In this document: piece after piece, positions 1 to 64,000 of the stretch | How positions within the stretch are numbered: position 1 is the first letter of the stretch | Layout of the letters: every line of letters begins with the position of its first letter | Assembly: GCA_034722995.1 (NCBI GenBank) | Contig: JAYEOL010000008.1 | Location: 9,975-73,974 of the forward strand | Source: Candidatus Cloacimonadota bacterium | GTDB taxonomy: Bacteria > Cloacimonadota > Cloacimonadia > JGIOTU-2 | DNA: 64,000 nucleotides | Direction: 5' to 3' | Program-made: the position numbers and the translations under genes | Notes under the pieces: model-generated | Seen by the model: only the letters and a program-made list of their open reading frames with translations | What the model was told of the DNA's origin: nothing | Databases searched by the model: none

Positions 1-113
1 AATACTGTGAAAAACATGGATTATTTACACTTTGTATAAGAATTTATAAAACAATTCTAACCAATACTTCAAATATAAGGCTGCAACTCACTATTTATGA
101 TAGAATAGGGGAC

Positions 114-992
114 TTGTATAGTAAAATTCATGAATACGACTCTGCTTATAACGCTTATACGCAAATTACTAAAATGTACAAAAACATCAAAGGCAATATT
201 TCACAAGATATATTGATGAATGCTTTTACTAATTTAGCAAAATTAGAGTTTTCCGAAAATAATGATACAGAAAAAGCACAAAAATATATTTTACAGGCAA
301 AAAAAATTGCAATTAAGCCAGAAGACAAATTAGATCTCTCTATCTTGCTTGCTGATTGCTACTTATGTAATAATTATTACAAAAAAGCTATTGAAATATA
401 CAATAACATCTTAAACAATCAAAATTATCATTCTTCAATTACATCATTAGCAAAGTATAAATTATTTCTTGTTTATATCTATACCAAAGAATACAGTAAG
501 TCAGATTCAGTATTACAAGATTATGTTTTACACAATGAAAAGGATACTTATTTAAATGATATGGTTTCTTTAAATAAACTAATCCAATTAGCAAAAGATA
601 AGTTTTCTTATAGCGATTCACTTAAATTAGAAGATGACATATCTTGTTTTATCAAATCGTTAGAGACATCAAATATTCGTAAAAGTAAATATTATTATGA
701 AAAACTGACAGCATCATATAACGATACAATACTTATTAATTACATAAAAACAAAGATGGCAGATTTCTATTTTTCAAAACTTCAATTTGAAAATTCTTTA
801 AACATTTTTCTTGAGTTATCTGACAACAATGGAATCTATAGTGATTATATTGAAAAACGGATAGGTGATTGTTATTTGAATTTGCAAGATTATGGATTAG
901 CAATTGAGAGTTACAAGAAATACTTAATTAATTTTCCCAATGGCTCATTTGCACCAGAGGTTCGGAAACTCTTAAAAGAGATAGAATCTTAA
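114..992 (+). CDS. TPR-like repeat protein. The reading frame is open back to the window edge; the first in-window start is TTG at 114, so the gene may be 5'-truncated by the window.
   Basis: 292-aa ORF with repeated Y/L/A-rich helical-repeat (TPR-like) segments. No in-frame stop upstream of 114. Confidence 0.45.
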   Translation: MYSKIHEYDSAYNAYTQITKMYKNIKGNISQDILMNAFTNLAKLEFSENNDTEKAQKYILQAKKIAIKPEDKLDLSILLADCYLCNNYYKKAIEIYNNILNNQNYHSSITSLAKYKLFLVYIYTKEYSKSDSVLQDYVLHNEKDTYLNDMVSLNKLIQLAKDKFSYSDSLKLEDDISCFIKSLETSNIRKSKYYYEKLTASYNDTILINYIKTKMADFYFSKLQFENSLNIFLELSDNNGIYSDYIEKRIGDCYLNLQDYGLAIESYKKYLINFPNGSFAPEVRKLLKEIES

Positions 993-1147
993 TGTCTGAT
1001 AAGGGATATTATGTAAACTTATGGATATTTTAGTAATTAGTAAATATAAAGAAAGATAGAACTCCTCCCCTATGATATAATTTTCTTGACAGCAAATTCT
1101 ATTAACCAATAATTTCAATAAAGAAAACTTTTTTAAAGGGATTTATT

Positions 1148-2035
1148 ATGAAAAGCATGACTGGTTTCGGTAGCGAGGAACTAAACAAAGATGGCTTAAA
1201 TTTAAAAATCACTGCAAGGTCTCTAAATGATAAATATCTAAATATAAGGTGTAAAACACCACCAGATTTTCCTGAATATGTATCATATAAGATTGAAAGG
1301 ATGATTCCAAAACTCCTTAGTAGAGGAACAATTTATATTACATTATTTAGGATTAATAAAAAGGAAAAACTTCCGGAAATGTTACTAAAGGAGGATTTAC
1401 TAAAACAGTATTTTGATTTTATTAATGAGGTCTCAAAAAAATATGCGATAAAAACAAATATTACAATCTCAGATATCTTTAATTTTGAGAAATTATACCA
1501 ATCCCCTATTGAAGAATATGATTCAGAAGAGTTTTTGGAATTAGTCCTTAAATTGGTCAAAAAAGCTGTTAATAAACTTATAGAAGTTAGACAAAAAGAG
1601 GGCGAGGACCTGGAAGAATTTTTCATAAAATCAATTAATCAAATTGAAGTATCCTTATCAGCAATTGAGTTATCATTTCCAGATTATTTGCAAGAACTAA
1701 AGTTGAAAACAAAAAGCAATATTGAAGAAATTCTCAAAAACTATCTAAAAAAGATTGATGAGGAAAAAATTATTTCTGAAATTAAATACCTTTGCGAAAA
1801 ATTAGATATAACTGAAGAAATTGTACGATTTAGAAGTCATCTAAATAAATTTCGTGAATTAATTTCTATAAAGGATAAGCCTATAGGATTTTCATTGATT
1901 TTTGTAATACAAGAGATGCAACGAGAGATTTCAACAATTTCGGCAAAGTATAACAACATTTCCGTCTTTCCAGAGATTTTAAAGATAAAAGAAGAAACTG
2001 AAAAATGTAAGGAACAAGCATTAAATGTTGAGTAG
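1148..2035 (+). CDS. yicC: YicC-family stress-induced protein
   Basis: N-terminus MKSMTGFG matches the YicC family start (MIRSMTAFA-like). The ~295-aa length and a C-terminal DUF1732-like region fit. Confidence 0.7.
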   Translation: MKSMTGFGSEELNKDGLNLKITARSLNDKYLNIRCKTPPDFPEYVSYKIERMIPKLLSRGTIYITLFRINKKEKLPEMLLKEDLLKQYFDFINEVSKKYAIKTNITISDIFNFEKLYQSPIEEYDSEEFLELVLKLVKKAVNKLIEVRQKEGEDLEEFFIKSINQIEVSLSAIELSFPDYLQELKLKTKSNIEEILKNYLKKIDEEKIISEIKYLCEKLDITEEIVRFRSHLNKFRELISIKDKPIGFSLIFVIQEMQREISTISAKYNNISVFPEILKIKEETEKCKEQALNVE

Positions 2036-2492
2036 TCCAAAGGTTCCACCTCCACATCCGCTGGGATTGGTGAAAAAGCCAATATTTTCATGGGTTTCAT
2101 TTCCTCTCATTGAATTTCCGATACATTCCATATTTGTTTCTGCATTCTTTATACTTGCAGCTATCTTTGTTTTTGCAATCACACATAATCTCTTCTGGGT
2201 GCTATTATCACTATTTTTTCTTTTCTCTTCCCTGTTTTCCTATTTTGTGCCTACATACTACGAATTTTATGAAGACTATGTATTCATAAAAGTTCTTGTT
2301 TTTAAACGTGAGCGTAAATACTCAGAATTCAAATGTTTTTATGCTGACAAAAAGGGTGTAATGCTTGGTACTTTTGGTAAACCACGAGGACTTGATAGAT
2401 TCAGAGGTCAGTCTATTAGATTTACAAAAAAGCAAAAAGAAAGAGAAGAGGTGCTGAACTTCCTTGATGAAAAGATAGGAAACCGTTACTAA
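2025..2492 (+). CDS. hypothetical membrane protein
   Basis: 155-aa ORF with two hydrophobic helices then a basic soluble tail. Its start overlaps the yicC stop and its stop overlaps the rnr start (ATGA), consistent with translational coupling. Confidence 0.35.
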   Translation: MLSSPKVPPPHPLGLVKKPIFSWVSFPLIEFPIHSIFVSAFFILAAIFVFAITHNLFWVLLSLFFLFSSLFSYFVPTYYEFYEDYVFIKVLVFKRERKYSEFKCFYADKKGVMLGTFGKPRGLDRFRGQSIRFTKKQKEREEVLNFLDEKIGNRY

Positions 2493-4684
2493 TGACTAAC
2501 AAAGACAAGTCTGAAGTGATTCTTAATTTCCTTCATAAGAATGCAAACAAAGAATTCACAATTAGAAAATTGGCGAGAATATTCAGAATTAAAAAACGAA
2601 ATTATTCAAACTTTAAAAAGAGTATACTTCAACTAACAAAGAATGCCAAAATTCGCAGAAAAGGCAAAAAGTATTACTCTACACCTGTTTACAATACAAT
2701 TGAAGGCACTTTTGATGCGTCAGCTCTTGCAAAAAACTATCCTTTTGCCTTTGTAAGAACTGATAAAGAAGACATTAAAATATACCTTGAGGATTGTCTA
2801 AATGCCTATCACAATGATATTGTTGAATTGGTTGTTACAAAGCGCAATCATCGTCGAGTAACTGGAAAAATCCTGAAGATTATAAAGAGAAAAAATGAAA
2901 CGATAGTTGGAAATTCATATAAATTAAATGATAAATCATTTGTAATTCCTGATAATCAAAAAATAGATAACCATATTAAATTAATTGATTTATCAACAAG
3001 TCAAAATGAATTTTTAGAAAAAAAGGTTATCGTTCATATAACAGATTGGGGAAATAGAAAAAGAAACATATATCCAAAAGGTAAAGTAACTGAGATATTA
3101 GGGAATGCAAACGACCCAAATATTGATTTTTTATCCGTATTAAACCAATACAATCTTCCAGGAGAGTTCAAGTCCCGATATATCGGGACGGATGAATCAC
3201 TGAAGTTGCAGGAATTTATTGACAAAGTGGAAATTAGAAGAAGAAAAAACTTTGTAGATATAACAACATTTACAATTGACCCTATAACAGCAAAAGATTT
3301 TGATGATGCAATTTCCTTAGAAGAAATAGAAACTGGATATAAACTTTATGTTCACATTTCTGATGTTTCTCATTATGTTAAAGTTGAATCCCCTATCTTT
3401 AAAGAAGCATTTAAAAGAGGCACAAGTGTTTACTTACTTCAAAAAGTGATACCAATGCTCCCATCAAATATGAGCAATAATATCTGCAGTTTGCAACCTA
3501 GCAAGGATAGACTCGCTATTTCTGTAACAATAGAATATGATAAAAACTTTAACCAAATTAAAGGGGAAATTTATCCTTCTATAATTCGTAGTGATGCCCG
3601 ACTTAATTATCAGCAAGTAGATAAACTTTTTGAAGGCAGTGATTTTTCGCCACAAAGACTCAAAGGCACTAAGAAAAATTATAACAAAAGCAAAAGTCAT
3701 TCTTCGTGCCTTAGTGCCTTAGTGGCTAACTCTGAAATTGCGCCAAAAATCAAAGAAGTCTTATTAAAAATGCGACCTCTGGCAAAGCATTTGACAGAAT
3801 TGAGATATGCAAGAGGAGGACTGGATTTTGACCTGCCGGATTCTGAATTTGAATTTGATGAAAATGGAAGTCCGATAAATATTTTACGAACCAGAGAGAC
3901 AGAGAGCCATCTGCTTATTGAAGAATTTATGCTTGCAGCAAATCAATATATCGCAGAATTAATTGCAAGAAAGTGTAATTCCGCAATATTTCGCATTCAT
4001 GAGAAACCTGACCCTGACAAAATGGGCGAGTTCGCTTTGATAGTAAAATCATACAACTATAGCTTAAATTTTACTCAAAAAAATCAAAATTTAGCACTGA
4101 AACAGTTTTTGAATTCTATCAAAAATGAAAATCATCATAGAGTTTTTGACAATTTGCTTTTACGAAGCCTTATGAAGGCAAAATATTCTTATAGAAATAT
4201 TGGACACTTTGGGCTGGCTCTAAAATCTTACACCCATTTCACCTCCCCTATTAGAAGATTTCCTGATCTTGTTGTTCATCATCTTCTTAAACAAAATGTT
4301 TTTGGCTGGTCATCCACCAGATTTTCTCTCTCAGATATAAAGTCATTTGCACAAAAATCGTCAGAAATGGAACTGGTAGCAACGAATGCGGAAAGAACTT
4401 TAGGAAAATTGAAGAAAAATCGGTTTATGAAAGATAATATTGGAAAAGATTTCAAAGCTTTAATTGTAAATTTCAATAATAAAAATATCTTTATTGAATT
4501 GGACAAATACCCAATTGAAGGCTTTATTCCCCTATCTTCTATCACTGATGATTATTATCAATTTAATAGCAATAAATATTGCATAATCGGAAAAAGAAAG
4601 AAACGCGGGTTCTTTTTATGCCAGCAAATCCAAGTAAAAGTCAAAAAGGTAGAACACGAAATTGAATTTAAACTCATTCAATAA
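2492..4684 (+). CDS. rnr: ribonuclease R (RNB family exoribonuclease)
   Basis: RNB-domain motifs ITIDPITAKDFDDAISLE and HFGLALKSYTHFTSPIRRFPDLVVHH. 730 aa, with a C-terminal S1-like basic region. Confidence 0.85.
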   Translation: MTNKDKSEVILNFLHKNANKEFTIRKLARIFRIKKRNYSNFKKSILQLTKNAKIRRKGKKYYSTPVYNTIEGTFDASALAKNYPFAFVRTDKEDIKIYLEDCLNAYHNDIVELVVTKRNHRRVTGKILKIIKRKNETIVGNSYKLNDKSFVIPDNQKIDNHIKLIDLSTSQNEFLEKKVIVHITDWGNRKRNIYPKGKVTEILGNANDPNIDFLSVLNQYNLPGEFKSRYIGTDESLKLQEFIDKVEIRRRKNFVDITTFTIDPITAKDFDDAISLEEIETGYKLYVHISDVSHYVKVESPIFKEAFKRGTSVYLLQKVIPMLPSNMSNNICSLQPSKDRLAISVTIEYDKNFNQIKGEIYPSIIRSDARLNYQQVDKLFEGSDFSPQRLKGTKKNYNKSKSHSSCLSALVANSEIAPKIKEVLLKMRPLAKHLTELRYARGGLDFDLPDSEFEFDENGSPINILRTRETESHLLIEEFMLAANQYIAELIARKCNSAIFRIHEKPDPDKMGEFALIVKSYNYSLNFTQKNQNLALKQFLNSIKNENHHRVFDNLLLRSLMKAKYSYRNIGHFGLALKSYTHFTSPIRRFPDLVVHHLLKQNVFGWSSTRFSLSDIKSFAQKSSEMELVATNAERTLGKLKKNRFMKDNIGKDFKALIVNFNNKNIFIELDKYPIEGFIPLSSITDDYYQFNSNKYCIIGKRKKRGFFLCQQIQVKVKKVEHEIEFKLIQ

Positions 4685-4705
4685 ACATTTAGAAAGAATC
4701 AAGTA

Positions 4706-4963
4706 ATGGAAAACGAAATCAAAGAACAAGAAATTGTCAGTTTGTGTAAGTTCCACACCAGTCTGCAGTTAGACGCTATTTCTGAAGTATTGGAAGAAAA
4801 TAATATTCCTTTTAGTTTTAAAAGAAAAGGGCTTTTTATAAATAGAAGTTTTGAATTCAGTGATTCAAAATCATATATAGAAGTTTATGTTTATAAAAAA
4901 GATAAAGAAAAAGCTTCTGAACTAATAGAGCCGATTCTAAAAACCCTTTCGTCTTCAGAGTAA
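4706..4963 (+). CDS. small hypothetical protein (possibly a DUF2007-like signal-transducing fold)
   Basis: 85-aa ORF immediately downstream of rnr. No recognisable motif. Confidence 0.35.
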   Translation: MENEIKEQEIVSLCKFHTSLQLDAISEVLEENNIPFSFKRKGLFINRSFEFSDSKSYIEVYVYKKDKEKASELIEPILKTLSSSE

Positions 4964-5000
4964 ATTAAATCAAATCTAAACATAAGAATTTAGTAATAAA

Positions 5001-5315
5001 CTAATCCACTATTGTAATTGTTTCCAATCCTTTTCTTTTACATTGTTTGTTTATAATTTTATAAGTATTTTGAAAAGCTTTTCTGTATTCTTCCAATTTC
5101 TCAAAAGTGTGATGGTCTCCTCTTTTTGTAAACTCCTGTTCTAATACTTTAATTTGTGACTTGTAAAATAATGCTCTCCAGATAAGTTTTTCAATATTTT
5201 TTGGGAAGGCTCCTATTTTATCAGGGTCAAATTCACTGATTTCAATTCTCATATAATCTTCAATATTTATCTTTTCAGTCTCGTATAGGACGAGCCTAGA
5301 CGGAAAATAGGTCAA
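5001..5315 (-). CDS. hypothetical protein
   Basis: 104-aa ORF overlapping the downstream AhpD-like gene by 20 nt. Confidence 0.3.
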   Translation of the reverse strand: MTYFPSRLVLYETEKINIEDYMRIEISEFDPDKIGAFPKNIEKLIWRALFYKSQIKVLEQEFTKRGDHHTFEKLEEYRKAFQNTYKIINKQCKRKGLETITIVD

Positions 5316-5643
5316 TAGCTTTTTTCAAATCTGCAATATATGTAAAAGCAGGACCGCCACCCATAAGAATTGCAACTGTTGAAGCTTCCAATATTTCCTC
5401 TGTTTTTGCACCTGCCTTATATGCCTTTTCAACATGTAAACCAATACAATATCTACATCTTGCAGTTATGGCAGTTCCTATTGCTATCAATTCTTTAGTT
5501 TTAACATCAAGTACACCAGGGGATAGAACAGAGTTAATGAATTCATTAAATTTCATCACCTCATTCTTATTATACTTTGATAATTCTTTAATGCCTTCAT
5601 TGAAGTCACGCAGAGCATCCTTCATTATTTGCCTCCTATTCAT
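5296..5643 (-). CDS. carboxymuconolactone decarboxylase (AhpD-like) family protein
   Basis: CRYCIGLHVEKAYKAGA CxxC-type motif typical of the CMD/AhpD core. 115 aa. Confidence 0.7.
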   Translation of the reverse strand: MNRRQIMKDALRDFNEGIKELSKYNKNEVMKFNEFINSVLSPGVLDVKTKELIAIGTAITARCRYCIGLHVEKAYKAGAKTEEILEASTVAILMGGGPAFTYIADLKKAIDLFSV

Positions 5644-5974
5644 TGTTTCCTGTATTTAACCAACAAATCATAATTTAAGATTTTATTTCATGAAATCAGA
5701 ATTTTTGTCAAATTTTAATTATTCTATCCAAGAAAATTATTGTCTCACTATCGGGTGATATCTAAGCACATCCCAATTTTGTTATTTATCCTTCTTTTCC
5801 AAATATCTATACTTCTTATAGAACTTCTAGGGTATGATTTGAGAAGTAGTTTCATTTTGTAACAATTTTTCATATATGTTCTACAATATCCATTGCGAGT
5901 TGATAAACTTCAAGTCCTTCAAATCTCATATAAACACGCTCCTCCTTAATGACCCAATGACCTAATGACGGTAT

Positions 5975-7135
5975 TTATTGACCAATATTTATAATCTCCT
6001 CACCATATTTTTGTTTCAACTTATCTACTGCCCAGGAAATATTAGCAAACTTTTTCTTATAAACTGAAAAAATTTCTAATTGTATCGGGTCATCGGCGAA
6101 TTCCATATTTGATAATCTGATACCCAAGAGTCTTATTTTGTGAAAACCAAGGTTAATTTTATCAAACAGGTTAATAACTATCTTGTAGATTTCAGAATCA
6201 TAATTTACTGCTTGTTCAACTGTATGGTTAAAAGTATTTACTGAAAAATTATCATATTTAACTTTTAGTGTAATTGTATGAGCAGATGCATGTTTCCTTC
6301 GCAGACGATAAGCAGTTTTGTGTGTAAGTTGTAAAAGAACTCTGCGCAATTTTTCCTTATTCCCAATATTTTTTGATAAAGTTACTTCATTTCCAATAGA
6401 TTTTGGTTTAGGTATTTTAGAAACAGGCACAACTGGTGAATTGTCAATTCCTTTTCCCATAGGAGACAATTGTTTACCAACCTTACCAAATCTTCTTATG
6501 AGAATTGATTCTGGAAATCTTCCTAAATCTCCAGCAGAGTTCACACCAAAATTTTTTAAGGTGATTGCAGTCTTTTTACCAATTCCAAACACTCTTTCAA
6601 TTGGTAAACTATTTAATAGACCCTCAACTTTATTCTTTTCAATTATTTTTATTCCTGAAGGTTTATTCATTTCACTGGCAATTTTTGCTAACAATTTATT
6701 TGGTGCAATACCAATGGAACAGGTTAAATGTAGCCTCTGGAGAATTTTATTCTGCAATGTCTCAGCAATTTGTTTTTTAGATTTAAAAAAAGGAATACTG
6801 CCACTAACATCAAGAAAAGCCTCGTCAACGCTTACAGGCTCAACAATAGGTGCAATTGTATGGCAAATATTTATAATTTTGACAGATTCAAACGCATATT
6901 TGTGATAATTTCCTTTTATGAATATTCCAGCAGGACAAAGTTGTTTTGCCTGGTAAATTGGCATTGCGGAATGAATTCCAAATTTTCTTGCTTCATAAGA
7001 AGCAGTGCTTACAACACCTTTATTCTCTATCCCACCACCAATGATTACGGGTTTTCCTTTCAATTCTGGATTATCTCTCTGCTCAATCGCTGCAAAGAAT
7101 GCATCCATATCAATGTGTAAAATTATTCGTTCCAT
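5975..7135 (-). CDS. dinB: DNA polymerase IV (Y-family translesion polymerase)
   Basis: N-terminus ILHIDMDAFFAAIEQRDNPELKGKPVIIGG and SVDEAFLDV are canonical DinB/UmuC motifs. Confidence 0.85.
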   Translation of the reverse strand: MERIILHIDMDAFFAAIEQRDNPELKGKPVIIGGGIENKGVVSTASYEARKFGIHSAMPIYQAKQLCPAGIFIKGNYHKYAFESVKIINICHTIAPIVEPVSVDEAFLDVSGSIPFFKSKKQIAETLQNKILQRLHLTCSIGIAPNKLLAKIASEMNKPSGIKIIEKNKVEGLLNSLPIERVFGIGKKTAITLKNFGVNSAGDLGRFPESILIRRFGKVGKQLSPMGKGIDNSPVVPVSKIPKPKSIGNEVTLSKNIGNKEKLRRVLLQLTHKTAYRLRRKHASAHTITLKVKYDNFSVNTFNHTVEQAVNYDSEIYKIVINLFDKINLGFHKIRLLGIRLSNMEFADDPIQLEIFSVYKKKFANISWAVDKLKQKYGEEIINIGQ

Positions 7136-7298
7136 TATGGAAATGAAATCAACGAGTAATAATTTGTTGTCAAAATATTTGTATTAAATACTAAAAGTCT
7201 TTTGTTAGTTAAAGATAATAGTAAACACCAACTTTGTTTTATGCTGTGACTTTATTTGCTTGGTTTATATGAGTCCTACTTACATTTATTCTTTGGTT

Positions 7299-9158
7299 TT
7301 ATTTCAAGAGCAAACATTTTCTAGTATCAATAAACTTATCACCAACTTCTAATCTATAAAAATAAATCCCTGAACTTAATTCATTTCCTTTCTCATCCTT
7401 TCCATCCCATACAATTGACGATTGACGATTGTCTATTGACAATTGTTTTATAAGTTGTCCTTTGGTATTATAGATCTTTATCTCAGTATCATCTATGTTT
7501 CTATGGCTAAGAGAAAAAGAAATTGTTGTTGAAGAATTGAAAGGGTTGGGATAGTTCTGGTTTAATTTGGTAGATATAACAGGAACATTATCAACACCTG
7601 ATCCTATTATAGTAAGAATAACAGGAACAGTAATTGTACCTACATCTGGCTCAGAAGTAAATATAATATCAGCAGTTAAGATTGTTCCCGGCGTCTGTCC
7701 ATAGCTATACATTCTGAGAGGCCAATCATAACTTTGTCCTGCTACTATTATACCTTCCATTGGTGGTGGCGGAGGTGGTGGCCAATAACCAAGCTTATAA
7801 CCAAACAGTATATCAGGAGTTCCTTGAGCTAATCCTCCAAGAACCCATGTGCCAAATTCTATATCGCCTGATGTAAACAACCCACCAGCTATTGTTCCAG
7901 GGAAATCTCCACTTACACTGTGGATTACTCCAGTAAGAGCTAAAGTATTAAGATCATATTGCTCTACCTGACATCCATCTCCAGTTGAAGTACCTGTGAA
8001 AATCCATAAGTATGGTCCACCGGGTGTTATATTATCATAAGCGGAACCATACATGCTTGGTGGTGCATAAATAGTATTAAGCACATTTCCTGACCTATCT
8101 ACAAGCTTGAGATCTTCTGACCAGTTATTTACCCAGAATGCATCATTATCCTCATCATAAGCAATAGACCTAACTTGAGAAGCAGGACACGGGATGGTAT
8201 TAACTAAAGTCTGAGTATCAAAATCCATTTGCCAGATATAGTTACTTGCATCACTTCCATAGAAATAGGTTCCATCGTATGCAAGGTCTCTTAAGTCTAT
8301 TACTCCGGGTATATAGAATATCTCAATAAAGTTACCATCAAGGTCAAACTTCGCAATCTCACCACTTCCACTCCATTTTGTAGTATATAGATAATTTCTA
8401 TCTGTTTCTGCTGATACCAAGCCAACTAAACCAGAAGGAGTATCTACATCATACGCAAATAATACATCCCAGATATCCTTGGCAGGTGGATTATATGGAA
8501 CTGTCTGGTTAGGATCAACTTCAGCATAACCTGAATAATCAATCTGTGTTTTACATAATTTTCTCTTATTTATAGTAGTATAAGAATTATCTATAAAATC
8601 TTGAATATTATTTTTATATAACTCTGGAAATACAATATGTGAATACCAATGTAGTGGTCCATTACCATCATTGCTAATTGTAAGATAGACTGTAAGCTGG
8701 GTATTTGGAACCATGCTCGTATCTACATAAGTAGGATATATTGACATTGTGGGAGCAGTCATTTCTTTGTTAATTTGTATTATTATATTTTCAAGTACTT
8801 CTATTCCATTAAGAGTTATTGTATTATAACCTGTTTTAGAAAATATTAAACTATAAATGCCTGCTGGTATACCATACAAGTAATAAAAACCTGTAGAATC
8901 AGTGGTTGTTACATATTGACATGCTTCAACTGTAACTTCCTCTAAAGGTCCTCCAGTTGCTGCAATTGTTACTGCGCCTTCAATACCTCCACTTTTAATT
9001 AATGTTTCTTCATTACTATTTATGGAATTAATTTTTTCAGAATCTAAATTTTTTGATGAACTAAACACAACTTGAGTTTTATTGTACCCATAGACAGCGT
9101 TAAATTCTAAGCATATTAATAGAAGTATAAAAAAGAATAGAACCTTCTTTTTCATCAT
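7299..9158 (-). CDS. secreted T9SS cargo protein with a CarbopepD_reg-like domain, a poly-proline linker and a Por/T9SS C-terminal sorting domain
   Basis: Signal peptide MMKKKVLFFFILLLICL. PPPPPPPP run. C-terminus NQNYPNPFNSSTTISFSL...IKIYNTKGQL...GIYFYRLEVGDKFIDTRKCLLLK matches the T9SS CTD (TIGR04183-like). Confidence 0.75.
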   Translation of the reverse strand: MMKKKVLFFFILLLICLEFNAVYGYNKTQVVFSSSKNLDSEKINSINSNEETLIKSGGIEGAVTIAATGGPLEEVTVEACQYVTTTDSTGFYYLYGIPAGIYSLIFSKTGYNTITLNGIEVLENIIIQINKEMTAPTMSIYPTYVDTSMVPNTQLTVYLTISNDGNGPLHWYSHIVFPELYKNNIQDFIDNSYTTINKRKLCKTQIDYSGYAEVDPNQTVPYNPPAKDIWDVLFAYDVDTPSGLVGLVSAETDRNYLYTTKWSGSGEIAKFDLDGNFIEIFYIPGVIDLRDLAYDGTYFYGSDASNYIWQMDFDTQTLVNTIPCPASQVRSIAYDEDNDAFWVNNWSEDLKLVDRSGNVLNTIYAPPSMYGSAYDNITPGGPYLWIFTGTSTGDGCQVEQYDLNTLALTGVIHSVSGDFPGTIAGGLFTSGDIEFGTWVLGGLAQGTPDILFGYKLGYWPPPPPPPMEGIIVAGQSYDWPLRMYSYGQTPGTILTADIIFTSEPDVGTITVPVILTIIGSGVDNVPVISTKLNQNYPNPFNSSTTISFSLSHRNIDDTEIKIYNTKGQLIKQLSIDNRQSSIVWDGKDEKGNELSSGIYFYRLEVGDKFIDTRKCLLLK

Positions 9159-9270
9159 AAGCCCCTTTTTTCTTTTAATTATTTCTTAAAATTAAATTTT
9201 ATAGTCAAGAAATATTATTTGAAATTATATTTGATATACTTGTTGTGGTTAACTCCTATTACTCAAATTA
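9159..9270 (-). promoter_or_regulatory. conserved promoter/5' leader, copy 1 of 3 (upstream of the 7299-9158 gene)
   Basis: About 115 bp nearly identical to 12296-12410 and 17967-18087, including the RBS-like AAAAGGGGCTTATG and the ATGATGAAAA start context. Confidence 0.45.
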
Positions 9271-10374
9271 TTATTTTAAAAATAGACATTTCTTTGTACC
9301 AATAACTTTATTACCTACTTCTAATCTATAAAAATAAATGCCTGAACTAACTGGCTTGCCATTCTCATTTTTCCCATCCCATTCAATTGACGATTGACTA
9401 TTTACTATTGATAATTTTTTCACCAGCTGACCTTTGATATTATAAATTTTTACCAATGAGTTCTCTATGTCTTTGGGTTGCAGGGAGAAAGAAATTATTG
9501 TGGAAGTGCAAAAGGGATTGGGATAGTTCTGGAGAATAACATCTTGATAAGAAATATTATTTACACCTTGTGATGGACAATCAATATTTATTATGGCTGC
9601 AAAAATAGTATTAAATCCACAAGGCATTCCATCTGGTAGAGAATACCATCCATCCCCGGCACCATTCCAGCCAAAATTGAGATGGTAAGTATTTTCATCA
9701 CTGTTATAGCCATCACAAATAACCAGATGCCCAGTTCCCGCTCCTTGCGAAATCGCTAACATAGCCGGTCGTGATTCCACCATATCAGTAGAAAGAGCAG
9801 TATAAAAACCTGAATTTATTGCCTGAGTATAATTAGCTGTAGCATACCCAAATTTATTTAAGAGAGCTGAACAGGCATTTATTAAAACATCTCCACCAAA
9901 AACATATTGATGTTCCACAGATACTCCACAAGCAAAATTTAAAGCTGCTATCAAGGTATCAGTAAGACAGTTATTATTAGAATAGTAATCTCTTATCTGG
10001 TCAAGATATACATTTAATTCTGGAAAGGAAGGAAAATCATAAAGCTCATAGTCATCATCAATGTAGATAGGATTTGAATAATAATCGTCAGTATCATCAA
10101 AACTCGCATCATTAATGTATTCATGGTAATTAATTATTTGTGCCATTACTAAAGGTAGAAGACCTACTATACATCTGCGATCTCCATAAGGATTAAGCGG
10201 ACAGAGTATGTTATAAGGATATTCCTGACCCCATTGAGTTTCTACCCAAGGTCCCCATATATCCCGATTTTTATTTGTAACTTGCCATGATTGTTCGGCA
10301 TGTATGGAATTTGCCAATAATGGTACAAATAGTAACAGTATGCTAATTAAAAACACGATAGATATTTTTTTCAT
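9271..10374 (-). CDS. C10-family (streptopain/PrtT-like) cysteine peptidase with T9SS CTD
   Basis: W-Q..YPYN..CP ... RRCIVGLLPLVMAQIINYH (catalytic Cys region) and GHLVICDGYNSDENTYHLNFGWNGAGDGWYSL (His/Trp region) match the C10 signature. C-terminal CTD NYPNPF...IYNIKGQL...GIYFYRLEVGNKVIGTKKCLFLK. Confidence 0.7.
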   Translation of the reverse strand: MKKISIVFLISILLLFVPLLANSIHAEQSWQVTNKNRDIWGPWVETQWGQEYPYNILCPLNPYGDRRCIVGLLPLVMAQIINYHEYINDASFDDTDDYYSNPIYIDDDYELYDFPSFPELNVYLDQIRDYYSNNNCLTDTLIAALNFACGVSVEHQYVFGGDVLINACSALLNKFGYATANYTQAINSGFYTALSTDMVESRPAMLAISQGAGTGHLVICDGYNSDENTYHLNFGWNGAGDGWYSLPDGMPCGFNTIFAAIINIDCPSQGVNNISYQDVILQNYPNPFCTSTIISFSLQPKDIENSLVKIYNIKGQLVKKLSIVNSQSSIEWDGKNENGKPVSSGIYFYRLEVGNKVIGTKKCLFLK

Positions 10375-10420
10375 TTTGCTTCCTTTCTAATTACTTTCCT
10401 TAAAGTTTATTAATATTTTT

Positions 10421-20049: not shown

Positions 20050-20246
20050 ACTGGTTAAACTAGTTAAATTGGTTGAATTAGTTCACCCCGTTAGATATTT
20101 ATGTTTTTATATAAATATTATACTATCAGCTTCATCCTTCATAGTACTACGGAGAACGGGCAATTGGTGGATATAAAAAAGAGTTATAAATTTTTTTATA
20201 AATTATCTAACGGGGTAAATTGGTAAATCGGTAAATTTAGGGACAA

Positions 20247-20855
20247 ATGCTTCACAATCTATTAAAAAACGAGGATATTATTCTGGCTTCAAAATCTCCA
20301 AGAAGAGCATTTCTTCTCCATCAAATTGGTCTTAAATTTTGTCAAATATCTTCGGATATTGAGGAAGTAGAAAATAGAATGTCTCCAGAAGACTTTGTTA
20401 CTTATTATTCAATGAGAAAAGCAGACAAAGTTTTTAAAACACATCCAAATTCTTTTGTAATCGGAGTTGATACTATTGTATTGATTGATAATAAAATATT
20501 AGGAAAACCGAAAAATCGCAAAGCAGCTAAAAAATTTTTACAAAACCTTTCCGGGAATTGTCATATTGTATTAAGTGGTATTTCAATATGCACAAGAAGG
20601 CAAAAGATATCAAATATTGAAAGGACTAAAGTATATTTCAACAAAATCTCAGAATCTGATATAGAAGAATATTTAAATACAAATGAACCTATGGATAAAG
20701 CAGGGGCTTATGGAATTCAAGGATTTGGAAGCCAGTTTATAAATAAGATTGAAGGTTGCTATTTTAATGTAATGGGTTTTCCAATTCCACTTTTTTATAA
20801 GATGTGCAACCGCCTGATCCGTTCAGGCTACCCAATTTCATCGGACGAAGGGTGA
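20247..20855 (+). CDS. maf: Maf-like nucleoside triphosphate pyrophosphatase / septum formation protein
   Basis: ILASKSPRRAFLL, GVDTIV and AGAYGIQG motifs of the Maf family. Confidence 0.8.
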   Translation: MLHNLLKNEDIILASKSPRRAFLLHQIGLKFCQISSDIEEVENRMSPEDFVTYYSMRKADKVFKTHPNSFVIGVDTIVLIDNKILGKPKNRKAAKKFLQNLSGNCHIVLSGISICTRRQKISNIERTKVYFNKISESDIEEYLNTNEPMDKAGAYGIQGFGSQFINKIEGCYFNVMGFPIPLFYKMCNRLIRSGYPISSDEG

Positions 20856-21019
20856 ATCGGGACATTACAAAATTAAATCATTTGTATAATATTTTTGTTA
20901 TGCTACTTTGAAAGATTGTCCTAAGGGTTGAAAGTTTTTTACTTCTTGTCGCTCTAATTTTGCTTTTACAAAATGTAAATCATTTGTACCAAATTAAGAC
21001 GCAAGTGAGGACACTTGCT

Positions 21020-22015
21020 CTACAATATCAAATATTTCTTCTCTAAACCCTCTGCCAACTTCTTTGCTTCAATTATCTTATAATATGTTTTGCCTATACT
21101 TATTTTTACATTACTTCTGTCTCTAATTTTTGTTATATACCTTAAGAGAATTTGTGCAGATAATTTAATTTCGTCAATGTTCAACTCTTGTTTACAATTT
21201 ATCACCCCAAGAGGTCCTGGAAATCTTTCAGCTTTTAAGGTTAATAAATCATCTGTAATTAAATTGTTTAGTTTTTCATTATCACTTTTTTTGCGTCCTA
21301 AAATCAATTTTGTGTTTTCAGAAATACGAAAATGTCTGCCTACATTTAGAAATTTTATATATTTCAAGGAAAACATATCATAACTTATTAAATCCTGTAA
21401 ACGTTTGCAATAACCCTCATCAGTCAGAAGACATCCTCCAGCAGGAGATGGGTAATTAGTAATCTTAAATTCTTTTGCCAGTTCAATCTGTATTTTTCTA
21501 CTTTTGCCTTGAATATCGTATAATTCTTCTTTGTTAATCCAGCCTTCCCTAATAGGTTTTGTATCTTGAAGAAGCTTTTGCGAAAGAGGTCTAATTATCA
21601 AATCTTTATATTCACAAAGTTTATCAACAGAATTTAAACCTGCAATAGATTGAGACTTTGGTCTTTGCCCCAATACTTCACCTGAAATCATAAAATCTGC
21701 ATTATATTCTTTTAGCATATCTCCTAATTTATTAAACATATATGCGTGACAATCTATGCAAGGATTTAAGTTTTTCCCATAACTATATTTTGGGCTTTTA
21801 ATGATATTTAGATATTCCTCTTCCAACTCTCTGATTTGCAATTTCAGCCCCAGCATTTCTGCGGATTTCTCTGCTTTTTTACAATCAAAAAAAGGTGATT
21901 CAAAACAAATCGGGATAACTTTGATGCCTTGCTGTTGAACAATTTTTGCGGCTAAAATACTATCTAATCCACCAGAGAATAGGGATAAAGTGGTATAGGA
22001 TTTTTTATCTTTCAT
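21020..22015 (-). CDS. PP-loop ATP pyrophosphatase (ThiI/LarE-like adenine nucleotide alpha-hydrolase) lacking a THUMP domain
   Basis: SLFSGGLDS PP-loop near the N-terminus, NPCIDCHAYMF, and ISGEVLGQRPKSQS resembling the ThiI GESLGQVASQT segment. 331 aa with an uncharacterised C-terminal ~150 aa. Confidence 0.5.
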   Translation of the reverse strand: MKDKKSYTTLSLFSGGLDSILAAKIVQQQGIKVIPICFESPFFDCKKAEKSAEMLGLKLQIRELEEEYLNIIKSPKYSYGKNLNPCIDCHAYMFNKLGDMLKEYNADFMISGEVLGQRPKSQSIAGLNSVDKLCEYKDLIIRPLSQKLLQDTKPIREGWINKEELYDIQGKSRKIQIELAKEFKITNYPSPAGGCLLTDEGYCKRLQDLISYDMFSLKYIKFLNVGRHFRISENTKLILGRKKSDNEKLNNLITDDLLTLKAERFPGPLGVINCKQELNIDEIKLSAQILLRYITKIRDRSNVKISIGKTYYKIIEAKKLAEGLEKKYLIL

Positions 22016-22066
22016 TAGGTGTAATTTTTTTAGAAATATATTAAAAATTTATAAGTTATTTTTCAC

Positions 22067-22945
22067 TTATAAGTTTTTTTTGTTTGTGCGATATTTTGCT
22101 TGTTTTTCAAGAAAAGTGGGTTGGGCATGGACATTTTTAACTTCATATTCTTTCGTCTTTAATCTATACTTCTCTTCAATACCACCTTTATTTATTCTAT
22201 CAAGAATTAGTTTATAATATTTTTCATCGATTTCAGCAGAAATGTATTGTCTATGAAGATTCTTGCATATTTCAATTTCAGAACCACTTCCACCAAAAAG
22301 TACTAAAACAATATCATTGTGCATTGTGCAAGATTTGATTAACATTTCAGAAAGCCTTTGTGGAATCTGGCAAACATGAAAGGTTTTCTCTTTACTGACA
22401 TTTTTAACTAAATCAAAATAGAACCAGTCGTATGGCATTCTCCCTTTAGAACCGTTTGCTAAATTCTTCAAGATTCGCTTATCTGTAGGATTTTTATAAG
22501 GAACTGCTACATTCTCTTTGTAAAATTTACTGTTTTTTGTTTTACGACAATGAAGTATACTTCTATGGGCTGTTGTAAAACGCTTTGGGGTGTGTCCAAC
22601 ATTAGTATTGTATGCCCAGACATAATCGGAGACCTCATAGCACGCTTTATCCAAATATTTTACCCTTAAATAAGCGTTCTGTTTAGGATAATTTATTAAA
22701 AACATATTCCCTGTATCTTTTAATACTCTCAGAGATTCTTTTGCCAACTCAATATACCATTCAATATACTCATCAAAACTTTTTGTATAAGACTTGTCAC
22801 CATACTTTATACCAACATTATAATCAGGATCACCATAAACCATATCAATGCTTTTATCTGGTAAATCTTTCAAAAGATCCATTATGTCACCTAAGAATAC
22901 TCTATCTAAGTAGTTTTTTATCGTTTTAGAATTTTCATTAGCCAT
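22067..22945 (-). CDS. beta-class DNA methyltransferase (N6-adenine or N4-cytosine)
   Basis: N-terminal DPDY (DPPY-like motif IV: YGDPDYNVG) and C-terminal FGGSGSE (motif I). This order is typical of beta-class amino-MTases (pfam01555-like). Confidence 0.75.
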   Translation of the reverse strand: MANENSKTIKNYLDRVFLGDIMDLLKDLPDKSIDMVYGDPDYNVGIKYGDKSYTKSFDEYIEWYIELAKESLRVLKDTGNMFLINYPKQNAYLRVKYLDKACYEVSDYVWAYNTNVGHTPKRFTTAHRSILHCRKTKNSKFYKENVAVPYKNPTDKRILKNLANGSKGRMPYDWFYFDLVKNVSKEKTFHVCQIPQRLSEMLIKSCTMHNDIVLVLFGGSGSEIEICKNLHRQYISAEIDEKYYKLILDRINKGGIEEKYRLKTKEYEVKNVHAQPTFLEKQAKYRTNKKNL

Positions 22946-23727
22946 TACAAGTACCTTTTGATAAGATTATACTGAGCATTTCTCAAAAATTTTATTGAGC
23001 CAATATTGTTTTCATCTGCAAAACTATAGTTATAAAGTCTAAATATTGAACTCCCCTTTTCCTTTTTTCTCAGTACATAGCAACAAGTAATTTGTTTTAT
23101 ATCCAATTTCTTTTCTTTCTTTAATATAGAATAATATTTGAAAGGATGAAATAACTGATAAACCGCAAAATTGTCAGGGAATCCATTTTTCCCTTCAAAA
23201 ATTGTTATCACTCCTCCAAGTTCCATTGTTAAATCTATTTCCATCTGAAGACTCTGTGCCATAATTTCTTCATTACCTACACAATAGGATAAACCTATCT
23301 TTGTCCGCCTAGCGTTATAGACCTTCGGATTGGCTACTATATCTTCGTAAAGAAAATCATGTATTATTCTCTGATTACTAGCTACTGATAATATATTTGA
23401 TTCACTTTTATCAAACTCATTTAATAAACTTTTGCGATATTTCCAATCAAAGATATTATCCTTGCTGATTGCTTCAAAGAGATGAAATCCATTTTTTATA
23501 CCCTTTATAAATTTATGCCTCCCCTTTCCTAAATGTAAAATAAAATAATCTTCATCTAATAAAATCCGTGGAAATTTTGAAGTATCATCAAGTTTTGTTA
23601 CATCAAAGGGATTACCAAATCCATATTTTTTACATACCTGTTTTACTAGTCCATTATCAAAAACAAAGTTGCTTTTCAGCTTGCATATTTTAAATATCTC
23701 TATTATTACATCCTGTTTTCTTCCCAT
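22945..23727 (-). CDS. hypothetical protein coupled to the MTase; candidate cognate restriction endonuclease
   Basis: Its stop overlaps the MTase start. A possible PD-(D/E)xK-like arrangement (IDLTMELGGVITIFEGK). No recognisable family. Confidence 0.3.
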   Translation of the reverse strand: MGRKQDVIIEIFKICKLKSNFVFDNGLVKQVCKKYGFGNPFDVTKLDDTSKFPRILLDEDYFILHLGKGRHKFIKGIKNGFHLFEAISKDNIFDWKYRKSLLNEFDKSESNILSVASNQRIIHDFLYEDIVANPKVYNARRTKIGLSYCVGNEEIMAQSLQMEIDLTMELGGVITIFEGKNGFPDNFAVYQLFHPFKYYSILKKEKKLDIKQITCCYVLRKKEKGSSIFRLYNYSFADENNIGSIKFLRNAQYNLIKRYL

Positions 23728-23829
23728 ATTATTAATCTCCTATTTAACAGTATCATCTCATAAATTTTGTTAAGAATTACTATTTTTCTTATTACTAAAA
23801 AAGCTAATCTATTTTCTGTCAAGGATTTC

Positions 23830-24894
23830 CTAATCAAAATTAATTTTAATTCCAAACCCGACTTTCTTTACAGAATATTCCTTTTCGTCTGACACAAAAT
23901 TTCCAGCAGGTGCAGAAACATTTCTTGTTTCAAAATTGTAAAAAACTTTTATATCAAAAATAAAAAAGAAGGGATAAATAAGACTGCCTTCAAACTTGAA
24001 TATGTTATCTTTTCTGCCAGAATGATACGGATCTGTAGAAGGTAAGTATTTAGATTGAAAAAATCTATTCTCAAATTCAAGTGATATAAATAATCTTAAA
24101 TCTTTTGCAAAATCAAGACTTTTTATTGGAATAGTGATTGCACCATAATAAATATCAGATTCATAAGATGGGTCTCTTATTTCATTCATGCCTGTAATAT
24201 CATCAAAAGCTTTATCTGCCTGTGCAAGCGATTGTTTGTAAGAGTATCTAAACTTTAATCTAAGATTCTCATAAGGAAAAATTGTAACTGCAAGTAAGTT
24301 CTTAAAATCATCTGAATCGTATTCACCAAAATATTTGTTATAATAATTCTGTGAATATTCAAACTGATACCCAAAATGAATTAAATATATCAATTTTAAA
24401 TTCAAACCAGAACGATAAATATTCTTTGAATATGAAAATTTTCTATAAATATTTTCATCGTCAAGTAGGCTATTATAATGGTTTATATAAATATGTGGAA
24501 AATAAAGGTATTTGAGTAAAATATTAAAATTTCGGCTGAAATATTGTTTTAGCTCTGCACCAAAATAGTGATAATTTTTTATGCTGTTATTCCAGAATTT
24601 GTTATACTTAAAAATTATCCTATCAATTTGTGTATGTCCTGTAATTAATCTGTGTTTAATTCCCAATTCGTGTCTAACAGATGTAACAATATCATCCACA
24701 GAGTTAATATGGAATTTGGCAGGATTTACGGAATGTTTGAAATCGTCAATGCTTTTTGACGAAAGTTTTATTATGTTGCTGTCGTAATAATTTTCTATTT
24801 CAATTTTGTTGAGCAGAGAAATATTGTTGAACTCTGCAAAGGAAGGTTCAGATATTGCAATAAAAAAAAATAAGAAAAGAACTCTCTTTATCAT
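23830..24894 (-). CDS. putative outer-membrane beta-barrel protein
   Basis: Likely start at internal Met MIKRVLFLFFFIAISEPSFA (signal peptide). The ORF extension to 24972 runs through a GC-rich hairpin. Body rich in alternating aromatic/hydrophilic residues; ends VGFGIKINFD. Confidence 0.4.
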   Translation of the reverse strand: MIKRVLFLFFFIAISEPSFAEFNNISLLNKIEIENYYDSNIIKLSSKSIDDFKHSVNPAKFHINSVDDIVTSVRHELGIKHRLITGHTQIDRIIFKYNKFWNNSIKNYHYFGAELKQYFSRNFNILLKYLYFPHIYINHYNSLLDDENIYRKFSYSKNIYRSGLNLKLIYLIHFGYQFEYSQNYYNKYFGEYDSDDFKNLLAVTIFPYENLRLKFRYSYKQSLAQADKAFDDITGMNEIRDPSYESDIYYGAITIPIKSLDFAKDLRLFISLEFENRFFQSKYLPSTDPYHSGRKDNIFKFEGSLIYPFFFIFDIKVFYNFETRNVSAPAGNFVSDEKEYSVKKVGFGIKINFD

Positions 24895-24920
24895 TCTTCT
24901 GTCACTCCACCCGTGCGTCT

Positions 24921-24946
24921 CGTTCCCAACGCCCTCGTTGGGAACG
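24921..24946. repeat. GC-rich hairpin CGTTCCCAACG-N4-CGTTGGGAACG
   Basis: Perfect 11-bp inverted repeat in an otherwise AT-rich spacer, between the 24969-25865 gene and the beta-barrel gene. Confidence 0.5.
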
Positions 24947-24968
24947 GAGAAGGAAGGAATTACATTTT

Positions 24969-25865
24969 TCATTCTTGTATCACTCCCACTGCTGATTTGT
25001 TTATATAAAATCTGAAAATCAACTCACGATTTGCGTCACAATCCTTAATAATAATATGATGCATTCCTTTAGAAAACTTAATAATATTCACATCTCCACT
25101 TGAAGGTATCTTATCTTTATAATCTGCAAAAACTGCTTTAGCAGATTTATGGGCTTCTTCCTGAAAAATAGTTAACAATTTTCCATTGTCATACAATTCA
25201 AACCGATAATTATATTTCTTCACAATTGGATTATCAAAAACTAAACGACTAATAATTTTTAACAAAACAGGACCTTCAAGGAGTAATCTTATCTCACTTG
25301 ATTTTGGAATATAATATGTATATTCTTTTTCATTAATAAGCAAAACTCTTACATCATAACTATTCTGTGGACTTATAGCAATATACTCATTTTCAATATT
25401 TTTTGTTCTTATTGTGTTATCACGAATCTTAATAAGTAATTGTTGATTTGAAATATTTTTTATAACAATATTATTGATATCTTTATCAGATTTGAATACA
25501 TATTTATTAAAGGTTGAGATTTTTTCACCTTCTAATCCTCTGGATACATCACTAACTCTGGCAGATTTTTCAACCTTCTTTTCTTCGCTATTGATAATGA
25601 ATAGATACTTATAACTCAGTTTGTAATCTTCTTCTAAAATTAGCCTTGAATATATTCGTAAACTATCTATATTTGAAGTTCTTATCTTTATTTCTTCTTC
25701 TGGAAGTATAAGAAAGTATTTTATAATTTTTCTTACTTTTGAATTGAAGATTAAAAATTCGTCTGCAGTCTTTACATAATTAATTTTTGAAGCATTATTT
25801 TTTGCAAGAACAATATTAAACATTAGGATAGCAAAAATCAATATAACTATAAATTTATTTTTCAT
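24969..25865 (-). CDS. secreted/periplasmic hypothetical protein
   Basis: Signal peptide MKNKFIVILIFAILMFNIVLA. 298 aa. Co-oriented and tightly spaced with the pgs genes. Confidence 0.5.
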   Translation of the reverse strand: MKNKFIVILIFAILMFNIVLAKNNASKINYVKTADEFLIFNSKVRKIIKYFLILPEEEIKIRTSNIDSLRIYSRLILEEDYKLSYKYLFIINSEEKKVEKSARVSDVSRGLEGEKISTFNKYVFKSDKDINNIVIKNISNQQLLIKIRDNTIRTKNIENEYIAISPQNSYDVRVLLINEKEYTYYIPKSSEIRLLLEGPVLLKIISRLVFDNPIVKKYNYRFELYDNGKLLTIFQEEAHKSAKAVFADYKDKIPSSGDVNIIKFSKGMHHIIIKDCDANRELIFRFYINKSAVGVIQE

Positions 25866-25868
25866 GGA

Positions 25869-26984
25869 CTAATCCTTGTTTGAAATATTAATTTCCTTTT
25901 CTGTAAATTTTTGCTGTTTGTGGTCAAAAAAGATTACAATTAAGATTAATATTACCATAATAGCAAGTGAAATTGCGGTAATAGTGATATTGTAATGTTC
26001 TTCCACAAAAACTTTTCCAATTCCGGGTTTAGGTAAAGGAACTGGTGCAATTGGTAAGTCATATATTTCAGCGATTTTAGGAATATCAAGTAAATGGAGA
26101 ATGGGAACTCCTTTTTCAGCAAAAAGAAACATTGTTCCCTTTACAGGAATATTTTTTGTAGAAACATGCCTATGCAGACCAGGTGATAAAAGTTTGCCAT
26201 TTATTGCATCACCAAGACTTGACAATCCACCACCGATGTTTACATATAATTTAATCTCATTATTTGAATAATTTGAAAATAGTGACATTTTTTCTTCAAT
26301 ATTTTTTTCAAGGCTATTTTCTTTTATAAATTGAATATTATTTCTTTTAATTGCTTTTATTATCAAATCTCTGCCGACTTTGCTTAATCCTCTTCCTAAA
26401 TCTCTTCCTCCACCAAGAGAAGCTGCTATACTTTTATATTGGAAAATACCTTTATTATAAAGTAATGACTCAATATCTAACCATGTAAAATCCGGGTCAG
26501 TTGTGCCAAACATAGAAGCTCCCACTGAGTTTATAATAACTAAATCTAAATCCAATACTTTGGCAGCACTCATCACTGCAATGTTTAAAGCAGGCATAGA
26601 GCCTGTGCAACTGACTGCAACCAAATCGCCCTTTTTCAATTTTGCCTTTTTAAAATAATCAACTATTACAGCAGCAAAATTTGGATTTAGTGTTGTTAGC
26701 TTTGCCAGTAAACTTCCCCTATCCGTTGTTATCTCAGTTTCTTTCTCTCCAATTAAAGCTGTCTTATTTGGGTCATTCTGCTCATCAATAAATATATTCT
26801 GATTCAACCGATATTTGCGGATTATTTCTTCAGATTCTTTCATTAATTTTGCAGAAGCAAGCTTTTCCTCAAAATACTTTTCTTTAATAAATACACGACT
26901 TTTGAAAGACCAAATGAATAGAATTATTGCTATGAGCAAAAGAATTATTAAACTTAGTTTTGATTTTGCACTTGGAATAAACAT
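25869..26984 (-). CDS. membrane-anchored protein downstream of pgsBC; tentatively a poly-gamma-glutamate system protein
   Basis: One N-terminal TM plus a C-terminal TM. Positioned immediately downstream of pgsB-pgsC, as the PGA-system accessory protein is in other PGA loci. The family assignment is from memory only. Confidence 0.4.
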   Translation of the reverse strand: MFIPSAKSKLSLIILLLIAIILFIWSFKSRVFIKEKYFEEKLASAKLMKESEEIIRKYRLNQNIFIDEQNDPNKTALIGEKETEITTDRGSLLAKLTTLNPNFAAVIVDYFKKAKLKKGDLVAVSCTGSMPALNIAVMSAAKVLDLDLVIINSVGASMFGTTDPDFTWLDIESLLYNKGIFQYKSIAASLGGGRDLGRGLSKVGRDLIIKAIKRNNIQFIKENSLEKNIEEKMSLFSNYSNNEIKLYVNIGGGLSSLGDAINGKLLSPGLHRHVSTKNIPVKGTMFLFAEKGVPILHLLDIPKIAEIYDLPIAPVPLPKPGIGKVFVEEHYNITITAISLAIMVILILIVIFFDHKQQKFTEKEINISNKD

Positions 26985-27224
26985 CTTACTCCTATGAATT
27001 ATTTGGTATCTGCTCGTAAATTGTAGAGTCCCGATGATATCGGGATCTCAATTGCTCTAAATATCATTTTAATTTAGTACAATTTATCGCAAATGAAGAC
27101 ATTTGCATTACAAATACCCAAAAAGGACTTTACGGACAGACACTATTCAGCCACGAGTTAATACAGAAATTTTCTAAATATTATGTTAAACACTTAGTGG
27201 TCTTTGTGCTCTTTGTGTTTCAAC

Positions 27225-27692
27225 TTAGCTAATCATTTTCCCGCCAAAAACAATTATTAATATAAATCTTACTATTACTGCAGCAATACCCATCACAGTT
27301 AGAGTAGGGACAATTCCCTGTCTGTCCATTGAATTTGCAATTAATCCTGGAATGATATAACCAATAACCTGAATCGTATAATTACTCGGTAATGTAAAAA
27401 ACAATCCATATGAACGTGCTACCCATCCAAATATAAAACCCAGGAGAACAGAGATCACCATCCGCCTTCTTCCATAAATAAACATAAATGAACCAAGCAA
27501 TTTAACAACTCCATAAACAATAAAACTGATCAGTAAAGTTGCAAAGATAGTCCACGGCTGATGAAGATACATTGCAATATAACCGCATACAACTATTCCG
27601 CCAGCGGCAACCCCAAAAGTTTCTAAAAAGAAAAGGCTGATAATTACCCCAAAACCAACCGAGACTTCAAACATATAAATCTCCCTTTTCAC
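27225..27692 (-). CDS. pgsC: poly-gamma-glutamate synthesis membrane protein PgsC/CapC
   Basis: 155-aa polytopic membrane protein directly downstream of pgsB, overlapping it. Size and hydropathy match CapC. Confidence 0.65.
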   Translation of the reverse strand: MKREIYMFEVSVGFGVIISLFFLETFGVAAGGIVVCGYIAMYLHQPWTIFATLLISFIVYGVVKLLGSFMFIYGRRRMVISVLLGFIFGWVARSYGLFFTLPSNYTIQVIGYIIPGLIANSMDRQGIVPTLTVMGIAAVIVRFILIIVFGGKMIS

Positions 27693-28836
27693 TGAAATAT
27701 TTTACTATAATTCTGCCATTTCCGCCAATATTTCCAATCCCAATTAATAATATTTTTCTTGATCTAACCTTTAATACTTGTTTGATAAGATTTTCTCCCT
27801 CAATCCAGCCAGGATTACAAATTTTGTCTGAATAAATTTTGTGCTTTAAAGCATAGGATTTTATTCTTGAAGTTTCCTCGCCAATCAAATAAAGCATATC
27901 AAATTCAATTTCACTAAGCATCTTAATCAACTGTTTTGAACGGAACATTCGGTCAGCGCGAGTATTTAATATAATTCCAGTATATTCAATATCTATATCC
28001 ATATTTTTTATGTAATTCATAACAAACTTCGTTGATTCAGGATCGTTGGCAGCAAAAGAATGAGCAAAATAGATTTCCTTGGTTTTATCCTTTAACAAAA
28101 ATAATTTTGTAGCTCCAATATCTGGATTGACTTTTTTCATACCATTCAGAGCAATCTCTTTTTTTACGCCACAACTTTCACAAACCTTCAAAGACAAAGC
28201 TACATTCTCCTTATGTTCAATATAAGAAAATCCTTTCATTTCATCATCTGTTATACTATTGCTTTTCATAAGTTGTATGTTAATGTCTTGCTTATCGGAA
28301 ATCTGTTTCATAAAAGGAAATAGCTTCTGCTCGGATGTAAAAGCCTTTCCATTTTTAGGTAATGTATTACATATTGATTTTGCAACATTTTTTATGCCTG
28401 GTCCCATCACATCAAGATGATCAGGTCTTATATTGGTAATCACCCCAATATCGGATTTGGTCATCTTCTGTTCAGTTATCCATTGATATTCAGGATTAAT
28501 TGCCATACATTCAAGAACCAATGCATTTATATTTCTTTTAGAAGCAAATCTGAATATCTTTAATTGTTCCCTAATATTTGCACCAAAGTATCTGACAATA
28601 GGAATTTCATTTCCATTCTCTAAAATTATTCGTGGCGCAGAACCAGTAGTTTTTGCAATTGTTTTTATGTCTCCTGCTCGTAAACCTGCTGCTATCAACC
28701 TTGTAACACTTGATTTTCCACGAGTGCCATTTACATGAATCACCAGAGGAATTCTTCCTCTATATTTTTGATGACGCCTGTATTCAAAAATGGCATAGAT
28801 TATAAATATTACCAGACTGATTGCTAATATAAGCAT
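27667..28836 (-). CDS. pgsB: poly-gamma-glutamate synthase PgsB/CapB (Mur-ligase-like amide ligase)
   Basis: IHVNGTRGKSSVTRLIAAGL P-loop and VLECMAINPEYQ match the CapB/PgsB signature. Confidence 0.8.
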   Translation of the reverse strand: MLILAISLVIFIIYAIFEYRRHQKYRGRIPLVIHVNGTRGKSSVTRLIAAGLRAGDIKTIAKTTGSAPRIILENGNEIPIVRYFGANIREQLKIFRFASKRNINALVLECMAINPEYQWITEQKMTKSDIGVITNIRPDHLDVMGPGIKNVAKSICNTLPKNGKAFTSEQKLFPFMKQISDKQDINIQLMKSNSITDDEMKGFSYIEHKENVALSLKVCESCGVKKEIALNGMKKVNPDIGATKLFLLKDKTKEIYFAHSFAANDPESTKFVMNYIKNMDIDIEYTGIILNTRADRMFRSKQLIKMLSEIEFDMLYLIGEETSRIKSYALKHKIYSDKICNPGWIEGENLIKQVLKVRSRKILLIGIGNIGGNGRIIVKYFSEKGDLYV

Positions 28837-28891
28837 AGGACTTTACATTAATATTTAGATTCTATGTCTATTTATAATTAGACACAAAATT

Positions 28892-29635
28892 TCATATAAT
28901 TTTTATTCTATCTTTCTCAATCCATCCACCGTTTCCAGATTGTAGTTTTATTAGAACCCAATTTTTATCAAATCTCTCAATCTTAATTTTTAATCCCTCA
29001 TGTATAGTAAAAACCTGTTGAAAGTCTTTACTGGGTCCACTATATGCAAAAACTGTTTCATCAATGATTACTGCGAAATCTTTGTTATGAAATTCATGCA
29101 ATCTTGCAACAGTAAATATTAAAAATATCATAAAAAGGATTGAAAGAATGACCATAAAAACTTTTATAACTCTTTTTGTTGACGATTTATTAGCTAAAAT
29201 TACAAGTACAATCGTAAACATTATTAAAATGAAACATATCAATACAAAGATTGCAAGCATATTTATTGAAAGAAAGTAATACATTTTTTTTAAAATATGC
29301 GACAAAAAAGTTTCTTTAGTTTCTTCCTTATCTTTAAGTCTTGATTTTAATAATTCTAAATTAAAAATAAGGTCCTTGTCTAAAGGTCTAAATTTCAATG
29401 CTTTTTCATAAAATAATCTTGCAAAACCATAATTTTCAAGCTTAAAATAAGTATTACCTAAATTATAGAACAGATTAAAATTCTTTATCCCTTTTTTCAC
29501 CAATTCTTCATAAGAATCTCTTGCTTTTTCATATTCCTGATTTTGATATGCGTTGTTAGCTTTTGAAATGTCATATCCGGCAAGTAGTTGCAAATTAATA
29601 AAAAATAAAATAATTAACAAAATTACCTTTTTCAC
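28892..29635 (-). CDS. batE: BatE-like protein (TPR, TM helix, C-terminal SH3-like domain)
   Basis: Signal peptide, TPR-like N-terminus, central TM helix. Terminal position in the bat operon. Confidence 0.55.
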   Translation of the reverse strand: MKKVILLIILFFINLQLLAGYDISKANNAYQNQEYEKARDSYEELVKKGIKNFNLFYNLGNTYFKLENYGFARLFYEKALKFRPLDKDLIFNLELLKSRLKDKEETKETFLSHILKKMYYFLSINMLAIFVLICFILIMFTIVLVILANKSSTKRVIKVFMVILSILFMIFLIFTVARLHEFHNKDFAVIIDETVFAYSGPSKDFQQVFTIHEGLKIKIERFDKNWVLIKLQSGNGGWIEKDRIKII

Positions 29636-31425
29636 TTATTTCTCCTAAACTTCATTTTGCTAATTCTGTGAATTATATCATCCAGATTAGTTAATTCCTC
29701 TCTGATTTTTTCTTCATTATATTTACTTCCACCAAAACGAGCTTGGTCTGTCATAACTAAAAAATTTTTAACATCATTGATAAGCCCTTTATCCACACCT
29801 TTATTATGGAGAACCTCAACAATGTCTTTTATCTTTGCACTTCCTGATGAAATATTAAATTTATTAGCGATATAATTTTTTAAAGCATTTTCAGCTAACA
29901 CAAAAAATTTGTCTACTTTTTGCTCTGATATACTCTTTTTAACTTTTACCATATCTTTTTGTAGAATTCTGTTTGCCATTCTTCTCATAAGATACGCTCT
30001 ATCTTGAAATCTCTTTTTTCTTTCTAAATGGTATATATACGCAAATAAAATACTTAACAAAGACATAAATACTGGTAACCAATAAACAAAATGTTGAAAA
30101 ACAAAGGGAAAATCCTTTATACTATTTTCTGTTCTAATAAAACAAATATCTAATCCTTGAATATCAATCCCTTCAGGAGTTCTATAATATTCCTTACCAA
30201 CTATTTTATTACCCGCTTGCACATTGAATTTCAGCATATCAGTTGATATTCTCTTATACTGTTTTTGCTCTGGTTCAAAGTAAGAAAATTTCAATTCTGG
30301 AATTTTGTAATCACCGGGTTCAATCGGAATAAGTATATATTTTATAATTTTTTTCCCCTGAGTTTTGTGGGAATCAGTTAGTATGTCAGAAATTTCAGGT
30401 GGAAAAGTATCAATATTGTTTATTTTTGGGAAAGAAGAAGGTTCAAACATCTTTATATTTCCTTTTCCTGAAATTGTAACTGTCAAAGTAATAGATTCAC
30501 CAGCTTTGACTTGTGTAGTGTTAAGATTTGAATTAATATGAAATTCTCCAACAGCTCCAGAAAAGTCTGGAGGCTGGTTTCGTATCGGAAAGCCCTTTGA
30601 GTCTATAATAAGTTTATTAGACCTTACATTAACCCTTTTTGTTGTGCCGAAGTCAAAAAAACTTTTGGGCTGAACTTTGTATGCACAAATCAATTCCATA
30701 GGTTTAATATGAAATTTTTCTGAATGAGTTGGAAACAATGTAAACTCACTAATTTTGTAGCAATAATATTGTAAACCATTTTTTACTTCAAGATGATACG
30801 AAATAGATTGTGCTTGATATGTTTCCTCTTTTATGAATCCTGAAAATTCAGGGAATTGTTCTGCATTTATCCCAACAAGATTTTTTCTGCTATACAATTT
30901 ATAAGTAACAATTATAGATTCGCCAATATAAGCAACTTTTTTGCTACATACAGCTTCTAAAAATATCTCTCTCCCTGTCCCTTTTGGTGAGGTTACCTTT
31001 TGTTCAATATCAAATTTTGAAGGTTTAATTTTAACCTTTATAGTTTTTGTATGATATTCTTTATTTTTATATTTTATAAGGATTGGAGGTATGGTAAATT
31101 CACCAGTCTTTAATGGTCTTAAAGTATAAATAAATTTTTTTGAGAGACTTTTACTATACTTACCATTTATAAATTCAATTGAAGTAGAACTTGAGGAAGA
31201 TTGGCTAACCACCTCAAATTGCGTTAATTGCGGAATGGTTGGTTCGGTCTTAATATCCTTTTCAGATTCAATTTCTATCGTCAAAATTAAGTTATCATCT
31301 ATACTTAATTCAGTCTTATCTACATACGAGGAAACGGTTATTTCATCGCTTTTTGCAAATGCAGATGAGAAAATAAAAACAAAAATAACAATAAATAATA
31401 CCTTTTTCATCTGAAAATACCTCAC
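29632..31425 (-). CDS. batD: BatD-like oxygen-tolerance protein
   Basis: 597-aa signal-peptide protein with a C-terminal TM helix, placed between batC and batE as in Bacteroides bat operons. Confidence 0.55.
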   Translation of the reverse strand: MRYFQMKKVLFIVIFVFIFSSAFAKSDEITVSSYVDKTELSIDDNLILTIEIESEKDIKTEPTIPQLTQFEVVSQSSSSSTSIEFINGKYSKSLSKKFIYTLRPLKTGEFTIPPILIKYKNKEYHTKTIKVKIKPSKFDIEQKVTSPKGTGREIFLEAVCSKKVAYIGESIIVTYKLYSRKNLVGINAEQFPEFSGFIKEETYQAQSISYHLEVKNGLQYYCYKISEFTLFPTHSEKFHIKPMELICAYKVQPKSFFDFGTTKRVNVRSNKLIIDSKGFPIRNQPPDFSGAVGEFHINSNLNTTQVKAGESITLTVTISGKGNIKMFEPSSFPKINNIDTFPPEISDILTDSHKTQGKKIIKYILIPIEPGDYKIPELKFSYFEPEQKQYKRISTDMLKFNVQAGNKIVGKEYYRTPEGIDIQGLDICFIRTENSIKDFPFVFQHFVYWLPVFMSLLSILFAYIYHLERKKRFQDRAYLMRRMANRILQKDMVKVKKSISEQKVDKFFVLAENALKNYIANKFNISSGSAKIKDIVEVLHNKGVDKGLINDVKNFLVMTDQARFGGSKYNEEKIREELTNLDDIIHRISKMKFRRNK

Positions 31426-31742
31426 CGCAGACCTGCCCGCCGCACAAGGCTTTGGCAGGCGGGGACACAGAGAACACAGAGATAATTTCTATTTCTTTTT
31501 TAACCTCTCATTCCCAAGCCCTCCCCAATCCGAGGAGTCGTCATGGACCACTCCATGACGAACTTAAAACCAACCACTAAATATCTTTTCCAAAGGATCT
31601 GCCCGGCTGGTATGAAATGTCAGGGAATGGTCCGTTCTTCGTAGTCCCGATAAATCGGGACGAAGGATGAATCCCTGACAGCGCATAAATTTTCACTCTC
31701 CTTTGAGTTCCGACAAGTCGGAATTGACATGTATGTTTCATA
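31426..31742. repeat. 317-bp GC-rich multi-hairpin spacer inside the bat operon (between batC and batD)
   Basis: Several strong inverted repeats: TCGTCATGG-N6-CCATGACGA, GTCAGGGAAT...ATCCCTGAC enclosing GTCCCGAT-AAA-TCGGGAC, and TTCCGAC-AAG-TCGGAA. The small ORFs here are likely spurious. Confidence 0.5.
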
Positions 31743-32486
31743 TTACCAATTTTTTTCAACAGGTTTGATTTTAGTTTTCTTTAACAATTGTTTCACTTTT
31801 TTCTTTTGGTTCTCTTTTTCCACTCGTTGCATAGCATCAAGTATTCTTTCTGCCTGCTTTAATTTTTCTTCTGACGCCTTTTGCTGTTGTTCCTGTTGTT
31901 TTTTATCTTCTCTTTTCTGCTGTTGTGGCTGCTTCTCTTGAGACTGGTCTTTTTGCTGTTCCGACTTTTGCTTTTGTTTCTGATGTTGTTCTTTCTTACT
32001 CTTATCAGATTTTTGTTTCTTATTCTGATTCTGCTGTTGCTGTTGTTTCTGAAGAAATCGCTTTGTTAGTTCATAGTTATATTTTGCATCTGCATTATCA
32101 GGATTATCTAAAAGAGAATTTTTGTAATTTTCTAATGCCTTAACATAAGCATGTTTTTGGAAATATGCGTTACCAATATTGTAATATACATTTGATTTAT
32201 CAATTTTTTCATCTGTCATACTATTTTTATATTCAGTAATGGCTTTATCATATTCCTTATCTTTATAATACGCATTGCCCAGGTTGAAATGAATATTTGT
32301 ATCATCTGGATATTCAATACTATTCTCTTTATGCAATTTTTTAGCCATTTCAACTTCTTCTTCATTATATTTACGGTTCGCTTTATTATTTTTTATCACT
32401 TTACCATAATTTAGAGCAAGTAATTGATTAGCAATTATACAAAAGAGAAGAATCAAAATTAATCTTTTTTTCATACTTTTCCTCAA
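31743..32486 (-). CDS. batC: BatC-like TPR protein with a long Q/K/E-rich low-complexity C-terminal tail
   Basis: Signal peptide, TPR repeats (NLGNAYYKDKEYDKAITEYKNS...), then ~90 aa of QKQQQQQNQNKKQK-type low complexity. Confidence 0.55.
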   Translation of the reverse strand: MRKSMKKRLILILLFCIIANQLLALNYGKVIKNNKANRKYNEEEVEMAKKLHKENSIEYPDDTNIHFNLGNAYYKDKEYDKAITEYKNSMTDEKIDKSNVYYNIGNAYFQKHAYVKALENYKNSLLDNPDNADAKYNYELTKRFLQKQQQQQNQNKKQKSDKSKKEQHQKQKQKSEQQKDQSQEKQPQQQKREDKKQQEQQQKASEEKLKQAERILDAMQRVEKENQKKKVKQLLKKTKIKPVEKNW

Positions 32487-33550
32487 CTTTTTTTTCTTTC
32501 CAGAACAAAAAACTCAATCATCAAAAGTATCAAAGCAATAAAAACGAAGTAGCGATATTGTTCCTTATATTGCGAAAATTTTTTTGTGGAAATTTTCTCC
32601 TCTTCCAACTTATTAATATCGGATAATATTTCTTTTATTTCACCTTCCCCAGCAGATACTTGGAAGAATAAACCACCAGTTTTTTGGGCAATCATCTCCA
32701 GATTTGATGCATCTAATTTAGATAACACAATATTGTTATCTTTATTTTTTAAGTAAACTTTTTTAGCGTGGGATTCCGTCTGAATAGGGATGGGTGCGCC
32801 TTTTTGAGTTCCTACACCAATAGTATAAATTATTATATTATGGTCTTTAGCTTCTTTAATCTTTGATTTGAAATCGCCCTGTAGGTTCTCTCCATCGGTA
32901 ATTAGAACAATTACTTTATTTTGAGTTTCTTTTGAAAAAAGTGGTATAGATTTATCAATTGCTGAAGCAATATCTGTACCTTCATGAGGAATAATTCCAA
33001 CATCTATCACAGAAGCAAACATCTCAAGAGCAGAATAATCAGATGTTAAAGGACACTGAATAAAACTATCTCCTGCGAATAAAACCAATCCAACTCTGTC
33101 ACCACTCAATTGATGAAGAAAAGTAATAAAAGCATTTTTTGCTCTTTGAATACGATTAGGAGATAAATCTTCTGCAAGCATACTTTTGGATACATCTATT
33201 GCTACGATAATATCTAATCCTTTTTCCTCAAAAATTTGCAATTTCCTCCCCCATTGCGGTCTTGCCGCTGCAAATATCAACAAAACTAAAACAATTATCA
33301 AAAGCACATCTTTAAAACTTCTGGATATATGTGAAATATTTAACAACAATTTTTTTTGCATTTTTGAGGACAAGAATCGTGAAAGTAATCTCATTCTTTT
33401 CTTAGCAGAAAGATACATCAAGAGAATTATTACTGGAATAATGATCAAAAATATAAAAAAGACTGAATTTCCAAAATGCATAATTATGGCAAACTTTGAA
33501 ACAAAATTTTTGAGTAAATCAGTTCTAAAACCAATAAGGCAATAGCACAA
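32483..33550 (-). CDS. batB: VWA-domain protein BatB
   Basis: Two N-terminal TM helices, then a von Willebrand A domain (DVSKSM MIDAS motif, LITDGE). Confidence 0.7.
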   Translation of the reverse strand: MCYCLIGFRTDLLKNFVSKFAIIMHFGNSVFFIFLIIIPVIILLMYLSAKKRMRLLSRFLSSKMQKKLLLNISHISRSFKDVLLIIVLVLLIFAAARPQWGRKLQIFEEKGLDIIVAIDVSKSMLAEDLSPNRIQRAKNAFITFLHQLSGDRVGLVLFAGDSFIQCPLTSDYSALEMFASVIDVGIIPHEGTDIASAIDKSIPLFSKETQNKVIVLITDGENLQGDFKSKIKEAKDHNIIIYTIGVGTQKGAPIPIQTESHAKKVYLKNKDNNIVLSKLDASNLEMIAQKTGGLFFQVSAGEGEIKEILSDINKLEEEKISTKKFSQYKEQYRYFVFIALILLMIEFFVLERKKS

Positions 33551-34491
33551 TATAGAAAATAATAAAAAAGAGCATAATATCTATAATGAATTTTTTTAGA
33601 TATTTCTGTTTTTTCTAATCTGTCAATCTCTTTCATAATCAATTTTAGTTGCTCACTATTTTGCGCTCTATTTGCATTTTTTGTGCCACTTATTTCCGCT
33701 ATTTTATTCAAGGTCTCAATATCGATGTCCAATTTTTGTGAAACATACTGTCTTCCATAAATCGGATGGTCAATTGGGATTTGCGAATATCCTTCCTTAC
33801 CCACACCAATTGGATATATTTTAATTTTCAATTCTTTAGCAAGAGTTGCTGCTGTAGTTGGATCAATTTCGCCGGAATTATTCCTCCCATCAGTAAGTAG
33901 AATTATCACCTTACTTTTTGCTTTTGAATTCCTCAAACGATTAACTGATGTTGCAATTCCCATTCCTATGGCTGTACCATCTTCCACCATACCGGTCTTG
34001 ATTTGGTCCAAGAATTTTATCAAGATGTTATGGTCAATTGTAAGTGGGCATTGAGTATAACTTTTTCCACCAAATATTACCAATCCAATTCTGTCATTAG
34101 GTCGCATAGAAATGAAATTCTTTGCTTCTTCTTTTGCCACATAAAGTCTATTATTAGGCTGAAAATCTATAGCTCGCATACTTGTTGAAACATCAATTGC
34201 TAATATTATGTCAACACCTTTGCCTTTAATCCGTGTAAATTTTTCAGGTACTGCTGGTCTTGCAAGTGCCAATACAAGCAGAGTAAAACATAAAAATCTA
34301 AAAATATACCTTAAATAATACAAAAACTTTGTCTTTATTTTATTAATATTAACAAGTCGGGACAAATTAGAAATATCAGAATATAGTAGAGATGGCCTCT
34401 TTTTTCTCTTTATCAATATCTCGTAAATTATTAATATTGGAATTAATACAAACAGCCAAAACCAGTGAGGATTAAGAAACTGTATTTTCAT
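33484..34491 (-). CDS. batA: VWA-domain protein BatA
   Basis: N-terminal TM helices, DVSTSM MIDAS motif, LLTDGRNN. Paralogous to batB. Confidence 0.7.
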   Translation of the reverse strand: MKIQFLNPHWFWLFVLIPILIIYEILIKRKKRPSLLYSDISNLSRLVNINKIKTKFLYYLRYIFRFLCFTLLVLALARPAVPEKFTRIKGKGVDIILAIDVSTSMRAIDFQPNNRLYVAKEEAKNFISMRPNDRIGLVIFGGKSYTQCPLTIDHNILIKFLDQIKTGMVEDGTAIGMGIATSVNRLRNSKAKSKVIILLTDGRNNSGEIDPTTAATLAKELKIKIYPIGVGKEGYSQIPIDHPIYGRQYVSQKLDIDIETLNKIAEISGTKNANRAQNSEQLKLIMKEIDRLEKTEISKKIHYRYYALFYYFLYCAIALLVLELIYSKILFQSLP

Positions 34492-35389
34492 TTTTTTCTA
34501 TAACTTTTGTTTTATCAATCAAATATATTAAATCATCTATAATTTTCTCAGCATCAGATAATGGAGGAATAAATTTTGCATATTTTACCTTGTCGCATTT
34601 TACTAAGATATTACAAAATTCTGTACTTTGAGGAATACTACACTTTTTTAAACATCGTCTAATTTCTGTAGTTGTAAATTCCAAAATTTTAAACTCAAAT
34701 CTATTTTCAAGATACTCACGACATATCCAGGAGATTTCAACATAATATTTTTTTATCTTTCCTTTTAAAAGAAGCTCTTTTGCTTTCAGCCTATTCAGCT
34801 TTTTCAATGCGATTATGTGAGCAGGAATAACCTTTTTCCGCTTAGGTGTAAATATTGGCTTCTTGCTTTTCGTCCTATTTATTAGAAATATAACAATAAC
34901 AATAGCAATAATGACAGCAATCGGCAAAAACAAATCCAGAAATTTAAGGTGTAAACTAACAGGTGGTTTTATATCTTTCAATTCAACACTATCATCAGTG
35001 ATTGTAGATTTCACATTTATGATAAGTGAGTCAGAAAATACACTTGAGATGTTATTATATTCTACAATTTGAAATTCCAATCCAGGAATAGTTTGTTTTC
35101 CGGTATCAAAAAAAACAGAGTTAAATTTGAAATCCGAAATACAAACACTATCTCTTTCAATTATACTTTTGTTATATGATAATATTTCAAAATTTACTGA
35201 TTTTACTTTTGTAAGAAAATTTACTGACTCTTTTAGGGAATGCTCAATAGTAACATCAAAAAAAACTCTATCGCCAATAAATATTTTTGAGGTATCAGTA
35301 AGTGTAGTATCTAAAGTTGTTTTTATATCTCTACAAAAAAGATTAGAAAATAACAACAAGGAAAGTAATAAGAAGAGAGACTGTTTCAT
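34472..35389 (-). CDS. hypothetical membrane protein of the bat operon
   Basis: 305 aa with a signal peptide and one central TM helix. Sits between DUF58 and batA, as in Bacteroides bat loci. Confidence 0.45.
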   Translation of the reverse strand: MKQSLFLLLSLLLFSNLFCRDIKTTLDTTLTDTSKIFIGDRVFFDVTIEHSLKESVNFLTKVKSVNFEILSYNKSIIERDSVCISDFKFNSVFFDTGKQTIPGLEFQIVEYNNISSVFSDSLIINVKSTITDDSVELKDIKPPVSLHLKFLDLFLPIAVIIAIVIVIFLINRTKSKKPIFTPKRKKVIPAHIIALKKLNRLKAKELLLKGKIKKYYVEISWICREYLENRFEFKILEFTTTEIRRCLKKCSIPQSTEFCNILVKCDKVKYAKFIPPLSDAEKIIDDLIYLIDKTKVIEKNENTVS

Positions 35390-36264
35390 CTAATTCGTCG
35401 TGCTCGTCTTTTAAAAAATTTTATCAGATTCTCAATATAAGGTTTATCAGTCTCAATATCTACCAAATCTATTTTCATTTTTTTCAATTCATTATTAACT
35501 AATTTGAGCTTTTCTTGTGCTAATTTATGAAAATTTTCTTGAAATTGTGGGTCACTTGTATTTATGAAGATTTCTTCATCTGTTTCTGCATCTTGAAGAT
35601 TAATCAAGCCTAATTTTGGAATATTATATTCTTTTGGGTCAAGTATCCTGATAGCAACAACATCATGTTTTTGTGCAACAATCTGTAATGTTTTGAAATA
35701 ATCTTGAGCATAAAAATCAGATATAAGGAAAATAATGCTTGTCTTTTTAGACATTTTGTAATAATATTCTAAAGCATTACTAATTGCAGTCTTTTTATTT
35801 TTAGGTGTATGGTATAATATTTCACGAACAATTCTCAAAACTGCATTTCTACCTTTTTTTGGTGGAATATATTTTTCTATTTCATTGGAGAATAGCAGTA
35901 GTCCAACTTTATCATTATTTTTAATAGCTGAAAAAGCTAATATTGCGCCGATTTCAGCTGAAATTTCCCTCTTTTGCTTAAGATTTGTACCAAATATACC
36001 TGAATTACTAACATCAATAATAAGCATTACAGTTAATTCACGAGTCTCTTCAAATTTTTTTATAAATGGATAATTAAATCTGGCAGACACATTCCAGTCA
36101 ATAAGTTTTACATTATCTCCAGGTTGATAAGCACGCACTTCTGAGAATTCTAAACCCTGTCCTTTGAAAATACTATGATATTCACCAGAAAAAAATTCAT
36201 TTACCAGACTTCTGGTTGAAATCTCAATTTTCCGAACCTGTTGTAATATCTCTTTTGGAAGCAT
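35386..36264 (-). CDS. DUF58-domain protein (MoxR-associated)
   Basis: 292 aa with a VWA-like region (IIDVSNSG). Conserved partner of MoxR ATPases. Confidence 0.65.
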   Translation of the reverse strand: MLPKEILQQVRKIEISTRSLVNEFFSGEYHSIFKGQGLEFSEVRAYQPGDNVKLIDWNVSARFNYPFIKKFEETRELTVMLIIDVSNSGIFGTNLKQKREISAEIGAILAFSAIKNNDKVGLLLFSNEIEKYIPPKKGRNAVLRIVREILYHTPKNKKTAISNALEYYYKMSKKTSIIFLISDFYAQDYFKTLQIVAQKHDVVAIRILDPKEYNIPKLGLINLQDAETDEEIFINTSDPQFQENFHKLAQEKLKLVNNELKKMKIDLVDIETDKPYIENLIKFFKRRARRIR

Positions 36265-36492
36265 TTGTAGAAAATTTCAAATTCTAAATTTCCAATGACA
36301 AACAAAATGTCAAATTTCTAATGTTTAATATCAATTTTTCTTCTCCATTTGGACCTAAGAGTAATCACTTGATAAATCAAAATTTTTATTATTTGACATT
36401 TGAAATTTGGAATTTAATTAGAAGTTTGAAATTTGTTATTTGTAATTTTTATCTGACAAATATCTTCTTAATATCTTATAAATCATAATATT

Positions 36493-37476
36493 TTAAGGTA
36501 TCTCTATCTCGTCAAATATCTTATTCACGATATCTTCTGTTGTAATATCTTCGGCTTCAGCTTCATAGGTGAGAATAATTCTATGACGAAGAACATCTTT
36601 ACCAATTTCCTTTATATCTTCAGGTGAGACATACCCTTTTTGGTCTAATAAGGCATTTGCTTTTGCAGCTCTAACCAGGTAAATTGATGCTCTTGGAGAT
36701 GCTCCATATTCAATATAATTCTCAATTTCTTTGATGCCATATTCTCCAGAATTCCGTGTAGCAAAGACTAAATTTAGGACATATTCCTTAATCTTTTCAT
36801 CCACATAAATTTCATTAACAATTTTTCGTGTTTCAAGCACATCTTCAGGTTTAATAACCTTATTAACTTTTATTTCGTGCTGGTCTGCCATACGATTGAT
36901 AATTTCTTTTTCTTCTATCTTGTCTGGGTAATCAATTTTCAATTTAAGCATAAAACGGTCAACTTGAGCTTCAGGCAAAGGATATGTTCCTTCTTGCTCT
37001 ATTGGATTCTGTGTTGCTAAAACGAGAAATGGTTCTTCAAGTTTATATGATTTTTCTCCAATTGTAACTTGTCTTTCTTGCATAGCTTCAAGTAATGCGC
37101 TTTGAACCTTTGCTGGTGCTCTATTTATCTCATCAGCAAGGATTAAATTGGAGAAAATAGGACCCATTTTAGGGGTAAAAGTTCCATTCTTTTGATTGTA
37201 TATCAGTGTCCCTGTTAAATCTGCCGGTAGTAGGTCAGGTGTAAATTGAATTCTTCTAAAATCAACACTGATAACTTGTGCTAATGTGCTCACTGCTAAT
37301 GTCTTTGCAAGACCTGGAACACCTTCCAAAAGAACATGACCATCTGCAAAAAGTCCAATAAGAAGCCTTCTAATCATATATTCCTGACCAACAATAACTT
37401 TACCAATCTCATCAAATATTATTTGGACAAAATCCGTATATTCTATTACCTTTTGAGTAATTTCCTTAATATCCAT
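36493..37476 (-). CDS. moxR: MoxR-family AAA+ ATPase
   Basis: GVPGLAKT Walker A, LILADEINRAPAKVQSALLEAMQE, and YVSPEDIKEIGKDVLRHRI C-terminal motif. Confidence 0.85.
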   Translation of the reverse strand: MDIKEITQKVIEYTDFVQIIFDEIGKVIVGQEYMIRRLLIGLFADGHVLLEGVPGLAKTLAVSTLAQVISVDFRRIQFTPDLLPADLTGTLIYNQKNGTFTPKMGPIFSNLILADEINRAPAKVQSALLEAMQERQVTIGEKSYKLEEPFLVLATQNPIEQEGTYPLPEAQVDRFMLKLKIDYPDKIEEKEIINRMADQHEIKVNKVIKPEDVLETRKIVNEIYVDEKIKEYVLNLVFATRNSGEYGIKEIENYIEYGASPRASIYLVRAAKANALLDQKGYVSPEDIKEIGKDVLRHRIILTYEAEAEDITTEDIVNKIFDEIEIP

Positions 37477-37572
37477 AGCTACTCCAATCTATACATTATA
37501 TATACTTTATGATTTGGTGATTTTAAAACTTATATGTAGTCTCAAATAAATTTAAAAAAGAAATTCTGGTCA

Positions 37573-38397
37573 TTACCCAATCAATATTCCTTTTTTAATT
37601 TTTAGTAAGAATTCTTCTTTATACTGTGACAGAAATTTTTGAATTTTCTCAAGAAATGCTGAAAGAACATCAAAAGAGATACTTTGTCGCTTCATTTTTG
37701 TTGTTTGTTGTTGGAGGACATAAATTCCATCCAGTTGCAAAGTATTTAAATCAATTTTCAAATCACCATTAACAACCTCACAAATTACTATAAACAGAGA
37801 TAGTGGGAAGATAGCTTTAAAGCGTCTGGCAAGGTTTTGTATATTATGTATATACCATTCATCAAGGACCATAGCTGTTGGTATTACAATAAACGGAAAA
37901 ATTGTTGTTTCAGAAAAATAGCTTTTTCTACCCTGAATGCGATATTTAATATCTAATTTTCTACCAATAACCAATCTCATCTTTTGATTAAACATATTTA
38001 GTATCCTTTCATTTTTGATGTTTTTTATATTTTCACATTCAAACTTGAAATTCATAGGGATTTCAGCACGTCCAAGGTAGTTATTCTTGTCTTCAAAAAT
38101 ATCCAGATCTTTAACAATATAGTATATAAATTCAGATAAAGCTGTTTCAAATAATTTTCTATTTTTCAGAAATGTGCTTTCCTCTCTAAATTTCCGTGAA
38201 AACAAGAAACTCCTATAATCGCTGTATAACTTAATCTTTTTCTTTAACTCTTCTTCTCCATTTCCTATGATTTTTAGATTTTCAATTTTCCACTTTTTAT
38301 ATTGTATAATAATCTCATTGAGGTACATTGTCTTACGAGCATCTTTCTCTTGTTCAAGGAACTCATAAATTGTTTCTCCATGTCTAAATGTATCCAT
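37573..38397 (-). CDS. hypothetical protein (orphan, no recognisable family)
   Basis: 274-aa ORF between glyA and moxR. Confidence 0.35.
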   Translation of the reverse strand: MDTFRHGETIYEFLEQEKDARKTMYLNEIIIQYKKWKIENLKIIGNGEEELKKKIKLYSDYRSFLFSRKFREESTFLKNRKLFETALSEFIYYIVKDLDIFEDKNNYLGRAEIPMNFKFECENIKNIKNERILNMFNQKMRLVIGRKLDIKYRIQGRKSYFSETTIFPFIVIPTAMVLDEWYIHNIQNLARRFKAIFPLSLFIVICEVVNGDLKIDLNTLQLDGIYVLQQQTTKMKRQSISFDVLSAFLEKIQKFLSQYKEEFLLKIKKGILIG

Positions 38398-38412
38398 TAT
38401 CTTATTTCCTTT

Positions 38413-39717
38413 TTATGATTTCAACTCTTCATATATTGGGAACTGTGAACACAGCTCTCTTACTTTGTCTCTAATCATTGCTAATTTTTCATCATTATCA
38501 AAGTTATCATAAACCTGTTTAATAAATTCAGCAATTTGTATCATTTCATTTTCTTTCATTCCTCTTGTTGTCAAAGCAGGTGTTCCAAGTCTAATTCCGC
38601 TTGTAACAAATGGGCTACGAGTATCAAATGGGACAGTATTTTTATTAGCAGTGATTCCAGCTTTATCCAGAGCTTTTTCTATCTTCTTTCCACTTGGTCC
38701 TTCACCTTTTTTGCCTAAGTTAATCAGCATCAGATGATTATCAGTTCCACCAGAAACAAGATTAAATCCTCTTTCAATAAGTGCATCCGCAAGAACAGAA
38801 GCATTTTTTACAATTTGTCTTTGATATTCCTTAAATTCCTCAGTTTGAGCTTTTTTCAGTGCAATAGCCTTTGCAGCAATAACATGCATTAAAGGACCAC
38901 CTTGGATTCCTGGCATAACTGTTTTATCTATTATATCTTGATATTTTTTCTTACAAAGAATTATTCCAGCACGAGGACCTCGTAATGTCTTATGGGTTGT
39001 CGTTGTAACAAAATCAGCGTATGGAACTGGCGATGGATGAAGACCTGCAACAATTAGCCCGGCAATATGAGCAATATCGGCAACAAGGTAAGCACCGATT
39101 TCATCAGCAATCTCTTTAAACTTTTTGAAATCAATTATTCTTGGATATGCTGAGGCACCACACATTATTAATTTAGGTTTTTCCTTTTTTGCAAGTTCCA
39201 TCAATTCGTTATAATCAAGTTGTTCTGTCTCTTTGTTTACCTCATAATGAACAGCATTATAAAAAATACCTGAAAAGCTAACCGTATGCCCATGTGTAAG
39301 ATGACCACCATGAGAAAGGCTCATCCCCATAATTTTATCACCCGGTTGTAGAACTGCAAAATAAACTGCCATATTTGCCTGGGAGCCAGAATGTGGTTGC
39401 ACATTTGCGTGTTCAGCGCCAAATAATTCTTTTGCTCTTTCAATTGCCAGTCTTTCAGCATCATTAACAAAATCACATCCACCATAGTATCTTCCACTCA
39501 GTCTGTAAGTCAGTTCCCCAGTCTTTTTGCTTCTTCTATATGGATAACCTTCTGCGTATTTGTTTGTCATAATACAGCCTGTTGCTTCCAATACAGAATA
39601 ATCTACATAATTTTCTGAAGCAATAAGTTCCAGATTTTCTGACTGCCTTTTTAATTCACCCATAATTGCTTGATAAATTTCTGGGTCAGCTTTTCTTATC
39701 TCATCATAATTTATCAT
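38413..39717 (-). CDS. glyA: serine hydroxymethyltransferase
   Basis: [38 protein letters not shown] and the PLP-lysine region [11 protein letters not shown]. The start at 39717 has a GGAGGA RBS; the ORF is open to 39744. Confidence 0.85.
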
Positions 39718-39836
39718 TTTTCCTCCGTAAGTTATTAACTGCAAATTAATAAAGAAAAAAGATTACTTTTGTGTGAATATTATAAAACAGTTAATCTAAA
39801 AACAATCCATGGTTTTTCTTTATCTATTCTGTGGTA

Positions 39837-40274
39837 TTATTTCATTTCAAAATATTTAATTTTATCAATTCGCCTTTTATGTCTTCCACCATTGAATTCA
39901 GTATTAAGCCAGGTCTTAACTATTTCTACGGCTAAATCTTTATTCATAAATTTCCCGGATAAGACCAGAATATTTGCATCATTATGTTGTCTGGAAAGTT
40001 TCGCAATTTCAACAGAATTGCAAAGCGCAGCTCTTATTCCTTTAACCTTATTAGCGACAATACTCATACCAATACCGGTTCCACAAATTAGTATACCTCT
40101 ATCAAATTTTCCTTGTGCAACCTTTTCTGAAGCGGAAAAACCAAAATCTGGATAATCTACAGATTCTTCACTATCAGTTCCAAAATCTTTAACAGAATAT
40201 TTTTTATCAAAAAATTCAATTAAAGATTTTTTTAATTTATATCCTGCATGGTCAGAAGCAATAATAATTCTCAT
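39837..40274 (-). CDS. rpiB: ribose-5-phosphate isomerase B
   Basis: MRIIIASDHAGYKLK and ICGTGIGMSIVANK are RpiB/LacAB motifs. Confidence 0.8.
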   Translation of the reverse strand: MRIIIASDHAGYKLKKSLIEFFDKKYSVKDFGTDSEESVDYPDFGFSASEKVAQGKFDRGILICGTGIGMSIVANKVKGIRAALCNSVEIAKLSRQHNDANILVLSGKFMNKDLAVEIVKTWLNTEFNGGRHKRRIDKIKYFEMK

Positions 40275-40277
40275 AAC

Positions 40278-41183
40278 TTATGAAGTTAATGCTCCTAAAA
40301 GAATTGAGTAGTATTTTGAATCATCACTATCAGCACGAGAAGTCAAAATACAAGGTACTTTCGTTCCTGCAACAATTGCAGCTAACTCACCTTTTGCGAG
40401 ATAAGTTAAAGTTTTATAAACCATATTTCCAGCTTCAATATTTGGGAAAATAAATATATCGGCATCGCCAGCAACTTCACTCTTCACCCCTTTAATCCTT
40501 ACACTTTCTTTTGAGATTGCTAAATCCATCGCTAAAGGTCCATCAATAAAAATATCTTTAAATTGTTTTCTGTCTTGCATTTTTGCGAGTATTGCCGCAT
40601 CAAGTGTACACGGCATCTTTGGATTTACTTTTTCAACAGCTGCAAGAATAGCAACCTTAGGTTTCTGAATACCAAGTGCATTAGCTACTTGCTTGGAATA
40701 TTCTATCATTTTTATCTTTTGAGAAAGATCTGGATATGGGATAACAGCAACATCAGAAAGAATCATCAATTTATGATAAGCTGGCAACTCTACAACAGTT
40801 ACATGTGATAACACTCCTTTAGGCGGCAATAATCCTTTCTTTTTATCTAAAATACCTCTCATATAAGCAGCAGACCCACAAAGTCCTTTCATAAGAAAAT
40901 CAGCTTTGCCATCATGAATAATTTGAATTGCCTTTTCAATTCCCTCTTTTTCTGAATGGACATCAATAATTTTCATTTGTACAATATCTACATTTTTTTC
41001 TTTTGCTACCTCCTTAATCTTTTCTTTTTGACCAGTAACAACCACATTAATGAAGCCATTATTTAATGCTCTGCCTATTGCACCAATAGTATGCGGGTCT
41101 TGAGCCATAACAACGGATAAGGTCTTCTTCTCTCTAATATCTAATAAATTCTCAATATCTTTTAAATGACGAATTGGTTTCAC
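40278..41183 (-). CDS. ptb: phosphate acyltransferase (phosphate butyryl/acetyltransferase family)
   Basis: 301-aa Pta/Ptb-fold protein (AILAAVEKVNPKMP ... SRADSDDSK). Confidence 0.65.
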   Translation of the reverse strand: MKPIRHLKDIENLLDIREKKTLSVVMAQDPHTIGAIGRALNNGFINVVVTGQKEKIKEVAKEKNVDIVQMKIIDVHSEKEGIEKAIQIIHDGKADFLMKGLCGSAAYMRGILDKKKGLLPPKGVLSHVTVVELPAYHKLMILSDVAVIPYPDLSQKIKMIEYSKQVANALGIQKPKVAILAAVEKVNPKMPCTLDAAILAKMQDRKQFKDIFIDGPLAMDLAISKESVRIKGVKSEVAGDADIFIFPNIEAGNMVYKTLTYLAKGELAAIVAGTKVPCILTSRADSDDSKYYSILLGALTS

Positions 41184-41344
41184 ACTTCCTCCGTAATATT
41201 AGTTAATAGTGATTTTCTTTAGATAGTATTTATTTGCTGTCAAGAATTTCCATAATAACATTAAATTTTTCACAGATTACTTTATTAATATAAATTCAAA
41301 TTACTTGACACTACATTAGTAAAATTAGTCAAAAAAGATTCTAT

Positions 41345-41419
41345 GGCCCCATCGTCTAGGGGTTAGGACGCCGGATTCTCATTCCGGTAACAGGGGTTCG
41401 ATTCCCCTTGGGGCTACCA
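41345..41419 (+). tRNA. tRNA-Glu (anticodon CUC), with encoded CCA
   Basis: Cloverleaf built by hand. 7-bp acceptor stem (with a G1-U72 pair), D-arm GTCTAGGGGTTAGGAC, anticodon stem CCGGA/TCCGG with loop TTCTCAT, T-arm GGGGTTCGATTCCCC, then CCA. Confidence 0.75.
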
Positions 41420-41689
41420 CTCTTATTCAACCTATTATTTCCTCTTTTTAATCCATATAGGCTTCCGATATATCGGGAGACTGATATTTCAGTAATTTTC
41501 TACTTGATATATTACTCTATTACCTAAAATTTTGTTTATTCAGTTTATTGAACATTTCAATACGCTTCGCCATCAATAATCTTGACAATTTCATATTTCT
41601 TTTACCTTTTAACCATAAAGAAATAATATTATAAATATGTTTAATTCCGTCAATATAATCATGCATTATAGGGCAACTGGTAAGAAACT

Positions 41690-42991
41690 ATGCAAAAAAT
41701 TTTGATAGTTGGGGGAGGTGGTAGAGAACACTCCCTTGGTTGGAAACTATCTCAAAGCAAAGAAATTTCCGAAGTTTTATATGCTCCAGGAAACGCAGGA
41801 ACTAAAGAGGAAAAAGGAAGAAACATACCAATTAATAGCACAAAAAAAGAAAATTTTCCTGCATTATTAGACTTAATTAAATCCGAAAATATTGATTTGA
41901 CTCTTATTGGTCCTGAAGCACCATTAGCAGATGGCTTGGTGAATTACCTAAACTCTTCAGGTTATAACAGGGTGTTTGGACCTACGAAAGAAGCAACAAG
42001 GCTAGAATCAGATAAGTTCTTTTCTTGCGATTTGATGAAAAAGCTCAATATACCACAAGCAGAATCTATTAAATGCTATTCTACGGATGAAGCAATAAAA
42101 GCAATACACAAACTTTCTACTAAAGAAGGCATTGTCTTAAAGGCTCGTGGTCTTACTGGTGGGAAAGGTGTTATCGTATGTGATTCAAAAAAGCAAGCAC
42201 TCGCAAATATAGTTAATCACACGAAAAAATATGGAGAAGATGTTTTAATTGCTGAAAGATTATTCGGAGAAGAGTTTTCTGTTTTTGGAATCTCAGATGG
42301 GAAAAAAGTATTGCCACTGGAAATTTCTATCCAGGACCATAAACCATTATTAGATGAAGATAAGGGACCCAATACAGGCGGTATGGGTGCTTATGCTCCA
42401 GCACCTGTTGCTAATGTTGATATGGTTAAGTATATTGCAGAAAATATTATGACACCGATTGTTCAAAAAATGGCAAATGATGGTGTGCCATATAAAGGGC
42501 TTTTGTATGGCGGAATGATAATGACAAACGAAGGCCCAAAAGTTCTTGAATTTAATGTTCGTTTTGGTGACCCAGAATCTCAACCTGCAATGATGATGAT
42601 TAAAAGCAATTTATATGAGGTACTGTCTTTAGCTTTAGAAGGCAAACTATATGATGCAAATATAGAATTTAAGCCAGGAGCATCCTGCTGTGTTGTGATA
42701 GCATCAAAAGGTTACCCTAAAAAATACAAAAAAGGCTTCACAATACATGGATTAAAGGCAGCAAACAGTATCAAAAATGTAAAAGTATTTCATGCAGGAA
42801 CGAAAGCATATCAAGGCTCTATTTTAACAGCTGGCGGGAGAATACTTGGAGTGACTAGTTATTCACCAAAAGGAATTAAAGAAGCACAAAAAATAGCATA
42901 CAAAGCAGTCTCAAAAATAAATATTGAAGGTGGATTTTACTATAGAAAAGATATAGCTGATAAGGCACTAAAATATGATAAAGATAATTGA
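41690..42991 (+). CDS. purD: phosphoribosylamine--glycine ligase
   Basis: ILIVGGGGREHSLGWKL and the ATP-grasp region. Confidence 0.85.
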   Translation: MQKILIVGGGGREHSLGWKLSQSKEISEVLYAPGNAGTKEEKGRNIPINSTKKENFPALLDLIKSENIDLTLIGPEAPLADGLVNYLNSSGYNRVFGPTKEATRLESDKFFSCDLMKKLNIPQAESIKCYSTDEAIKAIHKLSTKEGIVLKARGLTGGKGVIVCDSKKQALANIVNHTKKYGEDVLIAERLFGEEFSVFGISDGKKVLPLEISIQDHKPLLDEDKGPNTGGMGAYAPAPVANVDMVKYIAENIMTPIVQKMANDGVPYKGLLYGGMIMTNEGPKVLEFNVRFGDPESQPAMMMIKSNLYEVLSLALEGKLYDANIEFKPGASCCVVIASKGYPKKYKKGFTIHGLKAANSIKNVKVFHAGTKAYQGSILTAGGRILGVTSYSPKGIKEAQKIAYKAVSKINIEGGFYYRKDIADKALKYDKDN

Positions 42992-44489
42992 TTGTGGAAG
43001 CCAATTAACACAGAATATTGCTAGACGTATCCGTGAATTAGGTGTTTTTACAGAGATTGTGCCATTCCACACTAAACCAGACAAAGTCTTAACTAAAGGC
43101 CTGGAAGGAATTATCATTTCTGGGGGACAGTTTAGTGTTTACGATGAAAATTCTCCACTTTACTCAAAAGATATTCTCAATTCTGATATGCCCATACTTG
43201 GAATCTGCTATGGTCAACAATCCATTGCACACATTTTAGGAGGAAAAGTAAGACAGGCAGTTAATAGAGAATACGGAGAAACAAAAGTTAGTATAGTAAA
43301 AACAAGTCCTCTTTTTAAGGGCATTCCTAAAAACTTCAAAGTATGGATGAGTCATGGGGATGTTGTAAAAGAAGTGCCAAAAGATTTTAAGATTATTGCA
43401 GAGTCTCAAAACAAAGAAATTGCAGCTATGCAGAAGGGAAATATTTACTCTGTCCAATTTCACCCAGAAGTAGACCACACAGAACATGGAAGAAAGATTT
43501 TAGATAATTTTCTAACAATTTGCAATGCGGCAAGAACCTGGGACCCAACAAAAGAATACAATAAAATAATCAAAGAAACTAAAGGAAAAACAAAAGGAAA
43601 AACCGGGGTCGGTGGTATCAGCGGTGGCGTAGATTCAACGACCCTCTCTGTTTTACTTAATAAAATCGCTGGCAAAAATTATTATCCAATATTCATTGAT
43701 AATGGACTGTTGAGACTAAACGAGTTAGCAGAAGTAAAATCAATCTTGAATGAATTTAATTTAAATGTAATTTATATAGATTCAAGAAAAAAATTCCTGA
43801 AAAAATTAAAGGGTATCACTAATCCAGATGAAAAAAGAAAAATTATTGGCAATGAATTTATCAAAATTTTTGAAGAAGAAGCAAAAAAACTTGATGCAGA
43901 ATATCTTGCCCAGGGCACTCTTTACCCGGATGTGATTGAAAGTGTCCCACTATATGGCTCATCATCAATAATAAAAAGACACCATAATGTGGGAGGCCTT
44001 CCAGAAAAAATGAACCTAAAAATTATTGAGCCTTTCAAAAATTTATTCAAAGATGAAGTAAGAAAAATAGCAAAACAAAAATTAGGATTACCAAAAAAAC
44101 TTGTTTATAGACATCCATTTCCTGGCCCTGGTTTAGGAGTAAGAATTATTGGAGAAATAACCAAAGAGAAGTTAATGACTCTAAAAAAAGTAGACTCAAT
44201 CTTTATTGAAGAACTAAAGAAAAGAAATATTTACAATAGCATAAGTCAGGCATTTGCTATCCTAACAAGCACGCAGTCTGTTGGTGTTATGGGAGATGAA
44301 CACACATATAAAAAAATTATTGCACTAAGAGCAGTAACAACAAAAGACTTTATGACTGCTGATTGGTATGACTTTAATAAGAAAGATTTAACAGCAATTG
44401 CCAATAGAATTATAAATGAAGTTGATGGCATCAACAGGGTTGTTTATGACATAACACAAAAACCACCAAGTACAATAGAGTGGGAATAA
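42975..44489 (+). CDS. guaA: GMP synthase (glutamine-hydrolysing)
   Basis: N-terminal GATase (ILGICYGQQ), PP-loop GGISGGVDST, and C-terminal GMP synthase dimerisation domain ending TIEWE. Confidence 0.85.
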   Translation: MIKIIDCGSQLTQNIARRIRELGVFTEIVPFHTKPDKVLTKGLEGIIISGGQFSVYDENSPLYSKDILNSDMPILGICYGQQSIAHILGGKVRQAVNREYGETKVSIVKTSPLFKGIPKNFKVWMSHGDVVKEVPKDFKIIAESQNKEIAAMQKGNIYSVQFHPEVDHTEHGRKILDNFLTICNAARTWDPTKEYNKIIKETKGKTKGKTGVGGISGGVDSTTLSVLLNKIAGKNYYPIFIDNGLLRLNELAEVKSILNEFNLNVIYIDSRKKFLKKLKGITNPDEKRKIIGNEFIKIFEEEAKKLDAEYLAQGTLYPDVIESVPLYGSSSIIKRHHNVGGLPEKMNLKIIEPFKNLFKDEVRKIAKQKLGLPKKLVYRHPFPGPGLGVRIIGEITKEKLMTLKKVDSIFIEELKKRNIYNSISQAFAILTSTQSVGVMGDEHTYKKIIALRAVTTKDFMTADWYDFNKKDLTAIANRIINEVDGINRVVYDITQKPPSTIEWE

Positions 44490-45268
44490 AGATGCAACTA
44501 AAAAAACTATACAATCCAACAGAAGGACAAATGAGAGTAGCTGCTTTAATGTCTGGTACAGGAACGAATTTAGTAAAAATCATTGAGCATGAAAAAAAAT
44601 TAAATAAAGAAAGGGAAAAATCCCCGTATCATATAGTAGTTATCTTTAGTGATACTTTTGACAGCAATGCAACAAGGATTGGCAAAGACTATGACATTCC
44701 TGTCATAACTCATGATATTAAGGGATTTTATTCTGCAAAAAACAAACCAAGAACAGATTTAGAAACAAGAGTTAATTTTGACAATGAAACAGTTAAAGCT
44801 TTATCTCCTTATAACATAAAAGCTGCGGTCTATGCTGGATACATGAGTATTGTAACCAAACCATTAATCAATGCATTTCTTGGAATCAATGTTCATCCTG
44901 CTGATTTGTCTATAATACAAGGAAATAAAAAAAAATATTCAGGGGCTCATGCTATAAGAAAAGCGATTCTTGCTGGTGAAAAATATCTTAAATCAACAAC
45001 CCATATAATAGAACCAAGAGTTGATTACGGAAAAATTCTAATGATATCACAACCGCTAAAAGTAGAATTAGGAGATAATTTTGACCCAAATGACAAAGCC
45101 ATTGTAAAAAAAGTTGAATATGAAAACCAGGAACGTCTTAAAAAGGCAGGCGATTGGATAATTTTTCCTAAAACTCTGCAATATATTGCAGAAGGAAGAT
45201 ACTCAAAAGATAAAACGGGCCACTTATACTTTGATGAAAAGCCAATTCCTAATGGATTAAAAATATAA
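44480..45268 (+). CDS. purN: phosphoribosylglycinamide formyltransferase (formyl_trans_N family, extended)
   Basis: AALMSGTGTNL and GINVHPADLS...THIIEPRVDYGKIL match PurN folate-binding/catalytic H-D motifs. 262 aa, with insertions. Confidence 0.55.
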   Translation: MGIKMQLKKLYNPTEGQMRVAALMSGTGTNLVKIIEHEKKLNKEREKSPYHIVVIFSDTFDSNATRIGKDYDIPVITHDIKGFYSAKNKPRTDLETRVNFDNETVKALSPYNIKAAVYAGYMSIVTKPLINAFLGINVHPADLSIIQGNKKKYSGAHAIRKAILAGEKYLKSTTHIIEPRVDYGKILMISQPLKVELGDNFDPNDKAIVKKVEYENQERLKKAGDWIIFPKTLQYIAEGRYSKDKTGHLYFDEKPIPNGLKI

Positions 45269-45272
45269 TAAA

Positions 45273-46433
45273 ATGGTAAAACAAAACATAGATGATTATG
45301 AACAATTAGAAAAAATAGCCATTCAGCAAGGCAAAAAAGCACTTTCAAAATCTCCTAACTTATTTGACAGAACAAAAACCAAAAAAGGATTTTTCTTTGA
45401 ATTAAAAGAAAACAATACTGTCCACCCAAACTACTACGCTATACATTGTGTGGATGGTGTTGGCACAAAACTATTTTTGAGTGCATGGTCTGATAATTAT
45501 TCCTTGCAGCCAATTGATGCTATTGCAATGAACGCTAATGACATGGCTACAGCCATCCATTCATTCCCAGATACTATTGATTTATATCTTGCTGTTCAAA
45601 CTAATGTAGAGAAAAAGCACATGAATGAAATTATGCAAGGCTTTGTAGCTGCAATTGAAAAAATCCGAATTCCAGATGCACCGTTTAACCCAAATATTGG
45701 GAAAATAGAAACAGCATCACTTGATGAAATAATCTCTTTAGGTATCCCGGGTAAGGGATGGGATGTGGGTGTTGTAATGACCGGCTATATTAAAAAAAAC
45801 AAAGTTCCAAACTTAAACCCAAAACCGGGAAACATAATTGTTGGCGTTTCATCAACAGGTCTTCACAGTAATGGTTACACATTAGCAAGACATGCACTCT
45901 TTACCCGAGATGTTGAATACAGAGATGAGTGGAAAAATCAGTATAAAGGAAGATTTCATTTTAATGATAAACCATCTGTCTTGGAAGGAAAAACAGTTAT
46001 TGAAGCTCTGCAAGTTCCAACAGCTATATATCTAAAGGAGGCTGCGTTAATAGGCCGAAAATTTAATAGCAGAGATATCTATGGAATAAATATTACTGGA
46101 AATGGGCTTGCTAACTTTAATCGCGCTGGTCAAAATGTTTCATTTAATATTACAGACCCCTTAGAACCTTTACCTATCCATAAATTATTAATAGAAGAAT
46201 CAAAATTAAGACCTAAACAAGCATATACAAAACAGAACATGGGTATGGGTTTTGCCTACATAACTCCGGACCTGAAAACAGCTGAAAGTATTGTAAATTT
46301 AATCAATGAGAATAAAGAAAACAAGGCTAAGATCATTGGTGAAGTGGGAAAAAACAATAACAAGGAATTACGAACAACAATATACCACCCATATAAAGGT
46401 AAGCCATTAGATTTTATAGGCTATAACAACTAA
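45273..46433 (+). CDS. purM: AIR synthase-related protein (PurM-like)
   Basis: HCVDGVGTKL motif of the PurM superfamily. Position in the pur operon between purN and purE. Confidence 0.5.
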   Translation: MVKQNIDDYEQLEKIAIQQGKKALSKSPNLFDRTKTKKGFFFELKENNTVHPNYYAIHCVDGVGTKLFLSAWSDNYSLQPIDAIAMNANDMATAIHSFPDTIDLYLAVQTNVEKKHMNEIMQGFVAAIEKIRIPDAPFNPNIGKIETASLDEIISLGIPGKGWDVGVVMTGYIKKNKVPNLNPKPGNIIVGVSSTGLHSNGYTLARHALFTRDVEYRDEWKNQYKGRFHFNDKPSVLEGKTVIEALQVPTAIYLKEAALIGRKFNSRDIYGINITGNGLANFNRAGQNVSFNITDPLEPLPIHKLLIEESKLRPKQAYTKQNMGMGFAYITPDLKTAESIVNLINENKENKAKIIGEVGKNNNKELRTTIYHPYKGKPLDFIGYNN

Positions 46434-46472
46434 AATATAACTAAGGTAAAAAAATAATAATTAAAATAAAAA

Positions 46473-46988
46473 ATGATAGACAAAAAATTCAAGGAAATAA
46501 TACAGTCAAATACCGGTTGTACTGTAGTTTTAGCAGGTTCCAGCAGTGACAAAAAACAGATTGATAAAGTTGTTGAGTCGTTAGATAAATATGAAATCCC
46601 CTATCAAGTAAGAATCTGTTCGGCACATAAACAGCCAATTAAACTGATGGAAATAATCAAGGAATATAATCAAATTGAAGGTTCAATTTCTTATGTTGCT
46701 ATTGCTGGAGGAACAGACGCATTATCAGGAATATTATCTTATCATACCTTAGGTCCAGTCATAAGCTGCCCACCAGATGCGCTAAACCAAAGCTGCTTAA
46801 CAAATCCCCCTGGAAGTTCTAATGTATATATTTCTAAACCAGGTAATGTTGGAAAGTTTATAGCTCAGATGTATTCAGGAATAAATCCAAAATTCAAGAA
46901 ACTATTAAAACAAAATAATGCAAAAAAAGTTAACTCTCTCGAAGAATCTGATATTAATTTCCAAAGAATGTATGAAAAAAATGAATAA
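46473..46988 (+). CDS. purE: PurE; the SAHK motif suggests class II AIR carboxylase
   Basis: VVLAGSSSDKKQ and RICSAHKQP (SAHK rather than SAHR). No purK in the operon. Confidence 0.65.
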   Translation: MIDKKFKEIIQSNTGCTVVLAGSSSDKKQIDKVVESLDKYEIPYQVRICSAHKQPIKLMEIIKEYNQIEGSISYVAIAGGTDALSGILSYHTLGPVISCPPDALNQSCLTNPPGSSNVYISKPGNVGKFIAQMYSGINPKFKKLLKQNNAKKVNSLEESDINFQRMYEKNE

Positions 46989-48003
46989 AAACATAATTCA
47001 AAATGTAAGATTATTGAAAGAAACCAATATTAAGGGATTAAAAAATAGGTATAAGGGGAAAGTAAGAGACAACTACTTTACAGATGGGAATATGATTATG
47101 ATAGCGACAGACAGAATATCTGCCTTTGACCATATATTAAGCCGACAAATACCATTTAAGGGCCAAGTTCTTACATCTATAATGAAGCAACAAGCAGATA
47201 GTATCTGTGATATTATACCACATAATTACTTTGATATGCCTGACCCCCAGGTTTTAGTGGTCAGGAACTGTAAGCCATATAATATAGAATTGGTAGTAAG
47301 AGGCTATATCACAGGGGGTCTATGGAGGGACTATAAAGGCAAAGGACCAATAAAAACAGGAAATCAATATGGTATCACCTTGCCTTTTAGCATGAAAGAA
47401 AACCAAAAATTTGCTCAGCCAATTATTACACCTACAACAAAAAGTAAGGAAGATATTCCAGTATCAAGAAAGGAAATAATAAGCAAGATTTTGTTAAGAG
47501 ACCTAAAAAAAATTGGGAAAAAACAAGGACCAAATCCTTTTTATATCCCTCATCAAGAATATGATTATATAGTTGAAAAAGCTCTTGAAATTTTTAAAAG
47601 AGGACAGCAATTAGCTTTAGAAAAGAATCTTATTCTTGTTGATACAAAATATGAATTTGGTTCTATCAACAACAAGCTTTACATTATTGATGAAGTGCAC
47701 ACTCCAGACTCTTCAAGATTTTGGTATGCAGATAGATATGATTTCTTATTTAAAAGAGGAAAGAAACAAAAAGCATTGTCAAAAGAATTTGTAAGAGAAT
47801 GGTTAATTAAGCAAGGCTATGATGAAACTATCGGTGCATCTTCTTTAACTGACTTAACAAAAGAAATGATTAATGAAACTTTATTAAGATACATAAATCT
47901 TTACGAAAAATTAACAGGGAAAGATTTTATTCCTGGAGATATGAGTATGCCTCTTGAAAAAAGAATTACTAATAATCTTAGAATAGCAGGTTATTTAAAA
48001 TGA
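46972..48003 (+). CDS. purC: SAICAR synthetase
   Basis: LYKGKVRDNYF, MIATDRISAFD and VDTKYEFG motifs. Start chosen at the Met near the purE stop; the ORF is open from 46918. Confidence 0.8.
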   Translation: MKKMNKNIIQNVRLLKETNIKGLKNRYKGKVRDNYFTDGNMIMIATDRISAFDHILSRQIPFKGQVLTSIMKQQADSICDIIPHNYFDMPDPQVLVVRNCKPYNIELVVRGYITGGLWRDYKGKGPIKTGNQYGITLPFSMKENQKFAQPIITPTTKSKEDIPVSRKEIISKILLRDLKKIGKKQGPNPFYIPHQEYDYIVEKALEIFKRGQQLALEKNLILVDTKYEFGSINNKLYIIDEVHTPDSSRFWYADRYDFLFKRGKKQKALSKEFVREWLIKQGYDETIGASSLTDLTKEMINETLLRYINLYEKLTGKDFIPGDMSMPLEKRITNNLRIAGYLK

Positions 48004-48806
48004 AAGACGATTTAAGTGCATTAGAAAATATGGTTTATAGTGGAAGGGGGATAATTATAGGTGTTACCCCTTCTGGAAATACATTTATAAGTTATTTCTT
48101 AACTGGAAGAAGCCATTCAAGCCGCGCAAGAAAATTAGTGCAGCAACAAAAAACAAAAATAATAAGAACAGAGGTCACAGACAAACAACAATTAAAACAG
48201 GGTGATTTAACTTTGTTATTATACCCAGCTATTATTCCAATAAGAAATACATTAATCGCCGGCAATGGCGCCCAAACACAACTCCTTTATTCTAAAATTA
48301 AAAATTCAATGGATAAAATGACTGACAATATCTTTTCTCTTTCTGATATTATGAAAAAAGCATTCAGCGAGCCGTTTTTTGTTTATGACAAAAAAAATGA
48401 CAAGATGATAGACCTAACAAATTATGAGCCAGACCCACCAAATAATACTCCAAGAATAACAGCAGCAGTTTGTGGCTGGAACGGAACTATGCATATTACC
48501 CGTTGTGAAAATACAAGAAAAAATTCAGAAACACACGAAATAATATTGAGTTCTGGCAAAGGGAACTTAATAACCACATATAAAGGCGACAATGAAGAGC
48601 CGCTTAAGCCATTTATGGGAAAACCATTAGATGTTATAATTAATTCTGAAACAGCTGATAACCTTGCAGAAAATATTTATTCAGCAATATGTAGCAGAAA
48701 AAAACAAAGAAATGATTATATGATAGGTGTTGCTGTAATGTTACAAAACAAAAAAACAAAAGGTTTAGAAACGAAAATAATCAATAAAATTGAGAAGGGG
48801 AAATAA
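48000..48806 (+). CDS. purO: IMP cyclohydrolase, archaeal PurO type
   Basis: N-terminal GRGIIIGVTPSGNTFISYFLTGRSHSSRARKL resembles the PurO family signature (GRF..VG.......Y.VSSRSFPNR). Translationally coupled between purC and purH. Confidence 0.5.
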   Translation: MKDDLSALENMVYSGRGIIIGVTPSGNTFISYFLTGRSHSSRARKLVQQQKTKIIRTEVTDKQQLKQGDLTLLLYPAIIPIRNTLIAGNGAQTQLLYSKIKNSMDKMTDNIFSLSDIMKKAFSEPFFVYDKKNDKMIDLTNYEPDPPNNTPRITAAVCGWNGTMHITRCENTRKNSETHEIILSSGKGNLITTYKGDNEEPLKPFMGKPLDVIINSETADNLAENIYSAICSRKKQRNDYMIGVAVMLQNKKTKGLETKIINKIEKGK

Positions 48807-49950
48807 AATGAGTAAGAAAATTCAGTTAGGCAGATATGGCGAAAATCCTCATCAAACTGCATGGAAAGAAATTGATGAATCATATGATGGACCGAATGTT
48901 TTAACAAAAATTTTACATGGAAAACCGTTAAGTTATAATAATCTACTTGATGCAAACACAGCATTAGAGGTAATGTTAGATTTTCCAAGAGAGCCTGCAG
49001 CGGTTGTAGTGAAACATCAGAACCCTTGTGGATTGGCAACCGGTTATGACTTAAAAGAAGCCTTTAAGAATGCCTGGTTTGGTGATGAAGTTAGTGCATT
49101 CGGTTCTGTTGTCGGTTATTCACAAAAAGTAGATCAAGATGTAGTAAAACTATTAACTAACAAATTTGTAGAAGTGTTAGTTGCACCTGATTATGATGAA
49201 TCTGCTTTAACCTGGATTAAGAGAAAGAAATCTAAAAAAAACCTTCGGGTTATTCCAACCGGGAACTTAGAAAACCCACCGAATTTTATAGAAAAACATT
49301 ATATCAGAGGTGGCGTAATTTCTCAAACACAGAATAATAAAATTTGTCTTGGTGATAAAATTGAGGATATTCTAACAAAACCCAAACTCAGAACCGAGCC
49401 AAAAACTGGAACTAAATATAAAATAGGATGTGTAACCAAAAAAAAATTTAAAAATAATATGGAAAACCTTGTAAGATTTGCGATTATTGCAGGGAAACAT
49501 GTTAAATCAAATGCAATTATTTTAGCATATGAGTACCAAACCGGAAAGTGTAGATTATTAGGCATAGGGGCGGGTCAACCAAACAGGAAAGATTCTGTAG
49601 AAAAATTAGTAATTCCAAAAGCAAAAGAAAATTTGATGAGACAATACTTTAGAGAACAAAGTTTGGATTATATTATAACTATGGATAGAATAATTCATGA
49701 CAAAGAATGTGAAAATAAAATATCAAAAGAAATTGAAGCATATACAAAAAATATTTTATCCTCGGAAAAGATGGTTTTATTTTCTGATGCCTTTTTCCCT
49801 TTTAGAGATGGTTTAGTTGCTGCGGCACAATCAGGCATTAGATATATTGTTCAACCAGGAGGCTCAAAAATGGATGAAAGTATTATTAAAGCTGCAAACG
49901 AATATGGATTAGCTATGAGTTTCACTGGCATCCGCCATTTCCGACATTGA
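48790..49950 (+). CDS. purH: AICAR transformylase (PurH AICARFT domain only, no MGS-like cyclohydrolase domain)
   Basis: LSYNNLLDANTALE and VVKHQNPCG. Motifs of the PurH C-terminal AICARFT domain. 386 aa. Confidence 0.7.
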   Translation: MRRGNKMSKKIQLGRYGENPHQTAWKEIDESYDGPNVLTKILHGKPLSYNNLLDANTALEVMLDFPREPAAVVVKHQNPCGLATGYDLKEAFKNAWFGDEVSAFGSVVGYSQKVDQDVVKLLTNKFVEVLVAPDYDESALTWIKRKKSKKNLRVIPTGNLENPPNFIEKHYIRGGVISQTQNNKICLGDKIEDILTKPKLRTEPKTGTKYKIGCVTKKKFKNNMENLVRFAIIAGKHVKSNAIILAYEYQTGKCRLLGIGAGQPNRKDSVEKLVIPKAKENLMRQYFREQSLDYIITMDRIIHDKECENKISKEIEAYTKNILSSEKMVLFSDAFFPFRDGLVAAAQSGIRYIVQPGGSKMDESIIKAANEYGLAMSFTGIRHFRH

Positions 49951-49979
49951 AAATTTATCAGGAAGGAATATAGCAAAAA

Positions 49980-51494
49980 ATGAATAATAAAAAACCACTT
50001 CCAAAAAGTGCCTTTTTTGAATTAATGAAACATGATAAGATATCTTTAACTTTTGATGATGTTTCATTAAAAACAGGATACTCTGAGACACTGCCAAAAG
50101 ACATCTCTACAAATTCAAAATTTTCAAAGAACATTTCCTTGAATATACCTATAATAAGTGCTGCAATGGATACTGTTACAGAATATCCCTTAGCAATTGA
50201 AATGGCAAAGTTAGGCGGTATTGGGGTAATTCATAAAAATCTGACCCCAGAAGAACAAAGTTATCATGTTTCCAGAGTTAAATTTTATCTCAATGGATTA
50301 ATAGACAAACCAAAATTTGTTTATGAGGACCAAACAATTAGCTCTGTTCTCAAAAGAAGAGAAGAAAAGAATTATGAGTTTCGCACATTCCCAGTATTAA
50401 ACAGAAATGGAAAATTAACGGGCATATTAACTGGCAATGATTTTGATTTTTGCGATGATTATTCCAGATTAGTAAAAGAGGTAATGACAAAAAATGTAAT
50501 CACTCTTCCACAAGATGCTGATTTAAATAAAGCCTATACCCTTATGGTAAAAGAGAAAAAAAAGGCATTACCACTTGTTGATAAACAACAAAGACTAATC
50601 GCTTTGTATACATTAAAAGACCTTAAGAGAATCAAGAATAAAGAATCTGACCTGTATAATCTTGATGAAAATGGACAGCTAAGAGTTGCCGCTGCAATGG
50701 GAGTTGGTAAAAAAGCACTTTTACGGTTAGAAAAATTAGTAAAAGAAAATCTTGATGTAGTTGTTATAGACACAGCCCACGCGGATTCAAAAAAAGTATA
50801 TGAGACAATAAATGAGATTAAAAATTCATATAGGTTAGATGTTGTTGCAGGAAATATATCTGAACCAGACTCTGCATTAAGACTAATAAAAGCAGGAGTT
50901 GATGGAATAAAAGTCGGTCAAGGCCCTGGCTCAATATGTACAACAAGAGTTGTTGCAGGAATCGGGGCTCCCCAACTTACTGCAATATATGAATGCAGCA
51001 AGATTGCAGATGAATTTAATATTCCAGTCTGTGCCGACGGCGGGATAAAATTTTCTGGAGATATTGCTAAAGCTATTGGAGCAGGAGCGCATTCTGTTAT
51101 GATTGGAAATATGCTCGCTGGAACAAAAGAAAGTCCTGGAGAGATTGTCTTTCTAAATGGAAGAAACTGGAAAGATTATAGAGGTATGGGCTCATCAGGA
51201 GCTATGAAATTTGAAGGTGCAAGAGAAAGATATAACCAAATAAGTAAGGACAAATTAGTTCCAGAAGGAATTGAAGGGCTAGTGCCTTACAAAGGAAAAT
51301 TAAAAGATATTATGTTTCAATATGTTGGGGGCCTCAAGAGTGGAATGGGATATGTTGGAGCAAAGGATATTAAAGAAATGAGAGAAAAAGCAGATTTTAG
51401 AAGACTTACTCAATCAGGAAAAATAGAGTCACACCCTCACGATGTTTACATAACAAAAGAATCACCTAATTATTCCTTAAAACATGATGTCTAA
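49980..51494 (+). CDS. guaB: IMP dehydrogenase
   Basis: CBS pair plus the catalytic loop GIKVGQGPGSICTTR. Confidence 0.85.
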   Translation: MNNKKPLPKSAFFELMKHDKISLTFDDVSLKTGYSETLPKDISTNSKFSKNISLNIPIISAAMDTVTEYPLAIEMAKLGGIGVIHKNLTPEEQSYHVSRVKFYLNGLIDKPKFVYEDQTISSVLKRREEKNYEFRTFPVLNRNGKLTGILTGNDFDFCDDYSRLVKEVMTKNVITLPQDADLNKAYTLMVKEKKKALPLVDKQQRLIALYTLKDLKRIKNKESDLYNLDENGQLRVAAAMGVGKKALLRLEKLVKENLDVVVIDTAHADSKKVYETINEIKNSYRLDVVAGNISEPDSALRLIKAGVDGIKVGQGPGSICTTRVVAGIGAPQLTAIYECSKIADEFNIPVCADGGIKFSGDIAKAIGAGAHSVMIGNMLAGTKESPGEIVFLNGRNWKDYRGMGSSGAMKFEGARERYNQISKDKLVPEGIEGLVPYKGKLKDIMFQYVGGLKSGMGYVGAKDIKEMREKADFRRLTQSGKIESHPHDVYITKESPNYSLKHDV

Positions 51495-51527
51495 TAAAAA
51501 TTAAAAAATCAAATAACATCAAATAAA

Positions 51528-53054
51528 ATGTGTGGTATTATTGGTATAATCAGCAATAAACCAGTTTGTGAAGATTTAGTCAGAGGCCTTCACGCTTTAC
51601 AACATCGGGGTATACAATCTTCTGGAATGATAAGCTATAACTCTCTTAAAAAGAAATTTAGTTCACCTATCAGAGGTCAGGGCTCAAGCACAGAAGTTTT
51701 TCGTAATACTAAATTAAGTAACATAGTGGATAATATTGCAATAGGTCACAATCGTTATGCAACATCTGGTGATAATGTTTTAATAGATGCTCAACCAATC
51801 TACATCCAAAAACCAGGAGTAGCAATCTCTCACAATGGTCAAATAGCTAATTATTTAAGTTTAAGAAAAAAATTGGAAAAACAACAATCATACTCATTCT
51901 TCACAAATTGTGATGTTGAAGCATTGTTGTTTGCCTTATCCCAAAATTTGATAGAAGAGAAATCCTATCAGGCTAAAAATACACCTTCTTTTGTAAAAGA
52001 AAAGCTTTTTCCTGCTTTAGAAAAAACAATGAGTACTAAATCAAAATACCATACTATTGGAGCATATTCAACAGTGGCAATTATTTCTAATCATGGTTTG
52101 TTAGCATTTAAGGACCCACATGGAGTCAGGCCATTAAGTTTTGCCAAAAAAGAAAAAAATAAGACAATCCAATATGTCTTTACATCTGAAACAACAGCCC
52201 TTCATTTTCTAAAGGATTTTCAAGATTCATACGAGCTTAAGCCAGGAGAGGCAATGTTCATTGACTTTGACCTTAATGTTTATCATAAAAAAATAAATCA
52301 ACAACAAGAAAAGGTTTGCCCGTTTGAGTCGGTTTATTTTGCTCAAGTGGATTCCAAACTAAATGGGCAGCAAGTTTATGATGCACGCTACAAGCTTGGT
52401 TCTGCTTTAGCAGAACATTATTCAGAATTAAAAAATATTGTTGATACGGTAATAGCAGTCCCAAAATCTCCAATTCCAGCGGCAATAGCCATTGCTAACA
52501 GATGGAATAAACCATATGGTGGAATAATCGCTCGGCCTTCTCACTCTCCAATAAGAGCATTTCAGCAGGACGCTAAAAAAAGAAAAAAATCTATTGATGA
52601 TAAGCTGCTTTTTATTAAATCACGCATCAACAAAAAAAGCATAGGTTTAGTTGATGATAGTATTGTTCGTGGAGAAACCTCCAAAAAAGTAGTTCATAAA
52701 CTATATGAATTGGGTGCAAGAGAAGTACATCTATTTTCAACCTATCCACCTTATATAGGAATCTGCGCTGGAGGGATAGACACACCAACACAAGAAGAGC
52801 TGCTCTTAAATAATAACAGTAAAGAAGACATAGAACAAGCGAGGAAAAAGATTGGAGCAACAACATTAAATTATCTTCCGCTTGAAAAAATGCTCAAAGC
52901 TGTGAATTTAACTTTAGAAACAGCTTGTCTGGGATGCACAAAAAGACAATACCCTTTTGATATGCGAGACTATTCAAGATTTCGGGAACTTCGCAAAAAA
53001 TATCGCACCCGTCTGGGCGCCGAGACCGATAAAGCAAAATGCCTAACCAAATAA
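51528..53054 (+). CDS. purF: amidophosphoribosyltransferase
   Basis: MCGIIGII Ntn start and PRTase motif GLVDDSIVRGET. Confidence 0.85.
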   Translation: MCGIIGIISNKPVCEDLVRGLHALQHRGIQSSGMISYNSLKKKFSSPIRGQGSSTEVFRNTKLSNIVDNIAIGHNRYATSGDNVLIDAQPIYIQKPGVAISHNGQIANYLSLRKKLEKQQSYSFFTNCDVEALLFALSQNLIEEKSYQAKNTPSFVKEKLFPALEKTMSTKSKYHTIGAYSTVAIISNHGLLAFKDPHGVRPLSFAKKEKNKTIQYVFTSETTALHFLKDFQDSYELKPGEAMFIDFDLNVYHKKINQQQEKVCPFESVYFAQVDSKLNGQQVYDARYKLGSALAEHYSELKNIVDTVIAVPKSPIPAAIAIANRWNKPYGGIIARPSHSPIRAFQQDAKKRKKSIDDKLLFIKSRINKKSIGLVDDSIVRGETSKKVVHKLYELGAREVHLFSTYPPYIGICAGGIDTPTQEELLLNNNSKEDIEQARKKIGATTLNYLPLEKMLKAVNLTLETACLGCTKRQYPFDMRDYSRFRELRKKYRTRLGAETDKAKCLTK

Positions 53055-56014
53055 GAATAAAATCCAAAATCCCGGATGCACGGGCTTTGGTCAGAAAAAA
53101 GCACATAGAAGACACCATTTTGGGAAAAATTACTGGTATAGAAATTGTTGATGTTTACACACTTGAGGCAAGGATGAGCCATTCTAAATTAGAATCTATT
53201 GCTTCAATGCTTTCTAATCCAATAACCCAGGAATCAATTGTCAATAAATATCCAATACAGAATAAATTTGACTGGGCAATAGAAGTTGGCTTCCTTCCAG
53301 GGGTTACGGACAACATAGGAAACACAACAAGAGAACTAATTGAAGATTTATTCAAAACTAAATTTCCTCCAACACAAGGAGTATACAGTTCCCAGGTTAC
53401 ATTTATTTCAGGAAAGCTATCCAAAAAACAGATTAAGGATATTGCAGATAACCTATACAATCCATTAATACAAAGAGTTCAGATTAAAAGCTATGACGAA
53501 GTTAAGGCTAATGGATTTGGTATTATTGTTCCAAAAGTTAAATTAGACAGAACGCCAAAAGTAAACCTTGTAGATATCCTTAATGCAAGCGATTATGAAT
53601 TAAGTATAATTGGGAAAAAAGGAATTAAAAATGAGGATGGAAACAGGAACGGTCCATTAGCCTTAGACTTAAAATACATGAAAGCAATACAGGAATATTT
53701 CAAAAAGCAAGGCAGAAACCCAAATGATATTGAATTAGAGTCTCTTGCCCAATCATGGTCAGAGCACTGCAAACATACAATCTTTGCAGACCCATTAGAT
53801 GAAATCACTGATGGTTTATTCAAAACATACATTCAAGGCTCAACTGAAAAAATCAGAAAAAAAAAGGCAGACAAAGACATCTGTGTTTCAGTATTCACAG
53901 ACAATTCTGGGGCCATAGTCTTTGACGAAAATTATCTAATCACTTGTAAAGTAGAGACTCATAACAGTCCTTCTGCCTTGAATCCTTTTGGTGGTGCTAT
54001 CACTGGAATAGTTGGGGTTAATCGTGATACAATTGGCTTTGGTCTTGGCGCAAAACCGATAATCAATACATATGGTTATTGTTTTGCTGACCCAAAAAGC
54101 AAGGACAGCCTCTACAAAGGTCCAAATTTTACGCAAAAAATGCTTTCTTCAAGGAGAATTCTTGAAGGGGTAATTAATGGAGTCAATGTCGGAGGAAATT
54201 GTTCTGGCATTCCCACACCACAAGGCTTTCTTACTTTTGACAAGAATTACAGGGGAAAGCCACTTGTGTTTGTAGGCACGGTTGGCTTAATTCCAAGAAA
54301 AAGTGCAAATAGATTATCACACCAAAAAAAGGCACAGCCAGGAGATTACATTATAATGGTTGGTGGTAAAGTTGGGCAGGATGGCATTCATGGTGCCACT
54401 TTTTCTTCAGAAATAATGGGTTCAAAAAGTCCTGCAACTGCTGTCCAGATAGGAGACCCAATTACTCAAAAGAAATTAAGTGACGCCCTTGTAAAAGAAG
54501 CACGCGACCTTGGATTATACAACAGCATAACTGATAATGGTGCTGGTGGTTTATCCAGCTCTGTTGGAGAAATGGCAAAAGAAAGTAATGGATGCTATGT
54601 CAACCTTGGTAAAGTCCCTTCAAAATATTTAGGGCTTGAGCCCTGGAAAATCTGGATTTCTGAATCGCAGGAAAGAATGACTCTTGCAGTACCTGAGGAA
54701 AAATGGGATAAATTCTCAAATTTAATGGAAAGGCGCGGTGTAGAAGCAAGCATTATTGGTAAATTTACTGATTCAGGAAAATGTGTTATTGACTATAACG
54801 ATACGACAATCATGGATATTGATATAAATTTCTTACATAATGGACTGCCAAAACGACCTATGAGAACAGGTTATAGCAAATTAACACATCAGGAGCCAAT
54901 TATTCCAAAATTGGAAGACCTAACAGACACACTCTACTCAATGCTTAAACGGTTAAACATTGCAAATTTTGAGTTTATTTCGCAACAATATGACCATGAA
55001 GTTCAAGGTGGTTCAGTGATAAAACCATTACAAGGAAAAGGCAGAGTAAATGGAGACACTACAGTAACAAGACCACTTTTAGACTCCAATAAAGGAATAA
55101 TTCTTTCCCAGGGCATCAATCCAAATTATAGCAACATTAGCACATATCATATGGCTGCTTGTGCAATTGACACCGCTGTTAGAAATGCTGTTGCTACTGG
55201 CGCAAACCTTGATCACCTTACCTTGTTAGATAATTTCTGTTGGTGCAGTTCTGATGAGCCAAAGAGATTAAGACAATTAAAATACGCGGTTAGGGCATGT
55301 TATGATTACTCTGTGGCTTATGGAACCCCATTTATATCTGGTAAAGATAGCATGTTCAATGATTTTAAGGGTTATAATAAAAACAATGAACCAATAAAAA
55401 TATCAATCCCACCAACATTACTAATATCCTCAATTGGGGTTATAAAAGATTCAAGAAAAGCAATTTCATTAGATGCAAAATTTGCAGGGGATTTAGTTTA
55501 TGTTTTAGGAGAAAGCAATGAAGAACTTGGGGGCTCTGAATACTTTGCAATGATTGGTGAGCAACAGAGAGGAGAAAAATACATTGGAAATACTGTACCA
55601 AGAGTAGATGCTAAAAAAAACAAAAAATTGTATGAGGCATTATCAAAAGCCATAGATAAAAACTTAATTGCATCTTCACAAAGTATCAACAAAGGTGGTC
55701 TTGCGATAGCATTAGCGAAAACAGCTATGGGGGGAAGATTAGGATTAGAAGCTTCTTTGGAAAAACTTCCAGGAGACTGTTCAAGAGATGATTTTGCACT
55801 CTACTCTGAAAGTCAGGGAAGAATTGTTGTAACAGTAGCACCACAATACAAAAAGGCATTTGAAAAAATCATGAAAGGTAATAATTTTGCTAAAATAGGA
55901 ACTATCAAAAAAGATAATTCATTTATTGTAAAAGGAAAAAAGGGAAATAAAATAATCGATACAACCACAGACTTGATGTTAAAGTCATACAAATCCACAT
56001 TTAAAGATTATTAA
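53039..56014 (+). CDS. purL: phosphoribosylformylglycinamidine synthase, PurS-PurL fusion (no glutaminase domain)
   Basis: 991 aa. PurS-like N-terminal ~90 aa, then PurL/AIRS-related repeats (SHCKHTIF, GAITGIVGVNRD). Confidence 0.8.
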   Translation: MPNQIRIKSKIPDARALVRKKHIEDTILGKITGIEIVDVYTLEARMSHSKLESIASMLSNPITQESIVNKYPIQNKFDWAIEVGFLPGVTDNIGNTTRELIEDLFKTKFPPTQGVYSSQVTFISGKLSKKQIKDIADNLYNPLIQRVQIKSYDEVKANGFGIIVPKVKLDRTPKVNLVDILNASDYELSIIGKKGIKNEDGNRNGPLALDLKYMKAIQEYFKKQGRNPNDIELESLAQSWSEHCKHTIFADPLDEITDGLFKTYIQGSTEKIRKKKADKDICVSVFTDNSGAIVFDENYLITCKVETHNSPSALNPFGGAITGIVGVNRDTIGFGLGAKPIINTYGYCFADPKSKDSLYKGPNFTQKMLSSRRILEGVINGVNVGGNCSGIPTPQGFLTFDKNYRGKPLVFVGTVGLIPRKSANRLSHQKKAQPGDYIIMVGGKVGQDGIHGATFSSEIMGSKSPATAVQIGDPITQKKLSDALVKEARDLGLYNSITDNGAGGLSSSVGEMAKESNGCYVNLGKVPSKYLGLEPWKIWISESQERMTLAVPEEKWDKFSNLMERRGVEASIIGKFTDSGKCVIDYNDTTIMDIDINFLHNGLPKRPMRTGYSKLTHQEPIIPKLEDLTDTLYSMLKRLNIANFEFISQQYDHEVQGGSVIKPLQGKGRVNGDTTVTRPLLDSNKGIILSQGINPNYSNISTYHMAACAIDTAVRNAVATGANLDHLTLLDNFCWCSSDEPKRLRQLKYAVRACYDYSVAYGTPFISGKDSMFNDFKGYNKNNEPIKISIPPTLLISSIGVIKDSRKAISLDAKFAGDLVYVLGESNEELGGSEYFAMIGEQQRGEKYIGNTVPRVDAKKNKKLYEALSKAIDKNLIASSQSINKGGLAIALAKTAMGGRLGLEASLEKLPGDCSRDDFALYSESQGRIVVTVAPQYKKAFEKIMKGNNFAKIGTIKKDNSFIVKGKKGNKIIDTTTDLMLKSYKSTFKDY

Positions 56015-56206
56015 TTCAAGTTTCGCAGGAGTAATGAAAAATATTATAACTTTACTGTTTAAAACCGCACCTGCAGAAGGTAGAGAGACTATAGAAGATA
56101 ATAGGAATGAATGTAGAAGCATGGGCTTCTTGTAATTACTTTACCAATTTAGGAATTGGTAAAGAGAATCATACCTTGCTTTTTACTAACAGCCCCCTAG
56201 CTGACC

Positions 56207-56276
56207 CACTCTCTTTACCAAGCCCTCTCTCCACTCTCTTTACCAAGCCCTCTCTCCACTCTCTTTACCAAGCCCC
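56207..56276. repeat. tandem direct repeat, 25-bp unit CACTCTCTTTACCAAGCCCTCTCTC x ~2.8, flanked by hairpins CTTTACCAA...TTGGTAAAG
   Basis: Read directly from the purL-purQ spacer. The flanking inverted repeats at 56139-56164 and 56263-56288 share the half-site carried by each repeat unit. Confidence 0.6.
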
Positions 56277-56503
56277 AGCTTGGTAAAGCATATTTCACAT
56301 TCTAATGTCCTCTGATAAAATGCAAAATAATCTTATAAACCATGATAATGCAGCTTAAATCACCAATCTTGAACTTACATGTAACTATTTAAATATCAAT
56401 ATCTTATTGAGATATTGCAAAGATAAAAAATGAATTATTCAGTGATCTCCACTCCTGCGAAATTTGAGTTATTAAACTCATAATAATAATAAAAATAATA
56501 AAA

Positions 56504-57304
56504 ATGGCAAAACCAAATGTTTTGGTAATGACTGGATATGGGATTAATTGTGATGAAGAAACTAGCTTTGCCTTTGAAAAAGCAGGAGCAAATTCAGAAA
56601 TAGTCCACATCAATGATTTAATTGATGGCTATAAAAAACTAAATGATTATCAAATCCTGGTCCTTCCAGGTGGATTTTCTTATGGAGATGACACTGGCTC
56701 TGGCAATGCTTTAGCAAATAAAATTAAAAACAATTTCTGGTATGAAATAAAAGATTTTGTTGAGAAAGACCATCTAGCAATAGGAATCTGTAATGGTTTT
56801 CAAGTTATGGTTAATCTCGGTCTGCTCCCTGCTTTAGATAAACAATATGGTGAAAGAAATGTTGCACTAATCTACAACAATTCAGCCAGATACATTGACA
56901 GATGGGTTGATTTACAATTTAAAGGCAACAGTCCATGGATTAATGGAATAGATAAGATTAGTTTGCCAATAGCACATAAAGAGGGTAAATTCTATACAGA
57001 ACCAAAAATACTGGCAAAGATTAAGGAACATAACCTAATTGCAGCAAAATATATTAAAGGCAGCATATGTAAATATCAAAGTTTAAAGGCAAATCCAAAT
57101 GGCTCTCTTGAAGATATTGCAAGTATTACAGATGAATCTAAAAGACTTATTGGAATAATGCCGCATCCTGAAAGAGCCATAGATTTTACTCAACTTCCTA
57201 ACTGGACATTGTCAAAAGAAAAATATCAAAGAAAGGGGAAAAAACTCCCGGAACAAGGTCCGGAATTACAAATCTTTAGAAACGCAGTAAAATATTTTCA
57301 ATAA
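56504..57304 (+). CDS. purQ: phosphoribosylformylglycinamidine synthase glutaminase subunit
   Basis: MAKPNVLVMTGYGINCDEE, GICNGFQ (catalytic Cys), and HPER near the C-terminus. Confidence 0.8.
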   Translation: MAKPNVLVMTGYGINCDEETSFAFEKAGANSEIVHINDLIDGYKKLNDYQILVLPGGFSYGDDTGSGNALANKIKNNFWYEIKDFVEKDHLAIGICNGFQVMVNLGLLPALDKQYGERNVALIYNNSARYIDRWVDLQFKGNSPWINGIDKISLPIAHKEGKFYTEPKILAKIKEHNLIAAKYIKGSICKYQSLKANPNGSLEDIASITDESKRLIGIMPHPERAIDFTQLPNWTLSKEKYQRKGKKLPEQGPELQIFRNAVKYFQ

Positions 57305-57338
57305 TTCTTTTGAAACAATCAGCCTTTTCTGTTATTTA

Positions 57339-59831
57339 TTATCGTATCAATATCATCTTTTTGATGAGCGTCTTACCTTCTGCTTCAAATTTATAGAAGT
57401 ATATACCTGAACTCATCCCTGTCCCCGCGGACGCGGGGATCTCGAGGACATCCCAATCAACAGTATGATAACCGGCAGGTTTATTTTCATCAACTAAAGT
57501 TTTAACTAATTGGCCTTTAATATTGTAAATCTTAATACTCACATGAGCTGGTTTTGGTAATGTATAACTAATTGAAGTTTTTTTAGTAAAAGGATTTGGA
57601 TAGTTTTGAGTAATGAAAAATTTATTGGTTATTATATCTTTATCAGTTTGATAATTAATGCCATCAAAAGCGAAAATCTGTATATCATCAATATTCCAGC
57701 CACAATAAGTCCATCCACCGTCGGTAGGACCCATCACCCAGCGTAAATACACAGTTGGCTGATTATCCGCTTTATCTGAGATGTCTAAATCCATTTGAGT
57801 CCATGAATAATCAGTAATCTCAGTTAAATTTTGCCAGACAGTTGTCCAATTAGTACTATCATTACTAACCCTTACATACGCATGGTCGTATGCAGGTTGT
57901 TCAACACCTAACCAACGCCAGAACTTCAAGTGCACATTATATAAATCTGAACAATCTATTGCCCGAGTTGTTAAACACTTTTCTGGAAGATTATTTGGAT
58001 AGTCACCATTAAGATTATATCCATAAACATTATCTCCTGTGTAACCACTTGTTGGGTCTGGATCTCCATGTTGACCACCACCACCAGTTGGTTGACCGAA
58101 CTCCCAATCTCCTGCAATATTCCAACCTGGGTCCCTGTTAAGACACCACTGGTATCTTAAGGTCGCTTCTCCAATTGCTAACCCCACTTGACGAGTAGTA
58201 TCACCTAAGTGATTTGTAGTATTAGTAAAAGAAATCGTAGTAAAATGTACACCTTCACTTAAGCTTGTAGCATTACTATTAATTTCAACAATCACCTCTG
58301 CAGTGTCAGTTGGTTCAAGAAAACCAGATATATCACCAGAAAGACTTAGCCAATCAGCAATCAGGTTTTGTGTTACTTCATAGTTGATGGATAGAGTATC
58401 TCTATTCTTAATTATATATGTTTTACTTAAAGGTGAGAATGGACCACCAACAGGTCCTTCTGATTGGAAATCATCCTCAGGGTTAACCCGCATACCTCTA
58501 TTTACAGTTAAAGCTTTAGTGCAAAAGTTTGCTGTACCATTCCAGGACGGATCGTCAAATACATAGTCATAAAAATCCAGCCAGGTTGAACCACTAAAGT
58601 AATAACTCTCATCCGGATTTGCTGCTGATTCAACAATAGTTCTATACTGAGCTCCAAGCAAGACAGGAACATCAGAGGTTCTGTCATACGGCTGTCCACC
58701 AGCAGATAGTTCAAGATAGATGTAAAAATCATCATCTGGATTAAGTCCAACAGGCGTTTCTAAATCTATAGTATGAAATCCTGTATAGTTAATTGTATCG
58801 GTTTTTGATGAAAGCTCATCTAACAATACACCACCTTCAAATCGGTCGTAAACTTTTACTGTGTAAATCACATTGTCTACAGCTGTAAAAAAACTCACTG
58901 ATTCTAACAATTCATTGCCTTCAGATATGAATTTATTAAATGCTTTATTACAACCTGTTTTTGTATCACGCCAACCATGATAGTCATGGTAATAGATATG
59001 GTCGTAATGCAAGGGTTCGGTATCTTGAAAGGAAATTGCTCCCATTTCAGGATGTTGACAGCAATGTTTATCATAATAGGAAATCCAGAAATAACCATCA
59101 ATACCCCAACCTGTTCCCCAACTATTCTTGCATATCCAGGCACCTGGCTCAGGAGCTTCAGTAACTATGCTATCATCCCAACCTATTATAGCAACAGCAT
59201 GATTGGGGTCCAATGTACTACTTGGTGGTTGATAATGGATATATTCCCAATTAATAAATGATGAATTATAGCACATACAAGTTCCCAGCACACCTTTTTC
59301 CATAATCTTGTTCTTTATTGTATTAATGTCGCTTAGATCGGAACCTGCTACATACCACTCAATATCTTTAACATAGTAGAAATGATAACCAGGGTCAAAT
59401 CTTAACGGAGGGGTGCTGTATGATTGACCATCTATATCTCGCACCGCTCCCTCACTACGAGTGAGATATGCAGAAGTAACTCTGTAGTCACCACCTTCAT
59501 GCACAGTAAGACCTCCTCCAGTTGGTGGATCTGTATCATCATTATTATGCTGGTTGAATCCATTCCACCAATCAAGATGATATTCTGCAAGATTTGGCTC
59601 ACCAATTTCTCCGGCAGCAGTCCATGCACCTGTCATCATAAGATTACCCTCTATGGCAGCCATTGCACCATGACACCAGCAGGTTCCTCCTTGTTGATTC
59701 TTAATTGAAGTTACATAATTTTCTCCGTTAACATCACGTAAATCAAAAGTGGATGGTGGGTCCGCGAAAGACTTCATAGTAATAATTAAAAAGATAAATA
59801 GTAAAATTAAAAATAATATTGCTTTTTTCAT
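57339..59831 (-). CDS. C1 (papain-like) cysteine peptidase with large beta-rich extension and T9SS CTD
   Basis: Signal peptide. QQGGTCWCHGAMAAIEGN papain-family catalytic Cys motif. C-terminus NYPNPFTKKTSISYTL...IKIYNIKGQLVKTL...GIYFYKFEAEGKTLIKKMILIR. Confidence 0.7.
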   Translation of the reverse strand: MKKAILFLILLFIFLIITMKSFADPPSTFDLRDVNGENYVTSIKNQQGGTCWCHGAMAAIEGNLMMTGAWTAAGEIGEPNLAEYHLDWWNGFNQHNNDDTDPPTGGGLTVHEGGDYRVTSAYLTRSEGAVRDIDGQSYSTPPLRFDPGYHFYYVKDIEWYVAGSDLSDINTIKNKIMEKGVLGTCMCYNSSFINWEYIHYQPPSSTLDPNHAVAIIGWDDSIVTEAPEPGAWICKNSWGTGWGIDGYFWISYYDKHCCQHPEMGAISFQDTEPLHYDHIYYHDYHGWRDTKTGCNKAFNKFISEGNELLESVSFFTAVDNVIYTVKVYDRFEGGVLLDELSSKTDTINYTGFHTIDLETPVGLNPDDDFYIYLELSAGGQPYDRTSDVPVLLGAQYRTIVESAANPDESYYFSGSTWLDFYDYVFDDPSWNGTANFCTKALTVNRGMRVNPEDDFQSEGPVGGPFSPLSKTYIIKNRDTLSINYEVTQNLIADWLSLSGDISGFLEPTDTAEVIVEINSNATSLSEGVHFTTISFTNTTNHLGDTTRQVGLAIGEATLRYQWCLNRDPGWNIAGDWEFGQPTGGGGQHGDPDPTSGYTGDNVYGYNLNGDYPNNLPEKCLTTRAIDCSDLYNVHLKFWRWLGVEQPAYDHAYVRVSNDSTNWTTVWQNLTEITDYSWTQMDLDISDKADNQPTVYLRWVMGPTDGGWTYCGWNIDDIQIFAFDGINYQTDKDIITNKFFITQNYPNPFTKKTSISYTLPKPAHVSIKIYNIKGQLVKTLVDENKPAGYHTVDWDVLEIPASAGTGMSSGIYFYKFEAEGKTLIKKMILIR

Positions 59832-59878
59832 AGTCCTTCCTGTATTTTATTCTCTTTTGAAATAGAGCGAATCAACCA

Positions 59879-59910
59879 TTGCGAATCCACCAGCTGGCGG
59901 ACATTCGCAA
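59879..59910. terminator. GC-rich hairpin TTGCGAAT-CCACCAGCTGGCGG-ATTCGCAA; possible terminator of the 60135-60563 gene
   Basis: 8-bp stem around a near-copy of the palindrome CCGCCAGCTGGCGG seen inside two CTD coding regions. No clear U-tract, so terminator function is uncertain. Confidence 0.35.
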
Positions 59911-60134
59911 GGTTTGGAGTTTACCCCGTGAGATAGTAAACATCTAACGGGGTTTACGGACGGAAAGTAATTACTAAGATAACAAAAGCAAGTAGATGTT
60001 TTTCACATCTGTGCTTCGTGATAATCTAAATCTCAGATACCGTATTACGAATTACTTTTGTAAATTAAGTAAATTTGTATCAAGAAAGAAAAATTTTTAA
60101 CTCTGAAATACAAATTAACAGTTTGCTTTAAGGT

Positions 60135-60563
60135 TTATTTTTTTCTCCTTTTCAAAACCACTCTAATTGTATAGATGATAAAAACTATCATAAATATCTT
60201 TAATCCCTTTAAGATTATTTTTGTTTTATCAAGTATTTCAACAAATTTAGCATTATCACCCTTTATTTCAATATAGCCAACCGGGCTGGCATCAACTTTC
60301 ATTCCCAATCCACCACCTTTGCCATTTCTTCCTTTTTTAGCACCTTCTTTTTCTGTTTCAGCCTCTTCTAACGGTTCTGGTTTTTCCTTTTTCTTAGCTT
60401 CCATTTCGCCGAAACCTCCACCACCTCCACCTTGAAATCGTACAGAAGCCACGGGAATTATTGATACATTATCTACCTTTTTCACATCACCAAATATTGA
60501 TTTTACATTAGCAGTTTTCTCAATATTTTCTTTAATTTCCGCGATTAACTTTTTTATTTCCAT
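60135..60563 (-). CDS. YtfJ/GerW-family protein
   Basis: IIPVASVRFQGGGGGGFG ... SPVGYIEI pattern typical of the Spore_YtfJ (GerW) family. C-terminal TM helix. Confidence 0.5.
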   Translation of the reverse strand: MEIKKLIAEIKENIEKTANVKSIFGDVKKVDNVSIIPVASVRFQGGGGGGFGEMEAKKKEKPEPLEEAETEKEGAKKGRNGKGGGLGMKVDASPVGYIEIKGDNAKFVEILDKTKIILKGLKIFMIVFIIYTIRVVLKRRKK

Positions 60564-60598
60564 CTAATCCTCCCGTATTTTTTTATTAATATGAGTTA

Positions 60599-64000: not shown

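Follow-up and report, generated by a model that had tools for sequence, protein, structure and literature searches.

How would a bacterium with two membranes move poly-gamma-glutamate (PGA) across the outer one? This question is raised by a pgsBC locus of Cloacimonadota, examined here together with its surroundings in a 64-kb stretch of DNA (hereafter, the window). In the literature searched, neither an outer-membrane component for PGA nor a link between the T9SS and PGA has been described.

A conserved cluster of five genes

Five co-oriented ORFs occupy positions 23830-28836 on the minus strand, at the coordinates given in the initial annotation (Table 1). Profiles for CapB, CapC, the PGA-system protein and PGA_cap (TIGR04012, TIGR04011, TIGR04332 and PF09587, respectively) all matched proteins encoded in the window, and the scores of PgsB, PgsC and the TIGR04332 protein far exceed the curated cut-offs. 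PgsB matches TIGR04012 over the full length of the model (1-380 of 380; 415.1 bits, cut-off 222.7), as well as PF08245 (Mur_ligase_M), and its residues 1-21 are hydrophobic. PgsC, with several hydrophobic segments, matches TIGR04011 (122.5 bits, cut-off 96.45) and PF14102 (115 bits); an alternative ATG start at 27674 yields a product of 149 aa, and the relatives are about 150 aa long. The product of the next gene matches TIGR04332 with 323.5 bits (cut-off 100).

Table 1. Features of the pgs locus and the T9SS cargo gene encoded in the same window
Feature	Coordinates	Strand	Description
pgsB	27667..28836	-	poly-gamma-glutamate synthase amide ligase, 389 aa, N-terminal hydrophobic anchor
pgsC	27225..27692	-	small polytopic membrane subunit, 155 aa from GTG start
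spacer between pgsC and the TIGR04332 gene	26985..27224	-	240 nt, two short hairpins
TIGR04332 'poly-gamma-glutamate system protein'	25869..26984	-	371 aa, membrane anchors N- and C-terminal
predicted jelly-roll protein, secreted or anchored	24969..25865	-	298 aa, basic, two tandem beta-sandwich domains
predicted outer-membrane beta-barrel precursor	23830..24894	-	354 aa, 14 strands, signal peptide MIKRVLFLFFFIAISEPSFA
PKD-PGA_cap-T9SS cargo	12411..15464	-	1017 aa, cluster membership uncertain

The order pgsB-pgsC-TIGR04332-jelly-roll-barrel recurs, identical and on one strand, in 70 of the 73 informative loci; judged by record titles, the cluster spans six or more phylum-level groups (Cloacimonadota, Bacteroidota, Ignavibacteriota, KSB1, Calditrichota and Nitrospirota). 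Among the loci with the conserved order, the accessory proteins diverge down to 23-27% identity, and the flanking genes vary. The same families are encoded in another order in a 69%-GC genome (L166), namely, C25, barrel, LVIVD, HGSNAT-like, p289, PgsB, PgsC and a TIGR04332::jelly-roll fusion. Fusions of TIGR04332 to either the jelly-roll protein (hhalign 97%, E 1e-10) or the barrel (hhalign 99.4%, E 6e-22) were also found in other genomes. Given the conserved gene order and these fusions, the cluster is best interpreted as a putative export module adapted to diderms, a well-supported reading that agrees with the initial proposal of a diderm-adapted PGA pathway with an operon-encoded outer-membrane export protein.

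Counted against the export reading are three loci (L040, L045 and L064) in which the barrel gene is missing directly downstream of a retained jelly-roll gene, and the 240-nt spacer between pgsC and the TIGR04332 gene, which is a weak point for co-transcription of the putative operon. The tight spacing described in the initial annotation is not uniform: the median gaps along the cluster in the relatives are -6, 14, 29 and 9 nt, so that the spacer is unusually long compared with the corresponding median of 14 nt. It contains the hairpins GCAAATG..CATTTGC and TCCCGAT..ATCGGGA, has no match in Rfam and no second copy either in the window or among the retrieved loci, and possibly harbors an internal promoter.

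The third subunit and the PGA_cap domain

The TIGR04332 gene occupies the position of pgsA in Bacillus. Its product, initially described as a bitopic membrane protein, is a member of a named family and contains hydrophobic segments at both ends (approximately residues 9-27 and 335-355), with a domain of about 300 aa between the two anchors that is predicted to be periplasmic. The family comprises 1264 clusters at 50% identity in a representative library, and relatives are encoded in at least 574 GTDB species genomes. Comparison of TIGR04332 with PGA_cap revealed no similarity (hhalign probability 0.2%); the two families are regarded as non-homologous, and no similarity of TIGR04332 to any PDB chain was detected.

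As pointed out in the initial annotation, a stand-alone pgsA/capA is absent from the window, where the only PGA_cap match among all ORFs is to the 1017-aa T9SS cargo protein. This protein consists of a signal peptide, an N-terminal domain, PKD, PGA_cap, a C-terminal domain and, like other T9SS cargo, a type-A sorting domain (TIGR04183, 26.6 bits, cut-off 23). The PGA_cap domain (PF09587, 194 bits) has the CapA/PgsA/MslH-type calcineurin-like fold, and its catalytic motifs, including the metal-binding residues, are intact (GD305, NLE345, NNH386..D389, H487, HHPH552 and SLGNF). These motifs correspond to essential residues of MslH (PDB 8GQ9): D11/E44/N87/H88/D91/H259/H295 are equivalent, some by alignment and some by motif, to D305/E345/N385/H386/D389/H487/H552. 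MslH itself is a cytoplasmic 440-aa Streptomyces enzyme that acts on a ribosomal peptide, whereas the 1017-aa protein is a multidomain T9SS cargo that scores 59 bits with the NCBIfam MslH model, against a cut-off of 700.

In most loci, a gingipain-like (C25) T9SS cargo gene lies directly upstream of pgsB; its product in the relatives belongs to the PorU/gingipain C25 family and carries a type-A sorting domain. Identification of this neighbor as PorU was rejected (NF033707: 87 and 74 bits, cut-off 420). No C25 gene was found in the 64-kb window.

The PKD-PGA_cap-T9SS proteins form a separate, highly conserved family (orthologs share 52-53% identity across phyla). In Melioribacter roseus (L076) and a Bacteroidetes MAG (L070), genes of full-architecture orthologs stand directly before pgsB and behind the C25 gene, in the same orientation and with intergenic distances as short as 1 nt. 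Two further loci have a comparably placed gene directly upstream of pgsB: an Ignavibacteriales MAG (L042) contains a 630-aa ORF without the T9SS C-terminal domain, and a metagenome contig (L155) contains an ortholog. The intact motifs and these four loci, all from other lineages, lend weak support to the initial annotation's idea of a CapA/PgsA domain relocated to a T9SS cargo protein; against it stand the distance of 8.4 kb from the barrel gene, the PgsA slot held by TIGR04332, and the presence of pgsB directly downstream of an ortholog in only one of the 52 loci with enough downstream sequence.

There is a slightly better than even chance that in this genome the 1017-aa protein has no relation to the pgs cluster, being one of many T9SS-secreted enzymes, with a different substrate, that occurs in the window by coincidence. 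Its gene is one of five T9SS cargo genes in a row (7299-17966), the others unrelated, and is separated from the pgs cluster by housekeeping and restriction-modification genes (proS, maf, a ThiI-like gene and a restriction-modification pair). The single locus among the 52 is also the only one of 80 with a pgs match within 10 kb; the 10 kb upstream of a 74% identical ortholog (L085) are free of pgs genes; and, among solved structures, the PGA_cap domain is matched by sequence only by those of MslH, which epimerizes a peptide and has no relation to PGA. What speaks for a connection, besides the pgsB-adjacent orthologs, is that orthologs on other contigs adjoin C25 genes like the type next to pgsB in Cloacimonadota (34-36% identity, 74-95% coverage), and the 1017-aa protein is a possible surface enzyme of the pgs system.

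The predicted jelly-roll and barrel proteins

Neither the 298-aa protein nor the 354-aa protein matched any Pfam or NCBIfam profile, even at E<=10. The 298-aa protein carries an N-terminal signal-like sequence, and the jelly-roll proteins are basic throughout (median pI 9.5), as would suit polyanion-binding proteins; we propose that this protein is a periplasmic adaptor guiding the polymer.

The initial suggestion that 23830-24894 encodes a beta-barrel was borne out by structure prediction (pLDDT 87, pTM 0.82): the product is confidently predicted to be a 14-strand barrel of the outer-membrane type with a signal peptide. The longest ORF begins at 24972 (380 aa), but we favor the start at 24894, which puts the signal peptide at the N-terminus and agrees with the deposited 354-aa protein and with homologs of 333-354 aa. 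The best structural matches of the model are CymA of Klebsiella oxytoca and OmpG of E. coli, large-pore monomeric 14-strand channels, with FadL also among the closest. The barrel shares 9-11% identity and no Pfam family with CymA and OmpG, and differs from these sugar-uptake channels in its highly conserved extracellular-loop motifs. Among 71 barrels, nearly all positions with at least 90% identity map to the predicted extracellular loops L1, L2, L4, L5, L6 and L7; Asp, Glu and His abound at these positions, among them those of the motif DPYHxGRxD (288-296). The residues invariant across phyla (D38, D67, D68, E191, D193, D241, D288, H291 and D296), also in predicted extracellular loops, are mostly acidic or His, a pattern equally compatible with a specific site, an enzyme or an anion channel.

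CapD of Bacillus anthracis cleaves or transfers the polymer at the cell surface, and barrels of the omptin, PagP and LpxR types act on substrates of their own. If the barrel had a comparable role within the system and were not a passive pore but an enzyme or anchor in the outer membrane, cleaving or transferring the polymer at the surface, for example, this would account for the conservation of the loops, which are normally variable in general porins, and for a pI that is not consistently basic (median 6.5). We nevertheless consider such a role unlikely: the top structural matches are channels and not omptin or PagP, conserved inward-folding loops also make constrictions or gates in specific channels, and the polymer would then need another route across the outer membrane, for which the cluster contains no other conserved candidate.

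The product and comparison with known systems

Many clusters of the relatives additionally encode an HGSNAT-like membrane acyltransferase, an LVIVD propeller and a C25 peptidase, without counterparts in Bacillus, as might be expected if the PgsBC homologs made another amide-linked polymer or modified a surface molecule. This seems quite improbable given that PgsB and PgsC exceed the NCBIfam cut-offs for equivalogs and that the Cloacimonadota literature already interprets these genes as PGA synthesis (PMC8542988). Retention of a gamma-glutamyl polymer in the envelope, or uptake of glutamate or peptides through the barrel, is highly unlikely: although CymA, OmpG and FadL are uptake channels and Francisella capB and capC are not linked to capsule, the conserved tight coupling to the synthase and the TIGR04332 fusions point to a dedicated conduit more than to a nutrient porin, and glutamate is made in the cytoplasm, so that PgsB needs no import route.

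As in PgsBCA(E)/CapBCA(D,E) of Bacillus, equivalog-level PgsB and PgsC are encoded here by adjacent, overlapping genes in the same order, and the next gene encodes a membrane-anchored protein whose extracytoplasmic domain is large. Unlike in Bacillus, this third subunit is TIGR04332 and not PGA_cap (PgsA/CapA), the window contains no CapD/GGT gene, and a predicted periplasmic jelly-roll protein and outer-membrane barrel are added, neither of which the monoderm Bacillus needs. In Francisella, also a diderm, capA is annotated as a poly-gamma-glutamate system protein, that is, the same third-component family (PMC5362203). The capBCA genes are important for virulence, but formation of the LVS capsule was reported not to involve capB and capC (PMC5362203, PMC4688374); this published three-gene locus, without demonstrated PGA (PMC4688374), contrasts with the five core genes described here. 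PgaABCD, BcsABZC, Alg8/44/K/E and PelA-G differ in that they rely on a glycosyltransferase, whereas here a polyamide would be made by an amide ligase, and the 14-strand barrel lacks a TPR domain and shows no sequence homology to these systems.

A proposed envelope-spanning machine

We consider it moderately probable that positions 23830-28836 encode the core of a machine spanning a two-membrane envelope for PGA or a closely related gamma-glutamyl polymer. Judging from their equivalog-level family membership, PgsB, an ATP-dependent amide ligase anchored in the inner membrane, and PgsC would polymerize glutamate. The TIGR04332 protein, by its topology and invariable position in the cluster, would replace PgsA as the third inner-membrane subunit, exposing its domain to the periplasm. 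There, the basic protein with two jelly-rolls may bind and guide the polyanionic chain, by analogy with the jelly-roll domains of BcsB, which guide cellulose; in some lineages, it would be tethered through fusion to TIGR04332. The barrel, with its predicted fold and localization signal, would provide the passage across the outer membrane, a channel role suggested by synteny, fusion and analogy with PgaA, BcsC, AlgE and PelB. At the surface, T9SS enzymes (the C25 peptidase and, more rarely, PKD-PGA_cap) may process or anchor the polymer, which is speculative for this genome.

Thus, a hitherto unnamed periplasmic protein and an unnamed 14-strand barrel are newly assigned, as putative partners, to a known PGA synthase, and the cluster is a concrete candidate for the passage of PGA over the outer membrane in bacteria with two membranes.

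The poly-gamma-glutamate cluster and its third subunit

ORF reading and profile searches bore out the initial annotation in its description of five co-oriented minus-strand genes at 23830-28836, which encode PgsB, PgsC, a TIGR04332 family member, a jelly-roll protein and a barrel protein. The membership of the first two products in the PgsB and PgsC families of the poly-gamma-glutamate (PGA) synthase is well above the respective cut-offs, and proteins of these families would be expected to polymerise glutamate. PgsC is a small polytopic membrane protein, and its gene overlaps the pgsB stop. No gene for a glutamate racemase or a gamma-glutamyl transpeptidase (CapD) was detected among the scanned ORFs of the window.

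Features of the cluster and the PGA_cap cargo gene in the window
Feature	Position	Strand	Length (aa)	Profile evidence
PgsB	27667-28836	-		TIGR04012, 415.1 bits vs cut-off 222.7, residues 1-380 of 380; PF08245 Mur_ligase_M, 44 vs 24
PgsC	27225-27692	-		TIGR04011, 122.5 bits vs 96.45; PF14102, 115 bits
TIGR04332 'poly-gamma-glutamate system protein'	25869-26984	-		323.5 bits vs cut-off 100
Jelly-roll protein	24969-25865	-	298	No Pfam or NCBIfam family even at E<=10
Barrel protein	23830-24894	-	354	No Pfam or NCBIfam family even at E<=10
PGA_cap cargo	12411-15464		1017	PKD; PGA_cap PF09587, 194 bits vs 27; T9SS type-A sorting domain

The third protein, initially described as bitopic, is indeed membrane-anchored, but by a hydrophobic anchor at each end, and it is a member of a named family, TIGR04332. 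Its gene adjoins pgsC in the window, as it does in each of the 74 fetched loci in which pgsC was detected. A canonical PgsA/CapA carries the PGA_cap domain (PF09587) in a protein of ~380 aa that has one membrane anchor, at the N-terminus, and is encoded in the pgs operon; the pgs operon of the window contains no such gene, and the reported lack of a stand-alone pgsA holds within the 64 kb of the window. A cryptic PgsA homolog is ruled out by the absence of PGA_cap similarity in the third operon product (no Pfam match; hhalign probability of 0.2% against the PGA_cap protein) and by a profile search of solved structures in the PDB that returned only noise (E>0.05). In position and topology (anchored, with a large extracytoplasmic domain), TIGR04332 matches PgsA. 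Because this family, and not the PGA_cap cargo, replaces PgsA in the operon, the earlier picture of a relocated CapA is wrong.

The tight spacing attributed to the cluster breaks down between pgsC and the TIGR04332 gene, which are separated by 240 nt (26985-27224), compared with ~14 nt in relatives. This spacer holds two short hairpins, matches no Rfam family, has no repeat copies elsewhere in the window or among the loci fetched, and is only ~100 nt long in a 91%-identical relative (L005). When the cluster was scanned for promoters and terminators, the counts did not differ from those in shuffled sequence. In six Celaenobacter-like Cloacimonadota loci (L006, L007, L008, L013, L015 and L018), both the pgsC-TIGR04332 and the TIGR04332-jelly-roll spacers are filled by a repeated non-coding element of ~300-560 nt, which is missing from the window. 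The two copies in L007 are 75% identical over 435 nt, copies from different genomes are 70-92% identical, and the element looks like a mobile or duplicated intergenic one.

Conservation of the gene set across phyla

Word-indexed searches recovered relatives of the jelly-roll and barrel proteins in Cloacimonadota only (34 and 39 clusters, respectively), which proved to be a limit of the sensitivity of such searches. Relatives of TIGR04332 form 1264 clusters at 50% identity, and one is encoded in at least 574 GTDB species genomes. The genome scan was run with an alignment of 15 TIGR04332 sequences; an alignment of 57 lacked a sufficiently conserved stretch. The best 80 genomic loci of these at least 574, together with four metagenomic loci, were compared by searching their ORFs with profiles of the jelly-roll and barrel proteins. 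By their titles, the fetched loci come from Cloacimonadota, Bacteroidota, Ignavibacteriota (including Melioribacter roseus), KSB1, Calditrichota, Nitrospirota, Gemmatimonadota, Auribacterota and one 'Chlamydiae' MAG, with a few labeled only 'bacterium'. Genes for TIGR04332, the jelly-roll protein and the barrel also occur on one 4.6-kb contig binned as Armatimonadota (L009, JAUWNO010000222.1), where the TIGR04332 protein shares 67% identity with that of the window; this contig is probably a Cloacimonadota fragment in the wrong bin.

The order pgsB-pgsC-TIGR04332-jelly-roll-barrel on one strand is found almost everywhere in these loci, with median intergenic gaps of -6, 14, 29 and 9 nt along the order. 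The barrel gene lies directly 3' of the jelly-roll gene in 70 of the 73 loci with at least 1.2 kb of sequence beyond the latter; the three exceptions (L040, L045 and L064) keep the jelly-roll gene and have no barrel gene directly downstream. Outside Cloacimonadota, the median identity of the accessory proteins to those of the window is 23-27%, and PgsB, PgsC and TIGR04332 are 40-47% identical to their window counterparts.

Gene fusions support a physical association of TIGR04332 with both accessory proteins, as judged from the sequences. Four TIGR04332::jelly-roll fusions of 671-693 aa were identified (P0202, P0215, P0223 and P0235; hhalign 97%, E 1e-10). All are GC-rich-looking in composition, and one was confirmed on a 69%-GC contig (P0235, L166:8001-10052). 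A TIGR04332::barrel fusion of 734 aa (P0278, L165:2489-4693; hhalign 99.4%, E 6e-22) occurs in a locus with no jelly-roll gene; as the coverage of this contig is 3.6x, an assembly or frameshift artefact is possible.

The genes flanking the cluster vary by lineage. An LVIVD-repeat protein is encoded 3' of the barrel gene in 43 loci of Bacteroidota, Ignavibacteriota and KSB1 (e.g. L027:13320-16399), often followed by genes for an HGSNAT-like membrane acyltransferase and for a protein of 289 aa that matches no Pfam family (27 loci each). In the 69%-GC genome of L166, this set is present in shuffled order (552-6305), and the locus reads C25, barrel, LVIVD, HGSNAT-like, 289-aa protein, PgsB, PgsC, TIGR04332::jelly-roll. 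The retention of the gene set through rearrangement and across phyla is strong evidence that it forms one functional system. None of the C25 (see below), LVIVD, HGSNAT-like and 289-aa genes is present in the window, so that the cluster there represents a reduced, five-gene core.

In the window, a Bat/MoxR aerotolerance-type operon (28892-37476; in the direction of transcription, MoxR AAA ATPase, DUF58, unnamed 305-aa protein, BatA, VWA, TPR, BatD, TPR-SH3) immediately precedes pgsB on the same strand. On the other side of the cluster, at 22067-23727, the barrel gene is followed directly by genes for a DUF6996/DUF6997 protein and an N4/N6 DNA methyltransferase, likely a restriction-modification pair, which lie in a low-GC stretch (28.8%, 22001-24000) and occupy the same place in L005, with 87% nucleotide identity. 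A long plus-strand purine-biosynthesis cluster (purD, guaA, purN, purM-like, purE, purC, IMP cyclohydrolase-like, purH, guaB, purF-like, purL, purQ) spans 41690-57304.

The barrel and jelly-roll proteins

The window belongs to a metagenome-assembled genome of Candidatus Cloacimonadota, and its jelly-roll and barrel proteins are 100% identical to the NCBI entries U9R23_01050 and U9R23_01055, which lie on an 87.9-kb contig. For the barrel, the position of the signal peptide and the lengths of homologs favour a start at 24894 over a possible start at 24972. The putative beta-barrel of the initial annotation holds up on predicted features, which are those of outer-membrane barrels in general: a cleavable signal peptide, a closed antiparallel barrel, an even number of strands, and alternating hydrophobic, lipid-facing residues. 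The N-terminus (MIKRVLFLFFFIAISEPSFA|EF) reads as a signal peptide, and the strands show the alternating residue pattern expected of a membrane barrel. The C-terminus of the window protein (...KINFD) has Phe at position -2; among 73 homologs, 37 end in F and 20 in L. The protein does not belong, at the level of Pfam sequence families, to the CymA or OmpG porins, and in the comparison of predicted structures, the folds nearest to it are those of wide monomeric channels. A basic pI is not a consistent property of the barrel (median 6.5), and for the window protein an estimate by strand parity, which is only approximate, places 23 K/R against 15 D/E facing the lumen.

The residues of the barrel that are invariant across phyla cluster in predicted extracellular loops: Y37, D38, N40, S45, F52, D67 and D68 in L1; E191, Y192 and D193 in L4; D241 in L5; and K338 in L7, with a DPYHxGRxD motif (288-296) that runs through L6 into the beginning of strand 12. 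This pattern could mark a gate or a constriction or, equally, a docking site for surface partners or an enzymatic site. As the invariant pattern fits the latter as well as it fits a gate, a barrel acting as an outer-membrane enzyme or anchor is a real rival to a barrel acting as a conduit, the function suggested by its nearest folds. No other protein conserved in the cluster is a candidate for the outer membrane.

The pI of the jelly-roll protein is consistently basic (median 9.5), and among its conserved residues K/R outnumber D/E by nine to two. By analogy with the jelly-roll domains of BcsB, such a charge would suit a periplasmic protein that binds or guides a polyanion.

Type IX secretion cargo genes and the pgs cluster

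A large protein combining Peptidase_C25 with a T9SS C-terminal domain is encoded within the flanks of 59 of 82 loci from three phyla, in most of the 59 directly upstream of pgsB and on the same strand (e.g. L001:2880-6347, L027:4527-8306, L076:224-3991). The median length in the cluster of these proteins is 1155 aa (1132-1268 aa for pgsB-adjacent examples), and the catalytic domain scores 214 bits. The pgsB-adjacent proteins of Bacteroidota and Ignavibacteriota are 47-56% identical over 98-100% coverage, and those of Cloacimonadota share 27-30% identity with either, over 80-94% coverage; sequence comparison places all of them in one orthologous group. Identity with PorU, the T9SS sortase, is ruled out by scores of 87.4 and 74.3 bits against the NF033707 cut-off of 420, and the gene is predicted to encode a gingipain-family T9SS cargo.

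Six genes of the window encode products with C-termini of the T9SS sorting-domain type, five in one array at 7299-17966 and one at 57339-59831. They include a C10 peptidase, three proteins with CarboxypepD_reg, the PGA_cap cargo, and a papain-like C1 peptidase with a lectin-like domain; the product of 10421-12295 has only CHU_C/FlgD_ig as its T9SS C-terminus. No core T9SS genes were found in the window.

As initially annotated, the CapA-like domain of the PGA_cap cargo is the only PGA_cap match among all ORFs of the window, 8.4 kb from the cluster. The sorting domain of this protein scores 26.6 bits with TIGR04183 (cut-off 23) and 24.3 with PF18962, just under the cut-off of 27; its sequence also shows NYPNPF, IYN and GxYFY motifs and an N-terminal signal peptide, and the protein classes as a type-A cargo. 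Among solved structures, the PGA_cap domain matches only those of the peptide epimerase MslH. The residues shown to be essential in MslH are retained, including the metal-binding ones, the loss of which would have argued against a CapA-like function: N385/H386/D389 and H552 align directly with N87/H88/D91 and H295 of MslH, and D305, E345 and H487 are matched to MslH residues by motif only. The metal and catalytic residues are invariant in three cross-phylum orthologs.

Orthologs of the same architecture are encoded directly upstream of pgsB and on the same strand in M. roseus (L076) and in a Bacteroidetes MAG (L070), with 52-53% identity over the full length; in M. roseus, pgsB starts 1 nt past the stop of the PGA_cap gene. 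A PGA_cap ortholog is likewise found directly upstream of pgsB on a metagenome contig (L155), and in an Ignavibacteriales MAG (L042), this position is taken by a 630-aa ORF with no detected T9SS C-terminal domain. In the window, the gene lies inside the array of unrelated T9SS cargo genes, separated from the cluster by proS, maf, a ThiI-like gene and the restriction-modification pair. Linkage is rare and not the rule: a metagenome scan gave 80 ortholog loci, 52 of which extend far enough beyond the ortholog, and a single one of these 52 has pgsB directly 3' of it. Because of this rarity, the strong form of the claim that CapA was relocated to T9SS has to be downgraded. A functional link between the PGA_cap cargo and the pgs cluster is a plausible hypothesis. 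The diderm-adapted pathway proposed initially is borne out in part, with strong support for the export module and weak support for surface delivery of CapA by T9SS.

A putative route for PGA across two membranes

On the most economical reading, the cluster would encode a secretion machine that spans the envelope and has the PgsBC synthase at its base. In combining a polymerase with a periplasmic guide and a barrel of its own, it resembles synthase-dependent exopolymer secretion, a likeness of operon logic only. In the PgaA, BcsC, AlgE/AlgK and PelB porins, a barrel of 16-18 strands is coupled to a periplasmic TPR scaffold. The barrel of the window has 14 predicted strands, and no TPR domain was detected in it or in its two upstream partners, which places the cluster outside the PgaA/BcsC/AlgE class.

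A further, tentative reading, which we regard as rather unlikely, is that T9SS-bearing FCB-group bacteria employ two routes in PGA biogenesis. The polymer would be exported through the conduit of TIGR04332, jelly-roll protein and 14-strand barrel, and enzymes delivered separately by T9SS, the PKD-PGA_cap protein and the gingipain-like C25 protein, would then act on it, by remodelling, by setting its stereochemistry or by linking it covalently to the cell surface, with the conserved extracellular loops of the barrel as the docking or handover site. The PKD-PGA_cap protein would contribute MslH-like epimerase or transferase chemistry, and the C25 protein, PorU-like transpeptidation, as a functional analogue of CapD.

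PGA synthesis in Cloacimonadota is itself a genomic prediction (PMC8542988). In Francisella, capA is annotated as a TIGR04332 family member (PMC5362203); capBCA is needed for virulence, and capB and capC were found to play no part in capsule production by LVS (PMC5362203, PMC4688374). The literature searched contained nothing on an outer-membrane component for PGA, on the jelly-roll or barrel families, or on a link to T9SS. The PgsBC synthase and TIGR04332 were already known; the two accessory families are widely conserved and unnamed. Both the PGA product of the examined TIGR04332-type loci and the functions suggested here are proposals from prediction and synteny.

PGA forms capsules, contributes to biofilms and protects against osmotic stress; it is also a virulence factor and an industrial product. 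To our knowledge, its synthesis has been worked out only in the single-membrane Bacillus and Staphylococcus. The jelly-roll protein and the 14-strand barrel provide two candidates for the outer-membrane step in two-membrane bacteria, and, because both are conserved with the synthase across phyla, including the cultured and genetically approachable M. roseus, which carries the full locus, the question of PGA export becomes directly testable. Unexpectedly, the cluster also points to a genomic connection of a polymer synthase with enzymes that are type IX secretion cargo. It places the PGA_cap fold, which is poorly understood, in a new setting, and likewise TIGR04332-type 'capA' genes, among them that of the Francisella virulence locus.

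Follow-up and report, generated by a model that had tools for sequence, protein, structure and literature searches.

An 18-bp GC palindrome in the gene for a secreted C1 peptidase is best read, with a probability that we put at about 0.7, as the core of an NTS/Ssn-related motif (SRM) hairpin repeat that was inserted in frame in a loop of the protein's T9SS C-terminal sorting domain (CTD), the same CTD being also a recombination junction. The gene lies on the minus strand (57339-59831) of the 64-kb stretch of Candidatus Cloacimonadota DNA that was analyzed, hereafter the window. The GC content of the window is 32%, and the palindrome constitutes one among about eight GC-rich islands in it.

The palindrome and its insertion into a sorting domain

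The palindrome, TCCCCGCG-GA-CGCGGGGA (TCCCCGCGGACGCGGGGA), was found by exact match at 57422-57439, where the initial annotation had placed it, and is built from two 8-bp arms and a 2-nt spacer. Allowing up to three mismatches, no chance matches were obtained in 100 dinucleotide-preserving shuffles of the window, and the 18-mer itself occurs only once in the window even at three mismatches. Folding of the corresponding ssDNA yielded about -8.3 to -8.7 kcal/mol, a stable hairpin from either strand. GC-rich perfect hairpins as a whole are over-represented in the window, with 8 clusters compared to 0.43 expected from first-order Markov simulation (a maximum of 3 over 30 runs). Minus-strand translation of the palindrome reads (E)IPASAG(T) within the context ...W-D-V-L-E-I-P-A-S-A-G-T-G-M-S-S-G-I-Y-F-Y, with the GIYFY block immediately after, in agreement with the earlier description of a palindrome in frame in the CTD and just upstream of this block.

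The host gene encodes a protein of 830 aa that has a 100% identical NCBI counterpart from a MAG of Candidatus Cloacimonadota, and its Pfam domains are Peptidase_C1, Lectin_like and Por_Secre_tail/FlgD_ig. The insertion lies in the last of these, encoded at 57342-57602 on the minus strand, for which PF18962 scored 35.1 bits (cutoff 27) over residues 744-827. An AlphaFold (AF2) model of this domain showed a beta-sandwich with a pLDDT of 91.7, and its best solved structural match was 8glk_D (E 3.9e-4, TM 0.72), the CTD of the T9SS substrate NucA bound in the T9SS translocon. The above-gathering Pfam score and the C-terminal beta-sandwich fold of the model identify the domain as a predicted T9SS type-A CTD. 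Such CTDs are removed by cleavage following export. A second hairpin of the same gene, TCCACCAGCTGGCGGA at 59886-59901, lies in the 5' leader and precedes the ATG by 55 nt; it differs by one mismatch from the TCCGCCAGCTGGCGGA family and is nested within an outer stem TTGCGAA...TTCGCAA. At the equivalent site the closest genome, L001, has a different hairpin, TCCCGATATATCGGGA.

The palindrome is missing, both as residues and as bases, from the orthologs P0002/L001 (87% identity) and P0003/L004 (81%), whose proteins read W-N-A-K-G/D-L/M-SSG at this loop, which supports the earlier view that it is inserted DNA and not a product of codon choice. Alignments to L001 and L004 revealed a net in-frame insertion of 24 nt at 57423-57446, with the minus-strand sequence CTCGAGATCCCCGCGTCCGCGGGG encoding LEIPASAG. 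A closer relative, L159, carries an intermediate allele (W-N-V-L-E-K-S-R-M-SSG), over which the window has gained a net 15 nt (57425-57439); the boundaries of the insertion are uncertain by a few nt in these comparisons. Seven substitutions within 21 nt around the insertion distinguish the window from L001, and as most of them are common to L159, what took place was more complex than a clean insertion into an L001-type allele. A target-site duplication (CATCCC...CATCCC) was also considered and dropped, as the L159-type allele accounts better for the flanks. When the LEIPASAGTGM patch was used as a short query in a protein search, five short proteins were scored, none of them with the patch, and the intermediate allele (P0121) surfaced. 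The exact core at 2-32 nt from the GIYFY codon block produced no matches in JGI metagenomes, so the insertion allele is carried by no second assembly in that collection and is known from one MAG only.

Structural mapping onto the T9SS CTD beta-sandwich, as had been proposed in the initial annotation, was carried out with the AF2 model, which places the insertion in a surface loop between the strands at 47-54 and 69-77 (strands 4 and 5; local pLDDT 75-82). The length of this loop is variable among homologs. In metagenome contigs of 34-36% GC, seven distinct other CTD genes contain CCCGC...GCGGG hairpins in frame in the strand 4-5 loop, one of them (L156) with the canonical GTCATTCCCGCGAAGGCGGGAATC. 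The proposal that this loop is a preferred or tolerated insertion site thus holds insofar as it is a length-variable surface loop in which insertions recur in seven CTD genes, but not as regards a loop shared within the window. There, the five CTD hairpins are spread over four loops (before strand 1, between strands 1 and 2, at the strand 3-4 turn and in the strand 4-5 loop), contrary to the suggestion that the equivalent loop is hit in different CTD genes. Three of the 16 strict GC hairpins in ORF-masked sequence fall within the 2% that codes for CTDs, or five when weaker stems are counted. Together, the in-frame hairpins of the window's CTDs and those of the seven metagenomic CTD genes single out the CTD as an unusually permissive, or possibly a targeted, landing pad.

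Recombination between two paralogous CTDs

The CTD that contains the palindrome is a chimera of two paralogous CTDs, and the event that generated it fused two genes. Whole-gene sliding identity relative to L001 and L004 was mosaic throughout (0.61-0.99) and did not single out the 3' end, which was resolved instead by an informative-site test against both CTDs of L001. At and above 57412 the sequence is of the C1-peptidase type, and at and below 57390 it corresponds to the tail of L001's neighboring gene, which encodes a 1433-aa PKD/beta-helix protein. The crossover interval, 57390-57412 on the minus strand, falls within the S-S-G-I-Y-F-Y-K coding block. Synteny by blastn was consistent with this structure, L001 5620-12456 corresponding to window 64000-57352 and L001 18671-22469 to window 57573-53726, with about 6.3 kb of L001 missing from the window. 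These data directly support the earlier suggestion of a recombination hotspot, with a crossover located 10-32 nt from the palindrome. They also constitute a concrete and datable case of CTD x CTD recombination, in which a secreted protease was re-tagged and 6.3 kb were deleted.

This proximity raises the alternative that the hairpin caused or marks the recombination: once extruded, it could have suffered a break or nick, two hairpins could have recombined with each other, or filler DNA could have been added during repair of the junction. We consider this unlikely, although more probable than the other alternatives. Besides the short distance, several observations are in its favor: the palindrome is in neither parent CTD of L001, in four unrelated CTD genes from metagenomes a GC hairpin marks the precise point at which an orphan CTD tail is joined, and the window contains a second such tail, at 18083-18154, that starts at the same W-D position. 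In addition, NTS/dRS3 repeats, which cluster around variable genes, have been reported to modulate ssDNA recombination (PMC11893778). However, the longest identical tracts of the parental CTDs (31 + 21 nt) fall exactly in the crossover interval, a place where homologous recombination is to be expected whether or not a hairpin is present. Furthermore, the informative site at 57412, which is of the C1-peptidase type, separates the palindrome from the crossover and puts the hairpin beside the junction and not at it. L159 has the VLE...M patch with neither the hairpin nor the recombination, and the window provides one event only.

A broader proposition can be built on the same observations. The crossover next to a hairpin, the succession of gene, stop, hairpin and orphan CTD tail seen in the four unrelated genes and the further orphan tail at the same loop in the window together suggest a hairpin-guided shuffling of secretion tags. 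According to this proposition, SRM-type GC hairpins would recurrently colonize the loops of T9SS CTDs, both in AT-rich Cloacimonadota and in other bacteria that have such domains, and, serving as sites of breakage or pairing, would drive exchange, fusion and truncation of CTD genes. As a general rule we regard it as speculative and rather improbable. If hairpins do promote recombination, repertoires of secreted proteins could turn over rapidly by this means.

The same 18-mer in other genomes

The exact 18-mer was detected in four other Cloacimonadota MAGs (L020, L069, L118 and L121; 33-39% GC), always in non-coding DNA and in mutually unrelated contexts, and in more than 100 other genomes, whereas in genomes of 33-39% GC about 1e-13 chance matches per position would be estimated by composition. 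The palindrome is thus not unique to its locus and its residues are not conserved in orthologs under non-palindromic codons, the two circumstances that the initial annotation had named as evidence against its interpretation. In viral contigs four matches were found, all in GC-rich contigs and uninformative for the Cloacimonadota lineage. A literature search for palindromic repeats in Cloacimonadota, or for repeat-derived peptides such as IPAFAGMT and similar, yielded nothing useful.

The flanks of 121 single-copy matches revealed the family to which these copies belong. On the 5' side of the core, the preferred bases were T (94), C (101) and A or G (69 + 38), and on the 3' side C or T (54 and 50), C (100), C (87), A (77) and G (68). 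The resulting consensus, GTCR-core-YCCAG, agrees with the published NTS, CGTCATTCCCGCGMAVGCGGGAATCYRG (PMC11893778). NTS/SRM repeats are a REP-like class of GC hairpins of 20-50 nt that co-occur with, and are cut by, small GIY-YIG single-strand DNA nucleases named Ssn (Nat Commun 2025, PMC11893778). The Cloacimonadota copies in L020 and L121 have the canonical flanks, the latter copy being nested within the loop of another NTS-like hairpin, and many copies elsewhere are organized as inverted doublets. In Brevundimonas (L063), two inverted exact 18-mers flank a gene for a 93-aa single-domain GIY-YIG protein, and in L071 a 95-aa GIY-YIG ORF lies within the 8-kb locus around the 18-mer. Neither the window nor about 150 kb of Cloacimonadota sequence yielded an Ssn/GIY-YIG homolog, and no mention of Cloacimonadota was found in PMC11893778.

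The class is resident in the genome studied here, as shown by a canonical NTS-like inverted GTCAT...ATCC doublet at 60618-60708, composed of GTCATTCCGCACTTGATTCGGAATCC, a spacer and the reverse complement of GTCATTCCAGTGAAAGCT[TGTCCTCAAGAAATTGGGGAC]GGGAATCC, of which the nested hairpin TGTCCTCAAGAAATTGGGGAC is absent in L001. Canonical GTCAT...ATCC elements were present in the window and in its relatives, and between the window and L001 hairpins were present or absent, nested or swapped at several sites. The copy in the CTD gene is a short inverted-repeat hairpin as expected for the NTS/SRM class, of which it retains the 18-nt core alone. Its flanks are CCCTG-core-TCTCGAG, in which GTCA is absent and three of the five 3' positions match the expected TCYRG. 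The published SRM motif, HGTCWYN(0-2)YYVSBRHN(0-5)WNVSBRGN(0-2)RNCYNB, matched neither the window nor any of the Cloacimonadota loci; because of the 2-nt loop, this motif misses even canonical proteobacterial copies of the 18-mer such as CCGTCATCCCCGCGGACGCGGGGATCCAGGG. We conclude that the palindrome is probably a copy of a known, cross-phylum NTS/SRM-like hairpin-repeat class, represented in the window by a core-only fragment. This family membership had been missed in the initial annotation.

The distribution of the 18-mer also bears on the possibility that the hairpin functions as a signal in RNA or DNA, namely as a terminator of the convergent purQ-like gene (56504-57304, plus strand), a stabilizer of mRNA 3' ends or a protein-binding operator. 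The stability of the hairpin on both strands, its location 118 nt downstream of the stop codon of the purQ-like gene and the conservation of identical copies in non-coding elements of other Cloacimonadota would fit such a role, but the contexts of the copies among other genomes are unrelated and the orthologs function without the hairpin. An Rfam search of the window from 56 to 64 kb and of the four Cloacimonadota loci returned only a tRNA-Sec adjoining the L069 element, and hence no match for the hairpin. A signal of this type is therefore very improbable. As an intrinsic terminator in particular it was rejected, given that there is no T-run after the hairpin on either strand and that a terminator scan called only 57236-57265.

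Equally improbable is that the palindrome arose by chance, through protein-level selection of the peptide or as an assembly artifact. The allele has indeed been seen in a single MAG, but zero chance matches are expected, the residues are missing from the orthologs and the same DNA 18-mer is located at non-homologous, non-coding sites of related MAGs; moreover, past the extra 15-24 nt the sequence resumes the same gene in frame, which would not be expected of an artifact. Finally, the reading of the palindrome as a lone type I-E CRISPR repeat, whole or fragmentary, can practically be set aside: an identical 18-mer forms the stem-loop of CRISPR repeats that recur every 61 bp in Gordonia, Streptomyces, Microbacterium, Aeromonas and two further genomes, but the window has one copy and no array, the flanks GGTTCA/GGCTCA-core-ACAC/GCAC are absent from it, and single-copy occurrences elsewhere have flanks of the NTS type and not of the CRISPR type.

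A proposed course of events and its relation to known systems

In the insertion reading that we favor, a copy of the hairpin would have entered the DNA coding for the strand 4-5 loop of the C1 peptidase's T9SS CTD, probably once the lineage had diverged from its closest sequenced relatives, with a net gain of 15 nt if the recipient was the already expanded loop allele or of 24 nt if it was the short one. Because 15 and 24 nt are both divisible by three and the palindrome is free of stops in any frame, the insertion is translated through as IPASAG. It may have been nearly neutral, since it affects a length-variable surface loop in a domain that is cleaved after export. The cleavage activity of Ssn requires an oriented GTCA 5' flank (PMC11893778), so the copy in the window, which lacks it, is probably an inert fragment. 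Homologous recombination between the two paralogous CTDs, in direct orientation, would account for the loss of about 6.3 kb and for the fusion of the peptidase gene to the tail of its neighbor. The way in which the hairpin moved, through mobilization of the ssDNA nuclease or transposase type or as a patch copied from another copy, is inferred, as is the order of insertion and recombination. The route by which NTS/SRM repeats spread was not established in PMC11893778 either. In annotation, unusual peptides of the xPAxAG or RGND-like type that occur in CTD loops would be better interpreted as repeat-derived than as functional motifs.

The closest parallel is provided by the NTS/SRM repeats themselves, which are likewise GC-rich short inverted repeats; the 18-mer elsewhere shows their GTCA...YCCAG flanks, inverted doublets and bracketing of a GIY-YIG gene. 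In contrast, the copy described here consists of the core only, lacks the GTCA flank and lies in frame inside a coding sequence. These hairpins, linked to nucleases only in 2025, were described as clustering around genes, and here a copy or fragment of one is found inside translated coding sequence.

In this last respect the insertion resembles the Rickettsia palindromic elements (RPEs), selfish palindromic repeats that are inserted in frame in genes and translated while the host protein remains intact (PMC10969869). In both cases a palindromic repeat is translated as extra loop residues. However, RPEs are about 100-150 bp long, encode a conserved peptide module and belong to Rickettsia, whereas the insertion of 15-24 nt found here represents another family in another phylum, and insertions of this kind are concentrated in a cleavable secretion tag.

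REP/REPIN elements are short extragenic palindromes, often arranged as inverted doublets, that are mobilized by RAYT (IS200/IS605-like) transposases and presumably act in the form of ssDNA hairpins. The 18-mer family shares with them the short palindromes, the frequent inverted doublets and the presumed action as ssDNA hairpins, but a GTAG-type head is absent at the window copy and the flanks of the family are of the NTS type. REP/REPIN elements are also treated in PMC11893778. Type I-E CRISPR repeats of several Actinobacteria and Proteobacteria, for their part, have an 18-nt stem-loop identical to the palindrome, but the window shows no array, no CRISPR-type flanks and no cas context.

The palindrome as an insertion in a recombinant sorting domain

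The GC palindrome TCCCCGCGGACGCGGGGA (8-bp arms and a 2-nt spacer) lies at 57422-57439 of the window, whose GC content is 32%. The initial annotation had placed it in the gene for a C1 peptidase, and it was indeed found at that exact position in an 830-aa ORF on the minus strand (57339-59831; Pfam Peptidase_C1, Lectin_like and Por_Secre_tail/FlgD_ig), within the T9SS C-terminal sorting domain (CTD). The protein is 100% identical to an NCBI protein of a Candidatus Cloacimonadota MAG. On the coding strand the palindrome is read as ATC CCC GCG TCC GCG GGG A, embedded in HTVDWDVLEIPASAGTGMSSGIYFY. The closest full-length orthologs, P0002 (87% identity; loci L001-L003, L001 being syntenic with the window) and P0003/P0004 (81%; L004), have W-N-A-K-G/D-L/M-S-S-G-I-Y-F-Y at this site, and alignment of their DNA leaves a clean 24-nt gap facing window CTCGAGATCCCCGCGTCCGCGGGG, which bears out the earlier proposal of an in-frame insertion. 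A partial ortholog, P0121 (L159, MAG RS_16_45), has the intermediate loop W-N-V-L-E-K-S-R-M-S-S-G, so the V-L-E...M patch predates the palindrome, which relative to L159 is itself a net gain of 15 nt that changes K-S-R to I-P-A-S-A-G-T-G. By these alignments the palindrome is an insertion.

For the last 90 residues, an AlphaFold2 model (39-sequence CTD alignment, mean pLDDT 91.7) predicted strands at residues 11-18, 22-29, 35-44, 47-54, 69-77 and 80-88. The mapping onto a CTD beta-sandwich that the initial annotation had envisaged puts the inserted residues 56-63 within the predicted loop 55-68, where pLDDT falls to 75-82 (10-residue block averages) and whose length naturally varies in the alignment, with short and long forms. 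The best solved structural match was 8glk_D (E 3.9e-4, TM 0.72), the CTD of NucA, a substrate in complex with the type-9 translocon, and the PorU and mirolase CTDs were also among the matches.

Comparison of L001 with the window by blastn gave two collinear blocks (L001 5620-12456 with window 64000-57352, and L001 18671-22469 with window 57573-53726) that overlap in the CTD only; the window therefore lacks about 6.3 kb of L001, which carry a small ORF, one gene each with a PIN and an FRG domain, and the gene of a 1433-aa PKD/beta-helix protein that has a CTD as well. Between ~57597 and 57412, a three-way alignment showed the window to share almost every informative site with the peptidase CTD of L001 (above ~57597 the 1433-aa gene aligns poorly and the calls are mixed); between 57390 and 57251, almost every such site instead matched the CTD tail of the 1433-aa gene and the sequence that follows it. 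The host CTD is thus recombinant, with a crossover that lies within the codons for S-S-G-I-Y-F-Y-K and follows the palindrome, in gene sense, at a distance of 10-32 nt; the palindrome was found in neither of the two L001 CTDs. The most serious rival reading, although a rather improbable one, is that the hairpin helped to cause this recombination. The short distance to the crossover favors such a role, but the longest identical tracts of the parental CTDs (31 and 21 nt) lie in exactly the crossover interval, where homologous recombination is to be expected with or without a hairpin, so that proximity alone is no proof of a causal link. The finding would be more interesting if the link held.

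Among relatives, gene content downstream of the peptidase gene is hypervariable and differs in each of L001, L002 and L004, and the 6.3-kb deletion leaves the peptidase gene tail-to-tail with purQ. Paired hairpins CTTTACCAA...TTGGTAAAG in the purL-purQ intergenic region (56139-56164 and 56263-56288) have conserved stems and a different loop in L001 (19929-19954), and may therefore be a regulatory or structural element.

Occurrence and kinship of the 18-mer

With each bacterial and archaeal species represented by one genome, a scan matched the 18-mer at no fewer than 120 loci. Single-copy occurrences (n=121 among the matches listed) were mostly from Alpha-, Beta- and Gammaproteobacteria and Actinobacteria. 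Positions -3 to -1 of their 5' flank were T (94/121), C (101/121) and A or G (107/121), the common 3' flank (+1 to +5) was (C/T)-C-C-A-G, and many were paired as half of an inverted doublet, for example GCTCA-core-CCCAGCCTTTGCC...GGCAAAGTCTGGATTCCCGCGTCCGCGGGAATGAGC. The Neisseria Transformation Sequence (NTS), CGTCATTCCCGCGMAVGCGGGAATCYRG, belongs to the wider Ssn-related motifs (SRM), hairpin repeats of several phyla that border small genes with a lone GIY-YIG domain (ssnA). The Ssn nuclease made from these genes cuts the repeats in single-stranded form and needs an oriented upstream flank to do so (PMC11893778). The flank pattern and inverted doublets of the single-copy 18-mers are those of NTS/SRM. 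Moreover, two inverted exact copies in Brevundimonas (L063) bracket a 93-aa ORF matching Pfam GIY-YIG (E 7.6e-15), and a 95-aa homolog lies somewhere within the 8-kb locus around the 18-mer in L071. As the published degenerate SRM motif matches this variant nowhere, canonical copies included, because their loop is only 2 nt, the label NTS/SRM-like is used here and strict membership is not claimed. The window palindrome behaves as an NTS/SRM (REP-like) hairpin repeat and most probably represents a fragment of one.

Four of the matched loci are different Cloacimonadota MAGs with 33-39% GC (L020, L069, L118 and L121). Base composition gives a chance expectation of ~1e-13 matches per position in such genomes, which would place these four far beyond chance. 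All four copies are non-coding, and the possibility that the palindrome is unique to its locus can be discarded. The L020 copy, upstream of a gene, has the canonical flank CGTCAA-core-TTGCAG; in L121 a second NTS-like hairpin holds the copy nested in its loop (GTCATTCCCGTGA-core-GGGAATCCAG); and those of L069 and L118 are inside a common conserved non-coding element of ~200 nt with no Rfam match. The window CTD copy (CCCTG-core-TCTCGAG) has no GTCA and is therefore probably not an Ssn substrate by the flank criterion of PMC11893778. Neither the window nor ~150 kb of Cloacimonadota sequence yielded a GIY-YIG homolog, but such a sample says little of the whole genome.

Hairpins turn over between the window and L001 along ~2 kb upstream of the peptidase gene. 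A canonical inverted doublet (60618-60708) contains a nested 19-nt hairpin in the window only, the same site of the peptidase-gene leader carries TCCACCAGCTGGCGGA in the window (59886-59901) and TCCCGATATATCGGGA in L001, and several GC-rich hairpin blocks are found in just one of the two. An insertion of ~400 nt (60798-61196), missing from L001, starts with the 15-mer TTTACTCAAGTTTCG, as does the ~200-nt element at L069 3730-3930 and L118 6100-6300; these may belong to one family of small elements, mobile or RNA-coding. A 24-nt palindrome, TCGTCATGGACCACTCCATGACGA, which starts with an NTS-like CGTCAT head, occurs identically at 31538-31561 and in L020 (2648-2671). No hairpin family is more abundant in this lineage than TCCCGA-N4-8-TCGGGA, which is mostly intergenic, with window members at 3172-3189, 10695-10712, 12659-12673, 27029-27045 and 31644-31661 and many copies in L001-L004, L069, L118 and L121; two CTDs contain it in frame, as does the non-CTD ORF 2492-4684, where it is read as KSRYIGT.

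A terminator or regulatory role of the palindrome is unlikely, given that it has no T-run, is not called by a terminator scan and is missing from orthologs. Six of the matches listed are CRISPR arrays of 61-bp period with the 18-mer as repeat stem-loop, in Gordonia, Streptomyces, Microbacterium, Aeromonas and two other hosts (L010, L025, L026, L038, L044, L122). Derivation of the window copy from a solitary CRISPR repeat is also unlikely, the window having no array and the flanks being wrong. These CRISPR repeats are type I-E-like, a TCA directly 5' of the stem is common to CRISPR and NTS-like copies, and a 36% GC contig (L153) has a similar GC-rich repeat array. Chance, protein-level selection and assembly artefact are each very unlikely: 100 dinucleotide-preserving shuffles of the window gave 0 matches with up to 3 mismatches allowed, orthologs lack the residues, and the 18-mer recurs at non-coding sites in other Cloacimonadota MAGs. 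A metagenome scan, however, found no second assembly with this allele.

Hairpins in CTD loops

GC-rich perfect hairpins are in excess in the window (8 clusters, where a first-order Markov simulation predicts 0.43) and are mostly intergenic. Under a strict definition, 3/16 hairpins in ORF-masked sequence fall within the CTD-coding 2%, a conservative count since most of the other 13 are in spurious ORFs. Five GC hairpins are spread over four window CTDs. The second family, TCCGCCAGCTGGCGGA, is read RQLAD between strands 1 and 2 (10644-10659) and, in another frame, SASWRM in the turn between strands 3 and 4 of another CTD (15655-15672); the TCCCGA...TCGGGA members at 10695-10712 and 12659-12673 precede strand 1, and the 18-bp palindrome is the fifth. 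With four different loops occupied, the idea of palindromes hitting the equivalent loop of different CTD genes does not stand. Outside the CTDs, the peptidase-gene leader has a one-mismatch copy of TCCGCCAGCTGGCGGA (59886-59901), and a 26-bp perfect version, AGTTATCCGCCAGCTGGCGGATAACT, is intergenic in L001 (8070-8095).

A metagenome scan that required CCCGC-N2-6-GCGGG to lie 2-32 nt from an AT-rich block of GIYFY codons gave 30 loci. Ten of them, representing seven distinct genes on contigs of 34-36% GC, encode complete CTDs with the hairpin in frame in the palindrome's loop (HPALRD, FPATAG, NPASGTG, EPAEAG, ARQGGS and, in L156, CHSREGGN from the canonical GTCATTCCCGCGAAGGCGGGAATC). All seven match Por_Secre_tail, six above the gathering score, and some have further hairpin-derived inserts in other loops (IPGQARNDN, SPLIKGGLRG). 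Of the earlier suggestion of a preferred or tolerated loop, recurrence is thus supported and preference is not, as a scan anchored on one loop cannot compare loops. Because the T9SS CTD tag is removed after export and has many paralogous copies, we read CTD loops as unusually permissive to hairpin insertion, with in-frame, stop-free insertions alone expected to survive; targeting of hairpins to these loops is conceivable.

In L130, three tandem CTD genes (7781, 10322 and 11474) carry the same NTS-like hairpin, TGTCATTCCGGGCTTGACCCGGAATC, also present in L155; the copy at 7781 is read IPGQARNDN between strands 1 and 2, and the places of the others within a CTD were inferred from their spacing to the gene end. 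Hairpin-bearing CTDs would thus persist through gene duplication or conversion. Four non-orthologous metagenome genes with only the CTD in common (L133, L142, L152, L158) end with a stop codon and are followed by AGC(G/A)AGTTG(A/C)G, a variable hairpin with covarying arms, (C)GAAAT and CCCGC-N4-6-GCGGGAC (GC hairpins at about 3085, 941, 7076 and 4176, respectively), and directly afterwards by an out-of-frame, stop-free orphan CTD tail, GIYFY...KKMxLxK followed by a stop. This recurrent architecture could reflect hairpin-to-hairpin deletion between tandem CTD genes or a 3'-end cassette. An orphan tail in the window (18083-18154, minus strand), GLYFYQLKI-stop-DEIIDTKKCIFLK-stop, starts where the loop joining strands 4 and 5 has its W-D. 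The intergenic promoter module that comes after it is the same as in the other tandem CTD genes and lies immediately upstream of gene 15531-17966, and the tail is probably what is left of a tandem CTD gene that was deleted.

The window palindrome is moderately interesting in itself, NTS/SRM-type hairpins being already known; their residence in T9SS CTD loops is apparently undescribed, although the lack of a description in the searchable literature is weak negative evidence. Rickettsia palindromic elements resemble it in residing in frame within coding genes, but the window insert is one-sixth their size and belongs to a different family in a different phylum (PMC10969869).
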